From a phage: a stretch of 64,000 nt of DNA. The notes below the pieces were generated by a model that worked only from the letters and a program-made list of their open reading frames with translations, did no database searches and had not been told where the DNA came from. The stretch is taken from sequence record PZ386972.1; one strand, 5' to 3'. The position numbers were made by a program, and so were the translations under genes. Positions 1 to 64,000 of the stretch are shown here, in pieces (within the stretch, counting starts at the first letter, position 1; each line of letters begins with the position of its first letter).

Positions 1-115
1 TAATAGGGTATTTACTAGTCATTGTCTCTATGTGATAAGTGGTTTGCTTACTACAATAATCCCAAAGTTCATCATCGGGCTTGAAATAGGCTTTATTAGA
101 TATAACAACCTTCAT
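1..115 (-). CDS. hypothetical protein, N-terminal fragment running off the window edge
   Basis: Minus-strand ATG at 113-115 overlaps the TGA stop of the 112..609 ORF (ATGA overlap); reading frame stays open to position 1. Confidence 0.3.
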   Translation of the reverse strand, partial: MKVVISNKAYFKPDDELWDYCSKQTTYHIETMTSKYPI

Positions 116-609
116 AATTTTATTCTAAGTCTAGGAATTTCAGGCTCCTCTTGATGGACTTGATAAATAACAGGGCTATTATTTACCAGAATATAGCTTA
201 TATAAGCTGGAACATAGGATAATACAAACGGATATGGAACTTTAGCTACATAGCATTGGTATTTTCCGTTATAAATTCTAGCTGAATGCAAAACTTTAGA
301 GGTAACAACATCATAGAACGTAGTTTTCTTCCAATTAATAAGATTTCCATCAGAATCTATAAATTGGCTACGCTTTGACCCAACTAATTGGGACAACATT
401 GATATTCTACCTCTAATAGGATAGAGCTTGTATGGTAATTCTTTCCGTTTCTCAAATAGAATAAGCCTACGTTGAGAAAAAGTGCCAGGCAACTTCCTAT
501 TATCTAGCACATATTTATTATATCTTGTTGTAATTACGGAATAATCACCTTCTTGCTCAATTGATACAAACGCCCGTAAAGCATATACGGGCAATTTGAA
601 ATCAAGCAC
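112..609 (-). CDS. hypothetical protein (165 aa)
   Basis: ORF track; ends 8 nt into the DNA polymerase gene, same strand, operon-like packing. Confidence 0.5.
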   Translation of the reverse strand: MLDFKLPVYALRAFVSIEQEGDYSVITTRYNKYVLDNRKLPGTFSQRRLILFEKRKELPYKLYPIRGRISMLSQLVGSKRSQFIDSDGNLINWKKTTFYDVVTSKVLHSARIYNGKYQCYVAKVPYPFVLSYVPAYISYILVNNSPVIYQVHQEEPEIPRLRIKL

Positions 610-3169
610 CGAGAATCCTTCTCACGTTATCCAAATCTTTACATACAGCAATAAACTTATCATCCTTGTATTTGCTATGATCTGGATGCTCTTTATCCAT
701 TGCAGCTAGTTTCTTATACTCGAACTCTGCATCAAGTAATACACCCTTGACATAACGAGTATATTCATCATCATCAATACAAGCGATTGATGGGTGCTGT
801 TTCTTCATCTTACCACAAGAGTAGTCACGAGAACCTCCAGCTTCAGAATCAGAATCAATACCAATCGGACAACCAGGAATACTGATACCACGGTCTTTCT
901 GAATATTACGAATCAGGATTTCATTGTATTGGTCGATCAAGTCTTCACGAACAATAGCAACTACGGAGTCATGAACCAGCATAACAATCTTCATCTCTTG
1001 TTCTAGGCCAAGAGAAATGATCTCATTATCTGCATCTACAGCACCTAAAAGGAGACTATCAGAAGAAGCAGACTGAATGATTGCGTTAAATCCAGAACGA
1101 ATTTCTTCACCCTGAACGCCACGGTCTTCGGAGTGGATATTATGCAGACGACGTTTACGACCAAAGTGACTATAGATAAATCCATGATTCTTGATCTGGT
1201 CGTGACACTTATCAATCCAACGCTTAAGCTGTGGGAACTGACCGAAGTAAGTTTCAATATAGTCCTTCGCATCCGCAACAGTACACTCTACAAACGGTTC
1301 ACCTGTCTTAGCAGCCTGTTCCAGAAGAGCTTCGTTAACAGAATGAGCTACTTTAGCTGGGCCAGAACCATACAGAATACCGAAGGTGATTGCTTTAGCT
1401 GCTTGACGCAGAGCTGGGAACAGCTTTTTAACATCACGTGGTTCGCATTGGAGTTTAAATACCATGTGTGCGATGTTAGAGTGGAAGTCCGGGTATTTAT
1501 CAGGTTCATTTCTCATGTTGATAAATACCTGTTGCATATTTCTATCACCAGATAGAACAGCAGCATAATAAACTTCCGCAGTTGTTAAGTCCCACGCGAT
1601 TACACGATACCCCGGAAGGGCTACTACACAACCCTTGATAATAGATTCATCACGAGGTAACTGCTGCAGGTTCAGTTTACCAGAAGAACTCAGACGACCA
1701 GAAGTAGTCATGTGTTCGTGGAAACCAGTACGAATGCAACCATCAGCATCAATGCTCAGAAGAATCTTCTCAACGTAAGTAGAGATCAGCTTAGTCAGCT
1801 TACGAATCTCTAGTAGAGTCTTAGCAATTGGATGCTGCGTAGACAATTCGTTCAGAGCTTCTGCATCTGTAGAGTCTGCTCCAGTATCCGTCAATTTACC
1901 TGTTGGAGTTAAGCCAACATAGTCAAACAGAAGAACACGGAGTTGTTTAACAGAGTTTGGGTTAAACGCTTCATTCTGATCTTTCTCTAGCTGAACGACT
2001 TCTGGATAAGTATACAGCTTTTCACGGGCTTTATTCAGATTATGGGTTAACTGGTACTGAGCTTCTTTTAAACGATCAATAGAAATAGGTACACCACGAT
2101 CCTCAACACGCTGGAGAAATACACAACCAGGCATTAGGACATCATAATACAGGCTGCAAAGTTTTTCATTCTTCTCAATTTTTGGTAAGAAGAAGTTGTG
2201 CAAACGTATGGTAGCATCTGTATCTTTCGCAGCGTAAGGCCACATAATATCAAACGGAATTAAATCATAGGTGAAATCTTCTTTCTTGATTTTATGTGCT
2301 TTGCAGTAGTCCTCTTTGAACTTATCTAGTTCGAAGTCATAGTCACCCATATCGGTGTACTTCATCGCTAGAGATTTCAAGCCATGAGTACCACGACGTT
2401 CATCTAGAACATAGTGCTGCAACATGGTATCATGGAGCCTGCGTTCTTTATGCGCTTTATCAAAAGTAAGTCCCAGATGGTACTTATAAAAGTGCATATC
2501 AAACTTCAAGTTGTGAAAAACAATAGTGTGGTTTTCACTATCCAGAATTTTCTGGAGATAATATACTGCAACCTCTGTGAGACAATCAGAATCGATATAT
2601 ACACCCTGATATTCTTGGTGAGACATAGAAACACCAAGCAGATAACCATCTCGACAGTATAGTGCTGAGGTTTCGGAGTCGAATGCGACAGGTCCGATAA
2701 CCATATTATACACCATCTTGATATATTCTTCTGCCTCATCAGGGTCAGTAATAGGACGGTAATCACCAGCTTTTGCAATCTTCTCACGACCATTGATAAT
2801 ATCGTGGATATTCTCTACTGTTGCATCAAAAACTGGTTTCATTTCAGGTTTAAAGTGTAACTGGGCTGGGCTGATACTCGCAATCCAGTTAGCATATCCA
2901 TTATATTCTACACGTTTACCGGTATAATCACCAATACCTTTCTTACCTGCAAAGTACAGGAAAGGTTCGGCACCTACCAGTATAACAAAATCATAATCAT
3001 TCGGATCAAATGGGTTTTCTGGTGTTCCAATAGTAATGTGCTTTTTAAGCAAACGACCAGATAACTTCTCGTTACACATATGAAATACATCAACTTCCTC
3101 GCCGTATAGCTGGAAATGTTTATCGTAACGAGTGTTATTTAGAGCTTTATCAACTACTGCGATTTTCAA
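602..3169 (-). CDS. DNA polymerase, family A, with 3'-5' exonuclease domain
   Basis: 855-aa ORF; exo motif DSETSALY; Pol I motif B KAITFGILYGSG; motif C LVHDSVV; upstream minus-strand promoter at 3231-3259. Confidence 0.9.
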   Translation of the reverse strand: MKIAVVDKALNNTRYDKHFQLYGEEVDVFHMCNEKLSGRLLKKHITIGTPENPFDPNDYDFVILVGAEPFLYFAGKKGIGDYTGKRVEYNGYANWIASISPAQLHFKPEMKPVFDATVENIHDIINGREKIAKAGDYRPITDPDEAEEYIKMVYNMVIGPVAFDSETSALYCRDGYLLGVSMSHQEYQGVYIDSDCLTEVAVYYLQKILDSENHTIVFHNLKFDMHFYKYHLGLTFDKAHKERRLHDTMLQHYVLDERRGTHGLKSLAMKYTDMGDYDFELDKFKEDYCKAHKIKKEDFTYDLIPFDIMWPYAAKDTDATIRLHNFFLPKIEKNEKLCSLYYDVLMPGCVFLQRVEDRGVPISIDRLKEAQYQLTHNLNKAREKLYTYPEVVQLEKDQNEAFNPNSVKQLRVLLFDYVGLTPTGKLTDTGADSTDAEALNELSTQHPIAKTLLEIRKLTKLISTYVEKILLSIDADGCIRTGFHEHMTTSGRLSSSGKLNLQQLPRDESIIKGCVVALPGYRVIAWDLTTAEVYYAAVLSGDRNMQQVFINMRNEPDKYPDFHSNIAHMVFKLQCEPRDVKKLFPALRQAAKAITFGILYGSGPAKVAHSVNEALLEQAAKTGEPFVECTVADAKDYIETYFGQFPQLKRWIDKCHDQIKNHGFIYSHFGRKRRLHNIHSEDRGVQGEEIRSGFNAIIQSASSDSLLLGAVDADNEIISLGLEQEMKIVMLVHDSVVAIVREDLIDQYNEILIRNIQKDRGISIPGCPIGIDSDSEAGGSRDYSCGKMKKQHPSIACIDDDEYTRYVKGVLLDAEFEYKKLAAMDKEHPDHSKYKDDKFIAVCKDLDNVRRILGA

Positions 3170-3230
3170 ATTTAATCTCCTCTTGGTAAGTAAGTATAAC
3201 TTCAGTGTTTCTTCTCTAACTTACCAATAT

Positions 3231-3259
3231 ATTATATCAAAATATTGGGATAATAGCAA
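3231..3259 (-). promoter_or_regulatory. early promoter (-35 TTGCTA, 17-bp spacer, -10 TATAAT) reading into DNA polymerase
   Basis: Plus strand shows ATTATA at 3231-3236 and TAGCAA at 3254-3259, the reverse complement of the conserved plus-strand promoter. Confidence 0.6.
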
Positions 3260-3262
3260 ATA

Positions 3263-3592
3263 CTATTTATAGGTGTGAAGTAATTTACGCATTTCATTGC
3301 GCTGCTTTTCTAGTACCCGAAATTCTTCATCTATACGCAGAAAAGCATCTAGCGCTTTCATAGATTGCTCAGTATTTTCTACAACAGCCCAATCATATGT
3401 TAGGTATACCTCTTGACCTGTATCTTTTACTTTAAAGTAAATATAAGATGCAGGTAATTTAGGATCACCAAATAAATGGAAATTCTTTCGTTTATTAAGG
3501 GACTCCAGTGTTGTAAACCGCTCTAGTTTAACCTCTTTGTGTGTTATACTATCATACACTGGAACATCCGCATAAATATATACATATTCCAT
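3263..3592 (-). CDS. hypothetical protein (109 aa)
   Basis: ORF track; same-strand operon context between primase and polymerase. Confidence 0.5.
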   Translation of the reverse strand: MEYVYIYADVPVYDSITHKEVKLERFTTLESLNKRKNFHLFGDPKLPASYIYFKVKDTGQEVYLTYDWAVVENTEQSMKALDAFLRIDEEFRVLEKQRNEMRKLLHTYK

Positions 3593-3618
3593 AGTAGCTC
3601 CTCAGTTATTTAGGACTA

Positions 3619-4509
3619 TTATACCAAATCTTTAAGCGATTCAGCAACTAAAATTTCAATACGTTTTGCTAACATATCAATTTCTTCTTTACTTAAGTCA
3701 CCTGGGTCTTTACCTTCAGGCAGAAGAAAGTTAGCAACTACAGGTGTTAAACGCGTTTTTGTACGAATTAACTTAGCCAGTGCTTGTGCAGCTTTATTAC
3801 CAGAAGCATCATTATCTAGTAAGATAACAACAACTTTAACACCAGCAATAATATACGGACTGAACTTATCTGCAATGTTGTCTGAAGTAAACTGATGTGT
3901 ACCAAAGCAACAAGAAGCATAGTCTATACCATTATCCTCTAGATTCAGCATATCAAAGATACCTTCAACTAGAATAAGAACTGGAGTATTATATCGTACA
4001 GGAAAAATTGGCGGTGAAACTTGTTTTGGTTTTACTAGGTATTTAGGAGGGGCAGAACTGTTTATAGAACGACCCAAAAATAGGATATTGCGTCCAACAG
4101 CATCTGTGATTGGGAATACAATTCTGCCTTCCCAGTCTGCTTGGTGTTGGAAAGCAAAATATTTCTTCAAGGTCTTAGAACTTATACCTCGGAAATCACC
4201 TTCGAAAAGGTAAGCAGATTCAGGAATTGCAAGATTCGTAGATCCATTCCTAATCTCTGAAATCTTTTTACGTACCTGTGATAGTCTTGGGGACTGTCGG
4301 TACTGAGTCTCATTAAAATAATGGTAAATGCTCGGTATACCTTTACCGAAGCCACAACTCAAGCAGTGCATAATACCTGTTTCAGGATCAATACGCAAAC
4401 TTGGGTGTTTATCGTCATGATCTGGATTGAGACAACAGATGAGGATGTCCCCACCTGTGTCTTTATATTCAATGCCTTTCAGATCAAGTAGTTCTGTTAT
4501 TCTACTCAT
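3619..4509 (-). CDS. DNA primase (DnaG-like zinc finger plus TOPRIM)
   Basis: 296-aa ORF; zinc-binding CLNPDHDDKHPSLRID...CLSCGFGKG; TOPRIM-like LVEGIFDMLNL and VILLDNDASGNKAA; start overlaps helicase stop. Confidence 0.75.
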   Translation of the reverse strand: MSRITELLDLKGIEYKDTGGDILICCLNPDHDDKHPSLRIDPETGIMHCLSCGFGKGIPSIYHYFNETQYRQSPRLSQVRKKISEIRNGSTNLAIPESAYLFEGDFRGISSKTLKKYFAFQHQADWEGRIVFPITDAVGRNILFLGRSINSSAPPKYLVKPKQVSPPIFPVRYNTPVLILVEGIFDMLNLEDNGIDYASCCFGTHQFTSDNIADKFSPYIIAGVKVVVILLDNDASGNKAAQALAKLIRTKTRLTPVVANFLLPEGKDPGDLSKEEIDMLAKRIEILVAESLKDLV

Positions 4510-5978
4510 ATATCGCTGGCCTGTTCACCTGTTGAATTTTCAGCTTTGTCTTTCTTAGCACGTTTAGGTTGAGCCGGCTTATCCTTCTCAATAGGGATAA
4601 CGAACTCAGCTTCCATTTGAGATATATCTTCCATTGCTAGGTTGGTAGTGTTATCCATCCGCAGGGTTTCCCAGTTCATTTTAGGCATAAACTTCACGCT
4701 ATCAGAAGAACGAGTCTTAACGAAGTCAAACATAATAGCACCTTGACCATTATCAGCTTTTGCAGCATTAAGATTAGCAGCCATGTCTGCAGAATCAAGA
4801 ATCCCCTTTGACATACGTGTTCTACCATCTTGATCGATCTGGTAAGGAGCTACGCCAGCCACGTTATGTTTCTGGCAGATAGATTTGAAAGACGAGCTAA
4901 CAACCATCTGTTCTTTCCAGTCATACATATCAATGGTTTTAGAGTCTGGAAGTCGGGTTTGGTTAATATAGTCCAGTAAAGCTACTGTAACTTTATCTCC
5001 GTATCTAGCAACTAATTTATTTAATTCTACGTCAACTGTTGTAATGGACAGTTCAGGATCATAAACAATAATCATGGGAGTATGTAGTTCATATCCCTCT
5101 ATTAGCTTACTCTCCATATCGTAGAAATCACTCATCTTAGCCATTGTGTACTGTTTAACGAAGTTATCAAAAAGCTCTTCACCTCCATTAAACATTCTAG
5201 CTCTAGTTCTGGCCAATCTCAACAGAGCTGCACCTTCTAGAGTATTATTACGCATTGCTAGTGCTGATACACCAGCTAACATGGCTAGATTACGTCTAAA
5301 TACTTCATGTTCTTTCATCTCAATTGAGAAGTATGGAGCAATATCCCCATTCAAATATTGCTGAACCTGTATGTTTGAACAGATAATGGATTTACCAGTA
5401 CCACGCCAACCACCAAGCAGTAACGTTTCTGTGCGAGCTAAACCAATTTGAGCGTCGAACTCATTACAAATACCAAGAGCGATTAAGTTCAGTTTGGTAT
5501 CTTCTTCTCTCTGGAAAATACGCATGTTATCTGCGTTGAATACTTTTCCAGTATTCGTTACTTTCTCTTCTAATTTTAAGTGAAGGGAGGCAACTCGGTT
5601 GAGAATTTCTCCCTGATCCAGCATTGTTAAATCTTGAAGCACGTCTGTTTCTAGAAGCTTCAGGAATAAATCCTGTGTATATTCGGCCTCTAGGACTTCA
5701 AGTGCCTGTTCCATGCTCACTTCTGGAATTTGAGTGTTAGCTAAGACGACTAGAGCTTGAGAAAGGCGGGCGTTCCTATTAGCCTCAAGCATCAGTGCAT
5801 CAATGGACGGCATTGTGTTATATTTTTTATAATAATTCTGGACGGCTTGGTAAATTGAGGAGAAAGCGTCATTAAAATGATCTTTATGCAGTTTTGAGAA
5901 TGTTTCCAATGCTATTTGCTTCTGTTCAGAAGCTAGAAGCATCTTCAACACTACAGCTTGCACGTTAAACAAGGTCAT
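4506..5978 (-). CDS. DnaB-like replicative helicase
   Basis: ORF track 4506..6029; start moved to internal ATG at 5978 preceded by AAGGAGA RBS; Walker A-like GGWRGTGKS. Confidence 0.65.
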   Translation of the reverse strand: MTLFNVQAVVLKMLLASEQKQIALETFSKLHKDHFNDAFSSIYQAVQNYYKKYNTMPSIDALMLEANRNARLSQALVVLANTQIPEVSMEQALEVLEAEYTQDLFLKLLETDVLQDLTMLDQGEILNRVASLHLKLEEKVTNTGKVFNADNMRIFQREEDTKLNLIALGICNEFDAQIGLARTETLLLGGWRGTGKSIICSNIQVQQYLNGDIAPYFSIEMKEHEVFRRNLAMLAGVSALAMRNNTLEGAALLRLARTRARMFNGGEELFDNFVKQYTMAKMSDFYDMESKLIEGYELHTPMIIVYDPELSITTVDVELNKLVARYGDKVTVALLDYINQTRLPDSKTIDMYDWKEQMVVSSSFKSICQKHNVAGVAPYQIDQDGRTRMSKGILDSADMAANLNAAKADNGQGAIMFDFVKTRSSDSVKFMPKMNWETLRMDNTTNLAMEDISQMEAEFVIPIEKDKPAQPKRAKKDKAENSTGEQASDI

Positions 5979-6022
5979 TCTCCTTTGCACGCTTTCGTGC
6001 CTTCTAAATGCAAAAAGGGGAA

Positions 6023-6055
6023 GGAGCATAGCCCCCTCCCCTTAGGTTTAATTTA
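6023..6055 (-). terminator. rho-independent terminator (minus strand)
   Basis: GC-rich hairpin AGGGGAGGGGGCTATGCTCCTTCCCCT followed by a T-run when read on the minus strand. Confidence 0.5.
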
Positions 6056-6060
6056 CCAGA

Positions 6061-6828
6061 TTATTCAGCAGCCGCAGCTTTTGCATCCAGTTTAGCACGC
6101 TTAGCGGCACCATCATAGTCCTTAGCAACCAGACCACGACGAGACAGCATAGATTTAACACCGCGCTCAGATTTACCAGTTTTCTCAGCGATCTCAGCAA
6201 CAGTCATGTTAGCCAGATCCAGACCTTCTAACAGATCTTCACGAGTTTTAGCACTTGAGGTTTCCTGTACCGGCATAGCAGCGATACGACCTTCACGAAG
6301 CAGGCTCAGAGCTTTACCACGGATCTGCTTGATATTACGACCGAAGTGAGCAGCGATAGCTTCAATAGTAGCACCAGCAACAACCTGATTAACAAAATCA
6401 GTTTCTTCATCCGGAGTAAAGGAACGAACAGCAGCAGCTTTTTCAGTTGGTTTAACAGAAGCAGTCATTTCCAGACTCAGGATCTTACCCTGTACCTGTT
6501 TAGCACCGAACTGACCACCAGCTACAGCAGCAGCGATTTCAGCATAGGTATACTGACCAGCATGAGCGTTCAGGAAATCAACCAGTTCAGCTTCCTGCTC
6601 AGGAGTCCACGGGGATTTCTGTACTTCGTTAGCTTTCTGTACTTCAAAACCTTCTTTACGCAGTTTAGAGCCAACAGAGCGAGCAGTAACATCTTTGCCA
6701 GTTTCAGCAGCCAGTTCAGTAGCGATAGCAGCTACTTGTTCTTGAGAGATTACAGAAACACCCAGAGCAGTGGCTTTTGCTTTCAGAGACTCGGTTACAC
6801 CTTCTACGTTCCAGTTCAGTTTAGACAT
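6061..6828 (-). CDS. hypothetical Ala/Lys-rich protein with internal repeats (255 aa)
   Basis: ORF track; repeated GK(A/I)LSL segments; sits between ligase and helicase. Confidence 0.5.
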   Translation of the reverse strand: MSKLNWNVEGVTESLKAKATALGVSVISQEQVAAIATELAAETGKDVTARSVGSKLRKEGFEVQKANEVQKSPWTPEQEAELVDFLNAHAGQYTYAEIAAAVAGGQFGAKQVQGKILSLEMTASVKPTEKAAAVRSFTPDEETDFVNQVVAGATIEAIAAHFGRNIKQIRGKALSLLREGRIAAMPVQETSSAKTREDLLEGLDLANMTVAEIAEKTGKSERGVKSMLSRRGLVAKDYDGAAKRAKLDAKAAAAE

Positions 6829-7603
6829 TATTATTTTTCTCCAATAGTTCTTTAATCGACAGGATTTCTATCCCATTCGTTTCGGCTTTCTTATAAGATG
6901 AGGAAGAACGCTTCGATTCATCCTCACAGATTAGGTATTTGACGTCTTTGGTAACGGATTTCTTAACCGTATACCCTAGACTTTCTAAATAGTTTGTTGC
7001 ATCCGTTCGATTTGCAAAATCTTGCAAAGATCCGGTAATACATACCGCGATTCCATTTGGCTGGGCAACTAATTCATCTGTAATGATGACGTCAGCTTTA
7101 GTGCCCTTAATACCAGTTGAAAATTTCCACGGTAATTCGATAACATCCTTGCCTTGTGGGGAATTTAGCCAGGCTTTATAATTTTCTCCAGCCTTGCCGT
7201 CAGCCTTCACATCATGGAAGCTAGTGCAATTTTGGGATAATTTCTTTGCTGCAACCTCTCCAATTAGAGGGATTCCTAAAGAACCGAGAACTGAACCAAA
7301 GTCAATGTCTCCGCGAACTTTAGTATTTAATTCGCTAATTAACTTAGCGGCAACCTTGCTACCCACGGCTCTAACCAAATCTTCTTCGGTTAGGTAAAAT
7401 AGTTCTGAGATCTTCGTCAGCTCCAGCTTCTCAATAGTTTTTGGACCAAAGCCCTTTAACTTCATTTTTGTACAGAAGTTCTCAATTAACTTACTTGATT
7501 GCGCTGGACAGTTGGACTTATTCCGACAAAATAATTGTCCGTTGACAAGATCTAGCTTAGAACCACAAGAGGGACATTGTGTTGGAATTTCGATTTTCAT
7601 CAA
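6821..7603 (-). CDS. ligB: NAD-dependent DNA ligase, C-terminal subunit (Zn finger, HhH, BRCT)
   Basis: 260 aa; Cys4 zinc finger CPSCGSKLDLVNGQLFCRNKSNCPAQ; HhH GFGPKTIEKL; BRCT-like C-terminus; own promoter at 7631-7659. Confidence 0.8.
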   Translation of the reverse strand: MMKIEIPTQCPSCGSKLDLVNGQLFCRNKSNCPAQSSKLIENFCTKMKLKGFGPKTIEKLELTKISELFYLTEEDLVRAVGSKVAAKLISELNTKVRGDIDFGSVLGSLGIPLIGEVAAKKLSQNCTSFHDVKADGKAGENYKAWLNSPQGKDVIELPWKFSTGIKGTKADVIITDELVAQPNGIAVCITGSLQDFANRTDATNYLESLGYTVKKSVTKDVKYLICEDESKRSSSSYKKAETNGIEILSIKELLEKNNNV

Positions 7604-7630
7604 ATTTCTTCCTTATCAATTTATATAAAT

Positions 7631-7659
7631 ATTATAGCAAGTATTTAAGCATTTAGCAA
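7631..7659 (-). promoter_or_regulatory. early promoter inside the gap between the two ligase ORFs
   Basis: Plus strand ATTATA 7631-7636 and TAGCAA 7654-7659 (minus-strand TTGCTA, 17 bp, TATAAT). Confidence 0.6.
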
Positions 7660-7802
7660 CTACAATTTTAACTAACTTTGCTTACCCTCGCCATAACTTT
7701 CTATCCCTCAACTGAATGATAATAGTATATACCTAAGCGGCGAAAATGTCAATAACCACTTTATAATTCCGATATGGTAGATGGGTAGCAAAGGGTTATG
7801 TA

Positions 7803-8774
7803 TTAATCGTATACTCGTTCTACTATGCACGGGATTACACCACCAGCACGAATCACTCGAATCTGGCAACCGATCTCTAGATCGAGAGAGTTAATATAAT
7901 CAACGTTATTAAGAGTCGCTTTAACAATTGTAGCATCATCAATAATTACCGGTTCGAAATAACCAACTGGAGTTACTTTACCAGAAGCCCCTACCTGCCA
8001 TTCAACTTTAGTAAGAGTTGTAACCTCGCCTTCTTCATCCTCTTTAATAGCGAATGCTCCACGAGGGAATTTATTAGTCCAGCCTTCACGGAAGAATTTG
8101 TTGTTGTCATTAATACGAACAACTTTACCATCCGTCGGAATCCATTTAAAGAAGGAACGCACATTAACAACTGTTAAGAAGTTCTCATTCTCCAGCCAAA
8201 GCATATCTTTTAAATATGCTTCTGTAATACCTACAGATTCAGCAGAACACTGGATACCATATGCAACGAAGATTAAACCACCTTCTCCGATACGTTGTAC
8301 AAAATCATCACTATCTTTGAGGTTAATAGCACCAGAGGCAAAGTTACGTTTATTTTCTACTTCTTTTGTAATTAGAACTTCACCAGTGATTTGAGTAGGT
8401 ATTTTTTGGGAAATCTTTTTAGGGATATTCAGCAATCTTACGTTGCTTGTGACATCATTTCCCAGAATACCATTGCCACGAGTTAGTGCTTGAACAAATT
8501 CTCCATTAATATATAACAGAGAAATCGCACAACCATCTAACTTATCAGTTTCTACCTGACCTAATGGGTTGAATGGGGGTTTATCTCCACGATTATAATA
8601 AACTTTCTGTAAAGAATACATACGATATAGATGTGGAATATCACCCTTAGGTCCGATCTCTTCTTCTAACGGGAAGCGTTTTACCAGGCAATCATACTCC
8701 TCATCTGAGATTAAAGACATACCTTGATAATATGCTTCTTGGCAACGTTTAATAAAGTCTTTTACATTGGTCAT
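7803..8774 (-). CDS. ligA: NAD-dependent DNA ligase, N-terminal adenylation subunit
   Basis: 323 aa; adenylation KxDG motif (ETDKLDGCAI); OB-fold region; separated from the C-terminal ORF by 199 bp. Confidence 0.8.
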   Translation of the reverse strand: MTNVKDFIKRCQEAYYQGMSLISDEEYDCLVKRFPLEEEIGPKGDIPHLYRMYSLQKVYYNRGDKPPFNPLGQVETDKLDGCAISLLYINGEFVQALTRGNGILGNDVTSNVRLLNIPKKISQKIPTQITGEVLITKEVENKRNFASGAINLKDSDDFVQRIGEGGLIFVAYGIQCSAESVGITEAYLKDMLWLENENFLTVVNVRSFFKWIPTDGKVVRINDNNKFFREGWTNKFPRGAFAIKEDEEGEVTTLTKVEWQVGASGKVTPVGYFEPVIIDDATIVKATLNNVDYINSLDLEIGCQIRVIRAGGVIPCIVERVYD

Positions 8775-9047
8775 TTATTCTGCCTCATAGTATGTGGGTT
8801 GTCTAGTGGATCCGTGCCATGTATAATTTTTGCAAAGATGCAAATATGTAGTTTTTACTAGCCTATCTGACAACGGAGAGTATATTTCAGCTACTAATAC
8901 TTCTTTTTCGTAATGAAGTGAAATCAGCTTATACCCACTTCTAGTTTTAGTATACTTTTCTCCATTAATCTTCTCCTCCCACATAAGTATAAGAGGCTGT
9001 CCGATGTACGGGAAAGGTTTAAGTGTACTTATACTTATCTTTTTCAC
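8775..9047 (-). CDS. hypothetical protein (90 aa)
   Basis: ORF track; directly abuts ligA start. Confidence 0.45.
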   Translation of the reverse strand: MKKISISTLKPFPYIGQPLILMWEEKINGEKYTKTRSGYKLISLHYEKEVLVAEIYSPLSDRLVKTTYLHLCKNYTWHGSTRQPTYYEAE

Positions 9048-9077
9048 TTTGCAACCCTCTCATTAATTTATATAAAT

Positions 9078-9106
9078 ATTATATAACAAAACTGAGTTGA
9101 AAGCAA
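9078..9106 (-). promoter_or_regulatory. early promoter (minus strand)
   Basis: Plus strand ATTATA 9078-9083 and AAGCAA 9101-9106; 17-bp spacer. Confidence 0.55.
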
Positions 9107-9133
9107 GTACATTTATAAAGAAAAAGCCAAGAA

Positions 9134-9442
9134 CTAGGCATTCTTGGCTTTGAGTTCTTCAGCTCGTTTCTGTACTTCATGTAAAACCTCAGATTCGCTA
9201 AGAATCTGTGTAAACGCATAGAAAAGCTGTGATGTTGTTTCTAGGGTGTAAGGAAAAGAGAAGCCAGATTTCGTTGGAAACCATTCATCATTAATATCAA
9301 GAAGCCAGTAACGAATACCCATGTATAGATTCCCACGAAATTCAGATACTGTTAATCTTACTTGTTCCCCCTCCTTCTCCCAAAGTATGATGGACTGGTC
9401 ATCAACGTGTCCTTCATAGTTTTGATTTACCTGTTCGCTCAT
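9134..9442 (-). CDS. hypothetical protein (102 aa)
   Basis: ORF track. Confidence 0.5.
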   Translation of the reverse strand: MSEQVNQNYEGHVDDQSIILWEKEGEQVRLTVSEFRGNLYMGIRYWLLDINDEWFPTKSGFSFPYTLETTSQLFYAFTQILSESEVLHEVQKRAEELKAKNA

Positions 9443-9454
9443 TTACATATCCCA

Positions 9455-9482
9455 AATACACAAAAAGCCCCATATAGGGGCT
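9455..9482 (-). terminator. rho-independent terminator (minus strand)
   Basis: Hairpin GCCCCTATATGGGGC followed by TTTTTG on the minus strand. Confidence 0.5.
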
Positions 9483-9492
9483 AATTGGTTTC

Positions 9493-9789
9493 TTATCGGC
9501 CTACTGGAGAAGCACGATCTAACTCTGATTGGAGGCTAGTCACACGACGGACTTTCTCGACAGGAATAAAACGGAAGCTATCATTAGTACGAGAGAAGAC
9601 AAGGATTTCATCATCTTTCGCTTTACGAATACGTTCACGTTTAATACGCTCAGCCAGATATTTATCTTGGGCTGGATCAAATTCCATCGTACCCTGAAGG
9701 TACGTGGTTCCTTTCTGACGAAGTTTCTCGTAATGAAGATAAAACTCACCAAATTTTTCACATTGTGCGATAATTTCAGCTTTGGTCAT
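9493..9789 (-). CDS. hypothetical protein (98 aa)
   Basis: ORF track. Confidence 0.5.
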   Translation of the reverse strand: MTKAEIIAQCEKFGEFYLHYEKLRQKGTTYLQGTMEFDPAQDKYLAERIKRERIRKAKDDEILVFSRTNDSFRFIPVEKVRRVTSLQSELDRASPVGR

Positions 9790-9825
9790 AACTGTGTTCC
9801 TTTTGTTGGTGGATTTATCTAAAAA

Positions 9826-10236
9826 TTACTTAGTGATAGCTCGGATTGCTTCTGCCAGATGAGCAGCCGCTTTACCGGTCAGTTTGTCGATAATCGCATC
9901 ATCCAGAAAATCTGGTGCTAGGCCAGCATCAGAGAATGCTGAACGAAGATCGGCGTGAGCTTGGGCTTTGGAGGTACGAGAACCACCGGAAGCTTTTTCT
10001 CCAGTAGATGCGCTAGATTTAGAAGCAGAGCCAGCAGCTTTCTTGATATATACACCTGCTTTGGTCAGCTTCATACGAAAACCGTTCGGAGTTACACCAT
10101 TTTCCTGAGCAATTTCGCTAACAATTTCCATGCTAACACCCGGACGTTCATCCTCTGGGAATTGCTCCATACGAGCAATGTATTCGGAAGACATTTTTTC
10201 GAACAGTTCATCAGTCCACTGAGTTGGAGTAGTCAT
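9826..10236 (-). CDS. hypothetical protein (136 aa)
   Basis: ORF track. Confidence 0.5.
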   Translation of the reverse strand: MTTPTQWTDELFEKMSSEYIARMEQFPEDERPGVSMEIVSEIAQENGVTPNGFRMKLTKAGVYIKKAAGSASKSSASTGEKASGGSRTSKAQAHADLRSAFSDAGLAPDFLDDAIIDKLTGKAAAHLAEAIRAITK

Positions 10237-10293
10237 ATTTTATATTTCCTTAATTAAGAATTAAACAGAATAGTTCTTTCAAACTATGAGAAT

Positions 10294-10322
10294 ATTATAT
10301 CAAGAATTATAGGATTAAGCAA
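10294..10322 (-). promoter_or_regulatory. early promoter (minus strand)
   Basis: Plus strand ATTATA 10294-10299 and AAGCAA 10317-10322; 17-bp spacer. Confidence 0.55.
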
Positions 10323-10342
10323 CTGAAATTTTTCGGTAACTG

Positions 10343-10630
10343 CTACACATCTAGTTCAACGATCTCCCAATCATCCGCCAATGCTTCCTCTAAGGTTAGA
10401 GATGTGGTTTTCCATGTTGCGTCTTTTATATCGAACTTGGTATATCCATCTTCATTGGGCCACCAGGTAAACTCGACAATATCATTATTATCAACATCTA
10501 CTTTTATAATAGTAGAGTAACAGGTACGAACATCCCAGTTACCCCAGCTATCCCGTTGGAGATATTTTACATCTCCATCTTTAAGCAAATCTGTTAGCTT
10601 ACTCACGGCGTTTTCCTTTCTCTTTATCAA
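10343..10630 (-). CDS. hypothetical protein (95 aa)
   Basis: ORF track. Confidence 0.45.
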   Translation of the reverse strand: MIKRKENAVSKLTDLLKDGDVKYLQRDSWGNWDVRTCYSTIIKVDVDNNDIVEFTWWPNEDGYTKFDIKDATWKTTSLTLEEALADDWEIVELDV

Positions 10631-11303
10631 GTTTCAAGGCGGCCTTAACAGCTTCGTTAATCAACGTAATAATTTCTTCACGAGTCCACTTATATCCTAG
10701 AGATTTTACGTCTACCCCTAACTTTTCCAGATGTTTAACAGAAGCCAGCTCGTAATTCATATAATGAACGTTCTGTTGTTTGCCTTCTGATAGAAGCCAT
10801 ACACGGTAGCAACCAACAGGATTATCCATTGCTTTTTTGATTTCACCGATACACTGGTATCCAGGAACCCAAACAAGCTCACCAACTGCAAATTCTTCTG
10901 CTACAGCATCATCAGGAATAATCGGAGGATTCAATGGATCTACAATATCATTCAAACGAAGTAGAGCACCATAGCGTTCCAGAACAGATTTAACCATTGC
11001 TACAGAACGATAATTACGATCGGCAATCTCTTCAAAAGAATCACCAGATAAATACTGCTCAATAACGTTGGCTAACTCGATGCCTTCAATGAGTGTGCCA
11101 CGTTTCTTTTTCTTCATTTCGGCAACTTGAATCTGGCGGTCTTGCCATTCTTCAATCATCCTTTCCATAGTTGGATTGGATGATACGCCGAGCATTTCAC
11201 ATGCTGCTTTCTTAGTACCACCGTTCTCCAGATGCTCTATAACCTTTTTAAAGACTTCATCCGGGATTTCATGGATATGTTTCTTTCTGCGAGAACCAGC
11301 CAT
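10599..11303 (-). CDS. putative DNA-binding protein (N-terminal HTH-like segment)
   Basis: 234 aa; GGTKKAACEMLGVSSNPTMERMI resembles a helix-turn-helix. Confidence 0.45.
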   Translation of the reverse strand: MAGSRRKKHIHEIPDEVFKKVIEHLENGGTKKAACEMLGVSSNPTMERMIEEWQDRQIQVAEMKKKKRGTLIEGIELANVIEQYLSGDSFEEIADRNYRSVAMVKSVLERYGALLRLNDIVDPLNPPIIPDDAVAEEFAVGELVWVPGYQCIGEIKKAMDNPVGCYRVWLLSEGKQQNVHYMNYELASVKHLEKLGVDVKSLGYKWTREEIITLINEAVKAALKLDKEKGKRRE

Positions 11304-11334
11304 ATTTAAACTCCTCTCTCAAATTTATGAATCT

Positions 11335-11363
11335 ATTATACAGAAAAATTTTCCTGAAAGCAA
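11335..11363 (-). promoter_or_regulatory. early promoter (minus strand)
   Basis: Plus strand ATTATA 11335-11340 and AAGCAA 11358-11363. Confidence 0.55.
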
Positions 11364-11371
11364 ATAAATTT

Positions 11372-11614
11372 TTACGATTCCTTGAGCAAAGAAGCAAGTT
11401 CAGCATAGACTTTATCTAACTCAAAGCCGATGCGAAGAGATACGTTAGTTTTCCGTTGTTTAAGTAACCACTCGGATATGTTAGGGATGCCAGCTAATCT
11501 ATGTGGTACCACCCTACATAGCTTTTCCGAAGTGTCGTAAACAGGAACTTTACGTTCTTTTACTGGGAACTTCCTTGTTTCCCATTTTTTATTCTTCACT
11601 GTCATTTCTAGCAC
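11372..11614 (-). CDS. hypothetical protein (80 aa)
   Basis: ORF track. Confidence 0.4.
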   Translation of the reverse strand: MLEMTVKNKKWETRKFPVKERKVPVYDTSEKLCRVVPHRLAGIPNISEWLLKQRKTNVSLRIGFELDKVYAELASLLKES

Positions 11615-14456
11615 CTAGCTCTGCCATTGCTTCATCATGCATATGTTTCTCCTCATCAGTCATAAACTTATATGGAATTGGCATACACTCGATTTTACAA
11701 TAAGTTCTGTACCAGTCTACAATATTCTCCGTGTTCATATCCTTACCAATACCCATCATACCAAGATACATTCTTGCATATTTTGGGTTAGCACTCTGAC
11801 CTGTTTTAAGGAAGAAATCTTTCTTTTTACCTTTCAAAGCTTCTATGAATGGTTTGATAGTGACATTTGAACACTTCTTAATATCCTCCCAGAACATCTC
11901 GTGCATCTTATGAAAGAATGCAGCTCTATCATTCGGTTTATCTTTGATATATTGTTCAACATGCTCAACCGTTACATCTTTAATAGACTCAAGATGATAA
12001 TAGCGAACAAGAAGTAGTTTAGCTTCATACGCATCTGCATGGCGGGGGGCACAATAATCAGGAGTTGAGTACAAAATGGCTTTGATTCGCTCTTCTGTAT
12101 ACTCTTTACCTGCACCTTCGATAGTTCCCCAGCTTTCACTGAAAATATCAATAGTTGCACCCTGATCAAGCAAGTAATAACGTAAAGTACTAGTATAGTT
12201 CCTAGACTCCAGCTCCCTGCGACGTGCGTATAATTGCTGTGCTAACTCCAGCCAACCCTCATCAATGTTATATTGTTCAGAACCTGCGGAAAATCCACTC
12301 GTAGATTTATCAATAAAATAATAAATGTTCTGAGCGCCACGGTCGCGCCTGATTGCTTGAAAACGCATGTTTGGCGCTTGGTTACTAGTTCTAGTAATAA
12401 CGAATACGTTATCAAAATAGTTGAAGTCAACACCACTCGTTACGGATGGACTACATAATAAGCAATCAATTTGTTGGTCAATTAGCTCATTAGTTGTGTA
12501 ATCCAGAATACGTCGAATATCCACATCAGACGTAGAGTTTGAGTGGATTTCCTTAACTAACGCACCCGTATTACGACGCAATGCCATGCCCTTCTCATTC
12601 AGTTCATCCGGACCACAGTCAGATACTAGGATAGATTTCTCACCCATCTCTAGGGAAGTCTGAAGTGCAACCCAAATACTGGATTCATCAGGGAACTCAT
12701 AAGCATGAGCTTTTGACAGCATTTTACGATGATGATTATAAAATGCAACCGGTTTATCAAACTCAATCAAAGAACCATATGCTTCAATTGTTTCTGCACT
12801 AATATCCCCATCAGATAATATAATGATTTTTGCAGTTGCAAGAATATCCCGAAGAACCTGAATGCACTCGCGACGTTGTTTAACAACCGGGGCGAATAAT
12901 AGGTCATTCATTACTGCATCACATTCATCAATAAAGATTGCATCAATTTGACCAATAAAACTCTTGAACTTATGCAAAGAGTGAATAGTTGTGGACATAC
13001 GGTCAATAGCACCACGCTTAAAATTAAGCATATCTACAGACTTATCATATTGTCCTGCGCTAAATTTCTTAGCGTTTGAAGATACCAGCGCTCTAGTATT
13101 TGTAACTGCTAAGAAATTACCTTTAATAACTCCTGAATCTAACCAACGCACAACCGCCGTGGTTTTACCTGTACCTAGACTTGCTTTTACAAAAGTCATA
13201 TAACCTTCTGGCGGTACAGTATTTAATTTCAAAAAGTTATCAGTTTCTAGGGAATTAGTTTCTAGCTTTTTAAGTGGAATACCTTTTAAAACATCAGGTA
13301 TATCACGTTTAGAATTATTAACAAACGCTTTCAGAGCCTGTTTACGACCGTTATTAAAGTAATCTTGAATATTACGACTATTATCTTTAGTTGCAATATA
13401 TTCTGATAAGGCTGGACGGATTTCTTTTTCTAGCCATGCAAAATCAACACCATCCTCTAAAGCTCTGTGATAGAGTTTAGGTATGATACGTAGATACACT
13501 CCATCCTCAGCTTCTTCTAGTTCGCTGATAGTTTCCTCTACTTTATCAGAGGCAGCTTTTTTACCTTTAATTTGATCGAGTAAAGAGTAAAACTCCTCCT
13601 TAAACTCACCTCTAGTTGTTTCATAGTCAACCAGATTATTAGGTAAATTTACTTTAGAACCCTTAACAAATACCAGACGTGAAGCACCCTCCGCCTTAAA
13701 CGGATCTACTATACCATCAGTAAATAACGGATCTGCAAAATAATGGAGCTGTACGGAAGAGTAATAAGCTAAGTCGGCAATATCAAAGCCATACTTTTGT
13801 CTACTACTTTCGTTGATAGATGTAAATAAGAATTTGATTTGACCCTGAGTTACTTTAACATTAGATTCTAGTATTAGGTGCATTCGGATACCTGGTTTTA
13901 GCCCAGCCGAAGACGATGCATGAGCGATAAACCCTGCATCGAGAGGAAACATGTCCTCACTAATACTATTTAACATTCTAATAATATGTCGAGCCATGCC
14001 AACAAGATCAAACTTGTTACAACCACCTGTATCTACAATACCATCCACGTCCATTGCAATTATATGACTTGGATTAGATACATTAAAGTTGCCCTTCTTA
14101 CGCCGCACATTATTTTTAGGTGCAAGACATCGACCTCGTACCGCAACGATATGAGGATCAGACGTTAAACGTCTCATAAGAGGGAGCATTTCTACTAGGG
14201 TTTGAGGATCAACTTCATCAATTACATCAAACTTGAAGGGCATTGAAGCTGGTTTACCTTCAGAATGCTTTGAGGAAAATCTTTTAGCAAAAAGATAGTC
14301 TTCTGCTTTAACTTCTCGCCAAATGCCTGTGGCTAAATCGCGATGAAATCCTGCATGACCTTGTAGGATTGAGAACACAACAATACTCCTGTGTTGGAAA
14401 TGAAATAAGTTTTCTTTAGGACTATTCAGAAAGAATAGAACAACTGTTACTGTCAA
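11589..14456 (-). CDS. large helicase-like protein with Walker A/B motifs, possible origin-binding or replication helicase
   Basis: 955 aa; Walker A SLGTGKTT; Walker B IFIDECD; embedded in the replication gene block. Confidence 0.55.
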   Translation of the reverse strand: MTVTVVLFFLNSPKENLFHFQHRSIVVFSILQGHAGFHRDLATGIWREVKAEDYLFAKRFSSKHSEGKPASMPFKFDVIDEVDPQTLVEMLPLMRRLTSDPHIVAVRGRCLAPKNNVRRKKGNFNVSNPSHIIAMDVDGIVDTGGCNKFDLVGMARHIIRMLNSISEDMFPLDAGFIAHASSSAGLKPGIRMHLILESNVKVTQGQIKFLFTSINESSRQKYGFDIADLAYYSSVQLHYFADPLFTDGIVDPFKAEGASRLVFVKGSKVNLPNNLVDYETTRGEFKEEFYSLLDQIKGKKAASDKVEETISELEEAEDGVYLRIIPKLYHRALEDGVDFAWLEKEIRPALSEYIATKDNSRNIQDYFNNGRKQALKAFVNNSKRDIPDVLKGIPLKKLETNSLETDNFLKLNTVPPEGYMTFVKASLGTGKTTAVVRWLDSGVIKGNFLAVTNTRALVSSNAKKFSAGQYDKSVDMLNFKRGAIDRMSTTIHSLHKFKSFIGQIDAIFIDECDAVMNDLLFAPVVKQRRECIQVLRDILATAKIIILSDGDISAETIEAYGSLIEFDKPVAFYNHHRKMLSKAHAYEFPDESSIWVALQTSLEMGEKSILVSDCGPDELNEKGMALRRNTGALVKEIHSNSTSDVDIRRILDYTTNELIDQQIDCLLCSPSVTSGVDFNYFDNVFVITRTSNQAPNMRFQAIRRDRGAQNIYYFIDKSTSGFSAGSEQYNIDEGWLELAQQLYARRRELESRNYTSTLRYYLLDQGATIDIFSESWGTIEGAGKEYTEERIKAILYSTPDYCAPRHADAYEAKLLLVRYYHLESIKDVTVEHVEQYIKDKPNDRAAFFHKMHEMFWEDIKKCSNVTIKPFIEALKGKKKDFFLKTGQSANPKYARMYLGMMGIGKDMNTENIVDWYRTYCKIECMPIPYKFMTDEEKHMHDEAMAELGARNDSEE

Positions 14457-14877
14457 TTTCTCAACAAATTAATTGCAAATACTGAAGTGGGGTGGCAACT
14501 TCCACTTTCACGCTGCGCTGCTGCTTTGCTATATCGCACAAATCCTTGAGGATGGCCGCTAAGCCAGATTTGCTCACCTAATGCTTCATATACTAGCTCA
14601 TACTAGATGCAATATAACTTACAGAATCACGTCTCGGAGTTTTTCACTCCTCCCGTCTCACTTCACAACCACCTCTATCTAGGTTGCTTCGAGGCCTTAC
14701 CAGGGTTCCTACGGGACGCAGATCGCTAAGTATTCTATTAACTATTTGTTTAAAAACTAACACGTAACAGTTAAAACAACCCTTAATGTGGCAGCCTAAC
14801 TGTTCCGTATCGCGGATTGTAAACAAGAAAAATTAGCAAAATCAATTTTTACTAATGTCTCTCAATTCAATATAAAT

Positions 14878-14906
14878 ATTATACCAAGATTTTGGGCATC
14901 ATGCAA
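14878..14906 (-). promoter_or_regulatory. early promoter (minus strand), about 420 nt upstream of the 955-aa gene
   Basis: Plus strand ATTATA 14878-14883 and ATGCAA 14901-14906 (minus-strand TTGCAT, 17 bp, TATAAT). Confidence 0.5.
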
Positions 14907-14945
14907 GTAAAATTTTCCGGATGGTGCTATCATTGGTCTTAAGTA

Positions 14946-14975
14946 CGGATAAAACCGAGCCAAAATGACTCGGTA
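14946..14975 (-). terminator. rho-independent terminator (minus strand)
   Basis: Minus-strand hairpin CCGAGTCATTTTGGCTCGG followed by TTTTAT. Confidence 0.5.
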
Positions 14976-14997
14976 ATCAGAGTTCAGCTAATAAAAA

Positions 14998-15390
14998 TCA
15001 TTCATCATTTAATCCTGGAACATAGATCCCAACACGATTTAATTGTTCTTTAGCTTCTGCGAGAATATCTGGAGTGTACTCCCAAATATCGTCTTCCACC
15101 TGTAAAAGATGGGAAGAACAACCATCATGCGGCACACGACATATGGCCAAACCACGTGGATGGAACAAAGAGAAATTTAGGGCAACAATTAAACCCATAG
15201 CAGACAACTCATTCCAATCCAACTCCCATTCCCCCGCGTAGCCGGATAGGAAAACACCAACACAGGGATCATCTATTTGCTGCTCCGGAAAAGTGAAGGA
15301 GGCTTGTCTTACCCCCAACCAACGTTGTAGCAGCTTCTCCGCACGTTTCACCAAACTAGGATCAATCTGACGCCAATATACTTGTTCCAT
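14998..15390 (-). CDS. hypothetical protein, tandem paralog A (130 aa)
   Basis: Shares WxELxxMGLxxALNxxLFxP and C-terminal PGL motifs with the adjacent 15400..15828 ORF. Confidence 0.5.
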   Translation of the reverse strand: MEQVYWRQIDPSLVKRAEKLLQRWLGVRQASFTFPEQQIDDPCVGVFLSGYAGEWELDWNELSAMGLIVALNFSLFHPRGLAICRVPHDGCSSHLLQVEDDIWEYTPDILAEAKEQLNRVGIYVPGLNDE

Positions 15391-15399
15391 TCTGCCTCC

Positions 15400-15828
15400 T
15401 TAAGCAGTTAAACCTGGGATCATATACCCGAAACGTCGAAGTTTCTGAATCCCATCATTTACTTCTTCCGGTGAGTAAGACCAACCGTAACGTTCATTAA
15501 CCTGAAAACCAGGAGATTCACTAGTTTTATAGTTAACAACAAGGCGATGCTTAGCAGGCATAAACAGCTTATAGTTTAACGCAAAAACTAAGCCCATTTC
15601 ATCTAACTCTTTCCAGCCGACAATTTCTTCAAGACCCTCCTCTACCTGAACAATTAAACCAATACAGGGAGCCTCATCAATATCATCTTTAAAAGCAAAG
15701 GAGATTTCGTTATTCTCACACCATATTTTCAAAGAGTTAATAGCCTCATTATATAGGCTAGCTGGGAGAGTACGCCAAAAGTTAACCAAAATTGGGTTAG
15801 CTTCTTTAGAGAATACATTATTGAACAT
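15400..15828 (-). CDS. hypothetical protein, tandem paralog B (142 aa)
   Basis: Paralogous to 14998..15390. Confidence 0.5.
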   Translation of the reverse strand: MFNNVFSKEANPILVNFWRTLPASLYNEAINSLKIWCENNEISFAFKDDIDEAPCIGLIVQVEEGLEEIVGWKELDEMGLVFALNYKLFMPAKHRLVVNYKTSESPGFQVNERYGWSYSPEEVNDGIQKLRRFGYMIPGLTA

Positions 15829-15830
15829 AT

Positions 15831-16337
15831 TTACACCTTAAATTGCTGTAAGGATTTACACATTTCAAGATCCGGACTAAATTCTAGCATATAGCTAACA
15901 GCTTTTAAATCTTGAAGATTTATCCCAGTCCTACCGTTGACTATAACCGTTGGATACTGATACATCATAGCACCCGCATCATCAAGCACACACCAATGTT
16001 TGAGCTTATGCTTTTCAACGAAGCGAAGAACAGAATTACCCCTAGATAATCCACCTCCAGTAAAATCCGTTGTACCAAGAAAGCGATCGATAAGACCTAA
16101 TCCGGTCATAATCTGAACGTTCTCCATCTCATTTCTAACAGAGAACCAAGATGATACCCCAACAATCATTATTGGGGAAGGACGAATAAAGTCCTGAAAA
16201 GCCTTGAGAAGTGGTTTGAAAACCCAGTCACTTCCAAAGAAAATCTTTTCATCATCAGGTGCATGATGGTGGGAGATGCTCGAATTGAGCACCCCATCAA
16301 TATCTAGAAAAATAATTGGAGTATTACTTATTTCCAT
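15831..16337 (-). CDS. HAD-superfamily phosphatase-like protein
   Basis: 168 aa; HAD motif I IIFLDIDGVLNS; C-terminal DD motif. Confidence 0.5.
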   Translation of the reverse strand: MEISNTPIIFLDIDGVLNSSISHHHAPDDEKIFFGSDWVFKPLLKAFQDFIRPSPIMIVGVSSWFSVRNEMENVQIMTGLGLIDRFLGTTDFTGGGLSRGNSVLRFVEKHKLKHWCVLDDAGAMMYQYPTVIVNGRTGINLQDLKAVSYMLEFSPDLEMCKSLQQFKV

Positions 16338-16506
16338 TTTTGTTCCTTTCTAAGAACGTATCATACTCAACCGTATCAACATATATAACACCATAGTCAT
16401 CGGATTTATAGTCCATTTCCCACAGCTCACAGCGATAGCACCAACTACCATCAGCCCATACAAATATATCATCGGGATGTGTATAAACAGATTTAACTAT
16501 GGACAT
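16324..16506 (-). CDS. hypothetical small protein (60 aa)
   Basis: ORF track; overlapping-stop packing. Confidence 0.3.
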   Translation of the reverse strand: MSIVKSVYTHPDDIFVWADGSWCYRCELWEMDYKSDDYGVIYVDTVEYDTFLERNKNGNK

Positions 16507-16682
16507 ACCTGTTTCTCCTCATCTCCAGAGGAGAACCACATATTATCCGTAGTATAGATAATTTTATATGTGTATCCCAACCGTTTTCTTACACTAGGAA
16601 ACCTGTAGGCAAACCTATAACACCAAGTGCCAGACTCAGTTATAAAAATATCCCATTCATTATTTCTTGCTTCTCGACACAT
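16497..16682 (-). CDS. hypothetical small protein (61 aa)
   Basis: ORF track. Confidence 0.3.
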   Translation of the reverse strand: MCREARNNEWDIFITESGTWCYRFAYRFPSVRKRLGYTYKIIYTTDNMWFSSGDEEKQVCP

Positions 16683-17478
16683 AAGGTCTACCCTCTAAAT
16701 GAGCTTCTACACGAGCAATAAAATCAGGATCACTGAAAGCATCTACCGCACCCTTACTCCAATAAGGGATACTACGTTCTTCCAGCTGGTACATCTCACT
16801 ACGAGTCATACCCTGATAGCCTGGCTCCGCTGCTAGGGCACTATCATAGTAGTTAACTACCATAAATTTCGCAGCAGTCCTATTAAGAACAGGAAATAAT
16901 TCCCAGTAGAAGTTAATTACTTGGTTAGAGCAACCAACCACAACGATCATATCTTGGCTGGTAATACCATCAAAAACATTGTACATTTCTGCATATGCTG
17001 GAGCATGCTCTCCAAAGAAGATTACATTAGGTTTAACCCATTTATAATCATCTGGATCAATAGAAGTATATCCTACATCAATAACCAGTTTATTGCTACT
17101 ATTGTAGCTATCAGCTACAACAACCTCTTTTAAATATCCGTGAATGTGCAGAATGTCACTATGTGGAACGCCAGCACGCTCAATAAGGTCATCGACGTTG
17201 GTAGTCAAGTTTACTACTTGACCTGGATATTGTTTATACCATTCACCAATACGCAAATGCGCAAGATTGGGTTCAACAGTTTTTAGCTCTTCACGACGCT
17301 TGTTGTAAAACATATGGGTTTTATGATAAAAATTACCACGAAAGGCATGAATATTACATACTTCTTCTAGATCATAATCATCCCACAATGCTTTACCACT
17401 AGCAGTATCAGTACGAAAAGCTCGTACACCACTTTCAACACTCAAACCTGCACCGCTAATAATAATTAATCTACGCAT
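16660..17478 (-). CDS. Sir2 (sirtuin)-like NAD-binding protein
   Basis: 272 aa; N-terminal GAGLSVESGVRAFR matches the sirtuin Rossmann signature GAGxSxxSGIPxFR. Confidence 0.5.
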   Translation of the reverse strand: MRRLIIISGAGLSVESGVRAFRTDTASGKALWDDYDLEEVCNIHAFRGNFYHKTHMFYNKRREELKTVEPNLAHLRIGEWYKQYPGQVVNLTTNVDDLIERAGVPHSDILHIHGYLKEVVVADSYNSSNKLVIDVGYTSIDPDDYKWVKPNVIFFGEHAPAYAEMYNVFDGITSQDMIVVVGCSNQVINFYWELFPVLNRTAAKFMVVNYYDSALAAEPGYQGMTRSEMYQLEERSIPYWSKGAVDAFSDPDFIARVEAHLEGRPYVSRSKK

Positions 17479-17692
17479 TTTTCACCTGTTCTCTGAAGTT
17501 TTGCCCAATACTGTCTAATAGCTCAGCTAATTCTTTATTGCCTTTCTCCGTTAAGGTATTAGCAATAACTTCTAGCATAGTAGCGCAGGATTCAACACCG
17601 TCCTTATAGCCAGCTTCCCATTGCTGCATTAATGCGTTTTCCAAAGCAGCGTTTAAACCCTTATCTGGTAGCATCGGCTTCGAGAATGCCAT
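17471..17692 (-). CDS. hypothetical protein (73 aa)
   Basis: ORF track. Confidence 0.4.
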   Translation of the reverse strand: MAFSKPMLPDKGLNAALENALMQQWEAGYKDGVESCATMLEVIANTLTEKGNKELAELLDSIGQNFREQVKNA

Positions 17693-17879
17693 AAAGTTTC
17701 TCCTCTAGTTCCATAACACGATTTTCATAAGAGGCACGCAACTTTTCAATTGCCAGCGCACGCACTGTAACCTCATTAGAGTTAATAGCTAATTGGGCCA
17801 GATCTTCTGTTTCCATACGTCCGTTGTAAATTAAGCGATATTTAAGATGTTTTACATTCTTCATAGTTTCTCCTCTCAA
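17661..17879 (-). CDS. hypothetical protein (72 aa)
   Basis: ORF track; first gene after promoter 17892-17920. Confidence 0.4.
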   Translation of the reverse strand: MRGETMKNVKHLKYRLIYNGRMETEDLAQLAINSNEVTVRALAIEKLRASYENRVMELEEKLYGILEADATR

Positions 17880-17891
17880 ATTTATAAATCA

Positions 17892-17920
17892 ATTATACAT
17901 AAGTTTTAGCTCGAAAGCAA
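17892..17920 (-). promoter_or_regulatory. early promoter (minus strand)
   Basis: Plus strand ATTATA 17892-17897 and AAGCAA 17915-17920. Confidence 0.55.
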
Positions 17921-17962
17921 ATAAAATAAAAGCCAGGTCGACTAGCAACCCGGCTGATTAGC

Positions 17963-19837
17963 TTATTTAGCTCGAATATCCTGATGTTTCACCCTACCCA
18001 TAACTTCATGTTGTTTGCCGGGGTTAAATGGACGAGCACCCGGATTTCCAAGATACCCACAAACTCGACGAGTTACTTCAAGAGTTTCTGGGTCATGATT
18101 ACCACAGATAGGGCACTTAAATCCATCTTCGGATGCTATTGTTTCACCTAAGAATCCACATTTACCACAAGAATCTACTGGAGTATTAATACCGAAGTAA
18201 TGAACCTTACTAGCAGCATAATTAATAACCCATTCGAGTGCATCTGGGAATCGTTTCATATCCGGTAGTTCTACATAGGAAATACACCCACCAGAAGCAA
18301 TCGGAGTAAAGTTAGATTCATAATCAAATTTCACGTTAGGAGCAACTTTACGTTCTACATCAAGGTGATGCGAGTTAGTATAGTATCCTTTGGACAGAAT
18401 ATCTTCATGCTCCGGGAAATATTCACGATCTAGACGACAAAAACGGTCACATAGGGACTCTGATGGTGTAGCATACAGGCTATAACCTAACTTAGTTTCT
18501 TCCTTCTTCTGATCTACCCTATCCCGCATGTACTGCAGTACACGCTGAACAAACTTGATGCAGGTCTCGGACATTGTGTCTATATCTTTGCCAAACATGA
18601 ACTGTAGCATTTCATGGCAACCAATATACCCTAGAGATACAGAAGCACGGTTATAGAAATGATCGAATACGTATTCATCAGGCTCCAAGCGCAGTCCAAA
18701 GGCTCCTGACATATAGAGGATGGGTGCAGCTTTAGCTTGAATGTATTTTAAGCGATCAACTCTCCACTCCAATGCTTTTAACGCTGTATCCACACGTAGC
18801 TCAAGCAAATCAAAGAATAGGTCAATATTTCCTTCAGCTTCGATAGCAATTCTAGGCAAGTTTACAGAAACAACACCTAAGTTATTACGACCGGCAGTTT
18901 CACCATCTTCTGTAGCAGCTAGGAATGAACGGCAGCCCATAGAAACTTTGTAGTCTCCAGTAACTTCTACAACTTTGTCATAGCTGATATAATCTGGATA
19001 CATACGTTCAGCAGTACATTTCATAGCTAACTTCTTGATGTCATAATTAACATCTCCTGGTTTCATATTTACGCCATCACGAAGCACAAATACCAGTTTC
19101 GGGAAGATAGCTGTACGTTTATTGATACCTAAACCATCCATGCGTACTTTCAGTATTGCTTTCTGTACTAGACGTGCTTCCCAAGAAGTTCCTAGACCAA
19201 AACCAAAGGTAATAAATGGACTCTGACCATTAGAGTTGAACATCGTATTGATTTCATACTCTAGACCCTGACAAGCATCATAGACTTCTTTTTCAGTCAT
19301 CTCCGTAGCCATTACTGATGCTTTGGCTTCATCCTTAGTCCAACGTTTTGCAAAGGCATGATTTTTGTCATAGGATTTACGAACATAAGGAGCTAATACC
19401 TCATCTAATCGGTCTACAGAAGTACCACCATACTGATGGGAGCTAACCTGTGTGATAATCTGAGCTGTAATAGCCGCCGCAGTAGTAATAGAGTTTGGAG
19501 TACTAATTTCAGCATTACCAACCTTCATACCATTCTTCAACATATCTTCCAGAGCTACCAGACAACAATTAGTCATGCCTAATGCAGCATAATCAGCATC
19601 ATGGAAATGAATATCCCCAATCATATGAGCATTTCGAATCTGAATTGGCATTTCTTCTAGAATCAGATACTTACTCAATTCACCTGCAAGCATATCCCTC
19701 TGTGTAGGGAAACGTTCTGAGGGTTTATTGGCATTATTAAACAGCAGCTCTTCATCTGCTGACCCTTCGATAATCTCTTTGCAGTTTCTAATTAACGCCT
19801 GCATTTCTTTATACTTTAGTTCTTCATTGCGATTCAT
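17963..19837 (-). CDS. nrdD: anaerobic ribonucleoside-triphosphate reductase (class III, glycyl radical)
   Basis: 624 aa; C-terminal zinc ribbon CGKCGF...CPICG and glycyl-radical motif RRVCGYLG. Confidence 0.85.
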   Translation of the reverse strand: MNRNEELKYKEMQALIRNCKEIIEGSADEELLFNNANKPSERFPTQRDMLAGELSKYLILEEMPIQIRNAHMIGDIHFHDADYAALGMTNCCLVALEDMLKNGMKVGNAEISTPNSITTAAAITAQIITQVSSHQYGGTSVDRLDEVLAPYVRKSYDKNHAFAKRWTKDEAKASVMATEMTEKEVYDACQGLEYEINTMFNSNGQSPFITFGFGLGTSWEARLVQKAILKVRMDGLGINKRTAIFPKLVFVLRDGVNMKPGDVNYDIKKLAMKCTAERMYPDYISYDKVVEVTGDYKVSMGCRSFLAATEDGETAGRNNLGVVSVNLPRIAIEAEGNIDLFFDLLELRVDTALKALEWRVDRLKYIQAKAAPILYMSGAFGLRLEPDEYVFDHFYNRASVSLGYIGCHEMLQFMFGKDIDTMSETCIKFVQRVLQYMRDRVDQKKEETKLGYSLYATPSESLCDRFCRLDREYFPEHEDILSKGYYTNSHHLDVERKVAPNVKFDYESNFTPIASGGCISYVELPDMKRFPDALEWVINYAASKVHYFGINTPVDSCGKCGFLGETIASEDGFKCPICGNHDPETLEVTRRVCGYLGNPGARPFNPGKQHEVMGRVKHQDIRAK

Positions 19838-19866
19838 TATACTCTCCTTCTCTAACTAAGACTACT

Positions 19867-19895
19867 ATTATAACTCATTCGAGGGCGGATGTCAA
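19867..19895 (-). promoter_or_regulatory. consensus sigma70-type promoter for nrdD (TTGACA, 17 bp, TATAAT)
   Basis: Plus strand ATTATA 19867-19872 and TGTCAA 19890-19895. Confidence 0.6.
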
Positions 19896-19946
19896 CAATA
19901 TTTTACTATAAAGTTCTGTAACATGATCTGAGTCAAAAAATTTTAT

Positions 19947-19975
19947 TTGCCAATTTCTATTAAAAATTGTATAAT
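19947..19975 (+). promoter_or_regulatory. early promoter (TTGCCA, 17 bp, TATAAT) followed by palindromic CGTGCACG element
   Basis: -35 at 19947-19952, -10 at 19970-19975. Confidence 0.5.
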
Positions 19976-20087
19976 CACGCACTCGTGCACGCGATATAAA
20001 ATGATTATCTAGTATCACACATCTCACGTTAAAAGCAAGCAAATTTTTTATTTAAATGCAATATCATAGGCTTATTTAAAATTGTAG

Positions 20088-20116
20088 TTGCTTTTTACTG
20101 TATATATTGGTATAAT
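20088..20116 (+). promoter_or_regulatory. early promoter (TTGCTT, 17 bp, TATAAT)
   Basis: -35 at 20088-20093, -10 at 20111-20116. Confidence 0.55.
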
Positions 20117-20189
20117 ATATTTGTAAGTTGATAAACAAGATCTTTTTGTTGATCCTCTGTTAGCGAAGTACACTATAGGAGTGTTATTT

Positions 20190-20942
20190 ATGGGAAAAGC
20201 ACGTCAAAAAAGAGAGAACCGCAATGGTTCAAGAAAGCGTGGCAACAAATATGAGAATAACGTAATTCAGGCTGATTTTTCTAATGATTACGCTAACCCA
20301 GTTGCTAAATCCCTAGTAGGTAAAAACCGCGAGCAAAAATCATATATCAATATGATCAAGAACAACACAGTGACTGTGGGTATCGGTGAGCCAGGTACTG
20401 GTAAAACCTTTATTCCGTCCGTTCTTGCAGCTCAGGAACTCGTAGACATTCACTCAGATATTGAGCAAGTGATCCTCGTACGTCCTAATGAACCTCTAGG
20501 TAAGTCTCTTGGTATGCTTCCTGGTGATCTAGCAGAAAAGCTAGAGCCTTGGTTGGAGCCAATAGCTGATGGTATGAAATGGGCCATCGGCGAACATGCC
20601 TATAAGGGATATGTCGAACGTCAGAAAATTAAATTTTTGGCTATCGAACATGCTCGTGGCAGAACTTTCAACAACTCCTATGTAATTGTCGATGAAGCTC
20701 AGAATATTTCCGTTGAGGCAATGATTTGTCTCCTAACTCGTGTAGGACAAGACTGCCGTTTAATTATCTGCGGAGATATAGCTCAGAAAGACATTAAAGG
20801 TGACTCAGGTCTAGCACTCCTTATGGAAGTCTATGAGAAATACGAAAATGCCCCATTCTCAATGATCGAATTGATTGATAACGTTCGTTCTGTTGAGTCT
20901 AAAGCATTCTATGACATCTTTAAAGACATGGGGAAGGTGTAA
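20190..20942 (+). CDS. phoH: PhoH-like ATPase
   Basis: Walker A GEPGTGKTF; Walker B VIVDEAQN; start set to ATG 20190 with AGGAG RBS. Confidence 0.75.
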   Translation: MGKARQKRENRNGSRKRGNKYENNVIQADFSNDYANPVAKSLVGKNREQKSYINMIKNNTVTVGIGEPGTGKTFIPSVLAAQELVDIHSDIEQVILVRPNEPLGKSLGMLPGDLAEKLEPWLEPIADGMKWAIGEHAYKGYVERQKIKFLAIEHARGRTFNNSYVIVDEAQNISVEAMICLLTRVGQDCRLIICGDIAQKDIKGDSGLALLMEVYEKYENAPFSMIELIDNVRSVESKAFYDIFKDMGKV

Positions 20943-20943
20943 T

Positions 20944-21165
20944 ATGGGAAACGTCGTTCATCTGAGCCGTAAAACTAAAATACATCGTACTTCACTGAGT
21001 GCTGCTAATATGATTACACGTAAGGAAGGGGAAGAAAGTCCTAAGACAACCCTAGCGTGGAAAATTGTAACCTCAAATCCAAATAAACCATTCAATTATA
21101 ACGAGCTGAGCACCTCCATAGATATTCTATTAAAAGAAGTAGCTAGAGCTAAAGTAATTGAATAA
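20944..21165 (+). CDS. hypothetical protein (73 aa)
   Basis: ORF track 20875..21165, start moved to ATG 20944 immediately after the phoH stop. Confidence 0.4.
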   Translation: MGNVVHLSRKTKIHRTSLSAANMITRKEGEESPKTTLAWKIVTSNPNKPFNYNELSTSIDILLKEVARAKVIE

Positions 21166-21307
21166 GCTAAAAAGCTAGACTGGTAATATACAGGGCCTGG
21201 GTATGAAAATACTCGGGCCTTTTCTATCAGAAAATTTTATTTGCCTAATGACCGATAATAAAGTAGAATATTCCTTAAATCCTGATAACTATAAAAAGGA
21301 AAGCCAA

Positions 21308-23638
21308 ATGAGCCATCGCATTGAAAAAGTAATTAAACGTGACGGTACTGTAGAAGACTTTGCTCCTGAAAAACTCAATGGTTGGGCAGAGTATGGTTGC
21401 AAAACAGTTGATGTAAGTTGGTCCGCCATTACTATGGCTGCTCAAAAAACGCTACCTAAAGGGGTTGTAGATTCCGACACTCTGATGGACGCATTAATTA
21501 AAGCTGCTGAAAGTCTTATCAAAGATAACCCAGCATACGATGTGCCAGCAAAGGAATTACGTCTTGCGCAAATGCGTAAACGCCTTTATGACTCTTTCGA
21601 ACCGCCTTCTCTACGCTTCTTCCATGACCACATGGTTAGCGTAGGTGCATGGGAAGACATGAGTGCATGGATTACCGATGAGCAATTTGAAGCTCTGAAT
21701 CAGGTTATCGACCATGATCGTGACCGTCTTTTTACTAGTGGTGGGCTGAAGCAGTTCTTTGATAAGTATTCCCGTCGTAACATAGCCACTGGTGAAATTT
21801 ACGAAACTCCGCAGTTTGCCTACATGGGTATGGCAATGGCGATGCTATCTCAACCTAACTGGACAATTCTAGATGCAATCGACCTCTACAACGCAATGTC
21901 ACTCCACAAAATCAACGTTCCTACGCCGCCACTGGTTGGTCTGCGCTCTAGTGACCGTGGATTTGCTAGTTGCTGCCTCGTGGATTCCACTGACACGTTG
22001 GATTCAATCGACACCGCCGAGCACATCGTCTTCAAAATGGTCGCAGCCAGAGCGGGAATCGGGTATCATCTTGAAAGCCGATCAATTGCTGATCCGGTGC
22101 GAAATGGGGCATTCCCGCATTCCGGAAAACTGCCATATTATCGACACATTGACCGCTCAGTAAAGGCCAATACTCAGCAAACTCGTGGTGGTTCTGCTAC
22201 AGTATCTTATCCATACTTCGACCCTGAAATCATTCAATTGATGCAGGTTAAGCAACAACGTGCTACAGATGAGAATAAAATCGATAAGATGGATTATTCT
22301 CTGAGCTTTAACAACCTTTTGTTAAAACGTTATCTTAAAAACGAAGATATTACGCTAATGTCATACTTCTATGCTCCAGAAGTTCATGAAGCGTTTTATA
22401 GTGATGACGAGGCTAAATTTGAAGAAATCTACGTGGCAGCGGAGAAACGTGTGGCATCTCTTACAAAGATCGACCACGAAGGAAAAACAGTTCCTGCAGC
22501 TCCTAAAGTCTCTGCAAAAGAAATCCTAGATACTTGGCTACGTATCCGAATGGAAACAGGACGTATGTATGCTCACCACATTGGAGAATCTAATCGTCAC
22601 GGTAACTTCCTTGATCCGATCCGTATGACAAACCTTTGTGTTGAAATTACTCAGCCTACACGCCCGTTCCATCACATTACAGAGCTGTACAAGACAAAAG
22701 AGCAGCTTGATCAAATGAAGCCGGAGGATATTGGTGAAGTATCTCTGTGTAACTTAGGTGGTGTTGTACTTGGACGCATGGAATCTCTGGCTGAGTGGGA
22801 AAAAACTTGCTACATCCTTCTGAAATTTGTTGACACAATTATTGAAATTCAGGATTATCCGTTCCCAACTATGGAATATACGGCTAAGAAACGTCGTAAT
22901 GTTGGTATTGGCCTGATGAACGCAGCGGGTGCAATGGCAGCAGAAGGTCTGGCTTACGAAGGTATTGAAGCCCGTAACTGGATTCACCGTGAGGCTGAAA
23001 AACTGTCTTACTTCCTGCATAAAGCCTCTGTACGCCTGGCTAAAGAACAGGGTGCATGTGAGTGGTTTGATCGTACTAAACCATCTAAAGGAATTCTAGT
23101 AATCGACACGTATAAGAAAACTGTTGATGAACTGGTATCCGTAGGTCTAGAAATGGATTGGGAGTCTCTACGTGCAGATATTCTGAAATATGGTATGCGT
23201 AACTCTGTTCTGACTGCTCAGATGCCGGGAGAAAGTTCTTCTGTTCTGCTAGGAGTTACTAACTCTATTGAACCGCCTCGTAAGATTGTATCTATCAAGG
23301 GTAGTGCAGTGAATAAAGTAATTGCAATTGCTCCGGGTGCAACCGATTGGGAAACGTTAATGAGCTATAAACTGGCTTATGATGTAGATCGTATCGAGTG
23401 GATCAAATGGGTAGCAACTATGCAAAAATTCTTCAGTCAGTCTATCAGTACGAATATGTACTATGACTACACCAAGTTTGAGAATGAAATCATTCCTGGC
23501 CCAGTAGTAGTTCGTGATTTCATGACTGCTGTTAAGTATGGGTGGAAAACTTTCTACTATGCAAACTTCAATACCGCAAATGGTGGAGGTGCTGGAGAAG
23601 AAGCAGCCGGTTGTGCATCCGGTGGTTGTACTATTTAA
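21308..23638 (+). CDS. nrdA: ribonucleotide reductase class Ia large subunit
   Basis: ATP-cone start MSHRIEKVIKRDGTVEDF; active site NLCVEI; C-terminal Cys pair; start moved from 21203 to ATG 21308 with RBS. Confidence 0.85.
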   Translation: MSHRIEKVIKRDGTVEDFAPEKLNGWAEYGCKTVDVSWSAITMAAQKTLPKGVVDSDTLMDALIKAAESLIKDNPAYDVPAKELRLAQMRKRLYDSFEPPSLRFFHDHMVSVGAWEDMSAWITDEQFEALNQVIDHDRDRLFTSGGLKQFFDKYSRRNIATGEIYETPQFAYMGMAMAMLSQPNWTILDAIDLYNAMSLHKINVPTPPLVGLRSSDRGFASCCLVDSTDTLDSIDTAEHIVFKMVAARAGIGYHLESRSIADPVRNGAFPHSGKLPYYRHIDRSVKANTQQTRGGSATVSYPYFDPEIIQLMQVKQQRATDENKIDKMDYSLSFNNLLLKRYLKNEDITLMSYFYAPEVHEAFYSDDEAKFEEIYVAAEKRVASLTKIDHEGKTVPAAPKVSAKEILDTWLRIRMETGRMYAHHIGESNRHGNFLDPIRMTNLCVEITQPTRPFHHITELYKTKEQLDQMKPEDIGEVSLCNLGGVVLGRMESLAEWEKTCYILLKFVDTIIEIQDYPFPTMEYTAKKRRNVGIGLMNAAGAMAAEGLAYEGIEARNWIHREAEKLSYFLHKASVRLAKEQGACEWFDRTKPSKGILVIDTYKKTVDELVSVGLEMDWESLRADILKYGMRNSVLTAQMPGESSSVLLGVTNSIEPPRKIVSIKGSAVNKVIAIAPGATDWETLMSYKLAYDVDRIEWIKWVATMQKFFSQSISTNMYYDYTKFENEIIPGPVVVRDFMTAVKYGWKTFYYANFNTANGGGAGEEAAGCASGGCTI

Positions 23639-23647
23639 TAAAAACAA

Positions 23648-23670
23648 GGAGATCTTCGGGTCTCCTTTTT
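23648..23670 (+). terminator. rho-independent terminator after nrdA
   Basis: Hairpin GGAGATCTTCGGGTCTCC followed by TTTTT. Confidence 0.6.
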
Positions 23671-23684
23671 CTTTGAAATTTTAC

Positions 23685-23713
23685 TTGCTAATCGCTACCA
23701 GATTTGCTATAAT
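23685..23713 (+). promoter_or_regulatory. early promoter (TTGCTA, 17 bp, TATAAT)
   Basis: -35 at 23685-23690, -10 at 23708-23713. Confidence 0.55.
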
Positions 23714-23719
23714 ATTTAT

Positions 23720-24217
23720 ATGAAATTAACACAGAGTAGATTAAAAGAGCTAATCTCCTATGATCCTGAAACTGGTGAATTTACCTGGCTTCCAAGAAAA
23801 AATTTAGCAAAGCATTTATGGAACGCTAAAGCAGGAACCTACGATAAGCTAGGGTATCTTCGTATAAAAGTGGAAGGAGTTCAATACTTAGCTCATCGCC
23901 TAGCCTTCTTGTATATGACTGGAGAAATACCAGAAGGAAAAATTGACCATAAAGATACTAATCCGTCCAATTGTGCCTGGAATAATCTACGTGAAGCCAC
24001 GAGTTCCCAAAATTCTATGAACTCATGCGCAAGAGTGGATAACCAGCTTGGAATGAAAAATATTCGTGTAAAAGGCAATTCATTTCAGGTTAGGATAGGC
24101 AAAGACGGTAAATCTTATACAAAAACTTTAAAAACCATAGAAGAAGCTATAGAGTGGAGAGATACCAAACTACTAGAACTTCATGGGGACTTTGCAAACA
24201 ACGGAGAAGCTAAATGA
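23720..24217 (+). CDS. HNH homing-endonuclease-like protein
   Basis: 165 aa; HRLAFLYMTGE...IDHKDTNPSNCAWNNLREATSSQN matches the HNH signature; inserted between nrdA and nrdB. Confidence 0.7.
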   Translation: MKLTQSRLKELISYDPETGEFTWLPRKNLAKHLWNAKAGTYDKLGYLRIKVEGVQYLAHRLAFLYMTGEIPEGKIDHKDTNPSNCAWNNLREATSSQNSMNSCARVDNQLGMKNIRVKGNSFQVRIGKDGKSYTKTLKTIEEAIEWRDTKLLELHGDFANNGEAK

Positions 24218-25359
24218 CTACTTTACTTAACTTAGAATGGGATCATACTAACGCTGATCTTTTCCTCGGTGATTCTTTGGGTATCGCAGATTATGTGCGT
24301 GTGGCACATCCCGAACTGGAGCGATTAGCTCTGTTGCAGCGTTCCCAATTCTGGACTGAAACTGAAATTAGTCTTGAAGCTGATAAAAAGCAGTGGGGTA
24401 ATCTCCCGCGTGAAATTCAGGAAATTACACTCCTGAACTTAGCATGGCAAACTCAAACTGATTCCTTTATCAGTCGTGCCCCTGAAGCAGCTATTATGCC
24501 GCTTGTAAGTCGTCCAGAATTGGAAGGTATGCTCAAGCAGTGGAGCTACTTCGAAGATCTGCATAGCCGTGCATATAGTAATATTATTCGTAATGTGCTG
24601 ACTGATCCAGCAGAATTTATTGATTCTGTAACCAAAAACCAGGAAGCATTCGCACGCATCGCTGATTCTGTTGAACTATTCGATGAACTGTATCAGTTAG
24701 GTCAGTATTTCATCGCAGTACGCGATCATCGTGGTGACAATACATATCCAGAAACTGAGTTCCCTGAAGTTAAACGTGAAACTCAGGCTAAACTATTAGA
24801 CGCTTACTTTGCGATCTATGGTCTGGAAGCAATGCAGTTTTACGCATCCTTTGCATGTACCTTTGCATTAGCAGAGAACGATATTCTGCAAGGTATTGCT
24901 AAAAATCTGCAATTAATCGCTAAAGATGAAGCTCTGCACACTCAGATGTCCAAAGCAATCATCCAGATTATGTTCCAGCAGTTTGACAAAGATCTGGTGA
25001 ATGAAGCAGTGGCTAAAGCACCAGCACAGCTCCTGAAAACTCTGAAAACTGAAATTGAATGGGGTCATTTCATTTTCAAAGGTCGTAGTCTGATTGGCTT
25101 GAATGCAGAACTTCTAGAAGAATATCTGTACTTTGTGGGGCGTAATGCATTTATGCACATCGGTGTAGAATGGCCTAGTCATTTACCAGTAATCACCAAG
25201 AACCCCATTCCGTGGATCATGAACTGGCTGGATACCACTTCTTTACAGCCTGCTCCACAAGAAATCCAGATTGGTGCAGCATATCGTGTAGGTCAGGTAA
25301 CTGAGACCTCTACTGATACTCTGAAAGATCTGGGTAATGAATTTGGAGATTTCTTATGA
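24214..25359 (+). CDS. nrdB: ribonucleotide reductase class Ia small subunit
   Basis: 381 aa; ferritin-like fold with iron-ligand EALHT motif; overlaps upstream and downstream stops. Confidence 0.8.
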   Translation: MTTLLNLEWDHTNADLFLGDSLGIADYVRVAHPELERLALLQRSQFWTETEISLEADKKQWGNLPREIQEITLLNLAWQTQTDSFISRAPEAAIMPLVSRPELEGMLKQWSYFEDLHSRAYSNIIRNVLTDPAEFIDSVTKNQEAFARIADSVELFDELYQLGQYFIAVRDHRGDNTYPETEFPEVKRETQAKLLDAYFAIYGLEAMQFYASFACTFALAENDILQGIAKNLQLIAKDEALHTQMSKAIIQIMFQQFDKDLVNEAVAKAPAQLLKTLKTEIEWGHFIFKGRSLIGLNAELLEEYLYFVGRNAFMHIGVEWPSHLPVITKNPIPWIMNWLDTTSLQPAPQEIQIGAAYRVGQVTETSTDTLKDLGNEFGDFL

Positions 25360-25889
25360 TTACAGCAATGTATGCAGTTGGGCCGAATGGAGAGTTCGGC
25401 CTCCGCGGTAAACTTCCCTGGGGTTCCTTCAAAGAAGAACTAGATGCCTTCTATTCTCAACTGGACGTGTTGAATCCAGATAACATCATCATTGGTGCTG
25501 GTACTTATTTAGCTCTTCCATACGCCGTTAGGGAACGTATGATTGGAGCTTCTGATCTATTTATTCGTGCTGATCGTCCACTGCCAGACGATATTACGCA
25601 TGATATTTACACCCCAATTTCAAAGATTGGGGATACATTACCTACTTTTCTAAAAGATCAGCAAACAGTAGTTCTAGGTGGAGCTAATCTTCTTCTAGAA
25701 ATGTACCAACATGGGCATATAGAAAGTGCTTTTGTATCTACAATCTTTAGCGAACAGAAGCTAGAGGCAGATATACACCTAGATAGTATGATACTGGATT
25801 ATAACTATGAATCCACCCGATTAGTCTATGCAGTTGGCGCAAACAGTGATAACAGCCTGCGATTTGTACAGGAATTGGTTACTTATTAA
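25356..25889 (+). CDS. frd: dihydrofolate reductase
   Basis: 177 aa; N-terminal MITAMYAVGPNGEFGLRGKLPW matches the DHFR signature. Confidence 0.75.
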   Translation: MITAMYAVGPNGEFGLRGKLPWGSFKEELDAFYSQLDVLNPDNIIIGAGTYLALPYAVRERMIGASDLFIRADRPLPDDITHDIYTPISKIGDTLPTFLKDQQTVVLGGANLLLEMYQHGHIESAFVSTIFSEQKLEADIHLDSMILDYNYESTRLVYAVGANSDNSLRFVQELVTY

Positions 25890-26728
25890 TGCAACAATAT
25901 TTAAAAATTTTGACAGATGTAATTTTACTAGGTGAACCCCGTAATGACCGTACAGGAACAGGCACAGTTTCAATTTTTGATTCCTATGCTAAGTTCGACC
26001 TACGTGAAGGGTTCCCGGCTGTAACTACCAAACGCCTGGCCTGGAAATCAGTAGTAGGAGAACTTTTATGGTTCTTGTCTGGTTCCACAAATCTTCATGA
26101 TCTACGTGTATTCACATTCGGTCGTGACGAAGGACAGTGGACCATCTGGACTCCAAATTATGAAGACCAAGCCATAAGTATGGGGTATGATAAGGGTAAT
26201 CTAGGACCAGTATATGGTAAACAGTGGCGTAACTTTGGTGGGCGAGATCAGATTCTAGAACTTATTGAAGGACTCAAGAATAATCCTCATGGCCGCAGAC
26301 ATCTAGTTTCTGCATGGAACGTAGCTGAACTTGATAAAATGGCATTACCACCCTGTCACTACGGCTTCCAGTGCTATGTAAGTAACGAGGGATACCTAGA
26401 CCTTAAATGGACACAACGTTCTGTAGATTGTTTCCTCGGTTTACCTTTCAATATTGCTAGTTATGCTTTATTAACGCATATATTAGCAAAACTGACAGGG
26501 TTAAAACCTCGTTATCTTATCTTTAGTGGCGGTGATACTCATATCTATAATGACCACATGGAACAGGTAGAAGAACAGGTAAAACGTAAACCTCGTGCTT
26601 TACCTACTCTAGTAATGCCAGAGTTTGTAGATCTTTACGATTTATTAGAAAATAATACAGCAGCTTGGTCCTTCCAGCTTGAAGGATATGATCCGCATCC
26701 GGCTCTTAAAGCTAAAATGTCCTCTTAA
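25889..26728 (+). CDS. thyA: thymidylate synthase
   Basis: 279 aa; active-site LPPCHYGFQCYV. Confidence 0.85.
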   Translation: MQQYLKILTDVILLGEPRNDRTGTGTVSIFDSYAKFDLREGFPAVTTKRLAWKSVVGELLWFLSGSTNLHDLRVFTFGRDEGQWTIWTPNYEDQAISMGYDKGNLGPVYGKQWRNFGGRDQILELIEGLKNNPHGRRHLVSAWNVAELDKMALPPCHYGFQCYVSNEGYLDLKWTQRSVDCFLGLPFNIASYALLTHILAKLTGLKPRYLIFSGGDTHIYNDHMEQVEEQVKRKPRALPTLVMPEFVDLYDLLENNTAAWSFQLEGYDPHPALKAKMSS

Positions 26729-26733
26729 CTTAA

Positions 26734-26757
26734 ATAGCCCTTCGGGGCTATTATATT
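26734..26757 (+). terminator. rho-independent terminator after thyA
   Basis: Hairpin TAGCCCTTCGGGGCTA followed by a T-rich run. Confidence 0.55.
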
Positions 26758-26767
26758 TAAATTTCAT

Positions 26768-26796
26768 TTGCTTATTTAGTGAAATCTAAATATAAT
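26768..26796 (+). promoter_or_regulatory. early promoter
   Basis: TTGCTT 26768-26773, TATAAT 26791-26796, 17-bp spacer. Confidence 0.6.
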
Positions 26797-26821
26797 ATAT
26801 TTTATAAATTGGAGGTATACA

Positions 26822-27103
26822 ATGATTTCAGCCAAAGAAGCTCAAGAACTTGCAGGATTAACAGAAGTACCCGCATTTCTAAAGTTTATAGAAGAAAAGA
26901 TTGTAGAAGCTGCTAAGTCTGGAAATACAGAAGTAATTATTCGAGATAATCCTTACGCTAGGTGGCTATATAATCCTAGAGAAATGCCAGGAGCAGCTAA
27001 ATCGGTACTAAAAACCTTATCGGATAAGGGGTATCATCTCTCACAATACTACCGAGAAGCCGCCTTTGTAGACATGGGTCTTAAAATTAGTTGGGAGGTA
27101 TAA
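26822..27103 (+). CDS. hypothetical protein (93 aa)
   Basis: ORF track; GGAGG RBS. Confidence 0.5.
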   Translation: MISAKEAQELAGLTEVPAFLKFIEEKIVEAAKSGNTEVIIRDNPYARWLYNPREMPGAAKSVLKTLSDKGYHLSQYYREAAFVDMGLKISWEV

Positions 27104-27579
27104 TGTCGGTTTTCCACATTTATACAGATGGTGCTTGTAAGTCTAATCCAGGTCCAGGTGCTTGGGGTTTTATTGTCTATGATGATAACGACGATCGTTT
27201 AGGTTCTAAATCTGGATATAGTCCTAAAACTACAAATAATGAGATGGAACTCACGGCTATTGTAGAAGCTCTACGTTGGTCTGTTAAAAAAGATAATAGA
27301 CCAATTGCTATCTATACTGACTCTGCTTATTGCAAAAATGGCATGGAAAGTTGGATGTTTTCTTGGCAAAGGAAAGGCTGGAAGAAAGCAGATGGTGAAG
27401 TCCCTCTTAATCTAGAACTTTGGCAGGAAGCATTTAAATTAACACAGCAGTATATCAACTTTCACAATACTAATCCTACCTTTATTAAGGTTAAAGGACA
27501 TTCTGGTATTAGTGGTAATGAAGCTGTAGATGCATTGTGTAACACAGTTATTACTGAGGCTGAAATGGCCGAGATGTGA
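27103..27579 (+). CDS. rnh: ribonuclease H
   Basis: MSVFHIYTDGACKSNPGPGAWGF matches the RNase HI N-terminus; start set to ATG 27103 after GGGAGG. Confidence 0.75.
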   Translation: MSVFHIYTDGACKSNPGPGAWGFIVYDDNDDRLGSKSGYSPKTTNNEMELTAIVEALRWSVKKDNRPIAIYTDSAYCKNGMESWMFSWQRKGWKKADGEVPLNLELWQEAFKLTQQYINFHNTNPTFIKVKGHSGISGNEAVDALCNTVITEAEMAEM

Positions 27580-27599
27580 TAAATAAATTAAAAATTTTC

Positions 27600-27628
27600 T
27601 TGCTTAAAGCCACCTAATTTAGTATAAT
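27600..27628 (+). promoter_or_regulatory. early promoter
   Basis: TTGCTT 27600-27605, TATAAT 27623-27628. Confidence 0.6.
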
Positions 27629-27655
27629 ATTCGTATTGAAAGTGAGGAGGGCTTT

Positions 27656-27940
27656 ATGCGAATTTATAACTCAAATTCATTAGGATTTAAACCATTGAGA
27701 AAACGTGCACAATCACCTCGTCAAATAAGAAAGGCTAATATTGGTGAGCCAGAAACACGTCTTCCACCTCCTCCAGAACAACGTTTAGTTTATCTGGACG
27801 AAGAATTAGCTGAACGCGAAAGAAAAGCTCAAGAAGAGATTGAGCGTAAGAAAATGTGTACTGCCCCAGCCTACTCCAAAGGGGCTTATCAGTATATCTA
27901 TACAGCCGAAGAGGCCAAAGATGCGGGGCGTAAAAAATGA
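27656..27940 (+). CDS. hypothetical protein (94 aa)
   Basis: ORF track. Confidence 0.5.
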   Translation: MRIYNSNSLGFKPLRKRAQSPRQIRKANIGEPETRLPPPPEQRLVYLDEELAERERKAQEEIERKKMCTAPAYSKGAYQYIYTAEEAKDAGRKK

Positions 27941-28386
27941 AGATTACTGAATTTAAAGGTGCTTATAGTTTCTTATCTAACTTTTATTTATCACCAATTA
28001 CTTTCGAATATCTGAATGAAATATGGCATGCTGATACTGTAGAACATGCTTTTCAGGCTATGAAATCCGACCAAAAAGATGATGTAGCTCATGTACTACG
28101 CTCCCTAAATGCAGGAGTTGCTAAACGTAGAGGACGTAAATTAATTCTACGCTCTGACTGGGATAAGGTAAAAGATGATGTAATGTTAGAGCTTTTACGG
28201 TTAAAGTTTGCAATCCCTGATTTGAGAGACAAACTGTTAGCAACAGAAAATGCAACTTTGATTGAAGGAAATACCTGGGGGGATACATATTGGGGTGTTT
28301 GCCGAGGCATCGGGGATAATACTTTAGGAGTTCTTTTGATGCAGGTAAGGTCTGAAATTAAAAGAAGCTTACAGTTAATAAATTAA
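27937..28386 (+). CDS. NADAR (YbiA/DUF1768-like) domain protein
   Basis: 149 aa; YSFLSNFYLSPI...EHAFQAMK matches the NADAR signature. Confidence 0.6.
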   Translation: MKITEFKGAYSFLSNFYLSPITFEYLNEIWHADTVEHAFQAMKSDQKDDVAHVLRSLNAGVAKRRGRKLILRSDWDKVKDDVMLELLRLKFAIPDLRDKLLATENATLIEGNTWGDTYWGVCRGIGDNTLGVLLMQVRSEIKRSLQLIN

Positions 28387-28394
28387 AAATTCAT

Positions 28395-28423
28395 TTGCTA
28401 AACGCTTCAAATTCTCGTATAAT
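28395..28423 (+). promoter_or_regulatory. early promoter
   Basis: TTGCTA 28395-28400, TATAAT 28418-28423. Confidence 0.6.
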
Positions 28424-28461
28424 ATACTTCATAAATTGATAAACAAAAAGGAAAATAAATA

Positions 28462-28977
28462 ATGGCTAAGCAGAAAAACGCAAAAACTCAAGCAGCTCCG
28501 GCAGTTAAAACTTTCCCCCAGACTGAGGCTAACCGCAAAGCTCGTCTGGAACGCCACCTGCGTAAGCATCCTACCGATGCTCAGGCTGCGCAAGCACTGA
28601 ATAATCCGGCTCCGATTCGTCAAAAGCCGAAGGCTAAGAACGCTACTCGTTCTGTAGCCCGCCTTGTGACCTATGTACAGGGTTACGGTCACAAATCTGT
28701 TCCCGTAGCACTGAGTTTCAATGCTGGAGCAGAATTGTTCCCTCGTAATGGCATGGCCATGAAAGATTATGAGAAAGCAGTTAACCAGAAACGCAAACCA
28801 ACGGCAGATGTATTGCGTGATACTCGTGGACAGTTTGGTTCTGTTAAGCCAAATATCTTTGGCGTAGAGTATAGTAAAGATAATGTTCGTGCTCTGTGTT
28901 ACGGTGTAGGCATTAAGTTCACGGGTGATTCTGCTCGTAAATCTGCTAAACCAGCTCGTAAACGTAAAGAGAAGTAA
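28462..28977 (+). CDS. hypothetical basic (Lys/Arg-rich) protein (171 aa)
   Basis: ORF track; RBS. Confidence 0.5.
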   Translation: MAKQKNAKTQAAPAVKTFPQTEANRKARLERHLRKHPTDAQAAQALNNPAPIRQKPKAKNATRSVARLVTYVQGYGHKSVPVALSFNAGAELFPRNGMAMKDYEKAVNQKRKPTADVLRDTRGQFGSVKPNIFGVEYSKDNVRALCYGVGIKFTGDSARKSAKPARKRKEK

Positions 28978-29040
28978 TAGATAAATAGGGGCTTCTGCCC
29001 CTAGAATCTACTAATTCTCTAACTAATCAAGGATATTTTT

Positions 29041-29256
29041 ATGTTCTCTAAGAAACCACGTTCTGTTACTGAAATCGTTGCTTCCTTTACCACTATCACT
29101 GATGAGCTTCAAGCTCGTATTGAGGCTGATCAAAAAATTGCTGCGGATATTCAGAAACAGCAGGAAGAACTCGCTTTAAAGTTGGCTGAAACCAACAAGA
29201 GTGAAAAATCTGCCCAAACTATTATGGAAAATATCCTTAAACTGCTGGGCAAGTGA
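29041..29256 (+). CDS. hypothetical protein (71 aa)
   Basis: ORF track. Confidence 0.45.
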   Translation: MFSKKPRSVTEIVASFTTITDELQARIEADQKIAADIQKQQEELALKLAETNKSEKSAQTIMENILKLLGK

Positions 29257-29264
29257 TTTAAATC

Positions 29265-29288
29265 AGGGGGCGAAAGCCCCTCTTATTT
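29265..29288 (+). terminator. rho-independent terminator
   Basis: Hairpin GGGGGCGAAAGCCCC followed by TCTTATTT. Confidence 0.5.
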
Positions 29289-29297
29289 GGAGAAACT

Positions 29298-29534
29298 ATG
29301 CGTAATTTTGTAGCAAAGAATGATTTTAACCGTGCTAGCACCCATAAGTCAGCTAGGGATTATACACGACTTTCTAGTCATGAGGTAATGGATGCCTGTT
29401 ATGAAGAGCTGGAAGGTAGCTGGAATGAATGGCCCGACTTCTCTATGGAAGAGAACTGGGATGTCAGTGAGGATATGCTTCCTGGTTTTAAAGACCCCAA
29501 GAAGTGGGAGTCTATTAAAGAGACAGCTCTTTAA
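29298..29534 (+). CDS. hypothetical acidic protein (78 aa)
   Basis: ORF track. Confidence 0.45.
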   Translation: MRNFVAKNDFNRASTHKSARDYTRLSSHEVMDACYEELEGSWNEWPDFSMEENWDVSEDMLPGFKDPKKWESIKETAL

Positions 29535-29562
29535 TAGTTTTCTACACAATAAAGGATAGATT

Positions 29563-30264
29563 ATGAAAGTAAAACCATTTGGTATGCTAGATATTGAATC
29601 TCTAGGAACTCCAGGAGATTGTGGTACTACTCATATCGCAATGCCTTCTTTCGCTTTTGTGGCTATGCATGGGATTGATAAAGACCCTGACTTAGTATTT
29701 GTTACTTTGGATGTGCAGGATCAGCTTAATTCTGGTGCCAAAGTTACAGCATCTACTCTAGCATTCTGGATGGATCAAGCTAAAAATAGCCCCTCTGCTA
29801 TTCACATAATGGAAGCTATGAAGGAACGTAATCCAAAACTGATTGCCTTCCAAAATGGTAAACATCATTGCACTAATAAATTAGGCTCAAACTATGCTGC
29901 CTTCTCTATGGCGCAAAATATTATGGAGTTGGCTCTAGGCGAAAATGCTTTGTATTATGGCAATGGCCCAGAGTTTGATATGACTATCTACTCTGCAAAC
30001 ACGTTCCATGCTGGAACCAATGAAGAGGTAGTTCCGTGGAAATTCTGGAATTTAGGCAATGTTCGATCTCTTCGTAATCTCTGGATGCAAGCTGGTTATA
30101 GTTACAAAGATCTAGAGGCTGAAGGTATTAGCTGGGCAAAAGCTAAAATGGAAAAGATGGACACCATTCGTTATGGGATCTATCCGGTTAAGCACGACCC
30201 AGCATTCGATGCCCTAGTTGAGGGCTATTGTGTTGCAGCTATGATCGAAAAAATGAAAATTTGA
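29563..30264 (+). CDS. DEDDh-type 3'-5' exonuclease-like protein
   Basis: 233 aa; N-terminal LDIESLG (Exo I-like D-x-E) and C-terminal HDPAFDAL (H-x4-D). Confidence 0.4.
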   Translation: MKVKPFGMLDIESLGTPGDCGTTHIAMPSFAFVAMHGIDKDPDLVFVTLDVQDQLNSGAKVTASTLAFWMDQAKNSPSAIHIMEAMKERNPKLIAFQNGKHHCTNKLGSNYAAFSMAQNIMELALGENALYYGNGPEFDMTIYSANTFHAGTNEEVVPWKFWNLGNVRSLRNLWMQAGYSYKDLEAEGISWAKAKMEKMDTIRYGIYPVKHDPAFDALVEGYCVAAMIEKMKI

Positions 30265-30265
30265 T

Positions 30266-30294
30266 TTGCTTCCGGCTCCAAAATTCTGTATAAT
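30266..30294 (+). promoter_or_regulatory. early promoter
   Basis: TTGCTT 30266-30271, TATAAT 30289-30294. Confidence 0.6.
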
Positions 30295-30334
30295 ATATTC
30301 ATAAATTTGAGAAAACAATAAAAGGAAAACAAAT

Positions 30335-30517
30335 ATGCCAGTATCTAAAAATGTTCGTAAAAATGGTAAGAAAGCTACTCGTAATCTTGGTATCCGTCGT
30401 ATGGCTGAACGTCAATCAGGTATCCAGAAAATCTTTGATCTGCTAAATCGTGCTAATCCTAAAATTGATAACAGTAACGATACTGTTCTGCGCACTCTGC
30501 TGGCAATTGGTCTGTAA
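30335..30517 (+). CDS. hypothetical small basic protein (60 aa)
   Basis: ORF track. Confidence 0.45.
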   Translation: MPVSKNVRKNGKKATRNLGIRRMAERQSGIQKIFDLLNRANPKIDNSNDTVLRTLLAIGL

Positions 30518-30570
30518 TAGACCAAGTTTAAACAAATTCAAATCTCAAACTTCATATAAGGAAGCAAATA

Positions 30571-31209
30571 ATGACTACTCGTATTTCTAAAACTCGTGCT
30601 CTGGCAACCATCAAATCTCTGGAAGCTAAAATCCGTAAAGCTACTGAACAACAGCTCCTGATCGCTGTTGGTGAAGGTAAGGATAAAAATAAGGTTGTAG
30701 TTGGCGCTGCAATCGAAGTAGACGATCTATCTGCTCGTATTAAGGCAGATTTCCAATCTCTCCTAGATATGATGTCCCAGCGTGATCGTATAAAAGCTGC
30801 TCTGATTAAGAGCAATGCGGAAACAGTAGTTGAGATTGGTTCTCGTAAGATGACTGTTGCGGAAGCAATTGAAGCTAAGCGTTCTATGGAACTTAAAGCT
30901 CAACTGCTGGCTAACATGCGTAAACAGTTCCATGCCGCTACGGTTAAGTTTAATACGCAGAAAGCACAGTTTGATGCTAAATATGAGCGTCTGCAGGATA
31001 GCATGGCTACCCGCGATAAGAAAACTTCCGAAGATGAAGTTAAAATGCAGCTCAACCTGCTGGAACTCAAGAATACTCCATTCTTGATTGATCCGCTGGA
31101 ACTGGAAAAGCTGATTAAGCAGCATGACGAGGAATATCAGGACTTTGCAACAAATGTTGACTTTGTTCTGTCCGAGTCTAACGCCTCTACCTTCATTGAA
31201 GTAGAGTAA
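30571..31209 (+). CDS. hypothetical coiled-coil protein (212 aa)
   Basis: ORF track. Confidence 0.5.
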   Translation: MTTRISKTRALATIKSLEAKIRKATEQQLLIAVGEGKDKNKVVVGAAIEVDDLSARIKADFQSLLDMMSQRDRIKAALIKSNAETVVEIGSRKMTVAEAIEAKRSMELKAQLLANMRKQFHAATVKFNTQKAQFDAKYERLQDSMATRDKKTSEDEVKMQLNLLELKNTPFLIDPLELEKLIKQHDEEYQDFATNVDFVLSESNASTFIEVE

Positions 31210-31592
31210 TAATTTAAAAGCTAGTAAATCGGTAGACGAAAGCCCAAGCATCTTACCTCGCAGCAGCGGTTGAAATACGAGGTTAAATAAGACCGCTGAC
31301 CATACTATAAAGTATAATCTATTGGAGATTATGTTTATTACACCAGCCTTTTAAGCTGACACGTAAGAACAAAGCGTCGTTGATATTACCGACACAACTT
31401 CAAAGATCAACATTTAAGTATGAAAGCTGAAAAGTTTAAAGAACTCAAACTTCTAAACTTCTAAAGCTAAAAGATGCAAAGTATTCGTTGATGATTCAAA
31501 CCCTAGATCAAAGGTACATGGCTTATAAGATATGGCCTGTGGCGCCTCTAGGCTGTTTATCGGTTTACTAGTTTCACAATTTAAAAATGTAT

Positions 31593-31621
31593 TTGCTAAT
31601 TTACTAAGTTATTTGTATAAT
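31593..31621 (+). promoter_or_regulatory. early promoter
   Basis: TTGCTA 31593-31598, TATAAT 31616-31621. Confidence 0.6.
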
Positions 31622-31651
31622 ATATTTTTAAATTGATGAAACGAGGCTATT

Positions 31652-31969
31652 ATGACTTTTCATATTTTGATTGATGATGTGCGTAATCTTCACGGAATGG
31701 ACATTATCATTCGAACCCCAGAAGCCGCTGTAGAGTTTCTGAATAAAACTGATACCACAGGCCACTTCGTTTATATGGATAATGACTTGGCTGTAGATGG
31801 TATGGAAGGTTATCAAATTCTTCGTTTACTATTAGAATTTGGGCAGAGACCAAAGAAAGTGGTACTAGTAACCTCGAACCCAGTAGCTAAGCAAAATATG
31901 CGTAATGATTTGCTTGACTTAGGGTATAAAGAAAATCCCAATCGTGTTGAATATGATTGGCAGGAGTAA
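31652..31969 (+). CDS. hypothetical protein (105 aa)
   Basis: ORF track. Confidence 0.5.
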   Translation: MTFHILIDDVRNLHGMDIIIRTPEAAVEFLNKTDTTGHFVYMDNDLAVDGMEGYQILRLLLEFGQRPKKVVLVTSNPVAKQNMRNDLLDLGYKENPNRVEYDWQE

Positions 31970-32424
31970 AAAGAATGAAGGCAGCTTTGCTTTTAGTAGC
32001 TGCCCTTACCTTCAGCTTTAGTAGTCAGGCATCGCACGATGCAAAAGAAATAGATTGCATTGCTAAAAATATCTATTTCGAGAGTCGTGGTGAGGGCATA
32101 AAGGGAATGACGGCGATAGCACATGTTACTAAAAACCGTGTAAACTCCGGTAAATTCCCAGATTCCTACTGTAAAGTAGTATATCAGTCTAACCAGTTCT
32201 CTTGGGTATCTAAGAGACCAAAAGTTGATAAAACTGATGAGGCTTGGCAAACCGCTAAGAATTTAGCTAGAGTGATATACTACGTTGATTTACCACAAGA
32301 TCCTACACATGGAGCACTATACTTCCATAGTGGTAAAGATAAACCTTACTGGACAAAGAAGTTTAAGAAAACAACTAAGATTAAGGGACATACGTTTTAT
32401 AAACCTGTTGTCACTAAAACTTAA
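31957..32424 (+). CDS. secreted SleB-like cell wall hydrolase (Hydrolase_2 family)
   Basis: 155 aa; signal peptide MKAALLLVAALTFSFSSQA; NIYFESRGE...AHVTKNRV...QSNQFSW matches the SleB signature. Confidence 0.6.
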   Translation: MAGVKRMKAALLLVAALTFSFSSQASHDAKEIDCIAKNIYFESRGEGIKGMTAIAHVTKNRVNSGKFPDSYCKVVYQSNQFSWVSKRPKVDKTDEAWQTAKNLARVIYYVDLPQDPTHGALYFHSGKDKPYWTKKFKKTTKIKGHTFYKPVVTKT

Positions 32425-32433
32425 AAATTTACT

Positions 32434-32461
32434 TGCTTAAATACTTAAATTTCTGTATAAT
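32434..32461 (+). promoter_or_regulatory. early promoter
   Basis: TTGCTT 32434-32439, TATAAT 32456-32461. Confidence 0.55.
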
Positions 32462-32492
32462 ACTTTCATAAATTAATGAGAGGAAGCGAATT

Positions 32493-32663
32493 ATGAAATC
32501 AGTTGTAATTATTGGTGTTAACACTCGCGGTATTCGTACTACGAAAACTGTTAAAACTTCTAACGTTGCTGAAATCACTACGAACCCTAAAAAGTTTGAT
32601 TTCGCCAAAGTCTCAGCAGTTATGACAGAACAATCTTTTAACCAAGCATTGGGGATGAAATAA
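32493..32663 (+). CDS. hypothetical small protein (56 aa), below the ORF-track size cutoff
   Basis: ATG 10 nt after GAGAGGAAG RBS, directly downstream of promoter 32434-32461; stop overlaps next start. Confidence 0.35.
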   Translation: MKSVVIIGVNTRGIRTTKTVKTSNVAEITTNPKKFDFAKVSAVMTEQSFNQALGMK

Positions 32664-33097
32664 TGGGTACGAATATGCTTCGTGTGCTGCGAGAATTAAT
32701 TGAAAAAGCTCGCAAACACGGTGATACTGTGTCAGTCAAGCACCTTAGTACGATTTTAGGCGACTTACAACGAATTGATAAAGATTGCGTATCTAGACTA
32801 GAGTTTACTAACTGGGTTAAATCACAGTTCAAAGCAATTGAGAATACAATGACTTCTGCTGCAAAAGCAAATATCGAATATACTCCAGATGCTGAATATC
32901 TCGACTTGTTAGCAGGTCTAGAGCATGAATATGCTCTGGAGCAGTTAACTGAAGTTCAGATTCGTGAGTATTTTGCAGAACTGGTTAAATTAAACCCAGG
33001 TATTACCAAAGCTCTATTAATGAAAACTATTAAGGCAGAATTTCCTGGACGTTATGATGGTAAAACAACTGCTTTGATTGCTAGTGAATTTTTCTAA
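32663..33097 (+). CDS. hypothetical protein (144 aa)
   Basis: ORF track. Confidence 0.5.
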   Translation: MGTNMLRVLRELIEKARKHGDTVSVKHLSTILGDLQRIDKDCVSRLEFTNWVKSQFKAIENTMTSAAKANIEYTPDAEYLDLLAGLEHEYALEQLTEVQIREYFAELVKLNPGITKALLMKTIKAEFPGRYDGKTTALIASEFF

Positions 33098-33105
33098 AAA
33101 TTCAT

Positions 33106-33134
33106 TTGCTAAATACTTATAAATTCTGTATAAT
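33106..33134 (+). promoter_or_regulatory. early promoter driving an ~0.8 kb non-coding transcript
   Basis: TTGCTA 33106-33111, TATAAT 33129-33134. Confidence 0.6.
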
Positions 33135-33357
33135 ATATTCATAAATTAGGGAACAGCGAGCCGATTACGCTGAGTGCAGAATCCCAACCGGAGCGCATTG
33201 AATAGAGTCGGTGGGTTAGTTGTAAAACTAGTACACAGGGGGCGGCAATCCCGGTTAGTGGCTAGAACGTGTAAAATGAGGCGTCTGAAACCTCTCCCCT
33301 AAACTCTTCTCTGATTTATAAATAGTGGGGTGTGGAAATCACTTATGTAGTAACACT

Positions 33358-33429
33358 GCCGTCCTAGTATAATTGGTATTATCAAGCCGTAACTGGTGGA
33401 AGATGTAGGTTCGAATCCTACGGTCGGTA
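33358..33429 (+). ncRNA. tRNA-like element with canonical T-arm but no anticodon arm found by hand
   Basis: T-arm GTAGGTTCGAATCCTAC at 33405-33421; 5' segment GCCGTCC pairs to 3' GGTCGGT with one mismatch. Confidence 0.3.
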
Positions 33430-33931
33430 AGAACTGGATAACTGATGCTTTTAACGTAAAAGCTTCCTAGGTTAGTTGCGCACTGCCTAAACCACGCGGT
33501 AGTTGGTTCCAGACTAACCAACCAGTCTGCTGAATAGTTTTATTACGATTTAACTATGTCCAGGCTAAAGAAGAACTTTAGAAGGTATTCTAGGATAGTG
33601 AAGTTCTTTCTCCATATCGGAGTAGTTTTTCAAGCTATCCACAAAGTGGGAAATGCTGACATGAGAGATGTCACTAATGGTGCACAATAGCACAGGTAAT
33701 TCGCGATAACTCCTGTTGAGTAGCAGCAAAAGGTGGGAAGTCATGACCCCAAGCCTAACCGAGTCCTCAATATACCGCAGGACATAACCACTAAGTCACC
33801 CTGACTTAAACTGGAAAATAATAGACGTTACTGTATTTTGTCTTGAAATACTTAATGAGTGAGACTTATGACTCTCCCGGTATCGTCTGTATTTTTAAGA
33901 GTTTTTACGAGAGTTCTTAAAAATACTTAAA

Positions 33932-34006
33932 CGGGGTGTAGTCTAAGGGAGAGGCAGGAGTCTTCTAAATTCCTTTATGCAGGTTCGAATCCTGTCACCT
34001 CGGCCA
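33932..34006 (+). tRNA. tRNA-Arg (anticodon UCU)
   Basis: Acceptor CGGGGTG/CACCTCG; D-stem; anticodon loop CTTCTAA; T-arm GCAGGTTCGAATCCTGT; encoded CCA. Confidence 0.6.
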
Positions 34007-34040
34007 ATTTTATTAACTGTAACTAAAACAAAGGAAATAT

Positions 34041-34988
34041 ATGTTTAATACTAAAAATATGAAAGAACTGACTTCTGAGCAGAAAGTAATTCGTACTATT
34101 AAACGTTGGGGTATTGGTGCTGTAGTTGGTTTAGCAGGCTTGATTCTAGCCTTTAATTCATATACTATTGTTTCTGATGGTACGGTTAAAACTCAAACAT
34201 TCCTGGGTAAAGTAGATCCTAATCCAGTATTGCCGGGTTTCCATCTTGTAAACCCGTTTGCATCTTTCGATACTTTTAGTACAAAAGATATTGCTGTAAA
34301 ATTAGATAAACTTCAGGTTCCTAGTCAGGATAAGTTTAAATCCACTGTTGACCTGACTGTTATGTTGCAATTTGATGGTTCTAAGGCACCGATTAACCGT
34401 ATTAACGCAGGTACTCAGGATCAGGCACTAGACAAGTATGTAACTGAAAAATTACTGTCTACTATTCGTGAGTTTGGTAAGTCTGTACCTAAAGCACAAG
34501 ATTTGTTTGATGCTAAAATTCAGGCTCAATTGCAAACTGCAATTCAACAGGAAGTTGAAGAGTATGCGCGCCCATATGGTTACACAGTTAAGCAGGTATT
34601 CCTTCAGGATATTACCTTGCCGCCAGTAATCATGGAACAGGTACAGAATACCAAAGTTCGTGAAGAGCAAGTTAATGCTGCGAAAGCTGAACTTGCTCGC
34701 GTTGAACAGGAAGCACAGCAAAAAGTTAAACAAGCAGAAGCAGATCGTGAAGCTCGTAACAACCAAGCTATTGCTAATGAACGTGACGCAGATGCTAAAC
34801 TGTACGCAGCTAAGAAAGAAGCTGAAGCTAACGCCGCATTGCAACGTACCATTACTCCTGAAATGATTCGTTGGAAACAACTGGAAGTTGAAATGATCCG
34901 TGCTCAGAAGTATCAAGGTGGTGTACCTCAGACTGTGGTAGGTACTGGCTACGATGGTCAAATGATCATGGATATGCGTAATAAATAA
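34041..34988 (+). CDS. SPFH/band-7 (stomatin/prohibitin-like) membrane protein
   Basis: 315 aa; N-terminal TM helix; SPFH-like core (GFHLVNPF...); C-terminal Ala/Glu/Lys-rich coiled coil. Confidence 0.55.
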   Translation: MFNTKNMKELTSEQKVIRTIKRWGIGAVVGLAGLILAFNSYTIVSDGTVKTQTFLGKVDPNPVLPGFHLVNPFASFDTFSTKDIAVKLDKLQVPSQDKFKSTVDLTVMLQFDGSKAPINRINAGTQDQALDKYVTEKLLSTIREFGKSVPKAQDLFDAKIQAQLQTAIQQEVEEYARPYGYTVKQVFLQDITLPPVIMEQVQNTKVREEQVNAAKAELARVEQEAQQKVKQAEADREARNNQAIANERDADAKLYAAKKEAEANAALQRTITPEMIRWKQLEVEMIRAQKYQGGVPQTVVGTGYDGQMIMDMRNK

Positions 34989-35013
34989 TACCCGCATGTA
35001 ACATCTGAAGTAA

Positions 35014-35046
35014 GCCCTGCGTTTCCTGGAGAGCGCAGGGCTTTTC
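35014..35046 (+). terminator. rho-independent terminator
   Basis: Hairpin GCCCTGCGTTTCCTGGAGAGCGCAGGGC followed by TTTTCT. Confidence 0.6.
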
Positions 35047-35084
35047 TATATAATGTAATTATAAAACTAACTAGGAGATTAAAC

Positions 35085-35603
35085 ATGGGTGTTGATGAAT
35101 TAACACAGCATCTTCTATCTAGAGGATTTGATGCGGATAAATATCATTGCTGGTTAAGTCCGGAAGGATGGCTAACAGTCCCGTTGTATGATTTCTCTGG
35201 GATGTTGAGGGGCTATCAAACTTATAATCCTTCTGCTCCAAAAGGTCATGGTAAGTGTCCCTTTGAAGCTAAATATTTTACCTATTCTACTACCCAGTGT
35301 GTATGGGGATTAGAAACTCTCAATGGAGATGAAAAAGTAGTATTGATCGCTGAATCTGTATTTAAGGCAGTTGCGTTACATAATGCTGGTTATCCAGCCC
35401 TAGCAATGTTGGGTTCTTCTCCAGGAAAAGCGTTATTAAAGCAACTGAAATTATTACCTTTTAAATTGGTAGCTGTCGGGGATAACGATCCTGCGGGTGA
35501 AAAATTTGCTAGAAAATTAAACGGCTTTGTTTCTCCTGTAGATGTGGATGAGATGTCTACAGAAAACTTGAAAAATTTTCTTGCTATGAAGCTAAATTTC
35601 TAA
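35085..35603 (+). CDS. TOPRIM-like domain protein
   Basis: 172 aa; VVLIAESVFKAVAL...VAVGDNDPAGEKFA resembles a TOPRIM fold. Confidence 0.4.
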   Translation: MGVDELTQHLLSRGFDADKYHCWLSPEGWLTVPLYDFSGMLRGYQTYNPSAPKGHGKCPFEAKYFTYSTTQCVWGLETLNGDEKVVLIAESVFKAVALHNAGYPALAMLGSSPGKALLKQLKLLPFKLVAVGDNDPAGEKFARKLNGFVSPVDVDEMSTENLKNFLAMKLNF

Positions 35604-35609
35604 TATAAT
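35581..35609 (+). promoter_or_regulatory. early promoter embedded in the 3' end of the 35085..35603 CDS
   Basis: TTGCTA 35581-35586, TATAAT 35604-35609. Confidence 0.55.
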
Positions 35610-35624
35610 ATATCTTATAAATTC

Positions 35625-35713
35625 GGAAGAATAGCATAACGGTATTGCAGCAGATTGCTAATCTGTCGGTTTGAAATATAGCCTTGTGGGTTCGATTCCC
35701 ACTTCTTCCACCA
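35625..35713 (+). tRNA. tRNA-Ser (anticodon GCU), long variable arm
   Basis: Acceptor GGAAGAA/TTCTTCC; anticodon loop TTGCTAA; T-arm GTGGGTTCGATTCCCAC; CCA encoded; 89 nt. Confidence 0.6.
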
Positions 35714-35719
35714 AATTCT

Positions 35720-35797
35720 GGTTCTCAAGCTCATATGGTATGAGCACCCGGCTCATAACCGGAAGGTACGTAGGTTCGAATCCTCGGGGAGCCACCA
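35720..35797 (+). tRNA. tRNA with CAU anticodon (Met, fMet or Ile2)
   Basis: Acceptor GGTTCTC/GGGAGCC; D-arm GCTC/GAGC; anticodon loop CTCATAA; weak T-stem; CCA. Confidence 0.5.
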
Positions 35798-35816
35798 AAT
35801 TAAATAAGGACAACTA

Positions 35817-36005
35817 ATGGAATTATTCATAGTTTCTGTTAAATTTGCACAAGATAGAGAACGTTCGGATGAGTTTAAACAAGGGTACAGACTAGTAAAG
35901 GCTACATCTGAACTCCATGCTATGGACAAAGTAGTAGACTATATGTATAATGTAGAAGATGTTTACTACGTCAATGCTTTAGAAGCCTCAAAAGTAATTA
36001 ACTAG
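35817..36005 (+). CDS. hypothetical protein (62 aa)
   Basis: ORF track. Confidence 0.4.
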   Translation: MELFIVSVKFAQDRERSDEFKQGYRLVKATSELHAMDKVVDYMYNVEDVYYVNALEASKVIN

Positions 36006-36014
36006 GGAGACTAT

Positions 36015-36191
36015 ATGTCTAAGTTTCAAGAACTCAAGCAAGAGCTAGAAGAGTGTGCCTGCCCTGAGTGTAGGGGAATTGGTGAAAGTTCTGATGCAGA
36101 AGCAGGAGATACTTTTTGCAATATCTGGGTTTGCCCAAATTGCAGTGGTACAGGTATTAATCCTAACTGCGGTATTTCCCCTAGATATTGA
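36015..36191 (+). CDS. small Cys-rich zinc-ribbon-like protein (58 aa), below the ORF-track cutoff
   Basis: CPECRG...CNIWVCPNCSG Cys pairs; GGGAGA RBS. Confidence 0.35.
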   Translation: MSKFQELKQELEECACPECRGIGESSDAEAGDTFCNIWVCPNCSGTGINPNCGISPRY

Positions 36192-36302
36192 ACGAGGGTA
36201 ACACCTGTGAAACTAAAAGATTATTATATTGGTTGGTTTGTGGGACTAGTAGTAGGATTTTCACTAGGCTATAATATGTATCAACTAATAAACTGATTAC
36301 AT

Positions 36303-36379
36303 GGGGGTGTAATCGAATTGGCATAGGTACTGGACTTAAAATTCAGGTTTTGTGGGTTCGAATCCCACCACCCCTACCA
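36303..36379 (+). tRNA. tRNA, anticodon uncertain (hand fold gives UAA)
   Basis: Acceptor GGGGGTG/CACCCCT; T-arm GTGGGTTCGAATCCCAC; CCA; D-arm not resolved. Confidence 0.45.
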
Positions 36380-36554
36380 ACTTAAGGAAATAAGATGTAT
36401 AGACATCCACCTCCGCCAACACGTCGTTCTAGAGAAGTTATCCTCATGGAATTGACGAAAAACTTCAAGGCAACTCTTGAAGATAGAGATCTAGGCACGG
36501 ATGAAGACATTGATTTTATTTGTAGACTATTAAAGATGAAACTGGAGAAACAAC

Positions 36555-36761
36555 ATGGCTAATCCTGAAATTACCGCACAACGTTTCATGCTTAAAGGCA
36601 TGATTGCTGAGGCAGGTATGACCCAAGAGGTTGCAGACTTTCATAAGCAATTTCTTGATATTATAACTCTAGCTAAAGAGACAGGAGAAAGAGAACACGG
36701 AGCAGCAATTATGGCTATATCTCTTATTAGCCTAGACTTAGCTGAAGAATCTGGAGTTTAG
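36555..36761 (+). CDS. hypothetical protein (68 aa)
   Basis: ORF track. Confidence 0.4.
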   Translation: MANPEITAQRFMLKGMIAEAGMTQEVADFHKQFLDIITLAKETGEREHGAAIMAISLISLDLAEESGV

Positions 36762-36791
36762 CTCCTCCAAACAGAATTTTTAAAAATGTAC

Positions 36792-36821
36792 TTGCCTTTT
36801 GCTTTAAATTTCTGGTATAAT
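36792..36821 (+). promoter_or_regulatory. early promoter
   Basis: TTGCCT 36792-36797, TATAAT 36816-36821, 18-bp spacer. Confidence 0.55.
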
Positions 36822-36851
36822 AGTTATATAAATTGATGAAGGAGTTAACGA

Positions 36852-37127
36852 ATGCAAAATCGTGTTATAGCAACTGGTATTGAAAGTGCAATCTGTAAAT
36901 CCTGGGAAGGCTGGGAAGGTGAGATTGAATGGCTTTATTTCTACGATGTAGAACTTCTGCCGGAAGTTAAAGCTAAATGTGTTGAAGCTGGCATGGCTCC
37001 AGATGCAAAAGCTGATATTGATATTTCAATGTCTGAACTTAAAGGTCGTGTAATTACTGTTAGTGATGAGGGCGAAGAAGTTTTCGAACTTCCATTCTCC
37101 TTAACTGTCGCTCCTAAGTTCGACTAA
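36852..37127 (+). CDS. hypothetical protein (91 aa)
   Basis: ORF track; GGAG RBS. Confidence 0.45.
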   Translation: MQNRVIATGIESAICKSWEGWEGEIEWLYFYDVELLPEVKAKCVEAGMAPDAKADIDISMSELKGRVITVSDEGEEVFELPFSLTVAPKFD

Positions 37128-37132
37128 CTAAT

Positions 37133-37173
37133 ACAGCACTGAGCAAGTTCTTTAAAATTTGACTTGCTCAGTG
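37133..37173 (+). terminator. 12-bp-stem hairpin whose 3' arm overlaps the next promoter's -35
   Basis: GCACTGAGCAAG ... CTTGCTCAGTGC inverted repeat. Confidence 0.4.
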
Positions 37174-37192
37174 CCATAAAACTTGATATAAT
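37164..37192 (+). promoter_or_regulatory. early promoter
   Basis: TTGCTC 37164-37169, TATAAT 37187-37192. Confidence 0.5.
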
Positions 37193-37255
37193 AGTTATCT
37201 AATTTGGAAACATATCTAAAAGTGTTTAAACTAGTATTTGAATACTTTTAAATAT

Positions 37256-37343
37256 GGGCGTTTATTCCGTAGATGGTAGCGGAGGGGATTGTAAATCCCT
37301 GGTCATTGCGACTCGAGTGGTTCGACTCCATTAACGCCCACCA
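37256..37343 (+). tRNA. tRNA-Tyr (anticodon GUA), long variable arm
   Basis: Acceptor GGGCGTT/AACGCCC; anticodon stem GGGGA/TCCCT with loop TTGTAAA; variable stem-loop; CCA. Confidence 0.65.
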
Positions 37344-37361
37344 AATTTAAAGGTAAAATAT

Positions 37362-37844
37362 ATGTACACTGATAGAATTGTTCAAGAAGCTGCAAACAGA
37401 GGTCTTATTGATCTGGGATCACCAGTTGATATAACTAAAGAGCTAATAACAGAGAGCCTTACGTTTGGCACAGCTAACTTTGGCCGAGATAGTAACCGTC
37501 GGTATAGCTTGAAACTATCAGCATTATCTTTTATTAAGTACAATAAGAGTATTGGAGAAAAATCAAGTTGTGGTTTTATCTACGCGATAACTAATCCAGC
37601 TTGGACTGATTATGTAAAAATTGGCATGTCTTCTGACCCAAAAACAAGATTAGCCAATTACCAGACATATTCTCCACTACGTGACTATAAGTTAATACAT
37701 TGGTCATTTTGGTTTAATGCTAGAGAAGCAGAGAAAATGCTTCATAATAGCTTTCCAAAAAGAATTAATGAATGGGTAGTTTTGGACAGAAGTGTAGATG
37801 AAACACTTGCTGATTTTAATAAACTATCTAATAAACAATTTTAA
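37362..37844 (+). CDS. GIY-YIG-like (T5orf172-type) domain protein within the tRNA cluster
   Basis: 160 aa; GFIYAITNPAWTDYVKIGMSSDPKTRLANYQT resembles the GIY-YIG/T5orf172 core. Confidence 0.5.
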   Translation: MYTDRIVQEAANRGLIDLGSPVDITKELITESLTFGTANFGRDSNRRYSLKLSALSFIKYNKSIGEKSSCGFIYAITNPAWTDYVKIGMSSDPKTRLANYQTYSPLRDYKLIHWSFWFNAREAEKMLHNSFPKRINEWVVLDRSVDETLADFNKLSNKQF

Positions 37845-37845
37845 T

Positions 37846-37920
37846 GCACCTATCATCTATCGGTTAGGACATCAGGTTTTCAACCTGAGAAGCTTGGTTC
37901 GATTCCGTGTGGGTGTACCA
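37846..37920 (+). tRNA. tRNA-Glu (anticodon UUC)
   Basis: Acceptor GCACCTA/TGGGTGT; anticodon stem TCAGG/CCTGA with loop TTTTCAA; CCA. Confidence 0.55.
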
Positions 37921-37928
37921 AATTCTGC

Positions 37929-38005
37929 ATTCCTAGAGTGTTACTGGACAGCATGTCGGTCTCCAAAACCGTACGGTCTAGGTTCGAGTCCTAGTAGGTT
38001 TGCCA
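37929..38005 (+). tRNA. tRNA candidate, anticodon uncertain (possibly CCA/Trp)
   Basis: T-arm CTAGGTTCGAGTCCTAG and CCA end are clear; acceptor pairing needs two U-U mismatches. Confidence 0.35.
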
Positions 38006-38011
38006 AAATTT

Positions 38012-38086
38012 GCACCTTTAGCTGAGATGGATTAGCGCTTGCCTGAAGAGCTTGAGAGGTTCGTTCGATACGAACAGGGTGCACCA
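38012..38086 (+). tRNA. tRNA candidate, anticodon uncertain (possibly GAA/Phe)
   Basis: Acceptor GCACCTT/AGGGTGC; D-arm GCTG/TAGC; T-arm GTTCGTTCGATACGAAC; CCA; loop CTGAAGA with weak stem. Confidence 0.4.
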
Positions 38087-38088
38087 AA

Positions 38089-38376
38089 TTGAGGGAGCTG
38101 CTGATGCATCCTGAAAACTTCTTTATTTACTGCGCGGATAAGTTGCTGAAACGTAGAATTAACAAAGTCTATCATTATCGTGCTAGTCAACAGCCTTATG
38201 TATACGCTTTTGACGGTGATCACATCCCATTAGAACAACTATCTTGTGATTACATGATATTGAAGAACTTTGACGAGACAAAGATCTCAAGCGTTCATAA
38301 TCGACAGAATCCCTTAACGTGGAAATATAAGAAGAAAAAGAAAGGCATCAAATTCTTAAAAAATGTAGTTGCTTAG
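38089..38376 (+). CDS. hypothetical protein (95 aa)
   Basis: ORF track. Confidence 0.4.
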   Translation: MRELLMHPENFFIYCADKLLKRRINKVYHYRASQQPYVYAFDGDHIPLEQLSCDYMILKNFDETKISSVHNRQNPLTWKYKKKKKGIKFLKNVVA

Positions 38377-38397
38377 TTTCCAAAAGTTCTGTATAAT
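38369..38397 (+). promoter_or_regulatory. early promoter
   Basis: TTGCTT 38369-38374, TATAAT 38392-38397. Confidence 0.55.
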
Positions 38398-38425
38398 AAT
38401 TACATAAATTGAACTGGAGAAGCAA

Positions 38426-38713
38426 ATGAAACGATTAGTTAGATTTAAGTGTTGTGGTTCTGAACATATTTTCACACATCTTCGTGAATTTAAAATGTGT
38501 GATTGTGGTAAATCAGGCTATGACTCAGGAGATGGGTTCTACACCCGTACTCTAGGGAACTTCAATGATCTAGAATTTGAAGATCTCGAAAAACAAGAAA
38601 AAGAATTATGTATCTGTTATGAATGTGGTGATCAAGATTACTACTCTAAAACAGGTAAGAAAGTGTGTAGCAATTGTGGTTCCGATCATGTAGCTACACA
38701 TTATGAAAGATAA
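38426..38713 (+). CDS. Cys-rich zinc-finger-like protein (95 aa)
   Basis: Multiple CxxC pairs (CDCGKSG, CYECGD, CSNCGSDH). Confidence 0.45.
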   Translation: MKRLVRFKCCGSEHIFTHLREFKMCDCGKSGYDSGDGFYTRTLGNFNDLEFEDLEKQEKELCICYECGDQDYYSKTGKKVCSNCGSDHVATHYER

Positions 38714-38718
38714 TAAAC

Positions 38719-38794
38719 CGACCGTTGGCTGAATGGCTTAGGCGAAGGATTGCAAATCCTTTTTATGTGAGTTCAAATCTCATGCGGTCGTCCA
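38719..38794 (+). tRNA. tRNA-Cys (anticodon GCA)
   Basis: Acceptor CGACCGT/GCGGTCG; anticodon stem AAGGA/TCCTT with loop TTGCAAA; T-arm GTGAGTTCAAATCTCAT; CCA. Confidence 0.6.
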
Positions 38795-38796
38795 AT

Positions 38797-38936
38797 TTGC
38801 TGAAAGAATTGTTAAATCAATTCAGGCACGCGTAGGAACACTGTCTCCGTAATTGAAAGATGAGACACGGTTTGGAGAGGTATGCCGCTACACGCTACGG
38901 TGCTAACTCCGTCTAGGTGAAAATCCTAGTCAGCAA
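38797..38936 (+). ncRNA. structured RNA (~140 nt) with terminal pairing and T-arm-like hairpin, not a canonical tRNA
   Basis: 5' TTGCTGA pairs with 3' TCAGCAA; hairpins GTCTC...GAGAC and CTAGGTGAAAATCCTAG. Confidence 0.3.
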
Positions 38937-38946
38937 TATAAATTTA

Positions 38947-39029
38947 GGGTCGTTAGCCAAGCGGTTTGGCGGTGGACTGTTAATCCATGTCGAAAGACAA
39001 CGTAGGTTCGAATCCTACACGGCCCGCCA
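38947..39029 (+). tRNA. tRNA with GUU anticodon (Asn-like) and an atypical 13-nt variable stem-loop
   Basis: Acceptor GGGTCGT/ACGGCCC; anticodon stem GTGGA/TCCAT with loop CTGTTAA; variable GTCGAAAGACAAC; CCA. Confidence 0.45.
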
Positions 39030-39131
39030 AATTCTGTGTAGAGTTAAGTAAACCGGTAGCCAACCAGCTATCATTGCTGACATCGAATTCAGCCACAGAT
39101 ACCATTTTCATTAATAACTGAGGAAACAAGC

Positions 39132-39317
39132 ATGTCCAAGAATGTAATTGCACAGTTAGAAGTTCATCGTGATAACACAGCTAATAACATTAAGTGCCGA
39201 CAAAAAGATATTGAAGCTCAAAAGGCTGATCTTTTAATGAGTATTCGAGAGCTTAATGTACGAAAAGAGTTTCTTAAAGAACTTAATGCAGCTATTGAAA
39301 AACTCAAAGCTGAGTAA
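39132..39317 (+). CDS. hypothetical protein (61 aa)
   Basis: ORF track; AGGAAACAAGC RBS. Confidence 0.35.
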   Translation: MSKNVIAQLEVHRDNTANNIKCRQKDIEAQKADLLMSIRELNVRKEFLKELNAAIEKLKAE

Positions 39318-39326
39318 ATGAATTAT

Positions 39327-39403
39327 GCGACCGGGGCTGGCTTGGTAATGGTACTCCCCTGTCACGGGAGGGAATGTGGGTTCGAATCCCATCGGTCGCG
39401 CCA
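39327..39403 (+). tRNA. tRNA-Asp (anticodon GUC)
   Basis: Acceptor GCGACCG/CGGTCGC; anticodon stem CTCCC/GGGAG with loop CTGTCAC; CCA. Confidence 0.6.
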
Positions 39404-39420
39404 AATAAGGTAGGTTAGCT

Positions 39421-39579
39421 ATGGAACGTAGGGAGTTTACTCCGGAAGAGATAGAGCAGATAAAAGAATCTGCTATGAAAAATGCTAGAATATCTCTGTC
39501 ACTGGAAGGTATCATTATAAGTGATGTAAACTTTGAAAAAATCAAAGCCATAGCTGATGAACTGGAAAAAGTAATTTAA
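39421..39579 (+). CDS. hypothetical small protein (52 aa), below the ORF-track cutoff
   Basis: ATG after AAGGTAGG; fills the gap between two tRNAs. Confidence 0.3.
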   Translation: MERREFTPEEIEQIKESAMKNARISLSLEGIIISDVNFEKIKAIADELEKVI

Positions 39580-39580
39580 T

Positions 39581-39656
39581 ACATCCATAGCTCAATGGTT
39601 AGAGCTACCGCCTCTTAAGCGGAGGGTTCTAGGTTCAAGTCCTAGTGGGTGTACCA
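39581..39656 (+). tRNA. tRNA-Lys (anticodon CUU)
   Basis: Acceptor ACATCCA/TGGGTGT; D-arm GCTC/GAGC; anticodon loop CTCTTAA; T-arm CTAGGTTCAAGTCCTAG; CCA. Confidence 0.55.
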
Positions 39657-39682
39657 AACTAAACTAGCACGAGAAATATGCT

Positions 39683-40030
39683 ATGATTAATGCTAAAGAA
39701 GAGTTGTTACTTGCCCTAAAGAATACTAAGTCTGAAGTTAAGTGTATTAAGATAGAATTCGGTTATTATGGGAACAAAGAAGTTTGGATATTACCCGTAG
39801 GTTATACAGAAAAAGATATTGAAGATTTTCTAAATAATCTAGACTTCAAATATGATTCTGGTTTCGGTGGACAATTGCTTTACGGTAACGTATGGTTTAC
39901 TGATGGAACTTGGTTAGAGCGTGGTGAATATGATGGTTCTGAATGGTGGGAGTATAAGACTACACCAGCAATCCCAGAAGAATGCCGAACAATTAATGGT
40001 GAAGTAGATCGTACTTTACTATTAAATTAA
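39683..40030 (+). CDS. hypothetical protein (115 aa)
   Basis: ORF track. Confidence 0.45.
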   Translation: MINAKEELLLALKNTKSEVKCIKIEFGYYGNKEVWILPVGYTEKDIEDFLNNLDFKYDSGFGGQLLYGNVWFTDGTWLERGEYDGSEWWEYKTTPAIPEECRTINGEVDRTLLLN

Positions 40031-40038
40031 CAAAATTT

Positions 40039-40277
40039 CAGTGCAGAACACGGAGCTAGCAATTCGGAAGTGCTGACTCATGATAGGCTGCCTATGTACT
40101 TGCGAAGCGGTCGTGTCCAAGACTCGGACTCTTGCACTGAAAACAATCAAACATTCTAGCGTGGTTGATGGGGAAACCAGCTTGGCTAGGGCAGAAGCTC
40201 GTTCGATTCGAGTGAAAGAATGGTTCTCGTAAGTCCGCACAAGTGATAACAGGTTCGAGTCCTGTCTAGAATGACAC
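40039..40277 (+). ncRNA. composite structured RNA region with closing stems and two T-arm-like hairpins, unresolved
   Basis: CAGTGCAG (40039-46) pairs CTGCACTG (40132-39); ATTCTAG (40153-59) pairs CTAGAAT (40267-73); T-arm-like hairpins at 40197-40213 and 40250-40266. Confidence 0.3.
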
Positions 40278-40422
40278 TATAAAGTTTACTTATTATGTAG
40301 GTTCCGATAGATCGGCGGGTCTATTCTGGCATTTAAGAGAGGTCTCGCAAACTTCTTTGTCAGCCGTGGGGTTGATAGCCTCCAGGTGGCCTACACAATA
40401 AGTAAATTTATTAAAAATTCAT

Positions 40423-40451
40423 TTGCTATTCTGCTTAATTATCTGTATAAT
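40423..40451 (+). promoter_or_regulatory. early promoter
   Basis: TTGCTA 40423-40428, TATAAT 40446-40451. Confidence 0.6.
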
Positions 40452-40481
40452 ATATTTTATAAAGTGAGTTAACAAAATTAA

Positions 40482-40557
40482 CAGTGCGTAGCGCAGTTGG
40501 TAGCGTGGGAGCCTTGGATGCTTCGGGTCGCAGGTTCGAGTCCTGCCGCACTGACCA
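40482..40557 (+). tRNA. tRNA-Pro (anticodon UGG)
   Basis: Acceptor CAGTGCG/CGCACTG; anticodon stem GGAGC/GCTTC with loop CTTGGAT; T-arm GCAGGTTCGAGTCCTGC; CCA. Confidence 0.65.
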
Positions 40558-40563
40558 AACAAT

Positions 40564-40641
40564 TGCGGGTTAGATCTCTGGTAGAGATCGCTAGTCTCAT
40601 AAGCTAGAAAGAGGTAGGTTCGATTCCTGCACCCGCTTCCA
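40564..40641 (+). tRNA. tRNA with CAU anticodon and a 1:72 mismatch (initiator- or Ile2-like)
   Basis: D-arm GATC/GATC; anticodon stem CTAGT/GCTAG with loop CTCATAA; T-arm with TTCGATT loop; CCA. Confidence 0.55.
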
Positions 40642-40661
40642 TTTTAATAGAGGATTTCGAA

Positions 40662-40829
40662 ATGAAAGTATTTCGATTAGTAGTAAGTGACAAACGTTTA
40701 GGTAAGAATACCTCAAAATCCTTACTTGCTCATTATGGAAAAGATGAGAAAGAAGTAATGGCGGAGTTTGGGATTAATCACCCTTACTTGAAAGTTCACT
40801 CTATTAAAGAAGTATATAATGGTTACTAA
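40662..40829 (+). CDS. hypothetical small protein (55 aa), below the ORF-track cutoff
   Basis: ATG after GAGGA; between two tRNAs. Confidence 0.3.
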   Translation: MKVFRLVVSDKRLGKNTSKSLLAHYGKDEKEVMAEFGINHPYLKVHSIKEVYNGY

Positions 40830-40830
40830 T

Positions 40831-40909
40831 AGATCGCTAGCTCAATAGGTTTAGTAGCATCCGACTTTTAATCGGAAGGTTCTGGGTTCGAGTCCCAGGC
40901 GATCTACCA
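40831..40909 (+). tRNA. tRNA-Lys (anticodon UUU)
   Basis: Acceptor AGATCGC/GCGATCT; anticodon stem TCCGA/TCGGA with loop CTTTTAA; T-arm CTGGGTTCGAGTCCCAG; CCA. Confidence 0.55.
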
Positions 40910-40927
40910 ATTTCAAGAAAAACGCAG

Positions 40928-40956
40928 TTGCTTGATGCTTAATTTCTTGTTATAAT
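40928..40956 (+). promoter_or_regulatory. early promoter followed by a 9-bp-stem leader hairpin
   Basis: TTGCTT 40928-40933, TATAAT 40951-40956; hairpin TGATGAGGA-TTT-TCCTCATCA at 40969-40989. Confidence 0.55.
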
Positions 40957-41194
40957 ATTTATATAAATTGATGAGGATTTCTCCTCATCATAGTTCACTA
41001 AGGTATTAGCTCGACCTAGGACTGGCTGCCAAAAAGCACGATCCCTACGATTCGGGAGAAGTTCTAGATTAGTCCACTAGATTCAGCGGCAACTGAATAG
41101 TGTATCGGGTTTGCGAGATGACGCGGTTCCTTCCGCTCGAAGCGAAGGTGCTGTAGTTACGCCGAGCTAATAGCCTTAGTAAACTAAAGAATTT

Positions 41195-41273
41195 GGGGAA
41201 TGGGTCTGCATGGAGTGGACACCTCGCTTGCACCGAGGACATCAGAACGGTTCGATTCCGTTATTCTCCACCA
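41195..41273 (+). tRNA. tRNA-Ala (anticodon UGC)
   Basis: Acceptor GGGGAAT/ATTCTCC; anticodon stem CCTCG/CGAGG with loop CTTGCAC; T-arm AACGGTTCGATTCCGTT; CCA. Confidence 0.6.
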
Positions 41274-41278
41274 AATAC

Positions 41279-41355
41279 GCGTGATTGATGGAATTGGCAT
41301 ACATACCGTCCTTAGAAGTCGGGTTTTGAGGGTTCGAATCCCTTGTCACGCACCA
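41279..41355 (+). tRNA. tRNA, anticodon uncertain (hand fold gives UAG)
   Basis: Acceptor GCGTGAT/GTCACGC; D-arm ATG/CAT; T-arm GAGGGTTCGAATCCCTT; CCA; anticodon stem has a U-U mismatch. Confidence 0.4.
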
Positions 41356-41440
41356 AATTTGATGGTCAGAGTAAATTAAACCTACTATCTCGGTTGAGCT
41401 GTTTTAATGGGTTCGAATCCCAGCGAGGCGTAACTGCCTG
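41356..41440 (+). ncRNA. orphan T-arm-like hairpin plus adjacent hairpin; possible tRNA remnant or small RNA
   Basis: TGGGTTCGAATCCCA at 41408-41422 and AGGCGTAACTGCCT at 41427-41440; no acceptor partner found. Confidence 0.25.
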
Positions 41441-41467
41441 GCGTGATAGAGGCATCATCTTATTATT

Positions 41468-41558
41468 GGAAGAGCAAATCGAATTGGCGACGAAAACCGC
41501 TTGGAAAGTGGCTGACTGGTAAAACGGCTTGAGAGTTCAAATCTCTCCTCTTCCGCCA
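41468..41558 (+). tRNA. tRNA-Ser (anticodon GGA), long variable arm
   Basis: Acceptor GGAAGAG/CTCTTCC; anticodon loop TTGGAAA; T-arm GAGAGTTCAAATCTCTC; CCA; 91 nt. Confidence 0.55.
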
Positions 41559-41570
41559 AACAATTTATAT

Positions 41571-41665
41571 GGTAGGTCAATCCAATGGCTGGCGCTGGAC
41601 TCCGACTTGAAATCGGTTGATCGTAGTGATACGGTGTAAGGGTTCGATCCCCTTACCTACCTCCA
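41571..41665 (+). tRNA. tRNA-Ser (anticodon UGA), long variable arm
   Basis: Acceptor GGTAGGT/ACCTACC; anticodon loop CTTGAAA; variable stem CGTA/TACG; T-arm AAGGGTTCGATCCCCTT; CCA; 95 nt. Confidence 0.55.
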
Positions 41666-41670
41666 AGTCT

Positions 41671-41802
41671 TGAAGTATGCCGGAATCGGTAGACGGGGCT
41701 GCCTAAAAGGTTTATAGGGAACATCCACTCCCTACAACATACCTCATAAAGCGGCTGAGATAAATGGTCTATCTCGTGAAGGTTCAAGTCCTTCTGCTTC
41801 TT
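41671..41802 (+). ncRNA. structured region with terminal T-arm (GAAGGTTCAAGTCCTTC) and internal hairpins, unresolved
   Basis: Hairpins TAGGGA...TCCCTA (41714-41734) and GAGATA...TATCTC (41757-41775); T-arm 41778-41794; no CCA. Confidence 0.25.
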
Positions 41803-42031
41803 GATACATCTATGGCTCAAAGTGTAACGGTGCTATTTGATGCTCTTAGTAAGACTTTCCCGACATGCGTTCGGGAGTAAGCTGCTAAGGCTAGAATAGA
41901 AGAGTTTCTGAGAGCCGCCACAATTGAAAATTCGTACTCGTCTTGAGCTGCGTGCAATAGGAGATAACTTGATTAGTATTCTAGAACATGCTAATTGAGG
42001 ATGGTTTCGCTAACCCTGCGAGTTTTCAATT

Positions 42032-42108
42032 GTGGCTATATCATAATTGGTTAATGATCCTGATTGTGAATCAGGCCTATGTGGATTCGAATTCCACTAG
42101 CCACCCCA
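42032..42108 (+). tRNA. tRNA-His (anticodon GUG)
   Basis: Acceptor GTGGCTA/TAGCCAC; D-arm TCAT/ATGA; anticodon stem CCTGA/TCAGG with loop TTGTGAA; T-arm GTGGATTCGAATTCCAC; CCA. Confidence 0.65.
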
Positions 42109-42133
42109 AATTAACTTAAATAGGAAATAAAAT

Positions 42134-42331
42134 ATGGCTGATTTCTGCAAACAATGCTCCATTGATATGTGGGGCAGAGATACTGGTGATCTTTCTGGTT
42201 TGATTACAGAAGCTGAGGTCAAAGAAGGTTATGGTGCAGTTGTGATTTGCGAAGGATGCGGAGTTATTCGAGTAGATCATGAAGGCAAACGTTTAGAAGA
42301 ACAGGAAAACTTAGGAGAAACAAATGAGTAA
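42134..42331 (+). CDS. hypothetical Cys-containing protein (65 aa)
   Basis: ORF track; RBS. Confidence 0.4.
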   Translation: MADFCKQCSIDMWGRDTGDLSGLITEAEVKEGYGAVVICEGCGVIRVDHEGKRLEEQENLGETNE

Positions 42332-42560
42332 TGCTTTAATTAGTGAAATTATGTTAACACGTCTTGCAGAACTGCAAACTCTTCGAGATGAATCTCAGAA
42401 TAACTTAGCCTACCATAAACAGATGGTAGATACTCTTACTACTCGTATTGATACTTACGAGCGTGATATTGCAGCATTACAAGCTCTTTTCTCTGTATCA
42501 GCACCAGATACGTTAGAACAGCCTGCTGTATCTCAGCCAGTAGAAACAGCATCTAGCTAA
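42324..42560 (+). CDS. hypothetical protein (78 aa)
   Basis: ORF track; overlapping start and stop. Confidence 0.4.
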   Translation: MSNALISEIMLTRLAELQTLRDESQNNLAYHKQMVDTLTTRIDTYERDIAALQALFSVSAPDTLEQPAVSQPVETASS

Positions 42561-42569
42561 TAGCATTCT

Positions 42570-42645
42570 TGGGATGTAGATCAATTGGCAGATCGTCGGC
42601 CTCTGACTCCGAAGGTTCCACGTTCGATCCGTGGCATCCCAGCCA
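42570..42645 (+). tRNA. tRNA-Gln (anticodon CUG)
   Basis: U1-A72 acceptor TGGGATG/CATCCCA; D-arm GATC/GATC; anticodon loop CTCTGAC; T-arm CCACGTTCGATCCGTGG; CCA. Confidence 0.6.
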
Positions 42646-42651
42646 AACAAT

Positions 42652-42727
42652 TGGAGAGTAGTGTAACGGTTAGCACAACGGCCTTTGACTCCGTTAATGG
42701 TAGGTTCGATTCCTCCTTCTCCAGCCA
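42652..42727 (+). tRNA. tRNA-Gln (anticodon UUG)
   Basis: U1-A72 acceptor TGGAGAG/TTCTCCA; D-arm GTGT/GCAC; anticodon loop CTTTGAC; CCA. Confidence 0.6.
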
Positions 42728-42735
42728 AGTAATAA

Positions 42736-42811
42736 GCGGTTAAGCACACGGGTTGTGTCGCAGGCCTTCCAAGCCTCGCTGAGTAGGGTTCGATTCCCTC
42801 TAGCCGCTCCA
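42736..42811 (+). tRNA. tRNA-Gly (anticodon UCC)
   Basis: Acceptor GCGGTTA/TAGCCGC; anticodon stem AGGC/GCCT with loop CTTCCAA; T-loop TTCGATT; CCA. Confidence 0.55.
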
Positions 42812-42827
42812 ACTTTAAGGAAACATT

Positions 42828-43079
42828 ATGCACGTTTTTGAGTTTCGTAATAAAAGTACCGATAAACGAGTTATTGTTATTGGAGAAACATACCGAGCAT
42901 ACGAACAAACTGACGGCTCTGTTATCCTAAACGATGAGAAAGGAGGTTTTAGCTTTTATCCAGAAGAACCTTATGAAGAGTTTCGAAAACAATTTAACCT
43001 AGACTGGAGAAAGCATTTAAACACTGTTGCTTCATCTGTAGTATTGCCAACTACCAGTACTGTACTCTCTAATGGCTGA
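42828..43079 (+). CDS. hypothetical protein (83 aa)
   Basis: ORF track; AAGGAAACA RBS. Confidence 0.4.
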   Translation: MHVFEFRNKSTDKRVIVIGETYRAYEQTDGSVILNDEKGGFSFYPEEPYEEFRKQFNLDWRKHLNTVASSVVLPTTSTVLSNG

Positions 43080-43236
43080 TAACCTAAAAGTCAAGATCGA
43101 TAAACAAAAGAAACGTGTAGAAGTAGAGATTGGTGAAGAACGTGTAGCCTTCACCTTTGAATTTCTACAACAAATGGCAATGGCGGTTATGACTGATAAG
43201 TCTCCTGTTATTGAAAAAGAAATCCCGTTGAAATAA
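43072..43236 (+). CDS. hypothetical small protein (54 aa), below the ORF-track cutoff
   Basis: ATG overlapping the upstream stop region. Confidence 0.3.
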   Translation: MADNLKVKIDKQKKRVEVEIGEERVAFTFEFLQQMAMAVMTDKSPVIEKEIPLK

Positions 43237-43244
43237 CGGGTTCT

Positions 43245-43331
43245 GCTGGGTTGGCAGAATGGTTGAATGCACCTGATTTGTAATCAGGAGGAGTAATCCC
43301 GTTGCAGGTTCGAATCCTGTGCCCAGCACCA
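43245..43331 (+). tRNA. tRNA with UGU anticodon (Thr-like) and an atypical 15-nt variable region
   Basis: Acceptor GCTGGGT/GCCCAGC; anticodon stem CCTGA/TCAGG with loop TTTGTAA; T-arm GCAGGTTCGAATCCTGT; CCA. Confidence 0.5.
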
Positions 43332-43345
43332 ACTTAAGGACTATT

Positions 43346-43513
43346 ATGTTTAAATTATTAGTAGTTATCTGGTATAGTCAATCAAATAGAGCGAATACCT
43401 CCCACGTTATAGACTTTAATACTAAAAATGAAGCTGAAAAAGCATATTCTAATTTAATAGAACGTAATAAAGAATCTCGTAGTATAGTTTATGAAGTGAC
43501 TAAACTTTATTAA
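43346..43513 (+). CDS. hypothetical protein (55 aa)
   Basis: ORF track 43319..43513, start moved to ATG 43346 after AAGGA so it no longer overlaps the tRNA. Confidence 0.35.
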   Translation: MFKLLVVIWYSQSNRANTSHVIDFNTKNEAEKAYSNLIERNKESRSIVYEVTKLY

Positions 43514-43521
43514 AAATTCAT

Positions 43522-43550
43522 TTGCTTTCTCTCTTATTTATTGTTATAAT
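43522..43550 (+). promoter_or_regulatory. early promoter
   Basis: TTGCTT 43522-43527, TATAAT 43545-43550. Confidence 0.6.
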
Positions 43551-43580
43551 ATTTATATAAATTAATGAGAGGGAAGCCAA

Positions 43581-43874
43581 ATGAAACGTTATCTTTCTGT
43601 TGTGTTCCAAACTGGTGGTCAACGCTATACCTATGAATTTCCTGGCTCTTGGAAGATCAAAGAGGGTGATCAAGTAGTAGTGTTAACACCGCGTGAGGGT
43701 TTCAAGGTAGTAACGGTTAAGCAAGTATTTCCAAAAGAGCATGAACCAGCTAAAGGCATTCGCTATAAGATGATTCATGGTGTAGTTCGTCAAGTACCAC
43801 GAGCGGAAGTCGAAATCAAAGTAGATAAAGATGGTAGACTTAAATATACCTCTTGCTTAGATGAGCTGCTATAA
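43581..43874 (+). CDS. hypothetical protein (97 aa)
   Basis: ORF track; GAGGGAAG RBS. Confidence 0.45.
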   Translation: MKRYLSVVFQTGGQRYTYEFPGSWKIKEGDQVVVLTPREGFKVVTVKQVFPKEHEPAKGIRYKMIHGVVRQVPRAEVEIKVDKDGRLKYTSCLDELL

Positions 43875-44080
43875 TGAGGATTACTTTCACAGAAAAGATC
43901 ATGAGTAATGGTGTTATGATCATTACTGCATGGGATGGCAATCAGTGGTGTAGTGTTTCAGGTATTAAGCCTGAAGAACAAACACTAGAAAATATCTCAA
44001 AGATTAAGCGAAGAATGGCAGAACGTGCACGACTTCCAGGTGCACCTAGAAATGGCAAACGTTCTGCTGCAAAATGTTAA
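43874..44080 (+). CDS. hypothetical protein (68 aa)
   Basis: ORF track. Confidence 0.45.
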   Translation: MRITFTEKIMSNGVMIITAWDGNQWCSVSGIKPEEQTLENISKIKRRMAERARLPGAPRNGKRSAAKC

Positions 44081-44081
44081 T

Positions 44082-44158
44082 GCTTCGGTAGCTTAGCGAT
44101 CTAAAGCACTCGGCTGATAACCGAGAGATCGGGGGTTTAAATCCCTCCCGGAGTACCA
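44082..44158 (+). tRNA. tRNA-Ile (anticodon GAU)
   Basis: Acceptor GCTTCGG/CCGGAGT; D-arm GCTT/AAGC; anticodon stem CTCGG/CCGAG with loop CTGATAA; T-loop TTTAAAT; CCA. Confidence 0.6.
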
Positions 44159-44244
44159 AATTTAGGAATTAAGACTATGCGTCCAGGAAAGTTTAAAAAA
44201 GCTAATTGGTCTAAAGAGTATAAAGAATACTTACTTAGTCTAGT

Positions 44245-44320
44245 AAAACATAACAGTTAGTTGGCAGAGTGGTTATGCACCTCCTTCATACGGAGCGACT
44301 ACAGTGGTTCAAATCCACTA
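44245..44320 (+). tRNA. tRNA with CAU anticodon (third CAU tRNA in the cluster)
   Basis: Acceptor AGTTAGT/ACTAACT; anticodon loop TTCATAC; T-arm AGTGGTTCAAATCCACT; CCA. Confidence 0.55.
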
Positions 44321-44367
44321 CTAACTACCATTAAAAGAGCTAGAGATAGCTAAATTTAGGAGCAGCT

Positions 44368-44562
44368 ATGTTAACAATTAAAATAATGTCAGCCAAGAAT
44401 GGTGAACATATCCATACAGGCAAAAGTGTGAGCTTTAATCCTAGAAATAAAAGATTGGCTATAGTTGGAGTAGACCAAGCCATCTTTTTAAAAGAAGATG
44501 AAGTAGCATATGTCATGAACCAAACTGGTAAGACAGTTTCCGTATACTATGGAAAAGTATAA
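44368..44562 (+). CDS. hypothetical protein (64 aa)
   Basis: ORF track; GGAG RBS. Confidence 0.4.
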   Translation: MLTIKIMSAKNGEHIHTGKSVSFNPRNKRLAIVGVDQAIFLKEDEVAYVMNQTGKTVSVYYGKV

Positions 44563-44604
44563 AGAATAAATAGCTGAGCCAAATTCTAACATCTGGGAGA
44601 TCTA

Positions 44605-44973
44605 ATGAAAGCATATCAAAATCTTAAATCTGGCGTAATTAACCTTGTTCATGAAAATCAGATTATTCAGCTATACTCCGACAACGGTGAACTTAAACAG
44701 AAAGTTCTAGTTGAAGATCTAGAAGGTATCACACCACAATTCGATCCCGAAGCCTTCCGTGAAGTCAAAGTGGAAGTCGCCCCTCAAATCGAAGGTGGTC
44801 AGCACCTAAATGTCAATGTGTTAAGCCGTGATCAGCTTTTGGATGCGCAGAAACATCCTGAAAAATATCCTCAGTTGACCATCCGTGTCTCTGGCTACGC
44901 TGTTCGATTTAACGCACTGACTCGTGAACAACAGAACGACGTTATTAGTCGTACATTTACTCAGGCGATGTAA
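44605..44973 (+). CDS. grcA: GrcA/YfiD-like autonomous glycyl radical cofactor
   Basis: 122 aa; [11 protein letters not shown]...[21 protein letters not shown]...[11 protein letters not shown] closely matches the GrcA family and its RVSGY glycyl-radical motif. Confidence 0.75.
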
Positions 44974-45054
44974 TGGGGTTTGGGTACGATTTCTCCGAAC
45001 TACGTGAGGTAGTCGAGCAAACTCCATTTATCTCCCAAGTTTTAGGAGAAATGT

Positions 45055-45369
45055 GTGGATCGAGCATTAAGACGCCATCACCGGCAACGTGTGAAGAACA
45101 ACCGCAGGAAGTATTGGACAGTCTTCCCACATGAAGAAAGCCCTAAGCGGTTAGGTATTATCACTACTACTCCTTGCATCTGTTCTTGTTGGATGTGTGG
45201 GAACCCTCGCAAATACTATAAGAATAGTAAAGCAGGCATGAAAATTTCGGAGATTAGAAAAATGGAAGCAATGATTATGGGCATCTCAAATGATGAATTT
45301 GATGGCTTTGTAGGATTCGGAGAAGGAATCAGCTCAAGCTGTTTCGAAGATGAACGCCCCGATCTGTGA
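45055..45369 (+). CDS. hypothetical Arg-rich protein (104 aa, GTG start)
   Basis: ORF track; an alternative 52-aa ORF at 44973..45131 in another frame is equally plausible. Confidence 0.3.
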   Translation: MDRALRRHHRQRVKNNRRKYWTVFPHEESPKRLGIITTTPCICSCWMCGNPRKYYKNSKAGMKISEIRKMEAMIMGISNDEFDGFVGFGEGISSSCFEDERPDL

Positions 45370-45380
45370 TTAATAACAAA

Positions 45381-45414
45381 CCCCAGCTATTGAATAAGTA
45401 GTCTGGGGTTTTTC
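45381..45414 (+). terminator. rho-independent terminator
   Basis: Stem CCCCAG/CTGGGG followed by TTTTTCT. Confidence 0.55.
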
Positions 45415-45490
45415 TGTATATAGGTAAATAATTTATGTATAACAAAATTCATCCACATTAGGTTAATTTAAAAGACTTAATGGAGGTAAT

Positions 45491-45838
45491 ATGAGCCGTA
45501 CTTATCGTAAACAATCTGGTGATCAGTGGTGGAAGTCTAAAGAACAATTCTCTCAAGAATATTCTTTCTTCAAAGAAAATGGCTACTGGATTCGTGTTAT
45601 TTATGCTAAATCCTGGGATGATATAAGACAGGAAATGAAGGAAGCAACCATTCGTAATGAGAAAAAGGATGGTTATAACTGGAATTCTATTAGTAAGAAT
45701 GTTAAGTGGCATTCTAATAAAATGGTTCGTCAAGGGAATCGTCAAGAACTCCACCGCGTGATGAAAGATCCAGAAAATTACGACTATAATCGCGATCATG
45801 ACATGCGTAAGCGTGGATTATGGTGGTGCTATGACTAA
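45491..45838 (+). CDS. hypothetical Trp-rich protein (115 aa)
   Basis: ORF track; GGAGG RBS; preferred over the antisense ORF 45458..45799. Confidence 0.45.
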   Translation: MSRTYRKQSGDQWWKSKEQFSQEYSFFKENGYWIRVIYAKSWDDIRQEMKEATIRNEKKDGYNWNSISKNVKWHSNKMVRQGNRQELHRVMKDPENYDYNRDHDMRKRGLWWCYD

Positions 45839-45855
45839 ATTCTGAAATAATTCAT

Positions 45856-45884
45856 TTGCTAAACCTCTCTTTTCTTGATATAAT
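45856..45884 (+). promoter_or_regulatory. early promoter
   Basis: TTGCTA 45856-45861, TATAAT 45879-45884. Confidence 0.6.
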
Positions 45885-45914
45885 ATATTTATAAATTGAT
45901 GAGAGAGGTTTGAA

Positions 45915-46196
45915 ATGAAAAATCGCCTAGACTGTGCTGTTCATGTTCTTGAACATGATGTTGTGGGAACCTGTATGTCTTACCATGAAGCAGGTCGTTT
46001 AATTAAAGAACGTGTGGCAGATGTGTGCGGGTTGAAGATTACTGCTGAGGAAGCTGATGATCTCTTAGGTCAAGCACTGGAGAAAACCGAAATGTTCCTC
46101 TGCGATTCTTGTTCTTGGTGGTGTGAAGCTCACGAACGTTCTTTCAACGATTATGATGTATGTCGTGATTGTAGCGGGGAGGATGAAGATGAATAA
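45915..46196 (+). CDS. hypothetical Cys-rich protein (93 aa)
   Basis: ORF track; CDSCSWWC...CRDCSG. Confidence 0.45.
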   Translation: MKNRLDCAVHVLEHDVVGTCMSYHEAGRLIKERVADVCGLKITAEEADDLLGQALEKTEMFLCDSCSWWCEAHERSFNDYDVCRDCSGEDEDE

Positions 46197-46488
46197 GTTT
46201 ATTATTGCACTGATGATCTCCGCAGTTAGTTTCGGTTCTCTGGCATCTACCAAAGTTTCTATGAAAAATGGTAATGTTAAAGTCCAACAGAACGGCATTA
46301 TTACTGAATATGGTAAAGTTCGTGATGTTAAGGAACGTAATGGTAAAGTAGAAATATATACTAATAAAAACTTCTCTACTCCAGCCGTTACTATTAGCAA
46401 ACGCGGTGAAATAACCACTCAACGTACTAATAGCTCTAGTTCTTTTACTTGTCGTTATGATTGCGACTTTGAAGGTGAAGATGAATAA
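46189..46488 (+). CDS. hypothetical exported protein with signal peptide (99 aa)
   Basis: ORF track 46123..46488, start moved to ATG 46189 after GGGGAGG; N-terminus MNKFIIALMISAVSFGSLAS. Confidence 0.4.
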   Translation: MNKFIIALMISAVSFGSLASTKVSMKNGNVKVQQNGIITEYGKVRDVKERNGKVEIYTNKNFSTPAVTISKRGEITTQRTNSSSSFTCRYDCDFEGEDE

Positions 46489-46900
46489 TTTAGACCCTAG
46501 AATTAAATTTGCAATTACAGAAATCCAAGATCAAATTGATGAGGACTTCACTGTTTGGTCAAGGTCTGGTAATGGAGAATATTGCCAGCTTTATAGCATG
46601 AAAATGGGTATCTCAATTGAGCTTAATATCAACTCTGAAGGTAGAGTAGAAGCCCAACCCATGTTCAGTGTTCCAGGCTTCTCTGGATTTGTTTCAGGTA
46701 TAAAATTGTGTCTACCAAATAACCATCTTCATCGAGTTATTTGTCAGCTAGAGACTATCAAGCATTTCTTGCCAGAAGATAACATTAATGACTACTACCA
46801 CGAAGTTATAGCAGCTCATATGATGAAAGAATGTAAACGTCGGAGAGAAGAACGTGAAAAGGCTAAACATCAACAGCACGGTGCAGATTCCAGCAACTAA
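46481..46900 (+). CDS. hypothetical protein (139 aa)
   Basis: ORF track 46457..46900, start moved to ATG 46481. Confidence 0.4.
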   Translation: MNNLDPRIKFAITEIQDQIDEDFTVWSRSGNGEYCQLYSMKMGISIELNINSEGRVEAQPMFSVPGFSGFVSGIKLCLPNNHLHRVICQLETIKHFLPEDNINDYYHEVIAAHMMKECKRRREEREKAKHQQHGADSSN

Positions 46901-47150
46901 GGATATTTTAACATTCCTACGTAGTGAGAATACCCAGTTTTGGCATGACTATATTCAGGAAAATAAAAATAATCCAGATATAGTTGCTTTTGCCAAGAAA
47001 CGTATTGGGGAGTATAAAGATCCAGAGATTAAAGATGGGATGATTACTATGCAGTTATGGATAGCTATGAAAACCTTTGGACCCACTATGAGTCTAGGAT
47101 TTACTCCACTGTTTACTGATATTCTAATTAATGAAAAGGATCTGAAATGA
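46854..47150 (+). CDS. hypothetical protein (98 aa, non-ATG start)
   Basis: ORF track only; overlaps the upstream gene end. Confidence 0.3.
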   Translation: MKRLNINSTVQIPATKDILTFLRSENTQFWHDYIQENKNNPDIVAFAKKRIGEYKDPEIKDGMITMQLWIAMKTFGPTMSLGFTPLFTDILINEKDLK

Positions 47151-47431
47151 TTATCTCTCCCTTTGCTCTTTGGTTCGTCATCGGGTCTGTGGTTGCTATT
47201 TACAGCTTGATTGATGATCTATATATTTCTAAGAATAAAGATGTAATATTATACGTTATACATAAAACCCGACCATTAGACCTACCACCTCTTGATGATA
47301 AAACATTACTCAGGTGTGCTAGATCTATGATATTTATTATGGATATTCTTTTAGGGCCAGCATCTGTACTTTTCTTTTATAGAAAAACTCGTAATATGAA
47401 AAAGTTTAAAGCTGAAATGCGGAATATTTAA
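47147..47431 (+). CDS. hypothetical membrane protein (94 aa)
   Basis: ORF track; hydrophobic N-terminus. Confidence 0.4.
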   Translation: MIISPFALWFVIGSVVAIYSLIDDLYISKNKDVILYVIHKTRPLDLPPLDDKTLLRCARSMIFIMDILLGPASVLFFYRKTRNMKKFKAEMRNI

Positions 47432-47541
47432 AGAACTCGCGTAGGACCGAGTTGCGTCACCTGCAACTGTTACGGATAAGGGAGTCGTGCCCCTTAGTGC
47501 GGTAAGTGGTGAGGTGGCTGCTAGCCATAACTGGAGATGAT

Positions 47542-47886
47542 ATGACTATATTACTAATTCTTGTTACAACTTGGTTTTTAATTGGTGCTGGATATGCGAT
47601 AGCTATTATTAGACATTTGGACGAATATTCTGCTGAATGGTTTGTTAAGTATCTACGTATTGATGATCAGGAACATGAATTTAAGGATGAAAAGCAGAAA
47701 AAGGCAGTAGAGAAAATGACAGGCAAAGAATGTTTATTCTACATGCGTATTGTAGGATTCTTTGGGTTATTAATTGCTGGCCCAATTGGTTCTACTATTG
47801 CTCCGTACAAAGAAACAGTTGCTGACATCAAATTATGGAGAAATGCAGGGGTACTACGCAAAGCTAGAGAAACTAATATCACATAA
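47542..47886 (+). CDS. hypothetical membrane protein (114 aa)
   Basis: ORF track 47506..47886, start moved to ATG 47542 after GGAG; two hydrophobic segments. Confidence 0.4.
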   Translation: MTILLILVTTWFLIGAGYAIAIIRHLDEYSAEWFVKYLRIDDQEHEFKDEKQKKAVEKMTGKECLFYMRIVGFFGLLIAGPIGSTIAPYKETVADIKLWRNAGVLRKARETNIT

Positions 47887-47980
47887 GATTGACACTAAGT
47901 CAACTTACTAGCAAAAGCAAATAATGACAAAGCCCAGCCTGCACTTTTGCGACTGGGCTATTTTTGTAATAAAATTTTAG

Positions 47981-48009
47981 TTGCATAGATGCCCGAACTT
48001 TTGTATAAT
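47981..48009 (+). promoter_or_regulatory. early promoter
   Basis: TTGCAT 47981-47986, TATAAT 48004-48009. Confidence 0.55.
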
Positions 48010-48040
48010 ATATTCATAGATTGAGGCAAGAGGATTAAAT

Positions 48041-48739
48041 ATGAGGATTATTTCTAAATTCGCAGATGTATATGATTTGCAGAACAGTTTGTTTGATCCC
48101 GATCGTGTTTGGGAGCGTAAAACTGAAGAGTTACTGGTTAAAGTAACTGATGATGCAGAAAAGAACATCGTGCATAGTCGCCAGGTATTTCGTGAAGATT
48201 CACTATCTTTCCGTGGAGACTTCGAATACTTTGTAAATCCATTGTTCGTTGCAGGTGAAGTTTACTGGTTACACGAGCTGTACTGCTGGCATCCAGAGTT
48301 TAGCTTCAAAACGTTCGACCTCGACACTATGTTCGATAAAATGGAAGAGATGGGATTGCATGCTCGCTCTTACTTAATGGATAAGAGTCGTGGAGATGTT
48401 CGTGAAACAATGCGTGATTTGCTCGTTGAAGCAAAACCTAAAGCAGAACGTATCTTGTCCGAACTGCGTGTACCGATTGCATATGTGAAAGGTATCAAGA
48501 AGAACGATAACGATGATGTTCGTAACTTCGTGATTCAGACTAACATTCGTTTCCATCAGTCAGGTATTCCGTGGCAGGAAATTGAAAGTAACTTATACCG
48601 TTTACACCAAGTTCTCGAACAGTATATCTTCGGTGTACTAGGAACTGGTGAGCCTGATATGATTAAAGTATCAGATAAAGATAGGTTAGCAGCGCATGGA
48701 TTTGATACAAAAACTTCTTTCAGGAATATGGCATGGTAA
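48041..48739 (+). CDS. hypothetical protein (232 aa)
   Basis: ORF track; AGGATTAAAT RBS. Confidence 0.5.
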   Translation: MRIISKFADVYDLQNSLFDPDRVWERKTEELLVKVTDDAEKNIVHSRQVFREDSLSFRGDFEYFVNPLFVAGEVYWLHELYCWHPEFSFKTFDLDTMFDKMEEMGLHARSYLMDKSRGDVRETMRDLLVEAKPKAERILSELRVPIAYVKGIKKNDNDDVRNFVIQTNIRFHQSGIPWQEIESNLYRLHQVLEQYIFGVLGTGEPDMIKVSDKDRLAAHGFDTKTSFRNMAW

Positions 48740-49145
48740 GTGGTATATCCTGGGAGCAGGTCTAGCGATAGGCATCGGATTCGGTGCTTATCACTTAGTA
48801 GATAAAGTGGAGACTTTAGCGGGAGATCTTGCAGTAGCTACTAAAAAGATCTCTTCTCTAGAGACTTCCCTTAATAAGGTGAAAGCTGAAAGCGAACTTC
48901 GTGAGACTAGAATGAATCAGTATTTCACGATGAATAATATTTCTCAAGCAGATCTAGACAAAAAGATTAAGCAGCTAGATAAAGCTCTTAGTCGTCAAGA
49001 TGTTATCGCTGCAAAACCTGGATTGGTAACATTAATTGCTAAAAAGCAGAATAAAGAGTTCGAGGAAAGATTAGCGTGTTTAACTGGAAACTTGGAGTAC
49101 TGCTCGCAGCCACAATCACAATCACAGGCTGTGCAGAAGAAATAA
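48696..49145 (+). CDS. i-spanin-like protein (N-terminal TM anchor plus coiled coil)
   Basis: 149 aa; TM WYILGAGLAIGIGFGAYHL; coiled-coil body; C-terminal Cys residues. Confidence 0.4.
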   Translation: MDLIQKLLSGIWHGKWYILGAGLAIGIGFGAYHLVDKVETLAGDLAVATKKISSLETSLNKVKAESELRETRMNQYFTMNNISQADLDKKIKQLDKALSRQDVIAAKPGLVTLIAKKQNKEFEERLACLTGNLEYCSQPQSQSQAVQKK

Positions 49146-49429
49146 AACCAGAGCCATCTCATGAGTTAAAGCAAGCTCATGTAGATTGGCCTAAAGGACT
49201 TCAACCTTGTAGCTTTGACTTTAAATTTGAAAAGAAATTAGCTACAAATGGGGAAGATGGCGTAGTAGTTGTTATACCATACAAAGATTGGAATGCAAAA
49301 GCAAAATGTGAGGAAGCAGTTTACTCTTACATTTCACGACTGACTGGTATGGTCTGCTTTTATCGTCAAGATTTACAAGAAAAACGTTGCTTAGTTTACT
49401 ATCCACCAATTAACAATAGGAAAGATTAA
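49076..49429 (+). CDS. o-spanin-like outer-membrane lipoprotein, start overlapping the i-spanin-like gene
   Basis: GTG start after GAGGA; lipoprotein signal with lipobox ITGC (MFNWKLGVLLAATITITGC). Confidence 0.45.
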   Translation: MFNWKLGVLLAATITITGCAEEIKPEPSHELKQAHVDWPKGLQPCSFDFKFEKKLATNGEDGVVVVIPYKDWNAKAKCEEAVYSYISRLTGMVCFYRQDLQEKRCLVYYPPINNRKD

Positions 49430-50181
49430 TGTCAGTATTAGTCGGTTTACATGGTGAAGCTGGTTCGGGAAAAGATACCGTTGCAAAATTAATTATCGAT
49501 TGGTGTAATGACACGTATCCAACGTGTTTATCTCGTCGTTATAGTTTTGCTAAGCCCGTTTATGAACTTGCATCCGTAATCCTCGGTGTAACTCCAGAGT
49601 TTCTAGGAGAGCGCAGGGGGAAAGAGATTGACCAATGGTTTACGGTCACACAATCTCAGTTGGAACGAGCCAGGGATGTGTGGTTTAAGTACGGTATCGA
49701 TAAGTTTGAAGACTTCTCGTACGTTTGGCCTATTTTTGAGGAAAAATATCTTAATCCTCAACAACTTATCTCAGAGAATAAAGAAGACGGACTTTATAGT
49801 TTATTTATTTCTCCGAGAAAAATGTTACAGCTCGTAGGGACAGAGCTAGGAAGGCAGCTGGTGCATGAACGCATTTGGCTCATAATTCTGGAGCAATCCA
49901 TCGCTAAAGACGACCCAGACGTCGCCGTAATAACAGATGTTAGATTCCCCAATGAAGGAGAGCTACTCAGAGAAACAAACCATTTAGATATGGATTCTTT
50001 GATAGTAAATGTAGTACCCGCTGAGCAGAAGTTTACTATTAAATCAGATCATCCATCTGAAAGTGGTATTCCTGCAAAATATATTACCCACGAATTAGTT
50101 AATAAATTCGATGGTATCAATAACCTTAAACTAGAAGTTTATAACTTCTGTGACTTAGAGCTAGAACCACTAGTTGAATAA
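49429..50181 (+). CDS. deoxynucleoside monophosphate kinase-like protein
   Basis: 250 aa; N-terminal P-loop LHGEAGSGKDT as in phage dNMP kinases. Confidence 0.55.
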   Translation: MSVLVGLHGEAGSGKDTVAKLIIDWCNDTYPTCLSRRYSFAKPVYELASVILGVTPEFLGERRGKEIDQWFTVTQSQLERARDVWFKYGIDKFEDFSYVWPIFEEKYLNPQQLISENKEDGLYSLFISPRKMLQLVGTELGRQLVHERIWLIILEQSIAKDDPDVAVITDVRFPNEGELLRETNHLDMDSLIVNVVPAEQKFTIKSDHPSESGIPAKYITHELVNKFDGINNLKLEVYNFCDLELEPLVE

Positions 50182-50193
50182 TCAAGGATCGCT

Positions 50194-50793
50194 ATGACTA
50201 ATAAAAAAGAAGAAAAGACTAACCTGTTTCACTCCATTCGCCAATCTAATGAGTATACCTTTTTCTTTGATGAAGAATTAGGCCCGCCGGATGAATACCG
50301 TGATTTATCAATGGTACTTATGCAGGCAAATGAGGACGACGAAATTAATCTGATGATTAATGGCCCGGGTGGTTATGTTGATACTGCTGCACAGTTATCT
50401 AACTTAATTGCTAATTGCCGTGGAACAGTTATAGGACATCTGGTTGGTCCTAGTGCTTCTGCTTACTGCACAATTTTCCTATCCTGTCATGGATGGGTGG
50501 TACATCCACATGCTACGCTAATGGGACACACGTTCTCTGGCGGATTCTGTGAGAAAGGTCAAGAAATCAAGAAAGCCTATGAATCTTACAACAAGTTCGT
50601 AGAAGATATGATGCTAGATGTCTACTATCCGTTCTTCTCAATAGATGAAATCGACGAGATGGTAAAAGACAACAAAAATATCTATCTAGATAGCAAGGAA
50701 ATCCATAAGCGTATTGAAATCTTGGCAAAATATCGATCTGAGCAATATAATAAAGCCCATTTACCTAAATCCGAGAAGCACAACGAAGAGTAA
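50194..50793 (+). CDS. ClpP-like (S14-fold) protease family protein
   Basis: 199 aa; INLMINGPGGYV resembles the ClpP YINSPGG motif; downstream Ser and His in register. Confidence 0.45.
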   Translation: MTNKKEEKTNLFHSIRQSNEYTFFFDEELGPPDEYRDLSMVLMQANEDDEINLMINGPGGYVDTAAQLSNLIANCRGTVIGHLVGPSASAYCTIFLSCHGWVVHPHATLMGHTFSGGFCEKGQEIKKAYESYNKFVEDMMLDVYYPFFSIDEIDEMVKDNKNIYLDSKEIHKRIEILAKYRSEQYNKAHLPKSEKHNEE

Positions 50794-50803
50794 GTAATTT
50801 TAA

Positions 50804-50833
50804 GCCAGGGTTTAACGACCCTGGCTTTTCTTT
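50804..50833 (+). terminator. rho-independent terminator
   Basis: Hairpin GCCAGGGTTTAACGACCCTGGC followed by a T-run. Confidence 0.6.
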
Positions 50834-50896
50834 TATCTAAAATTCTTCTTGACAACGACAAAATTTTATGCTCCAGAAGTGATCTTTAAAAACACA

Positions 50897-50925
50897 TTGT
50901 AATTTTCCTCCAAAATTAGTATAAT
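50897..50925 (+). promoter_or_regulatory. promoter (TTGTAA, 17 bp, TATAAT) for the holin-endolysin operon
   Basis: -35 at 50897-50902, -10 at 50920-50925; an additional TTGACA at 50849-50854. Confidence 0.5.
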
Positions 50926-50949
50926 GGTAATGGTTAGAGGAGGTTACAA

Positions 50950-51606
50950 TTGGAAAAGTTCTTACAATTATTAACAGTACTGCTCCAAGAAGCGAAAGAT
51001 CCAGCATCGCTTCTTAAACGTCTGCTAACTATCTTAGTTGCTGTCATTATTTTCTTATTTGTTAGTAATACTAGCGAGGTGATGTCATTCTTAAAGACTT
51101 TCTCCACGTCTGCGGTTCTACAGGATGTTCAAACTCAAAGGATAGATAACTTTCCCAATGTAGCTAGAGAAAAGAGCATGGTACTCTTTTCTCAAACGGG
51201 TGCGGATGCTGTTTTTGTCGTCAAGTATAAACCCGATGCCATTAATGATTATTCTAACATTATTGCATGGGAAAGCAATGCGCAATTAGATAGGGCTGAC
51301 TTGGCCGATAAAGCGGTAAATAAAACGTCTGAGCTATATAGACGTCACTTGGAAGGCTTTAACTACGCATCGGATTTAAGTGTAAAAGTAAATAAATACA
51401 TGGGGTTAAATATACCTGCGTTTAAGAACGTTACTTTTAATTACATATACACTTGTCCGTATTTCAATCTAAACAATATCTATGCTGGATATATTGGTAT
51501 TGCTTGGAAAGATAATCCTGTAGATGCGGCCGATTCTGAGAAATTTAACGAGTATTTAACAAAGCTCTGTTCTCCACAACAGAGATCTTTAGGTAGATCA
51601 ATATGA
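50950..51606 (+). CDS. holin-like membrane protein
   Basis: 218 aa; strong TM segment LLTILVAVIIFLFV; immediately upstream of and overlapping the endolysin. Confidence 0.5.
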   Translation: MEKFLQLLTVLLQEAKDPASLLKRLLTILVAVIIFLFVSNTSEVMSFLKTFSTSAVLQDVQTQRIDNFPNVAREKSMVLFSQTGADAVFVVKYKPDAINDYSNIIAWESNAQLDRADLADKAVNKTSELYRRHLEGFNYASDLSVKVNKYMGLNIPAFKNVTFNYIYTCPYFNLNNIYAGYIGIAWKDNPVDAADSEKFNEYLTKLCSPQQRSLGRSI

Positions 51607-52016
51607 GTTTTAAATTTGGTAAAAATAGCGAAAAACAATTAGCTACCGTTAAGCCAGAGCTACAAAAAGTAGCTCGTAGAGCTTTAGAATTATCTCCATA
51701 TGATTTCACGATCGTACAGGGTATTCGTACAGTAGCACAAAGTGCCCAGAATATTGCTAATGGTACTTCATTTTTAAAAGATCCTAGTAAAAGCAAGCAT
51801 ATTACTGGGGATGCCCTTGATTTTGCTCCATACATTAATGGCAAAATTGATTGGAATGATTTAGAAGCATTTTGGGCAGTTAAAAAGGCTTTTGAACAAG
51901 CTGGTAAAGAACTGGGCATTAAACTTCGTTTTGGTGCTGATTGGAATGCTTCGGGAGATTATCACGACGAAATAAAACGTGGTACCTATGATGGTGGTCA
52001 TGTCGAACTAGTTTAA
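51603..52016 (+). CDS. endolysin, L-alanyl-D-glutamate peptidase (peptidase M15-like)
   Basis: 137 aa; HITGDALDFAP...DWNASGDYHDE...GGHVELV zinc-peptidase motifs. Confidence 0.8.
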   Translation: MSFKFGKNSEKQLATVKPELQKVARRALELSPYDFTIVQGIRTVAQSAQNIANGTSFLKDPSKSKHITGDALDFAPYINGKIDWNDLEAFWAVKKAFEQAGKELGIKLRFGADWNASGDYHDEIKRGTYDGGHVELV

Positions 52017-52026
52017 TTAATAACTG

Positions 52027-52050
52027 AGGCGGGGATATTCCCGCCTTTTT
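52027..52050 (+). terminator. rho-independent terminator after the endolysin
   Basis: Hairpin AGGCGGGGATATTCCCGCCT followed by TTTTT. Confidence 0.65.
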
Positions 52051-52093
52051 AGGCAAAGGGGGCTTTAATAATTTTTGAAGATAGGAGAAAGCC

Positions 52094-52510
52094 ATGTTTG
52101 CAGAACTATTCACTATGATGCTGCTAGGTATCTGGAAAATAAGTCTAGTAGTATTCGTTTTAATGATAGTCTTTACTATCATTGCATTAACTACCCGAAA
52201 TAGCTTATTAATAAAGGTTATTCACGGACTAGAGTATATAATTATGGGTTCATTCGGCGTTTGTAAATGCAATTGCCATAGAGATACGAAATATTGTTGG
52301 TTATGGATGGAACTAGAGAATCCTATATCCATAGCTTTGGCTGTTTCATTCGGTATGATTCTTATGGCCCTTACTCTAGCATTAATACCTTTGATGTTAG
52401 CTGGGGGAGTTACAGCGTATTTCACCCTTTTCTCCCCGATACTTATGTACTCAATTTACCCAATAACTATGTATCTAGTTAGGAAAAAATTTATACATAC
52501 AGTAGATTAA
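52094..52510 (+). CDS. hypothetical multi-pass membrane protein (138 aa)
   Basis: ORF track; several hydrophobic segments. Confidence 0.4.
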   Translation: MFAELFTMMLLGIWKISLVVFVLMIVFTIIALTTRNSLLIKVIHGLEYIIMGSFGVCKCNCHRDTKYCWLWMELENPISIALAVSFGMILMALTLALIPLMLAGGVTAYFTLFSPILMYSIYPITMYLVRKKFIHTVD

Positions 52511-52523
52511 GATAAAAAAGTAG

Positions 52524-52552
52524 TTGACTTTTAGCCCTAGTTATTATATAAT
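52524..52552 (+). promoter_or_regulatory. promoter (TTGACT, 17 bp, TATAAT)
   Basis: -35 at 52524-52529, -10 at 52547-52552. Confidence 0.55.
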
Positions 52553-52585
52553 ATATACATAAATTAGTTAAGAGAGGTATATATT

Positions 52586-53017
52586 ATGTCTGATCGTTTC
52601 TATACTCAAATGGCGGAACATTTTCGTATACCACATTACGAGCTAAACATTGCACTCCGTGATCATGACTCTCCTGAGTACAAAAAGCTCGAAAAGAAAG
52701 CGGAAAAATCTATTGATACAAAGGTAGGTGCATCTATGTCTAAGGGCAAAAAGTTAACTCGTCTTGATCTTAATAAAATTTTAACTGAACTTTTGGGTAC
52801 TGATATTGAAGGTGCTAAATTACCGCTTCTTGTATTAGAGACTATGATTAAAAAGGTCAAAAATAAAGAATATAAGAAGGTAGAAGTGCCAGAAGGCAGA
52901 TTAAAGGCTCCTTATCAGGAAGCATTAACCGAGTGTTTGGGTGTAAATCTTGATCTGAGCACCGCAACCGTAAAAACTATGAAAAACTTCTTAGAGGCCA
53001 TTAATAACTATGAGTAA
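52586..53017 (+). CDS. hypothetical protein (143 aa)
   Basis: ORF track; GAGAGG RBS. Confidence 0.45.
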   Translation: MSDRFYTQMAEHFRIPHYELNIALRDHDSPEYKKLEKKAEKSIDTKVGASMSKGKKLTRLDLNKILTELLGTDIEGAKLPLLVLETMIKKVKNKEYKKVEVPEGRLKAPYQEALTECLGVNLDLSTATVKTMKNFLEAINNYE

Positions 53018-53300
53018 ACTAGTATATCTATTGAAAGGTTCCACTTGCAATCCTTGCAAAATGTTTGAGCCAGTATTTGATAAAGTAGTCAATGACTATA
53101 ATTTGGAAATCCATAAAGAGACTGATAACACAGAATTAATGCAGAAATTTGGTGTGCGCCAAGTTCCTGTAGTAGTTCTGGCGGATCGCTTACCTAATGG
53201 TCGAGTAGAAGCTAATCATATTCTGATTGGACGTCAGCTTCGTAAAGAAACTATGCACGAAGCTATTAAAAATTTCCTGGATGATAATCCAGAGGACTAA
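53010..53300 (+). CDS. thioredoxin/glutaredoxin-like protein
   Basis: 96 aa; CxxC active-site-like STCNPCKMF; cis-Pro-like VRQVPVVV. Confidence 0.5.
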   Translation: MSKLVYLLKGSTCNPCKMFEPVFDKVVNDYNLEIHKETDNTELMQKFGVRQVPVVVLADRLPNGRVEANHILIGRQLRKETMHEAIKNFLDDNPED

Positions 53301-53308
53301 TAAACAAA

Positions 53309-53337
53309 GCCTGATCTTAGCGGATCAGGCTTTTATT
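53309..53337 (+). terminator. rho-independent terminator
   Basis: Hairpin GCCTGATCTTAGCGGATCAGGC followed by TTTTATTTT. Confidence 0.65.
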
Positions 53338-53341
53338 TTAC

Positions 53342-53370
53342 TTGCTTTTTGCTAAAAATTTTGGTATAAT
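53342..53370 (+). promoter_or_regulatory. early promoter
   Basis: TTGCTT 53342-53347, TATAAT 53365-53370. Confidence 0.6.
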
Positions 53371-53397
53371 ATTTATATAAATTGACCGGAGGATTAA

Positions 53398-53643
53398 ATG
53401 TTAGCGGAACAGGCAAAACGTTTAGCCAGAATAAATAGAGCTGCACTTCTTAAAAGCAGAAAGAAACAATATAAGTATGTTAAAAAGAGAATAGTTTCTT
53501 CTGTGGGGATTGGAGGTTCTTTTGTACAGTTTAATCGTGATGAAATTAGTTATGAAGCTATAAAAGCCCTCTATAAAGAGGGTTATACCCTCCAACTATC
53601 TAATGATTATGGTACAACTATTTTAACTGTTATTTGGGAATAA
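53398..53643 (+). CDS. hypothetical protein (81 aa)
   Basis: ORF track; GGAGG RBS. Confidence 0.4.
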   Translation: MLAEQAKRLARINRAALLKSRKKQYKYVKKRIVSSVGIGGSFVQFNRDEISYEAIKALYKEGYTLQLSNDYGTTILTVIWE

Positions 53644-54509
53644 TTATGAAAAAAGAATTTAATGTACATAAAACTCTAGTAGTGCCGGATGATGCCAACT
53701 TGTTTTTCGTTGGTGATATTCATGGATGCAACGATTTGCTAGAAGATGCGTTGAAATTAGCTGGGTATAATAGCAAAAAAGATTGCGTAGTATGTGTTGG
53801 TGATTTAATTGACCGAGGCACGCAAAACCTACAAGTTTTAGCCAAATTCCTGTATAATCCACGCTTTATCAGTGTCCGTGGTAATCATGACCAATTTATG
53901 ATTGTGGGAGATTGGGCTAATTGGATGTATAATGGCGGTATGTGGGCCATGAATGAACTAGATGCAGACACCATTAAAAATATTGCCGAAGATATGGCTG
54001 AAAAAATGCCAGTATTCCTAACTGTTAGACATCGTGGTAAGAAGTTTGGTGTTGTTCATGGTGGTGTACCTTTTACATACAAAGAATGTGGTAATGAAGT
54101 AGAAACCCCAGTATGGGATAATCTTATTGCACAAGTAGAAGCAACTAAGGAAGACCCACATGACCATCCGGGATACCATGTTGAACCATATTTATGGGAT
54201 CGAGATGTAATCCAAGAAATAGGCTTCTACTTGTCCAAAAATGGTGAGGAACACCCATATTTCCAGCGTTATGCAGGATTTAAAGAAAAATACATGGTAG
54301 AAGTGCCAGAAGTTAAAGGGGTAGATTTCGTATTTCACGGGCATACTGGGGTCCCTTACCCGCTTCTTTATAAAAACCGTGTTTATCTTGATACTGGCGG
54401 TGTTTTCAACGGGCAGTTGACGGTTGCGCAGGTTAATGATGAAACGGGCAAAATCACCACATTTACTACACTCCGGGAAGATAGCTGTGGTGTACAGAGG
54501 ATTCTTTAA
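53634..54509 (+). CDS. Ser/Thr protein phosphatase (PPP-family metallophosphatase)
   Basis: 291 aa; GDIHG...GDLIDRG...RGNHD signature. Confidence 0.7.
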   Translation: MGIIMKKEFNVHKTLVVPDDANLFFVGDIHGCNDLLEDALKLAGYNSKKDCVVCVGDLIDRGTQNLQVLAKFLYNPRFISVRGNHDQFMIVGDWANWMYNGGMWAMNELDADTIKNIAEDMAEKMPVFLTVRHRGKKFGVVHGGVPFTYKECGNEVETPVWDNLIAQVEATKEDPHDHPGYHVEPYLWDRDVIQEIGFYLSKNGEEHPYFQRYAGFKEKYMVEVPEVKGVDFVFHGHTGVPYPLLYKNRVYLDTGGVFNGQLTVAQVNDETGKITTFTTLREDSCGVQRIL

Positions 54510-54808
54510 TGAATGATAGAATGAAAGAAGTACGAGAAGAATTACGAGCAATGCGTATTGATGCCCTTCGTTGGAGGGCATTAGTTAATGCTTTCGTCAA
54601 AGGAGATACTGGGGTAATATATTCTGGGATAGCAGTCAATTTTTGTTTTAATTCTCCTACTGAAATAGAGGTAGAAACAAGGCTTACTACCTATCTTAAT
54701 GAGGTAGACCTTAAGGAAGGAGAGACTTCCGAGGAGTTTAAAACCAAAGTGTTAACCTCTTGGGTTGATAGTTTAATACAGAATAAGGAAAAGAGTAATG
54801 AAAGTTAA
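54509..54808 (+). CDS. hypothetical protein (99 aa)
   Basis: ORF track. Confidence 0.4.
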   Translation: MNDRMKEVREELRAMRIDALRWRALVNAFVKGDTGVIYSGIAVNFCFNSPTEIEVETRLTTYLNEVDLKEGETSEEFKTKVLTSWVDSLIQNKEKSNES

Positions 54809-55388
54809 ATTCTGGTCAGACTTGCACCTAGACCACCCTGGAGCGTTACGTTTCCGTCCGTGGTTTAAGAACATGAAGGAGCACGATGAGTATATTCTAG
54901 ACACTTTGTCCAAGCATATTGGTAAACGAACAAAACTTATTTTGCTAGGGGATATTGCAGTAGGTCGTGAAGGTCTGGCCAAATTAAAGTCGGTTATCCA
55001 CAATGTTCCTAACCAACTTATAATGGGCAACCACGATGCGGAACGTCAAGGACTGAGTATTAGGGACTTAGCAGAAGTTTATGACGATATTCAGGCTCTA
55101 GGTAAACAGACTGGAGGCGGCAAAAAGTTTTGGCTATCTCACTGCCCTTTGCACCATAATGAACTTCGTGGCAAACTAAATATTCACGGACACGTACATA
55201 CTACTTCTCTACGTGATCCACGTTATATCAATGTCTCATTTGAAATGAGTAAAACTCCAATTCCACTAGAAGATATTGTGTCTGGTAAGTTTACTAGTTA
55301 TGATAGAGTAGTTAATTGTACTACCGGCGAGGTATTACAAATAGGGGAAGACGTAGCTGCTGTATTGCGTGGTGATATAAATGTCTGA
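54798..55388 (+). CDS. calcineurin-like metallophosphoesterase
   Basis: 196 aa; SDLHLDHP, LLGDIAVGREG, MGNHD, GHVH motifs. Confidence 0.6.
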   Translation: MKVKFWSDLHLDHPGALRFRPWFKNMKEHDEYILDTLSKHIGKRTKLILLGDIAVGREGLAKLKSVIHNVPNQLIMGNHDAERQGLSIRDLAEVYDDIQALGKQTGGGKKFWLSHCPLHHNELRGKLNIHGHVHTTSLRDPRYINVSFEMSKTPIPLEDIVSGKFTSYDRVVNCTTGEVLQIGEDVAAVLRGDINV

Positions 55389-55496
55389 GTATATAGCTGA
55401 GGCTATTATTAAACGAATTATACAAGCGGTAGCAATACTTATAATCATTTGTATTGCTATTGGCACAGGATTAGGCATTTTAATTAAAAGTTTTAT

Positions 55497-55525
55497 TTGC
55501 TAAAATGCTTAAGTTTCTGTATAAT
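55497..55525 (+). promoter_or_regulatory. early promoter overlapping the end of a 39-aa hydrophobic mini-ORF (55384..55503)
   Basis: TTGCTA 55497-55502, TATAAT 55520-55525. Confidence 0.55.
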
Positions 55526-55555
55526 TACTTTATAAATTGATGAGAAGGAATCAAA

Positions 55556-55984
55556 ATGAACAAAGTTGATAAAGCTCTAGTTTTCGCAGCAGCAGATAAG
55601 TTTGAACAAGTTAAGGCAACTTTCCGAACCTTGTTCCAGTCTTACGTTCAGGATAAGTCTAACCCTATCTCTGAACGTTTGATGGTCTGGGAATGTTACG
55701 CAACTGATGCCCTATTAATGGCAGATTACAGAGGTGAGGCAGACGAAGAGATCGAAGAACTCTTTGCTGAAGAAGCACCACGTTACCAGGCAGTTTATTT
55801 CCAGGATCTAGCTGAACGCATCATTCCTGATGATCTTTGGGACAAATACTATGGCAATCCTGAAGATGATGGAATGACACCAGAAGCGTGTATTGAGCTG
55901 ATCTGCAAAGATCATCCTGAAATCGCAGAAAAATTTGAGCAAGTATTGGCTTCTGAGTTTTCAGGTTTCGTTAACGATTGGTAA
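55556..55984 (+). CDS. hypothetical acidic protein (142 aa)
   Basis: ORF track; GAAGGAA RBS. Confidence 0.45.
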   Translation: MNKVDKALVFAAADKFEQVKATFRTLFQSYVQDKSNPISERLMVWECYATDALLMADYRGEADEEIEELFAEEAPRYQAVYFQDLAERIIPDDLWDKYYGNPEDDGMTPEACIELICKDHPEIAEKFEQVLASEFSGFVNDW

Positions 55985-56001
55985 GTAATTAAAAAATTCA
56001 G

Positions 56002-56030
56002 TTGCTTTAAGCCTTAAAATTCTGTATAAT
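56002..56030 (+). promoter_or_regulatory. early promoter
   Basis: TTGCTT 56002-56007, TATAAT 56025-56030. Confidence 0.6.
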
Positions 56031-56062
56031 AAGTTCATAAATTAATGAGAGAGGAAATTCTA

Positions 56063-56314
56063 ATGGAAAACATGACTAAAAATGAAATGGCTAACGTTCT
56101 GGCAATTCTCCTCGACATGCAGGGTTTTGAGGGCCAGCTCATGAAGATGTCTATTCCGGCAATGAAAAAGATGTATGATTCCCTGAATAAGAATGCTATG
56201 GCGTTCAACCTCGCAAAACAGGAAGCACGTTTTGCGAAAGAACATCAGGCGACTGCCGAACGCCGTGCAGCATCTTTTGAGCGTGAAGTTAAGCAACTGA
56301 AAGGTAAGAAATAA
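56063..56314 (+). CDS. hypothetical protein (83 aa)
   Basis: ORF track 56045..56314, start moved to ATG 56063. Confidence 0.4.
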   Translation: MENMTKNEMANVLAILLDMQGFEGQLMKMSIPAMKKMYDSLNKNAMAFNLAKQEARFAKEHQATAERRAASFEREVKQLKGKK

Positions 56315-56478
56315 TGGAAAGAGTATCAATTTCAATACTGTCATTCCTTATAGGAGTACTAATATATAATATGGTTGCTCTTAACATACACTTAACTGAA
56401 GTAGACAAGTCTCTTCATGAGCTAAATGTAGAGATTTGCAAAGTAACTCCAAATAACGAAAAATGTAAGGGTATTTAA
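56314..56478 (+). CDS. hypothetical small membrane protein (54 aa), below the ORF-track cutoff
   Basis: Overlapping start and stop with neighbours; hydrophobic N-terminus. Confidence 0.3.
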   Translation: MERVSISILSFLIGVLIYNMVALNIHLTEVDKSLHELNVEICKVTPNNEKCKGI

Positions 56479-56759
56479 TGTTAATTGAAATTCTTATTGG
56501 ACTGCTAGTGCTTATGACACTAGCAGCGATTGGTGGAATTATTGGTATTGTAAGCATACGAAAAAATATGGAAGGTATGCTCATTACTAACAGCGGATTG
56601 CACCACCGTTTACTAGAGCAAGAACAAGATATTGAACTGGCCCAAAGACGCTCAGATATTCTTAAAGAAAAGTTAAATAATATTGAAGTAATAGTTGGAA
56701 ATAATAAATTACCTGCTAAAGTAATGCGTGCGCAGATAATTACGGAGATTAAAAAATGA
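56478..56759 (+). CDS. hypothetical membrane protein (93 aa)
   Basis: ORF track; N-terminal TM. Confidence 0.4.
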   Translation: MLIEILIGLLVLMTLAAIGGIIGIVSIRKNMEGMLITNSGLHHRLLEQEQDIELAQRRSDILKEKLNNIEVIVGNNKLPAKVMRAQIITEIKK

Positions 56760-57001
56760 TGATGTTTATTCTCGCATTTTATTTAGTTGTGGTTGGTGTA
56801 CTAGTTACTAAATACCACACATGGACACCAAAGAATGTAGCTAAGGTAGCTTTATTTGTTATTCCAGTACCTTTTATTATCTTCTCTATGTTACTGGTAA
56901 TGCTAATTGGTAAAGTAACAAAAACCGATGTTAAACGTATTGCTGATGAATTGCAACAGTCTTGTGATATGGTAGAGGATATTATTAAAGATGAAGCTTA
57001 A
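56756..57001 (+). CDS. hypothetical membrane protein (81 aa)
   Basis: ORF track; two hydrophobic segments. Confidence 0.4.
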   Translation: MMMFILAFYLVVVGVLVTKYHTWTPKNVAKVALFVIPVPFIIFSMLLVMLIGKVTKTDVKRIADELQQSCDMVEDIIKDEA

Positions 57002-57317
57002 TTTTAATGAATTAAATACCTTACATGAGATATTACAGTTTGTGAATAATAATATTAGTATTCCGGATGATACAGTAGAAGTTCTCAAGATAATTGAGAA
57101 AAAAGTAGGAATTGAGATTGAGGACTCCTGGAAGCCACTTTCTGTATTAACACCTCTTAATATGAAAGTGATAGTTAAAAATATTGATACTGGTGAAGAA
57201 TGTGAAATGATTCGTAAAGAACTAGCTGATAGCTATTCACCAAAGTCTGTAGTAATGTACCATGATGATACCGCTAAGATTCTACAGACAGCTAATTACG
57301 TATGGCGTCTCCCATGA
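56991..57317 (+). CDS. hypothetical protein (108 aa)
   Basis: ORF track. Confidence 0.4.
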   Translation: MKLNFNELNTLHEILQFVNNNISIPDDTVEVLKIIEKKVGIEIEDSWKPLSVLTPLNMKVIVKNIDTGEECEMIRKELADSYSPKSVVMYHDDTAKILQTANYVWRLP

Positions 57318-57416
57318 TTGATTTAGTACCAATTACTGCGGGGCTAATAGCACTATTAGTGCTCGCAGTTTTTATTATTGTGGAGCAGGCCAAAGTAATA
57401 AGGAGACTTAAAAACA

Positions 57417-57617
57417 ATGATTGATTTTTATAACCCTAACATTCCCACAGCAGCAACAGAGTATTGTGTATTGCTCCCTTTTGCCGCTCTGTTAGCAGCA
57501 CTCTTTAATATAGTTTTTAAAACAATAGGTCTAGATGTTCCTCCATATTATATTTCTGACCTCATTCCTTATATGTATGAGATGCTTCCAGTAGCGTTTA
57601 ATGGAGTTCGTAAATGA
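57417..57617 (+). CDS. hypothetical protein (66 aa)
   Basis: ORF track. Confidence 0.35.
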   Translation: MIDFYNPNIPTAATEYCVLLPFAALLAALFNIVFKTIGLDVPPYYISDLIPYMYEMLPVAFNGVRK

Positions 57618-58075
57618 CAGCACTACAACAACTACAGAATTACTGGTTTGATAATCAATTTAACGATCTCTTTATCCAGTTATTTGTCGAAACGAACGGA
57701 CGCTTCAACTACCGATTCTTTAATAAGTTTCACGAAACAAAATTCTCTCATACAGAAATTAATGCAGCGATCCAAGACCTAACGGGTTCTAAAGTAATTC
57801 AGTATCGTGAAGTAGACTTCACACCAGATTGTTTTGGGTTTGAATTGTTTAAGAAAGCGTATAAATTTGGTAAGTTTGAGGATGCTCGTCAATGGGTTCA
57901 CGATTTCTGGTACAACACTGATATTGTTCCTAGTCGTGTACTGATTCTTAACTGGATTGCTAAACAACATCCACCTAAAATGCAGTCATCCTTCTTACCA
58001 ACTGACACAGGAAACCTCTACCATGACAGAAAAGAAAAATCCATTGCTGGAGCAGATGAAGGAATGGGAGAGTAA
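57614..58075 (+). CDS. hypothetical protein (153 aa)
   Basis: ORF track. Confidence 0.45.
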   Translation: MTALQQLQNYWFDNQFNDLFIQLFVETNGRFNYRFFNKFHETKFSHTEINAAIQDLTGSKVIQYREVDFTPDCFGFELFKKAYKFGKFEDARQWVHDFWYNTDIVPSRVLILNWIAKQHPPKMQSSFLPTDTGNLYHDRKEKSIAGADEGMGE

Positions 58076-58394
58076 TATTGAATCTGGTCTAGTAGACGGA
58101 GAAGATATTGTTAACTCTATGCTAGAAATAACAATAGATAATGTTAACCCTATCTTGGCCAGTGAAACCTCAGATCTTATAGGACTTTCTAGTACTTTCG
58201 ATTCTTTAGCTAAATTAGCTTTAGATAATGAAGAGATAACCAAAGAAGATCTCGCCTCAGCTATGAATATGGCTATTAACGCTTACATTGGCAAACGTAC
58301 CGATGAACTTGACAAACAAATCAAAAAGCGTGATACAACGTTAAATCTTATGGAAACGGCCACTATTTTAAGAAGTGGTAAACAACTTCATTAA
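58023..58394 (+). CDS. hypothetical protein (123 aa)
   Basis: ORF track 57957..58394, start moved to internal ATG 58023. Confidence 0.4.
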   Translation: MTEKKNPLLEQMKEWESNIESGLVDGEDIVNSMLEITIDNVNPILASETSDLIGLSSTFDSLAKLALDNEEITKEDLASAMNMAINAYIGKRTDELDKQIKKRDTTLNLMETATILRSGKQLH

Positions 58395-58401
58395 TTTTAG
58401 A

Positions 58402-58430
58402 GGCCAGGACTTAATTGTTCTGGCCTTTTG
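58402..58430 (+). terminator. rho-independent terminator
   Basis: Stem GGCCAG/CTGGCC followed by TTTTG. Confidence 0.55.
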
Positions 58431-58448
58431 TGTTTCAAGGAACTTCAA

Positions 58449-58652
58449 ATGCAAGTATATGTCCTTACTAGAGATATAAATGAGTATAATCAGGATGGTG
58501 AGTATTTTGTAAAAGTATTCGCTGAAAAGCCAAGTAAACAACAATTATTAGATGCTGGAGTACCAGAAGACCAGGCTAAGTGTATACTACAAGATAAAGA
58601 GTTTACTGGTGATGCTTACGAATGTTTCTACCTTAGCTGTGAGAATATCTAA
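58449..58652 (+). CDS. hypothetical protein (67 aa)
   Basis: ORF track 58428..58652, start moved to ATG 58449 after AAGGA. Confidence 0.4.
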   Translation: MQVYVLTRDINEYNQDGEYFVKVFAEKPSKQQLLDAGVPEDQAKCILQDKEFTGDAYECFYLSCENI

Positions 58653-58653
58653 T

Positions 58654-59094
58654 ATGAGAGAAAAAGTAAATGAATTACTAATCAAGGAAGCTAACAACTT
58701 TCCAATAAATAGATTCATCAAATCGGATGGATCTATTAATAGAACTAAGATTAAGCAGCTACATCCCGACTTTCAACAAGAAGCACTAAACCTTATATTT
58801 ATCAAGAAAGCTGTTGCAGCTCATGGAGCTTTCTTTGGGTATGAGCGTGTAAATTACAAAACAATGCAACAGCAAGTAGAAATCTATTGTCCAGATCATG
58901 AAGGATATTACTGGCAAACTGCTAGATCTCATTTAGAAGGGCACGGTTGTCGACTGTGTGCACACAAGGTTGTGCAGCGTGTCACGGATTATGGAACTTA
59001 TACCGTACCAGCATGTTATCATAAATTTGTAATTGACGATAATCACATAGTTTGGTATAATAAGTTTTCAAAGTTAAGAATGGAGATAAAATAA
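58654..59094 (+). CDS. hypothetical Cys/His-containing protein (146 aa)
   Basis: ORF track 58552..59094, start moved to ATG 58654; CPDHEGYYW...GHGCRLCAH. Confidence 0.4.
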   Translation: MREKVNELLIKEANNFPINRFIKSDGSINRTKIKQLHPDFQQEALNLIFIKKAVAAHGAFFGYERVNYKTMQQQVEIYCPDHEGYYWQTARSHLEGHGCRLCAHKVVQRVTDYGTYTVPACYHKFVIDDNHIVWYNKFSKLRMEIK

Positions 59095-59279
59095 TGGAAA
59101 CTCTTTTTATTTTAATGCTAGTAGGTTCCTTGCTAGTTATACTAGCACTTCTATTTATTTGCAGTCTTCTTAATAAAGAGAACCTAGAGTTAAAGTGTGA
59201 GAACCAAATCCTTAATCGTGAACTTGAACAATATAACCTAGCAGCCCATAAACTGTTAGACAAACTGGAGAATAAATAA
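59094..59279 (+). CDS. hypothetical small membrane protein (61 aa)
   Basis: ORF track; N-terminal TM. Confidence 0.4.
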   Translation: METLFILMLVGSLLVILALLFICSLLNKENLELKCENQILNRELEQYNLAAHKLLDKLENK

Positions 59280-59884
59280 TGACTTTTAATGCACAACAAT
59301 CTATTCAAGTAGTACCGGATCATGAATTGAATACGTGGGATTATAGCTTTAAAGATTTAACTGCTACTGTACAATTCAAATCTATGAAGCTAACATTTGC
59401 ACACGCTGACATTAGCGCCTGTAAAGATCTTGAAAGTAAGCTCGAAGATGCTCGTAAGATTTTTGGTACGGCTCGCATCCCCGCTGATAACCTGATTAAT
59501 GCACTGATCGATGCAGGGTACAAACTCGTGAAGACCGAGGTGAACCGCCCTAGTACTCCAGTGACTATTAGAGATCCGTGGCAATCAGGGTCAATCGCAC
59601 TGTTAAATAAATCATCGGATTTGCACAATATTCCATGCGGTGGTACGCTGTCATCTAACCAATCCTATCGAGTTGGGGAAGATTATGGCCCTTCTGTACA
59701 GTTGAAACATACTCAAGAAGCTTTTGAATCTGATATGCGAAGCGTAGCACCTGCGGATGCTGGAGTTTCTAGGAGTTCTGTTTGTACTATTCATTTTAAT
59801 AATCCTGGTAAACATGGAAGTTTAGAGGATGCTATTATGGAGGCGTTGGGAGCTGCTATTAACGAGAGTAAAAAAGATCAATAA
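59279..59884 (+). CDS. hypothetical protein (201 aa)
   Basis: ORF track. Confidence 0.45.
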   Translation: MTFNAQQSIQVVPDHELNTWDYSFKDLTATVQFKSMKLTFAHADISACKDLESKLEDARKIFGTARIPADNLINALIDAGYKLVKTEVNRPSTPVTIRDPWQSGSIALLNKSSDLHNIPCGGTLSSNQSYRVGEDYGPSVQLKHTQEAFESDMRSVAPADAGVSRSSVCTIHFNNPGKHGSLEDAIMEALGAAINESKKDQ

Positions 59885-59903
59885 AGATCGTTAACTAATT
59901 TAT

Positions 59904-59929
59904 AGGTCTACGCCTCTCCAGACCTTTTA
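59904..59929 (+). terminator. rho-independent terminator
   Basis: Stem GGTCT/AGACC followed by TTTTATT. Confidence 0.5.
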
Positions 59930-59956
59930 TTAGGGGAGGCACATTAGGAGAATAAT

Positions 59957-60340
59957 ATGTTACATTACACAATCGCATTAAATCGTCAAATAACTAGTCA
60001 AACTCGTGTTATCATTCGTGAGCTGGATGCAAATAGAGTCCATCCAGAAGAGGAGGGAATAATCATAGAAGTATCTTTAGTTACTAATGGAGTGGATGAA
60101 GTAATCTATGAATCTCAAGCCTTAGCTGTACATCAGGTTGAAGATGCAAAAAAGATCCTAGAGATTTTGGTAGAAGAAATCATAAAGCTCAAACCTAATC
60201 GTAAGATCTTCAAAGAGTCTTTTATTAATGAACTGCGTTATATCCAGAATACTGCTGATTACTTAAGTTTTGAGTTCTTTACTGCTCACTACAATTCACT
60301 AGAAGATTTCTATCCGGCAGACAAAGTTCAGGAGGCTTAA
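59957..60340 (+). CDS. hypothetical protein (127 aa)
   Basis: ORF track; GGGGAGG RBS. Confidence 0.45.
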   Translation: MLHYTIALNRQITSQTRVIIRELDANRVHPEEEGIIIEVSLVTNGVDEVIYESQALAVHQVEDAKKILEILVEEIIKLKPNRKIFKESFINELRYIQNTADYLSFEFFTAHYNSLEDFYPADKVQEA

Positions 60341-60341
60341 T

Positions 60342-61073
60342 ATGAGTATTAGTGAGAATTTAAAGACTATTATTAAGCTGGCTAAGAATGCAGACGGCAA
60401 ATGTGTTTCTGAACTAACTCCTGATGAAGCTCATGCAGTAGCATTCTGTTCTGAGTTTCATCCCGCAGCTTATACAGAAGCTGGAATTGTTAAATATAAT
60501 AAAGAAGAAAAATTCGTAACTCTATCTCCTTCTTATATTGCAATGAGAAAGATCATCAATTCTGTTGGTGATAAGATTGTAGGGTTCAAGGCAGATTCAT
60601 ATCATGTCTTTGCAGATCAGGAACTTCCAGTATTTAAAGAAGGAAATGTTAGAGTTGCACTAGAATTATATCCCGAGGAAAAGTTCATTCCACCTAAACG
60701 TTGTGAATATGATCATCTTCCTAGACTCCAAAGAAAAGATACTGGATTCCCTTATACAAAAGATGAAGTGTTGCTAGGGATTGCTTCTACGATTGCGCAG
60801 GTTCATCTATGTCTCGAAAAGAACCTAGAGATGCCATTAATCTTACAGTCTGCACATAAAGCAATGTTAAATGACTGGGATCAATTCTTTAAGATTATAG
60901 GAGCTGTCGGATTAGCACGTTTACTTCCTGCATTTGAGAACTCTGAAGTATTTGGCGAAGGTTCTTTCGGAACTGTAGATTATGATGCGCTAAAATCCCC
61001 ACACTCCTATCTTGCAACTTTTCTCTTCATGGTCTCGAAGGGTATCGTTCTCAAATACAAGCGGAAGGAATAA
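60342..61073 (+). CDS. hypothetical protein (243 aa)
   Basis: ORF track; last plus-strand gene before the repeat region. Confidence 0.5.
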   Translation: MSISENLKTIIKLAKNADGKCVSELTPDEAHAVAFCSEFHPAAYTEAGIVKYNKEEKFVTLSPSYIAMRKIINSVGDKIVGFKADSYHVFADQELPVFKEGNVRVALELYPEEKFIPPKRCEYDHLPRLQRKDTGFPYTKDEVLLGIASTIAQVHLCLEKNLEMPLILQSAHKAMLNDWDQFFKIIGAVGLARLLPAFENSEVFGEGSFGTVDYDALKSPHSYLATFLFMVSKGIVLKYKRKE

Positions 61074-61090
61074 ACGTTAACAAAATCTTC

Positions 61091-61120
61091 TTGACAACTC
61101 ATTAAGGTACATGTTATAAT
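61091..61120 (+). promoter_or_regulatory. consensus sigma70-type promoter (TTGACA, 18 bp, TATAAT) pointing into the repeat region
   Basis: -35 at 61091-61096, -10 at 61115-61120; no plus-strand ORF downstream. Confidence 0.5.
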
Positions 61121-61156
61121 AATCTCATAGATTAAAAACAACTTCTGTTTTTAGCT

Positions 61157-61438
61157 CTAGGCAACAAGATTATTGCTATCCCAACTCGAAGAGTACACCA
61201 GAGCCCCTGGCGCTAGGATGTATTCTGCAGCAGTTTTCACGGGATTAGCATACAGATCTTGAACGCCTAGAGCAGCAGACTTACGAGATTGGGGGATCTT
61301 ATATTTAAAATAAAAGTAAAACTTTTGACCACATAATTTACATTCAAGATGATACACCTGTTGCCGCTCATCTGCTAGGATGGCACAACACTTTCCTAGA
61401 AACTCCAGAGTTCTCACGAAATAATCACGAGATACCAC
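61157..61438 (-). CDS. hypothetical protein (93 aa)
   Basis: ORF track only; no promoter or RBS support found. Confidence 0.3.
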   Translation of the reverse strand: MVSRDYFVRTLEFLGKCCAILADERQQVYHLECKLCGQKFYFYFKYKIPQSRKSAALGVQDLYANPVKTAAEYILAPGALVYSSSWDSNNLVA

Positions 61439-61446
61439 TCTTTCTA

Positions 61447-61518
61447 GGGCGGTTCTCCTAAGTTTCTAGGAACATATACTAGGCGGTTTAATACAGGGCG
61501 GTTATTGGGAGGGCGGTT
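61447..61518. repeat. four direct copies of GGGCGGTT
   Basis: Copies at 61447, 61482 (GGCGGTT), 61496 and 61511. Confidence 0.7.
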
Positions 61519-61636
61519 ATTTCTAGGAGACATTTTTTGAAAACACATTTCCAGAAATTACTGTCGGATTTGCACATTGTGTTTCTAGAAATTTATGGTC
61601 GGATTTGCACAATCGCCTAAGTTTTTAGGAACATAT
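61456..61636. repeat. 22-bp direct repeat CCTAAGTTT(C/T)TAGGAACATATA, two copies
   Basis: Copies at 61456-61477 and 61615-61636, one mismatch. Confidence 0.7.
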
Positions 61637-62161
61637 AATCTCTTGAAAATGGCAGCATTATTTCGGGCCGAAGGCCCATGATTGCCTGAGTTTTTAGAGC
61701 CACAAGAATTTTCACTTGTCAAGCTATTTTGCCCCATTTTGCTAATAAAATTTTACTTTATCTGCACTTATCTCAAATTAACCCAAATCTTCTCAACTCT
61801 TCTCCAAAATCCCCGCAAATCAGGTGCTCCGCACCAAACATGCGCCCCTCCCGCAGTTCCCCCAAATTTCTCTCGCTCTCTCAACTTCTCCCCAAACTCA
61901 CACAATCACACACCCTCTAATCGAAGTCACAAAAATCTTGTCGGATTCGCACATCTTAATCCTAGAAAAACCATGTCGGATTTGCACATACCCCACAGGA
62001 TTCGAACGCAGTTCGTGATTGCTGGAGTTTTTAGGAAAATTCATTGTCGGATTTGCACACTATAAAAATTTTTCGGGTCGGATTTGCACACTACCAAAAA
62101 TTGTCGGATTTGCACATACACGCCCCCGCGTAATCCATGGGGGCAAATGTCGGTTTTGCAC
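61563..62161. repeat. eight direct copies of the 15-mer TGTCGGATTTGCACA, irregularly spaced
   Basis: Copies at 61563, 61597, 61939, 61974, 62044, 62075, 62101 and 62147; variants GGTCGG, GATTCG, GGTTTTG. Confidence 0.8.
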
Positions 62162-62167
62162 AAAAGC

Positions 62168-62185
62168 GCAGGGCAATTGCCCTGC
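62168..62185. repeat. perfect 18-bp palindrome GCAGGGCAATTGCCCTGC
   Basis: Self-complementary sequence read directly. Confidence 0.8.
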
Positions 62186-62191
62186 CCACCT

Positions 62192-62345
62192 GAATGCAAA
62201 TAAAAATGAGAATCGTTTGCATTTAAAAAGTGAAATGAGAATGATAATGATTCGCATTTAGAAAGTGAAATGATTCTCATTTAGAAAGTGGAATGATTCT
62301 CATTTAGATAGTGAAATACAAATGATAATGATTCGCATTTAAGAA
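62192..62345. repeat. array of AATGAGAAT / ATTCTCATT and AATGATAATGATT (Fur-box-like) palindromic repeats
   Basis: AATGATAATGATTCGCATTT twice (62242, 62320); GAAATGATTCTCATTTAGA twice; inverted partner AATGAGAATCG at 62205. Confidence 0.7.
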
Positions 62346-62372
62346 CGGAAGTGAGAAACACTATTATTTAAG

Positions 62373-62381
62373 TTATCCACA
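62373..62381. promoter_or_regulatory. perfect DnaA box TTATCCACA
   Basis: Exact 9-mer match. Confidence 0.6.
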
Positions 62382-62445
62382 GACTTATTAACAGCACGAT
62401 TTGACTTGACAGAATCCTAGCCATTTTGAGGCGTTATTAACAGAC

Positions 62446-62454
62446 TTATCCACA
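62446..62454. promoter_or_regulatory. perfect DnaA box TTATCCACA (second copy, 73 bp from the first)
   Basis: Exact 9-mer match within repeated CAGACTTAT context. Confidence 0.6.
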
Positions 62455-62462
62455 GCTTATCC

Positions 62463-62482
62463 TACTGTATAAATATACAGTA
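62463..62482. promoter_or_regulatory. LexA (SOS) box-like palindrome TACTGTATAAATATACAGTA
   Basis: Matches CTGT-N8-ACAG with AT-rich core. Confidence 0.55.
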
Positions 62483-62847
62483 TTCCTACGCAGTGAATAA
62501 TTCTAATATAGCGTTAAAACGTCCTAGATCGCATTCTAACGCGTTTAATTTTGGTGGGGATACTAAAACAAGGGCAAAATTGGAGGAGGCTTGAAAATTA
62601 GTTAGCTCGCTAACGATCACACAAGGCGACACGTAACATCCTAATCATTAGCAGGCTAACCATCGCGGGCGCGGTCAAATAAGAATGATTCTCATTTGAG
62701 AATTGGGGCACTTCCTGATAGTTGCGCCCCGTGATTATTACAGTAGTGGGCAACCGTTACGCTTTGCCCATTCCCGCCACTCATCTTGATGTCTAGACTT
62801 GCGACGGCGTACTAAAAACCGTTTATACCAGTGATTAAACCATCGTT

Positions 62848-63081
62848 TCATAAATCCTCCTCCGGTAGTCGATGCGTGATTTTTTCCTCCTCCCCATAGG
62901 AATCCGCCAAATGCTGATAATAACCCTCGTGATCATAAATCACTTTATCATACTCGCCACGCTCGACCGCTTGCCGATTCTCTGGCGTATCGGGCACGTA
63001 AAAAACGTCTACCATCGTAGTAGTTTTGGTCACAATAATTTTATTGCTCATAGTAACTCCTAGTAAATATATTTTTGCCAA
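62848..63081 (-). CDS. hypothetical protein (77 aa)
   Basis: ORF track; GGAGG RBS on the minus strand upstream of ATG. Confidence 0.4.
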   Translation of the reverse strand: MAKIYLLGVTMSNKIIVTKTTTMVDVFYVPDTPENRQAVERGEYDKVIYDHEGYYQHLADSYGEEEKITHRLPEEDL

Positions 63082-63151
63082 TAGTGGCGAACGTTATCGC
63101 CACCAGCGGAATCATTAGCTGCCTCAACATTACCAACGAAAATATATAATT

Positions 63152-63511
63152 TCATTGCGCCACCTTTCGAAACGCTGTTTCAATACTATCAGCCGTGGAT
63201 TGAATATACGCGCCTTTCATTATCAGGCGCTCGGTGCATACCTTGCGGAAAATATTAATAAAATCCTCTTCATTTTCTGCAATCAATGCTTCCCCCATGA
63301 CCTGAATATCACAAGATGCAAAGGTCAAAAATTGAAATGCTAGTTCACGGGCAACGACCGCATTGATTTTATAATGCGCCTTGCCCTCATAAATATTAAT
63401 AACGCCCTTGTAAGCTGGGGAAAGCTGATTTAAGTAATTTGCTAGTAATGCCGGACGGCAATTAGCAACAAAGCGATTGCCTTCATAAATTATCATTTGC
63501 ATAGCTCCCAA
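63152..63511 (-). CDS. hypothetical protein (119 aa)
   Basis: ORF track; GGAGCTATGCAA start context. Confidence 0.45.
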   Translation of the reverse strand: MGAMQMIIYEGNRFVANCRPALLANYLNQLSPAYKGVINIYEGKAHYKINAVVARELAFQFLTFASCDIQVMGEALIAENEEDFINIFRKVCTERLIMKGAYIQSTADSIETAFRKVAQ

Positions 63512-63738
63512 ATAGTTCCGCCGATGATCATTAGCTGACTAATAATTATCAGAATAAAACCAATTGAAGGCAGGACGCCCCAATATTGGAACGCCCTTTT
63601 AATTTGTTGAATCATTTGTTAGCCTCCCAATCAGATAGCCAGATAAAAGCATAAAAATCCCCAATGAAAGGGGATCATTTTTAAATAAGGTGGCGGTAAA
63701 ACCGCCAACCATTGCAAGGATAATAATAATAACGCTTT

Positions 63739-63951
63739 TCATAGTACCCCACGAAAGGCCGCGTAAAAGGTGGCAAAGTGTTTAACCGTTTCAGCGATAA
63801 CGTTGCCGCGCTTATCAAATTTCTTTTCTGTAACACGGAAGGCGTTTTTATTCCGCGCTACATATTCGATTTTACAATCAGGACGCTCAAACGTGTTTAC
63901 ATCCACCAGCTTAAAGCCTTTCGAACGTGCAAGGGAAACGTTGCGAATCAT
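63739..63951 (-). CDS. hypothetical protein (70 aa)
   Basis: ORF track; AGGAGAATAAAAAATG start context. Confidence 0.4.
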   Translation of the reverse strand: MIRNVSLARSKGFKLVDVNTFERPDCKIEYVARNKNAFRVTEKKFDKRGNVIAETVKHFATFYAAFRGVL

Positions 63952-64000
63952 TTTTTATTCTCCTTTACTAGTCATGCAGCCCAGCAGATAAGAAAATGCA

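What the first reader, a model, noticed from the sequence alone, without database searches (positions are those of the whole stretch)
62190..62700. Fur-box-like and AATGA-N3-TCATT palindromes repeated in the non-coding region
AATGATAATGATT (12 of 13 matches to the Fur-box core AATGATAATCATT) occurs twice. The near-palindrome AATGATTCTCATT occurs twice in 62192-62345, with an inverted partner at 62205, and again at 62684-62696. Repetition of a dimer-type operator suggests binding by an iron-responsive or phage-encoded repressor. This is notable because T5-type phages use an iron-regulated outer-membrane receptor.
Basis: inference. Interest (0 to 1): 0.5.

Follow-up and report, generated by a model that had tools for sequence, protein, structure and literature searches.

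The report
Fur-box array at T5 injection-stop region
The repeated palindromes are the long-known but unexplained repeat block at the point where T5-type phages pause DNA injection, and they score as an array of binding sites for the host iron sensor Fur, which gives a testable candidate for a 60-year-old puzzle.

Summary
The window is a T5-like phage. The motifs are the counterparts of T5's annotated repeats DRC1-4 and palE-I in Repeat Region 3 of the terminal repeat. This non-coding stretch holds the injection-stop signal, so the repeats themselves are already known; their function is not.

The Fur reading is new in the literature I could search, and it survives testing.
- A Fur matrix built from 18 E. 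coli promoter regions puts the three best sites of the 64 kb in this array (17.8, 17.1 and 16.2 bits; true sites score 16.8 ± 3.6).
- Nine sites of at least 10 bits lie in 510 nt, many spaced by exactly 6 nt.
- Permuted matrices never reproduce this.
- The Fur-like score is kept across three Demerecviridae lineages against simulated drift.
- The exact 20-mer of the long unit occurs in more than 120 proteobacterial genomes, mostly just upstream of TonB-dependent receptors and iron-transport genes.

Not supported: a classical operator (the flanking genes converge and no good promoter is present), and the link to an iron-regulated receptor (BtuB-using relatives carry the array).

Best reading: a loading platform for host Fur beside two DnaA-box pairs at the boundary of first-step DNA transfer. 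Fur binding is likely. Its role in the pause is inferred.

The parts
62196..62226 (.). Unit 1, inverted relative to the others (counterpart of T5 DRC4/palI). Fur-matrix sites start at 62196 (7.8 bits), 62202 (14.1) and 62208 (9.1), spaced by 6 nt.
62231..62261 (.). Unit 2, long 35-nt type (T5 DRC3/palG), GAGAATGATAATGATTCGCATTTAG. Sites start at 62231 (9.6 bits), 62237 (17.8, the best of the window) and 62243 (16.2).
62266..62284 (.). Unit 3, short 23-nt type (T5 DRC2), TGAAATGATTCTCATTTAG, 12.7 bits.
62289..62307 (.). Unit 4, short 23-nt type, TGGAATGATTCTCATTTAG, 11.6 bits.
62318..62342 (.). Unit 5, long type (T5 DRC1/palE). Sites start at 62318 (14.1 bits) and 62324 (17.1). It contains the 20-mer AATGATAATGATTCGCATTT (62321-62340), which is shared with other phages and with more than 120 bacterial genomes.
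62675..62699 (.). Isolated pair of Fur-like sites (12.6 and 15.2 bits, 6 nt apart) on the far side of the DnaA boxes. It lies in a segment of about 115 nt that T5 itself lacks and that other relatives have.
62373..62393 (+). DnaA-box pair TTATCCACA-GAC-TTATTAACA (T5 IRC'/DRB2).
62434..62454 (+). DnaA-box pair TTATTAACA-GAC-TTATCCACA (T5 IRD'/DRB1). The palindrome palD follows at 62463-62482.
62166..62185 (-). palJ hairpin GCAGGGCAATTGCCCTGC, terminator-like on the minus strand. It overlaps the counterpart (62166-62173, GCGCAGGG) of the site annotated in T5 as the major single-strand nick at 7.9%.
61562..62162 (+). Eight copies of GTCGGATT(T/C)GCACA (T5 direct repeat D), at 61562, 61598, 61939, 61974, 62045, 62077, 62102 and 62148. 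They span the terminal-repeat boundary.
61660..61697 (.). Inner boundary of the terminal repeat, as mapped from three annotated relatives. The repeat runs to the right of it.

Best explanation
The motifs are the DRC/palE-I block of 'Repeat Region 3' in the terminal repeat of a T5-type phage. The block has five units of 23 or 35 nt plus one outlying pair. Each unit is built from (N)AATGA hexamers in direct and inverted order.

I read it as an array of binding sites for the host ferric uptake regulator Fur in its iron-bound form. About 150 bp could hold several overlapping Fur dimers.

It lies between two DnaA-box pairs and the counterpart of T5's 7.9% nick, which is the estimated boundary between first-step and second-step DNA transfer. 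It does not lie in front of a gene. It therefore most likely acts as a place where host proteins load, Fur here and DnaA next door, onto the first DNA to enter the cell. The resulting nucleoprotein complex would be part of the injection-stop or hold signal and could make that step sensitive to the host's iron state.

Shown: the identity of the region, the Fur-like sequence, its conservation, and its use by bacteria in front of iron genes.
Inferred: that Fur binds here in infected cells (my estimate about 0.85 for binding in vitro), and that binding matters for the transfer pause (about 0.3).
For: Identity of the region
- The window is 88% identical to T5 9099-10449, and every T5 feature maps in order.
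- The terminal-repeat boundary is at about 61660-61697.
- Davison places the estimated shear point of the first-step DNA (T5 9618) inside this repeat block.

Fur-likeness
- The matrix came from 18 footprinted or gel-shifted E. coli regions and carries 16.2 bits. True sites score 16.8 ± 3.6 when left out of the matrix, with a minimum of 10.9.
- Window sites score 17.8, 17.1 and 16.2 bits, the top three of 64 kb. Nine sites reach 10 bits in 510 nt, against 0.25 per kb elsewhere.
- Sites are spaced by exactly 6 nt, as Chen et al. describe for Fur clusters.
- None of 2000 permuted matrices gives 9 hits.

Conservation
- 27 distinct arrays keep 6-12 sites of at least 10 bits at 9-24% mismatch to the window. 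Simulated neutral substitution predicts a fall from 4.3 to 1.4 sites.
- Density of sites of at least 14 bits is 15.7 per kb inside arrays and 0.25 per kb in 316 kb of other T5-like DNA.
- The array is present in Klebsiella phage Sugarland, Yersinia phage phiR2-01 and Pectobacterium phage My1.

Host rather than phage factor
- The same 20-mer occurs in Phapecoctavirus myoviruses and in about 45 unrelated viral contigs.
- It also occurs in more than 120 proteobacterial genomes. Of the 88 genes that start within 350 nt downstream of it, 19 are TonB-dependent receptors and 8 are periplasmic solute-binding proteins. IucA/IucC, ferritin and cupredoxin-domain proteins also appear. Among control genes in the same loci, 2 of 74 are receptors.
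- The Qin prophage site that Chen et al. gel-shifted with Fur has the same variant core, GATAATGATT.
Against: - No experiment here shows Fur on this DNA.
- There is no convincing promoter for Fur to control: only 9-of-12 matches, and the flanking genes converge.
- The repeat frame includes conserved bases (AAGTG between units) that a single Fur dimer site does not explain.
- The 23-nt unit spacing is not a multiple of 6.
- Proteus phage RP7 keeps the DnaA boxes but has only two weak sites, so a strong array is not kept in every lineage.
- A protein bound to DNA already inside the cell does not obviously stop further entry, so the link to the pause is mechanistically weak.
- The arrays compared are related by descent, so counts across phages are not independent.
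Confidence: 0.45

Rival explanations
1. The units are iteron-like binding sites for a phage-encoded protein, for example the pre-early DNA-binding protein A2 or a virion protein. That protein would hold or release the DNA at the injection-stop site. The resemblance to Fur boxes would be incidental or mimicry.
For: - Unit spacings of 23 and 35 nt resemble iteron arrays.
- The conserved frame extends beyond the 19-nt Fur site.
- A1 and A2 are required for second-step transfer.
- The function of the repeats is untested.
Against: - The same 20-mer and similar clusters occur in phages with unrelated gene content.
- They also occur in more than 120 bacterial chromosomes in front of iron-uptake genes. 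A T5-specific protein cannot explain this.
- From my own knowledge, not checked here: the pause happens without phage protein synthesis.
Confidence: 0.17
2. The array acts through DNA structure rather than through a sequence-specific protein. It would be an A+T-rich, palindrome-dense stretch beside the DnaA boxes that is unwound by DnaA or extrudes hairpins or cruciforms. This would stall passage through the tail, or serve as an origin-like unwinding element.
For: - The single strand folds better than shuffles (-26.8 against -15.5 kcal/mol, z = -3.9).
- There are long inverted repeats: the counterpart of palH is 56 nt, and pair I2 has 26-nt arms.
- DnaA-box pairs lie directly adjacent.
- In one group of viral contigs the same palindromes sit between two clusters of 3-4 DnaA boxes, which looks origin-like.
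Against: - Structure alone needs base pairing or A+T richness, not the invariant AATGA..TCATT letters that are kept across subfamilies.
- It does not explain the use of the 20-mer as a single copy in front of bacterial iron genes.
- Davison cites mapping of T5 replication origins near the middle of the genome.
Confidence: 0.13
3. The array is a recognition element for DNA maturation. It would serve terminase binding for the cut at the right end of the terminal repeat, or the nicking enzyme that makes the 7.9% (and 99.5%) nick.
For: - It lies 10-30 nt from the nick-site counterpart and about 500-650 nt from the repeat boundary.
- In the right-hand repeat copy it would sit near the physical end of the genome.
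- Fur-like pairs also sit 31-56 nt from the right cohesive end of lambda.
- They sit upstream of terminase genes in five viral contigs.
Against: - Elsewhere in the 64 kb, which should include other T5 nick sites, only isolated Fur-like sites occur and no array.
- Unrelated terminases would not share one 20-mer.
- In My1 the GCGC/hairpin element lies on the other side of the array.
Confidence: 0.08
4. The array is a true Fur operator over a weak internal promoter. That promoter would drive a short minus-strand transcript ending at the palJ hairpin. Candidates are TTCACT-17-TATCAT at 62269-62241 and TTAATA-17-AATAAT at 62391-62363. The product would be an iron-regulated small RNA or leader.
For: - Promoter-like matches and a terminator-like hairpin with a T run lie on the same strand, 50-190 nt apart.
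- In other viral contigs the element lies 12-25 nt upstream of start codons, like an operator.
Against: - The promoter matches are only 9 of 12, at a frequency close to the shuffled expectation (10 found against 6.1 ± 2.4).
- The candidate -10 elements are not conserved in Sugarland.
- Rfam has no family match (best E = 0.7).
Confidence: 0.08
5. Chance resemblance: an A+T-rich repeat that happens to look like the degenerate Fur consensus.
For: - The Fur consensus is A+T-rich and hexamer-repetitive.
- The units are copies of one another, so the number of independent events in the window is about two.
Against: - 0 of 2000 permuted matrices reach the observed count, and 0.2% place 3 or more sites above the best background score.
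- The score is retained against simulated drift.
- The identical 20-mer lies in front of bacterial iron genes.
Confidence: 0.03

Closest known systems
Bacteriophage T5 left-terminal-repeat 'Repeat Region 3' (injection-stop region): direct repeats C1-4 and palindromes E-I of GenBank AY587007
   Same: The window is 88% identical and collinear, feature by feature. The order is palD, the IRD'/IRC' DnaA-box pairs, the DRC/pal block, palJ with the 7.9% nick site, the D repeats, and the repeat boundary. In both phages the region is non-coding and lies between converging pre-early and early genes.
   Different: The window has one 23-nt unit fewer than T5. It has an extra segment of about 115 nt that carries the outlying site at 62675-62699. 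The published descriptions I could read name the repeats and the DnaA boxes but never Fur.
Fur-binding-site clusters of E. coli iron promoters (fhuF, fepA-fes, entC, fecI, iucA; Chen et al. 2007, PMC2189734)
   Same: Matrix scores are in the same range as true sites. Sites overlap at 6-nt spacing and the cluster is 100-150 bp long. Variant cores such as GATAATGATT (sufA, nohA) and TTCTCATT (gpmA, fepB) are shared.
   Different: The cluster does not overlap a recognisable promoter. It lies in a virulent phage, in a convergent non-coding region. The clusters recur with a 23/35-nt unit period, and bases between the units are conserved.
Fur-like pair near the cos site of lambda, and the gel-shifted 'nohA' Fur site of the Qin prophage
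   Same: Both are phage DNA carrying two 6-nt-spaced Fur-matrix sites of 17-21 bits close to a genome end or packaging site. The Qin site binds Fur in vitro and was recovered by Fur titration.
   Different: It is a single pair, not an array. There are no DnaA boxes beside it. It lies in a cos phage, 31-56 nt from the end. Its role in lambda is unknown to me.
Iteron plus DnaA-box modules of plasmid and phage replication origins
   Same: Both have direct repeats of about 22-23 nt beside DnaA boxes. The DnaA pair TTATCCACAGACTTATCAACAG occurs letter for letter beside iteron-like repeats in unrelated viral contigs.
   Different: There is no initiator gene next to the array. According to Davison, T5 origins were mapped near the middle of the genome. 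The units are inverted-repeat Fur-type sites rather than asymmetric iterons.

Membership tests
T5-type Repeat Region 3 (injection-stop region) | Lies at the inner end of the long terminal repeat, non-coding, between converging pre-early and early genes | tested here: met
   The repeat boundary maps to 61660-61697. ORFs left of the region are on the plus strand and ORFs right of it on the minus strand.
T5-type Repeat Region 3 (injection-stop region) | Collinear set of named repeats: IRD'/IRC' with paired DnaA boxes 3 bp apart, the DRC/pal block, palJ with the nick site, and D repeats | tested here: met
   Alignment with T5 at 88% identity. All features map except DRD9.
T5-type Repeat Region 3 (injection-stop region) | Acts in cis to stop DNA transfer at about 8% of the genome | not testable with these tools
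   This needs infection experiments. It is also untested for the repeats in T5 and BF23.
Fur box / Fur-binding-site cluster | Match to the 19-bp Fur model at the level of experimentally bound sites | tested here: met
   17.8, 17.1 and 16.2 bits, against 16.8 ± 3.6 for 18 true sites left out of the matrix.
Fur box / Fur-binding-site cluster | Overlapping sites spaced by 6 (or 3) bp within a cluster | tested here: met
   Site starts at 62196/62202/62208, 62231/62237/62243, 62318/62324 and 62675/62681. The criterion comes from Chen et al. 2007.
Fur box / Fur-binding-site cluster | Overlaps the promoter of an iron-regulated gene | tested here: not met
   Only 9-of-12 promoter look-alikes, near the chance rate, and the flanking genes converge. 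In bacteria the same 20-mer does lie 0-350 nt upstream of iron-uptake genes.
Fur box / Fur-binding-site cluster | Bound by Fur with its metal cofactor in vitro or in vivo, with an iron-dependent effect | not testable with these tools
   Indirect support only: the Qin prophage site with the same variant core was gel-shifted.
Iteron/DnaA-box replication origin | Phased direct repeats next to DnaA boxes | tested here: met
   Units of 23 and 35 nt lie 30-110 nt from two DnaA-box pairs.
Iteron/DnaA-box replication origin | Adjacent initiator (Rep) gene and demonstrated origin activity | tested here: not met
   No such gene flanks the region. Davison reports that T5 origins were mapped near the genome centre. 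Origin activity itself is not testable here.
Known structured RNA (Rfam) | Match to a curated covariance model | tested here: not met
   The best match is rli61 at 21.8 bits against a gathering score of 50, E = 0.7.

The most novel reading that the evidence does not exclude
Host Fur, together with DnaA, is a trans-acting component of the T5 injection-stop signal. Two-step DNA transfer would then be gated by the iron state of the cell. More broadly, unrelated phages of proteobacteria (T5-like, lambda-like, Phapecoctavirus and a podovirus-like group) would place bona fide Fur operators in terminal, packaging-proximal or origin-like non-coding DNA to couple an early step of infection to host iron status.
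Probability: 0.15. Interest if true: 0.85.

Novelty: new variant of a known kind. Interest (0 to 1): 0.62.

Why it matters
How T5 stops after injecting 8% of its DNA has been open since the 1960s. The stop signal is known only as a conserved thicket of repeats. Recent papers still call the role of the repeats untested.

If part of that thicket is an array of operators for an abundant, non-essential host protein, the question becomes directly testable. The tests are a fur deletion host, iron chelation, gel shifts, and array deletions made with existing T5 editing methods.

The same operator turns up in lambda next to cos, in Phapecoctavirus, and in other viral contigs beside DnaA boxes. This suggests that phage use of the host iron regulator may be wider than the known cases of prophage-borne toxin genes.

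Tried and rejected
- Rfam scan of 60800-63200 found nothing above chance.
- A small-RNA or internal-promoter reading: the promoter matches are weak and not conserved.
- CRP-like reading of the short units (AGTGA-N6-TCTCA), checked by eye. It fails in T5, where the half-site reads GCGG, and in the long units.
- Zur-box reading, checked by eye. The AAATG..CATTT arms are 5 or 17 nt apart, not the 11 nt I recall for Zur boxes.
- I saw no match to my remembered IHF or Fis consensus. This was not tested with a matrix.
- The search for related loci with the neighbouring 243-aa protein returned only near-identical phages.
- A search of E. coli genomes with the long unit gave 24 weak hits in an island that carries an integrase gene and a transposase fragment. 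This was uninformative.
- The Vibrio phage pVp-1 record starts in the replication genes, so the stretch fetched (bases 1-16000) did not reach its terminal-repeat region.
- Davison's 2015 review (PMC4743489) and Heusterspreute et al. 1987 are not held. I cannot exclude that one of them mentions Fur. Davison's 2020 preprint does not.
- Three literature searches found no paper linking Fur with T5-like phages.

Full report
**1. The observation**

- AATGATAATGATT occurs exactly at 62240 and 62321.
- AATGATTCTCATT occurs exactly at 62269, 62292 and 62684. A one-mismatch inverted copy lies at 62205.
- Eight of the 14 matches to AATGA-N3-TCATT (up to 1 mismatch) in the 64 kb lie in 62205-62696. Shuffles give 5.4 ± 2.4 matches in the whole window.
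- The motifs are cores of longer units: a 23-nt unit (3.1 copies, 91% matches) and a 35-nt unit. The spacing between successive units is 35, 23, 23 and 35 nt, and a sixth member lies at 62676-62702.

**2. What the region is**

The 1.4 kb around the finding matches 457 phage records. All of the listed best hits are T5-like Demerecviridae, and the closest is 94.7% identical.

In two relatives with annotated terminal repeats, the repeat boundary falls inside this non-coding stretch. This corresponds to window position about 61660-61675.

The T5 record AY587007 annotates the homologous stretch in detail. The window aligns to T5 9099-10449 at 88% identity. Mapping the T5 features onto the window gives:

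| T5 feature | Window coordinates |
|---|---|
| DRC1/palE | 62315-62344 |
| DRC2 | 62262-62286 |
| DRC3/palG | 62234-62260 |
| DRC4/palI | 62198-62228 |
| palJ | 62168-62185 |
| site annotated as 'major single-stranded nick 1, 7.9%' | 62166-62173 |
| D repeats (eight copies) | 61562-62162 |
| IRC' and IRD' with their DnaA-box pairs | 62350-62480 |
| end of the left terminal repeat | 61697 |

The finding is therefore the window's copy of T5 'Repeat Region 3', the untranslated region that holds the injection-stop signal.
- Davison's comparison of 25 phages describes these repeats and the eight DnaA boxes, and places the estimated shear point of the first-step DNA (T5 9618) inside this block. Fur and iron are not mentioned.
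- A 2023 paper on BF23 and a 2026 preprint still describe the region as repeats whose role is experimentally untested.
- The genes on both sides are transcribed towards the region.

**3. Is it Fur-like?**

I built a 19-nt symmetric matrix from 18 E. coli K-12 promoter regions. Most are listed as footprinted or gel-shifted with Fur by Chen et al. 2007; sufA and fiu carry only predicted clusters. The matrix carries 16.2 bits and reproduces the textbook consensus GATAATGATAATCATTATC. True sites score 16.8 ± 3.6 bits when left out of the matrix, with a minimum of 10.9.

Scan of the window:
- The three best sites of the 64 kb are all in the array: 17.8 bits at 62237, 17.1 at 62324 and 16.2 at 62243.
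- Nine sites reach 10 bits within 62190-62700. That is 17.6 per kb, against 0.25 per kb elsewhere.
- Neighbouring sites are offset by exactly 6 nt: 62196/62202/62208, 62231/62237/62243, 62318/62324 and 62675/62681. Chen et al. give this as the signature of Fur clusters.
- Sequences simulated from the region's own dinucleotide content give 0.35 such sites on average, and never more than four.

Control: I permuted the matrix columns symmetrically 2000 times, which keeps composition and palindromy. No permuted matrix reached nine hits at the same stringency. Only 0.2% placed three or more sites above the best background score.

**4. Conservation**

A scan of IMG/VR with the adjacent DnaA-box pair returned 40 loci.
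- The 26 T5-like loci with enough upstream sequence carry 6-10 sites of at least 11 bits in the 260 nt upstream. The Sugarland locus was cut 103 nt upstream.
- Of the 13 unrelated loci that share the DnaA pair, 12 carry none and one has a single 12.5-bit site.

Across 27 distinct arrays the number of units varies from about 4 to 9, and the sequences differ by 9-24% from the window. All 27 keep 6-12 sites of at least 10 bits, with maxima of 17-25 bits. Random substitution of the window's array at 10-25% would leave 4.3 to 1.4 sites on average.

In 316 kb of other T5-like DNA the density of sites of at least 14 bits is 0.25 per kb. In the arrays it is 15.7 per kb.

The array is present in three lineages:

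| Phage | Sites of at least 10 bits |
|---|---|
| Klebsiella phage Sugarland | 6 |
| Yersinia phage phiR2-01 | 11 |
| Pectobacterium phage My1 (a different subfamily, flanks hardly alignable) | 9, maximum 21.0 bits |

Proteus phage RP7 keeps the DnaA boxes but has only two weak sites.

Caveat: these arrays share ancestry, and alignments of repeats are ambiguous. This shows constraint on the motif. It does not identify the protein.

**5. Host or phage factor?**

The long unit's 20-mer AATGATAATGATTCGCATTT is not confined to T5-like phages.
- It occurs in the Phapecoctavirus UP17, in a 1.26-kb non-coding region with six sites of at least 11 bits (maximum 22.8). The DNA search also hit related myoviruses of Serratia, Klebsiella, Cronobacter and Pectobacterium.
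- It occurs in 58 IMG/VR stretches, of which 45 are not alignable to the window.

The strongest test was the scan of bacterial genomes. Nearly all are beta- or gamma-proteobacteria. I looked at the 88 genes that start within 350 nt downstream of it:
- 19 are TonB-dependent receptors.
- 8 are periplasmic solute-binding proteins; I take them to be of the ferric-iron type, from my own knowledge of these families.
- The rest include an IucA/IucC siderophore synthetase, a ferritin and two cupredoxin-domain proteins.
- Among control genes more than 1.5 kb away in the same loci, 2 of 74 are TonB-dependent receptors.

The phage unit is thus, letter for letter, a sequence that bacteria place in front of iron-acquisition genes. 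This is what a Fur operator is expected to look like.

In addition, the 'nohA' site of the Qin prophage carries the same variant core, GATAATGATT. Chen et al. gel-shifted it with Fur, and it had been recovered in vivo by Fur titration.

**6.

The receptor argument does not hold.
- DT571/2 uses BtuB and has 12 sites of at least 10 bits.
- phiR2-01 is BtuB-dependent according to the title of PMC8624392 and has 11 sites.

Nor is there a promoter to repress.
- The only consensus promoter nearby (61091-61120) lies 1.1 kb away, outside the terminal repeat.
- Matches near the array are 9 of 12, at about the chance rate.

**7. Mechanism**

Shown:
- This is the repeat block at the boundary of first-step DNA transfer.
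- It has the sequence properties of a multi-dimer Fur cluster.
- That property is under constraint.
- It sits beside two DnaA-box pairs.

Inferred:
- Host Fur occupies it as soon as this DNA enters the cell.
- Together with DnaA it forms a nucleoprotein complex that is part of the stop or hold signal, or otherwise marks this boundary.

I put Fur binding in vitro at about 0.85 and a role in the transfer pause at about 0.3. How a cytoplasmic protein would stop further entry is not obvious. That weakness is shared with the published DnaA model.

Rivals:
- binding sites for a phage protein;
- a structural or unwinding element (the strand folds at z = -3.9);
- a maturation or nickase signal;
- an operator for a short transcript ending at palJ;
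- chance.

Chance is close to excluded.

**8. Novelty**

The repeats themselves are known; by my recollection they were first described in 1987, and they are annotated in the T5 GenBank record AY587007. Three full-text searches and the one Davison paper I could read found no mention of Fur in connection with T5-like phages. Two older key papers are not held.

I file it as a new variant of a known kind: a Fur-box cluster in a non-promoter context, at a phage injection-stop region.

Noticed in passing
window 61091-61120 (+): A perfect sigma-70 consensus promoter (TTGACA, 18 nt, TG-TATAAT; 12 of 12) lies just after the stop codon of the 243-aa ORF. It is outside the terminal repeat and points into the non-coding region, towards the D repeats and the array. 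The T5 record lists no promoter there, and the two sequences align poorly at this point.
   Followed up: partly
window 61446-61518: Four copies of (A/T)(G/A)GGCGGTT, at 61446, 61480, 61495 and 61510, lie on the unique side of the repeat boundary. They are conserved in T5 and recognisable in Pectobacterium phage My1 (aaccgccct). Two copies of CCTAAGTTTCTAGGAACATATA lie nearby (61454, 61613).
   Followed up: no
L022, L025, L029, L033, L047, L049, L050, L053 and others (IMG/VR): The 22-mer DnaA-box pair TTATCCACAGACTTATCAACAG of the T5 region occurs letter for letter in 13 viral contigs that do not align to the window. Several lie right after a gene end and beside GGAAC or GGTAAC iteron-like repeats, which looks like a replication origin. 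Twelve have no Fur-like site within 260 nt upstream, and one (L041) has a single 12.5-bit site.
   Followed up: partly
L017 2509-2620 (Escherichia phage UP17, LR746137 about 132.7 kb): A Phapecoctavirus myovirus carries six Fur-matrix sites of at least 11 bits (maximum 22.8, GTAAATGATAATCATTCTC) in a 1.26-kb non-coding region, including the 20-mer AATGATAATGATTCGCATTT of the T5-like long unit. The DNA search also hit related phages of Serratia, Klebsiella, Cronobacter and Pectobacterium.
   Followed up: partly
L062, L064, L065, L067, L069, L070, L076, L082, L085, L089, L091, L097, L098, L100, L103-L105 (IMG/VR): A group of podovirus-like contigs shares one module: three DnaA boxes, AAATGAGAATGATTCTTATTT, TGTAAATGATAATGATTCGCATTTACA, then three or four more DnaA boxes. 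In L091 it fills the gap between a diverging replication module (primase/helicase, methyltransferase, DNA polymerase I) and the large terminase and portal genes.
   Followed up: partly
L114 (lambda NC_001416 48447-48471); L110 389-413 (Qin); L111 390-414 (DLP12): Lambda has two 6-nt-spaced Fur-matrix sites (19.1 and 17.3 bits, GTAGATGATAATCATTATCACTTTA) 31-56 nt from its right cohesive end. They abut GGGTCCT, which I recall as cosQ. The homologous Qin site is the gel-shifted 'nohA' Fur site of Chen et al. 2007.
   Followed up: partly
L096, L068, L074, L078 (IMG/VR): In four further contig groups the Fur-like cluster lies in the intergenic region about 1.0-2.2 kb upstream of a large-terminase gene of the same PHROG family (phrog_2). 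Together with lambda and T5, this suggests an association of such clusters with packaging-proximal or terminal DNA.
   Followed up: partly
L115-L194 (bacterial genome contigs): The exact 20-mer AATGATAATGATTCGCATTT is found in more than 120 beta- and gamma-proteobacterial genomes. In 29 of 66 loci a gene starts within 50 nt downstream of it. Besides the iron-related families, five downstream genes encode DUF2325 proteins.
   Followed up: yes
L042 4872-4896 (phage T5, roughly 18.7 kb in the genome); also L034, L037, L052, L059: A second conserved pair of 6-nt-spaced Fur-like sites of at least 16 bits (GGAACTGATAATCATTATC and GATAATCATTATCATCCTC) lies in the early region of T5 and several relatives. 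The window has only a degenerate counterpart near 52160-53100.
   Followed up: no
window 62598-62732: Relative to T5, the window has an extra segment of about 115 nt at the position of T5 palindrome C (annotated as a terminator). It contains the hairpin GGGGCGC...GTGCCCC, the outlying Fur-like pair, and a weaker site at 62634-62652 (9.8 bits).
   Followed up: partly

What the first reader, a model, noticed from the sequence alone, without database searches (positions are those of the whole stretch)
62370..62485. Two perfect DnaA boxes and a LexA box within 110 bp
TTATCCACA occurs exactly twice (62373, 62446), each inside a CAGACTTAT direct repeat, followed by TACTGTATAAATATACAGTA, a near-perfect SOS box. 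Host replication-initiator and SOS-repressor sites clustered in a phage non-coding region suggest host-protein-mediated control of DNA entry, replication or early transcription.
Basis: seen in the sequence. Interest (0 to 1): 0.6.

Follow-up and report, generated by a model that had tools for sequence, protein, structure and literature searches.

The report
T5 injection-stop DnaA–LexA site cluster
This is the already-described DnaA-box module of the "injection stop" region of a T5-like phage; it also carries a near-perfect, deeply conserved binding site for the host SOS repressor LexA that the literature I could search never mentions, which gives a concrete handle on the old puzzle of T5's two-step DNA injection.

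Summary
Window 62373-62482 holds two perfect DnaA boxes, each paired 3 bp from a one-mismatch box, a TTATCC half-box, and TACTGTATAAATATACAGTA. That last site scores 25.5 bits on a LexA matrix, above every E. coli SOS box used to build it. The window is a T5-like phage (Tequintavirus) in reverse orientation. The finding is the IRC'-spacer-IRD' module of the "injection stop signal" (iss) region inside the terminal repeat. Its DnaA boxes were published in 1987 and analysed across 25 phages by Davison (2020), who proposed that membrane-bound DnaA halts DNA entry; nobody has tested this. The LexA-like palindrome appears not to have been reported as such: no LexA or SOS mention in that paper or in four other literature searches. 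It sits at an identical offset in 45 of 45 module copies located without using it, in both inverted copies that bracket a pre-early operon, and next to DnaA boxes even in Vibrio phages of another subfamily whose flanks no longer align. I conclude it is a conserved docking site for host DnaA and LexA at the boundary between first- and second-step DNA. Its function (anchor, stop or insulator) is inferred. Replication and classical SOS promoter control are poorly supported.

The parts
61772..62865 (-). Homolog of the T5 region annotated as 'injection stop signal' (Repeat Region 3). It is a large non-coding stretch between convergent early genes (+ strand, ending 61073) and pre-early genes (- strand, ending 62848).
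   Evidence: The ends of the T5 st0 AY692264 misc_feature 9140-10144 map to window 62865 and 61772. Relatives show no credible CDS there.
62349..62372 (+). Outer arm of IRC' (AAGTGAGAAACACTATTATTTAAG), conserved in both inverted copies.
   Evidence: Gapless alignment of 40 unique module copies; mean majority fraction 0.86.
62373..62381 (+). DnaA box 1, TTATCCACA (perfect consensus).
   Evidence: TTATCCACA is present at this position in 30 of 40 unique copies.
62385..62393 (+). DnaA* box 2, TTATTAACA (one mismatch to TTATNCACA), 3 bp after box 1 and head-to-tail with it.
   Evidence: Relatives have TTATTAACA, TTATCAACA or TTATCCACA here. This matches the paired-box rule in Davison 2020.
62394..62433 (+). 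Spacer carrying the conserved GCACGATTTGACTTGACA motif. GCACGATT persists even in the Vibrio phage versions.
   Evidence: No IHF consensus. No convincing -10 element downstream of TTGACA (read directly from the sequence).
62434..62442 (+). DnaA* box 3, TTATTAACA.
62446..62454 (+). DnaA box 4, TTATCCACA (perfect). It starts 73 bp, about 7 helical turns, after box 1.
   Evidence: This is among the most conserved blocks (0.94) and is retained in Vibrio phages.
62457..62465 (+). TTATCC half-box (TTATCCTAC), 11 bp in phase after box 4 and overlapping the first 3 bp of the LexA-like site. It may be a low-affinity DnaA site.
   Evidence: TTAT(C/T/A)C is present in 40 of 40 unique copies. DnaA binding here is an inference.
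62463..62482 (.). LexA-operator-like palindrome TACTGTATAAATATACAGTA (9+2+9). It is the outer end of IRD' and probably the 'palD' of the T5 literature (not verified).
   Evidence: 25.5 bits. Present at a fixed offset in 45 of 45 copies located without using it. Present in both inverted copies and in Sugarlandvirus, My1-type, Pogseptimavirus and Thalassavirus phages.
62201..62354 (+). AT-rich tract (27% GC) of 23-nt repeats (AATGATTCTCATTTAGAAAGTGA and variants, the T5 'DRE' region) abutting the module. It contains Fur-box-like 7-1-7 palindromes.
   Evidence: (families D1, D3).
62168..62185 (-). GC-rich palindrome GCAGGGCAATTGCCCTGC followed by a T-run. It is homologous to the site of T5's major 7.9% single-strand interruption.
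   Evidence: Terminator-like hit. The T5 st0 nick at 9748/9749 maps to window ~62165.
61562..62165 (+). Eight DRD-type repeats TGTCGGATTTGCACA, each an 8/9 match to the DnaA box consensus (62154 TTTTGCACA is a full match).
   Evidence: (family D2).

Best explanation
The finding is the IRC'-spacer-IRD' module, read here in reverse complement, of the T5-type injection-stop (iss) region. It lies about 700 bp inside the terminal repeat of a Tequintavirus. It is a cis-acting protein-docking module: two head-to-tail pairs of DnaA boxes, a phased TTATCC half-box, and a near-consensus LexA operator capping the end that faces the pre-early operon. A second, inverted copy lies 2-4 kb further into the repeat, beyond this window's end, so the layout is DnaA x4 - LexA - [variable pre-early operon] - LexA - DnaA x4. 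Proposed mechanism: this is the last DNA to enter during first-step transfer. Once in the cytoplasm it is loaded by host DnaA, which oligomerises along the phased boxes and is partly membrane-associated, and by a LexA dimer. The resulting nucleoprotein complex marks or anchors the boundary between first- and second-step DNA. It thereby contributes to the pause in DNA transfer, or to insulating and organising the first-step DNA, until phage proteins A1 and A2 resolve it. Shown here: the identity of the element, the motifs, their geometry, and strong purifying conservation of the DnaA-LexA composite. Inferred: that DnaA and LexA actually bind (I estimate about 0.75-0.8 for each, from site quality). 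Also inferred: that the complex acts in transfer control or anchoring (about 0.35-0.4).
For: Identity: the best hits are T5-like phages at 90-95% identity, with the match lying 9-10.8 kb from the left end inside annotated LTRs. It maps inside T5's annotated 'injection stop signal' and about 200 bp from the homolog of the 7.9% nick. Known element: the paired DnaA boxes separated by 3 bp are described for 25 T5-like phages. Site quality: LexA matrix score 25.5 bits, above all training sites. Conservation without ascertainment bias: 45 of 45 copies located with the DnaA/spacer part alone carry a LexA-like site at the same offset (minimum 17.2, median 25.5 bits). The second copy is only 72-79% identical overall yet keeps the 16-nt core. 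The block from box 4 through GCTTATCC to the LexA site is the best-conserved part of the module (0.92-0.94, against 0.74 for the spacer and 0.68 for the flank, a LexA-anchored set). Variants seen (CTGG, CCAG, and the AAA/TTT centre flip, which gives the reverse complement) are those tolerated in natural SOS boxes and expected for a symmetric dimer site (my own knowledge of SOS boxes). Depth: between the window and Vibrio phage SJ1, only the DnaA pair plus LexA box aligns. Thalassavirus Brizo, in another subfamily, has TTATCCACA-ACC-TTATCCACC-7 nt-TACTGTATAAATATACAGTG at 24.5 bits. Specificity: no site of 18 bits or more occurs in the ~85 unrelated loci. The exact palindrome recurs in at least 120 mostly non-T5 viral contigs, as expected for a general host operator. 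The pairing with DnaA boxes is restricted to T5-likes, since 84 of 86 other occurrences lack it.
Against: There are no binding data for DnaA or LexA on this DNA, and the literature states that functional studies are lacking. LexA is cytoplasmic, and there is no obvious way that a protein bound inside the cell would stop DNA entry. T5-type phages are commonly observed to grow on recA cloning strains (my own knowledge, not checked here), so LexA cleavage cannot be required for second-step transfer. In the two Vibrio phages the second, inverted DnaA cluster has no LexA-like site of 14 bits or more, so two LexA sites are not universal. The LexA matrix was built from sites recalled from memory. [quoted passage not shown]
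Confidence: 0.6

Rival explanations
1. Classical SOS operator. LexA represses a promoter overlapping the palindrome, for example an antisense or non-coding transcript at copy 1, or a promoter reading toward A2/A1 at copy 2. Transcription in the first-step region would then respond to host DNA damage, or to the damage signal generated when A1 degrades host DNA.
For: Promoter-like TATACA-16-AATAAT lies at 62474-62501 (+), with its -35 element inside the box, and recurs in 16 of 28 unique copy-1-type sequences. At copy 2 of the closest relative, TTAACA-16-TATATT has its -10 element inside the box and points through the DnaA boxes toward A2/A1; this recurs in 6 of 12 copy-2-type sequences. In unrelated viral contigs the same palindrome can sit just upstream of a gene start (example L197).
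Against: The matches are weak (9-10 of 12 positions), present in only about half of the sequences, and on different strands and directions relative to the module in the two copy types, whereas the box itself is near-invariant. T5's curated promoters (P-D/E20, P-H22 and two putative ones) overlap neither copy. No credible ORF follows the copy-1 site. No Rfam family matches.
Confidence: 0.15
2. The palindrome is recognised by a phage protein and its resemblance to a LexA box is incidental. Candidates are the dimeric DNA-binding protein A2, or an A1/A2 nuclease that cuts or processes first-step DNA, as Davison suggested for PalD-PalJ.
For: A2 is a DNA-binding dimer required for second-step transfer, and palindromes in this region were proposed as A1/A2 cleavage sites. 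A symmetric site with a freely flipping centre fits any dimeric binder.
Against: A 19/20 match to the host operator consensus, with flanking TA..TA and an AT-rich centre, is unlikely by coincidence, and the observed variants follow LexA's tolerance pattern. The same 20-mer is common in unrelated (pro)phage contigs that lack A1/A2. A2 and the neighbouring ORFs show no recognisable DNA-binding or LexA-like domain. That result is uninformative rather than negative.
Confidence: 0.12
3. Origin-like or titration element. The DnaA boxes, the adjacent AT-rich repeats and the iteron-like DRD repeats form an auxiliary replication origin or a datA-like sink that sequesters DnaA (and LexA) to disturb host replication or SOS control.
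For: The architecture resembles plasmid or oriC origins: phased head-to-tail DnaA boxes, an abutting 27% GC repeat tract, and eight DRD repeats that each match a DnaA box at 8 of 9 positions.
Against: T5 origins were mapped near the genome centre and the replication genes are absent at the first-step stage (Davison 2020). Host DNA is degraded within minutes, so titrating host regulators has little to act on. There are only 2-4 LexA sites per genome. No IHF consensus is present, unlike datA, DARS2 and oriC.
Confidence: 0.08
4. Structural DNA element only. Repeats and palindromes form a cruciform or knot that physically blocks passage through the tail or channel, with no host protein involved.
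For: The classical literature view holds that secondary structures in the iss may block transfer. The site is a 9+2+9 palindrome.
Against: The strand folds no better than shuffles (z = -1.0). In copy 2 the palindrome arms shrink to 7 bp while the LexA core is kept. Conservation follows base identity (CTG/CAG, TTATCCACA) rather than mere complementarity, and no compensatory arm changes are seen.
Confidence: 0.05

Closest known systems
IRD'-spacer-IRC' element of bacteriophage T5 Repeat Region 3 / injection stop signal (Heusterspreute 1987; Wang 2005; Davison 2015 and 2020)
   Same: Same genomic position (inner part of the terminal repeat, between the pre-early operon and the early genes), same 131-bp architecture, same DnaA/DnaA* pairs separated by 3 bp, and an inverted partner in Repeat Region 2. 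It is 87-99% identical to other Tequintavirus and Epseptimavirus copies.
   Different: Nothing structural differs; this is an ortholog. What is added here is the reading of the outer 20 bp of IRD/IRD' as a near-consensus LexA operator, which the 2020 paper does not mention (0 hits for LexA or SOS). It treats the palindromes only as possible A1/A2 cleavage sites.
E. coli-type SOS boxes (LexA operators) in temperate phages and plasmids, e.g. coliphage 186 tum, Gifsy antirepressor gfoA, colicin operons
   Same: The same 20-bp CTGT-N8-ACAG palindrome at consensus strength. The identical 20-mer is frequent in other viral contigs. A LexA box upstream of gfoA is mentioned.
   Different: Those operators overlap the promoter of a specific SOS-induced gene in elements that sense host damage. 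Here the host is a strictly lytic phage that destroys host DNA, the site is in a 1.7-kb non-coding region without a consistent promoter, it is duplicated in inverted repeats, and it is fused to DnaA boxes.
Chromosomal DnaA-box clusters: oriC DnaA-oligomerisation regions, datA, DARS1/2
   Same: High-affinity TTATCCACA boxes nucleate phased (11-12 bp) same-orientation weaker boxes, next to AT-rich DNA. Davison makes the same comparison.
   Different: No IHF site. No evidence of initiation or DnaA-nucleotide cycling. The location is on DNA that enters the cell before any replication genes. A LexA operator overlaps the last phased half-box.
DnaA/DnaA-box transcription roadblocks (asnC, mioC; Schaefer and Messer, recalled from memory) and the E. 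coli uvrB control region, which holds both a LexA box and a DnaA box
   Same: DnaA and LexA sites lie close together and can block RNA polymerase. Here the module lies downstream of the rightward pre-early operon, upstream of a terminator-like hairpin at 62168-62185.
   Different: The second copy lies between divergent promoters where no transcript is expected to cross. A roadblock function has not been tested.

Membership tests
T5-type iss module (IRD'-spacer-IRC') | Located in the large untranslated repeat region at the inner end of the terminal repeat of a T5-like (Demerecviridae) genome. | tested here: met
   Megablast hits lie 9-10.8 kb from the left end, inside annotated LTRs. The finding maps inside the T5 'injection stop signal' feature, and the LTR inner end maps to window ~61697.
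T5-type iss module (IRD'-spacer-IRC') | Two pairs of DnaA/DnaA* boxes, each pair separated by 3 bp, at a fixed distance from each other. | tested here: met
   Boxes at 62373/62385 and 62434/62446. The alignment of 40 unique copies is gapless. The rule is stated.
T5-type iss module (IRD'-spacer-IRC') | An inverted partner copy (IRC-spacer-IRD) 2-4 kb further into the repeat. | not testable with these tools
   The expected position (~window 65,500-66,500) is beyond the window end. The partner is present in the closest relative (L127 11157-11290) and in 16 other loci.
T5-type iss module (IRD'-spacer-IRC') | Acts in cis to stop DNA transfer after about 8% of the genome. | not testable with these tools
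   This has never been shown for the module itself, even in T5.
LexA operator (gammaproteobacterial SOS box) | 20-bp palindrome TACTG(TA)5CAGTA with a CTGT-N8-ACAG core, scoring within the range of verified boxes. | tested here: met
   19/20 match to the consensus; 25.5 bits against a training range of 12.2-23.7. The matrix was built from memory.
LexA operator (gammaproteobacterial SOS box) | Overlaps or abuts the promoter of a regulated transcription unit. | tested here: inconclusive
   Only weak promoter-like matches, in 16 of 28 and 6 of 12 sequences, with inconsistent direction. No annotated T5 promoter overlaps.
LexA operator (gammaproteobacterial SOS box) | Bound by LexA in vitro or in vivo and released on RecA-mediated cleavage. 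| not testable with these tools
   Requires EMSA, footprinting or ChIP.
LexA operator (gammaproteobacterial SOS box) | Evolutionary conservation consistent with selection for LexA specificity. | tested here: met
   Present in 45 of 45 copies located independently of it. Retained across subfamilies where the flanks do not align. The variants CTGG and CCAG are tolerated in natural SOS boxes.
DnaA-box cluster of the origin/datA/DARS type | Consensus 9-mers clustered with helical phasing in the same orientation. | tested here: met
   Four same-strand boxes in 82 bp with start-to-start spacings of 12, 49, 12 and 11 bp. The two perfect boxes are 73 bp apart.
DnaA-box cluster of the origin/datA/DARS type | An IHF binding site within the cluster. 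| tested here: not met
   No WATCAANNNNTTR match anywhere between 44,627 and 64,000.
DnaA-box cluster of the origin/datA/DARS type | Supports DnaA-dependent initiation, or DnaA-ATP hydrolysis or regeneration. | not testable with these tools
   The literature places T5 origins elsewhere.

The most novel reading that the evidence does not exclude
The near-consensus LexA operator fused to the DnaA-box array is a functional, previously unrecognised component of the T5-family injection-stop and second-step-transfer control. Host LexA, together with DnaA, would clamp both inverted modules of the first-step DNA. The occupancy or removal of this complex, by A1/A2 or through the DNA-damage signal created when A1 degrades the host chromosome, would gate the handling of the remaining 92% of the genome. 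A strictly lytic phage would then be using the SOS repressor as a structural or checkpoint factor rather than as a transcriptional switch.
Probability: 0.2. Interest if true: 0.8.

Novelty: new member of a known kind. Interest (0 to 1): 0.5.

Why it matters
Why T5 DNA entry stops at about 8% and how it restarts has been open for roughly sixty years. The only concrete molecular proposal, membrane-bound DnaA binding the iss DnaA boxes, is untested. This analysis shows that the most conserved core of the candidate stop module is a composite of DnaA boxes and a consensus-strength LexA operator, kept across several genera and two subfamilies of Demerecviridae. That adds a second, non-essential and genetically tractable host factor. 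lexA(Def), lexA(Ind-) and recA hosts all exist, whereas dnaA is essential. It also identifies a 20-bp target for clean phage point mutants. If LexA proves irrelevant, the result still narrows the functional core of a 1.2-kb repeat maze to about 50 bp.

Tried and rejected
(1) I anchored relatives on the flanking 243-aa early protein, which gave only three near-identical loci. I switched to the DRD repeat and to the INPHARED phage collection. (2) My first conservation table was anchored on the LexA matrix itself and was therefore circular. I redid it with copies located from the DnaA/spacer part only. (3) Known RNA families: nothing significant in 61000-63000 (best E-value 0.58). (4) Strand folding of the module is not different from shuffles. 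(5) IHF consensus: absent. (6) Pfam scan of A2 and five neighbouring ORFs for LexA-like or HTH domains found no families. (7) The third TTATCCACA (54994) and the second-best LexA-like site (2000) both lie inside long ORFs and were dismissed as chance. (8) A promoter in the spacer (TTGACTTGACA) was rejected because no acceptable -10 lies at 16-18 bp in any lineage (read). (9) Literature: the searches 'phage T5'+LexA+'first step transfer', 'bacteriophage T5'+LexA, 'T5-like'+'SOS box', LexA+Tequintavirus and 'T5 infection'+'SOS response' returned nothing linking LexA to T5-like phages. The Davison 2015 review, Heusterspreute 1987 and Wang 2005 are not held in the library, so a prior mention there cannot be excluded. 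(10) The idea that LexA cleavage is the trigger for second-step transfer was rejected as an obligatory mechanism, because T5-type phages grow on recA strains (my own knowledge, not verified here).

Full report
1. WHAT IS IN THE SEQUENCE

One search shows, on the + strand: 62349 AAGTGAGAAACACTATTATTTAAG; 62373 TTATCCACA; GAC; 62385 TTATTAACA; a 40-bp spacer (GCACGATTTGACTTGACAGAATCCTAGCCATTTTGAGGCG); 62434 TTATTAACA; GAC; 62446 TTATCCACA; GC; 62457 TTATCC; and 62463 TACTGTATAAATATACAGTA 62482.

- TTATCCACA occurs three times in the window. The third, at 54994, is inside an ORF.
- The boxes overlap CAGACTTAT rather than sitting inside it. The true repeat is the 24-nt box-GAC-box unit (family D9).

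Relaxed DnaA boxes are not enriched window-wide (90 found against 81 expected), but four same-strand sites fall within 82 bp here.

I scored the palindrome with a LexA weight matrix built from 19 E. coli SOS boxes. I recalled those boxes from memory, so the matrix is approximate. The palindrome scores 25.5 bits. For comparison:
- the ideal consensus scores 27.1;
- the best training site scores 23.7;
- the next-best site in the window scores 16.6, and lies inside an 855-aa ORF;
- the best site in 30 shuffles scores 18.0.

2. WHAT GENOME AND WHAT REGION

The 1.6 kb around the finding matches 457 phage records. The best are Tequintavirus and Epseptimavirus phages at 90-95% identity. The match lies 9-10.8 kb from the left end, on the opposite strand, within annotated left terminal repeats. 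The window is therefore a T5-like genome read in reverse complement.

- The ends of the T5 st0 feature "injection stop signal" (9140-10144) map to window 62865 and 61772.
- T5's major 7.9% nick maps to about 62165, next to the GC palindrome at 62168-62185.
- The inner end of the terminal repeat in phage MM-1 maps to about 61697.

The 1.7-kb stretch from 61100 to 62850 is non-coding and lies between convergent early (+) and pre-early (-) genes.

3. WHAT IS ALREADY KNOWN

Davison (bioRxiv 10.1101/866236) describes this element as IRD'-spacer-IRC' of Repeat Region 3.
- It is 131 bp long, with pairs of DnaA/DnaA* boxes separated by 3 bp.
- It is conserved in 25 T5-like phages.
- It has an inverted partner (IRC-spacer-IRD) in Repeat Region 2.
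- The first DnaA box was noted in 1987.

Davison proposes that membrane-bound DnaA binds these boxes and stops DNA entry, and that A1/A2 then cut the DNA at one of the palindromes. Later papers say that experimental tests are lacking. The DnaA half of the finding is therefore an ortholog of a published element.

4. WHAT APPEARS NOT TO BE KNOWN

The 2020 paper contains no occurrence of "LexA" or "SOS" and treats PalD and the other palindromes only as possible cleavage sites. Five full-text searches found nothing linking LexA to T5-like phages (contexts checked). T5's depositors annotated no such site. The 1987, 2005 and 2015 papers are not held in the library, so a prior mention there cannot be excluded.

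5. CONSERVATION

I fetched relatives through the DRD repeat, which is independent of the motifs, and located module copies by BLAST. To avoid circularity I then located copies using only window 62349-62456, which excludes the palindrome.
- All 45 copies with downstream sequence carry a LexA-like site at the identical offset.
- The minimum score is 17.2 bits, the median 25.5, and 44 of 45 reach 18 bits or more.
- This includes the second, inverted copies, which are only 72-79% identical over the DnaA/spacer part.

In a gapless alignment of 40 unique copies:
- CTG and CAG are invariant.
- The variants that occur (CTGG, CCAG, T1 to C) are ones found in natural SOS boxes.
- The centre flips between AAA and TTT. 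That gives the reverse complement of the same site, as expected for a symmetric dimer.
- The block from box 4 through GCTTATCC to the LexA site is the best-conserved part (0.92-0.94, against 0.74 for the spacer and 0.68 for the outer flank).

Beyond the close relatives, the site is present in:
- Klebsiella Sugarlandvirus, with two copies at 23.6 and 25.5 bits;
- the 122,024-bp contig, which I take to be Pectobacterium phage My1 from its length alone (23.8 and 25.2 bits);
- Vibrio Pogseptimavirus SJ1 (22.8 bits);
- Vibrio Thalassavirus Brizo, of subfamily Ermolyevavirinae (24.5 bits).

Between the window and SJ1 only the DnaA pair plus LexA box aligns. In Brizo the flanks do not align, yet TTATCCACA-ACC-TTATCCACC sits 7 nt upstream of the box, and a further TTATCCACA is fused to a degenerate copy of the palindrome.

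Controls:
- No site of 18 bits or more occurs in the roughly 85 unrelated loci fetched by chance.
- The exact 20-mer occurs in at least 120 IMG/VR stretches, mostly 30-50 kb non-T5 contigs. By my estimate from the pattern's probability, chance would give only a handful. It therefore behaves as a general host operator.
- Only the T5-likes pair it with DnaA boxes. Of 86 other occurrences, 84 lack them, and the two exceptions are a misclassified T5-like contig and a coincidence inside a gene.

6. ANATOMY OF THE WHOLE SYSTEM

In the closest relative (L127, shown in window orientation) the order is:
1. early genes;
2. Repeat Region 3, with DRD repeats, the nick palindrome, AT-rich DRE repeats, DnaA x4 and then LexA;
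3. the rightward pre-early operon on the - strand;
4. LexA, then DnaA x4 in inverted orientation;
5. A2 and A1.

The two LexA sites are therefore the operon-proximal ends of a pair of inverted modules that bracket a gene cassette known to be hypervariable. The second module lies beyond the end of this window.

All four boxes are head-to-tail. Boxes 3, 4 and the TTATCC half-box are spaced 12 and 11 bp apart, and the two perfect boxes are 73 bp (about 7 turns) apart. The half-box overlaps the LexA site by 3 bp, so DnaA filament extension and LexA binding could either compete or cooperate. That is an inference.

7. MECHANISM

Best-supported reading: the module is a docking site for host DnaA and LexA on the last DNA to enter in the first step, forming a nucleoprotein complex at the boundary between first- and second-step DNA.
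- That the two host proteins bind is inferred from site strength and from conservation. I estimate about 0.75-0.8.
- That the complex contributes to the pause, or to anchoring or insulating the first-step DNA until A1/A2 act, is more speculative. I estimate about 0.35-0.4.
- I do not think LexA cleavage can be an obligatory trigger, because T5-type phages grow on recA hosts (my own knowledge, not verified here).

Rivals:
- Classical SOS-regulated promoter. Promoter-like matches overlap the box in only 16 of 28 and 6 of 12 sequences, are weak, and point in opposite directions relative to the module in the two copy types. T5's annotated promoters do not overlap either copy.
- Site for a phage protein (A2 or A1/A2). 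This is possible, but the 19/20 match to the host consensus and the motif's wide occurrence elsewhere argue against it. Pfam gives no information on A2.
- Origin or titration element. The architecture is origin-like, but T5 origins map elsewhere, no IHF site is present, and host DNA is destroyed early.
- Pure DNA structure. Folding is no better than shuffles, and conservation is of base identity rather than pairing.

8. VERDICT

The DnaA-box cluster is a new member of a known, named element. The interpretation as host-mediated control of DNA entry coincides with a published, untested hypothesis. Replication and early transcription are poorly supported.

The part with real value is the LexA operator. 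It is consensus-strength, fixed in register with the DnaA array, duplicated in the inverted partner, conserved across several genera and two subfamilies, and absent from the accessible literature. It makes the two-step-injection question more testable, because lexA and recA mutants are viable.

Interest is 0.5. Novelty is "new member of a known kind". A 0.2-probability reading, in which LexA is a structural or checkpoint factor of a lytic phage's DNA entry, would be of high interest if true.

Noticed in passing
window 62201-62354 and 62677-62706: The AT-rich 23-nt repeats contain 7-1-7 palindromes (TGAGAATGATTCTCA, TGATAATGATTCGCA) that resemble the Fur box tGATAATnATTATCa. Two sites have 2 mismatches (62242, 62323), and 5 of the 18 window matches with 3 or fewer mismatches cluster within 460 bp. 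T5's receptor FhuA is Fur-regulated. The iss region may hold sites for more host DNA-binding proteins than DnaA and LexA.
   Followed up: partly
window 61562-62165: Eight DRD-type repeats TGTCGGATTTGCACA each contain (A)TTTGCACA, an 8/9 match to the DnaA box consensus TTWTNCACA. The copy at 62154 (TTTTGCACA) is a full match. They could be an array of low-affinity DnaA sites extending the module.
   Followed up: partly
window 62168-62185 (- strand): The GC-rich palindrome GCAGGGCAATTGCCCTGC plus a T-run scores as an intrinsic terminator for the pre-early operon strand. It is homologous to the exact site of T5's major 7.9% single-strand interruption (nick after ...CCCTGCGC), which coincides with the terminal-repeat end in the T5 st0 record.
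   Followed up: partly
window 61091-61120 (+ strand): A perfect sigma-70 consensus promoter (TTGACA-18 nt-TATAAT with upstream TG, 12/12) lies just after the last early ORF (which ends at 61073). It points into the non-coding repeat region, where no + strand ORF follows. Its transcript and purpose are unknown.
   Followed up: no
window 61700-62000: A roughly 300-bp strongly C-rich, G-poor tract (GC skew down to -0.70; CCCCAAATTTCTCTCGCTCTCTCAACTTCTCCCC...) lies between the two groups of DRD repeats, close to the predicted inner boundary of the terminal repeat at ~61697.
   Followed up: no
window 62396-62411 (spacer of the module): The motif GCACGATT(TGACTTGACA) is conserved in the copy-1-type modules, and its GCACGATT core persists in the otherwise unalignable Vibrio phage versions; most copy-2-type spacers instead read GCACAAAA. 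It has no matching -10 element, which suggests a further unidentified factor-binding site.
   Followed up: partly
L127 7124 and 11157; L128 (T5) record 6211-6230 and 9409-9428; other loci: The two inverted DnaA-LexA modules bracket the rightward pre-early operon, whose gene content is hypervariable among T5-like phages. Inverted repeats flanking a variable cassette might also promote recombination, cassette exchange or inversion.
   Followed up: no
L242 (Vibrio phage Brizo) 5973-6000: A DnaA box is fused directly to a degenerate LexA-like palindrome (TTATCCACAACTGTATATTTATACATCG, 15.6 bits), 50 bp upstream of the intact DnaA-pair/LexA unit. This looks like a decayed tandem duplicate of the composite.
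   Followed up: no
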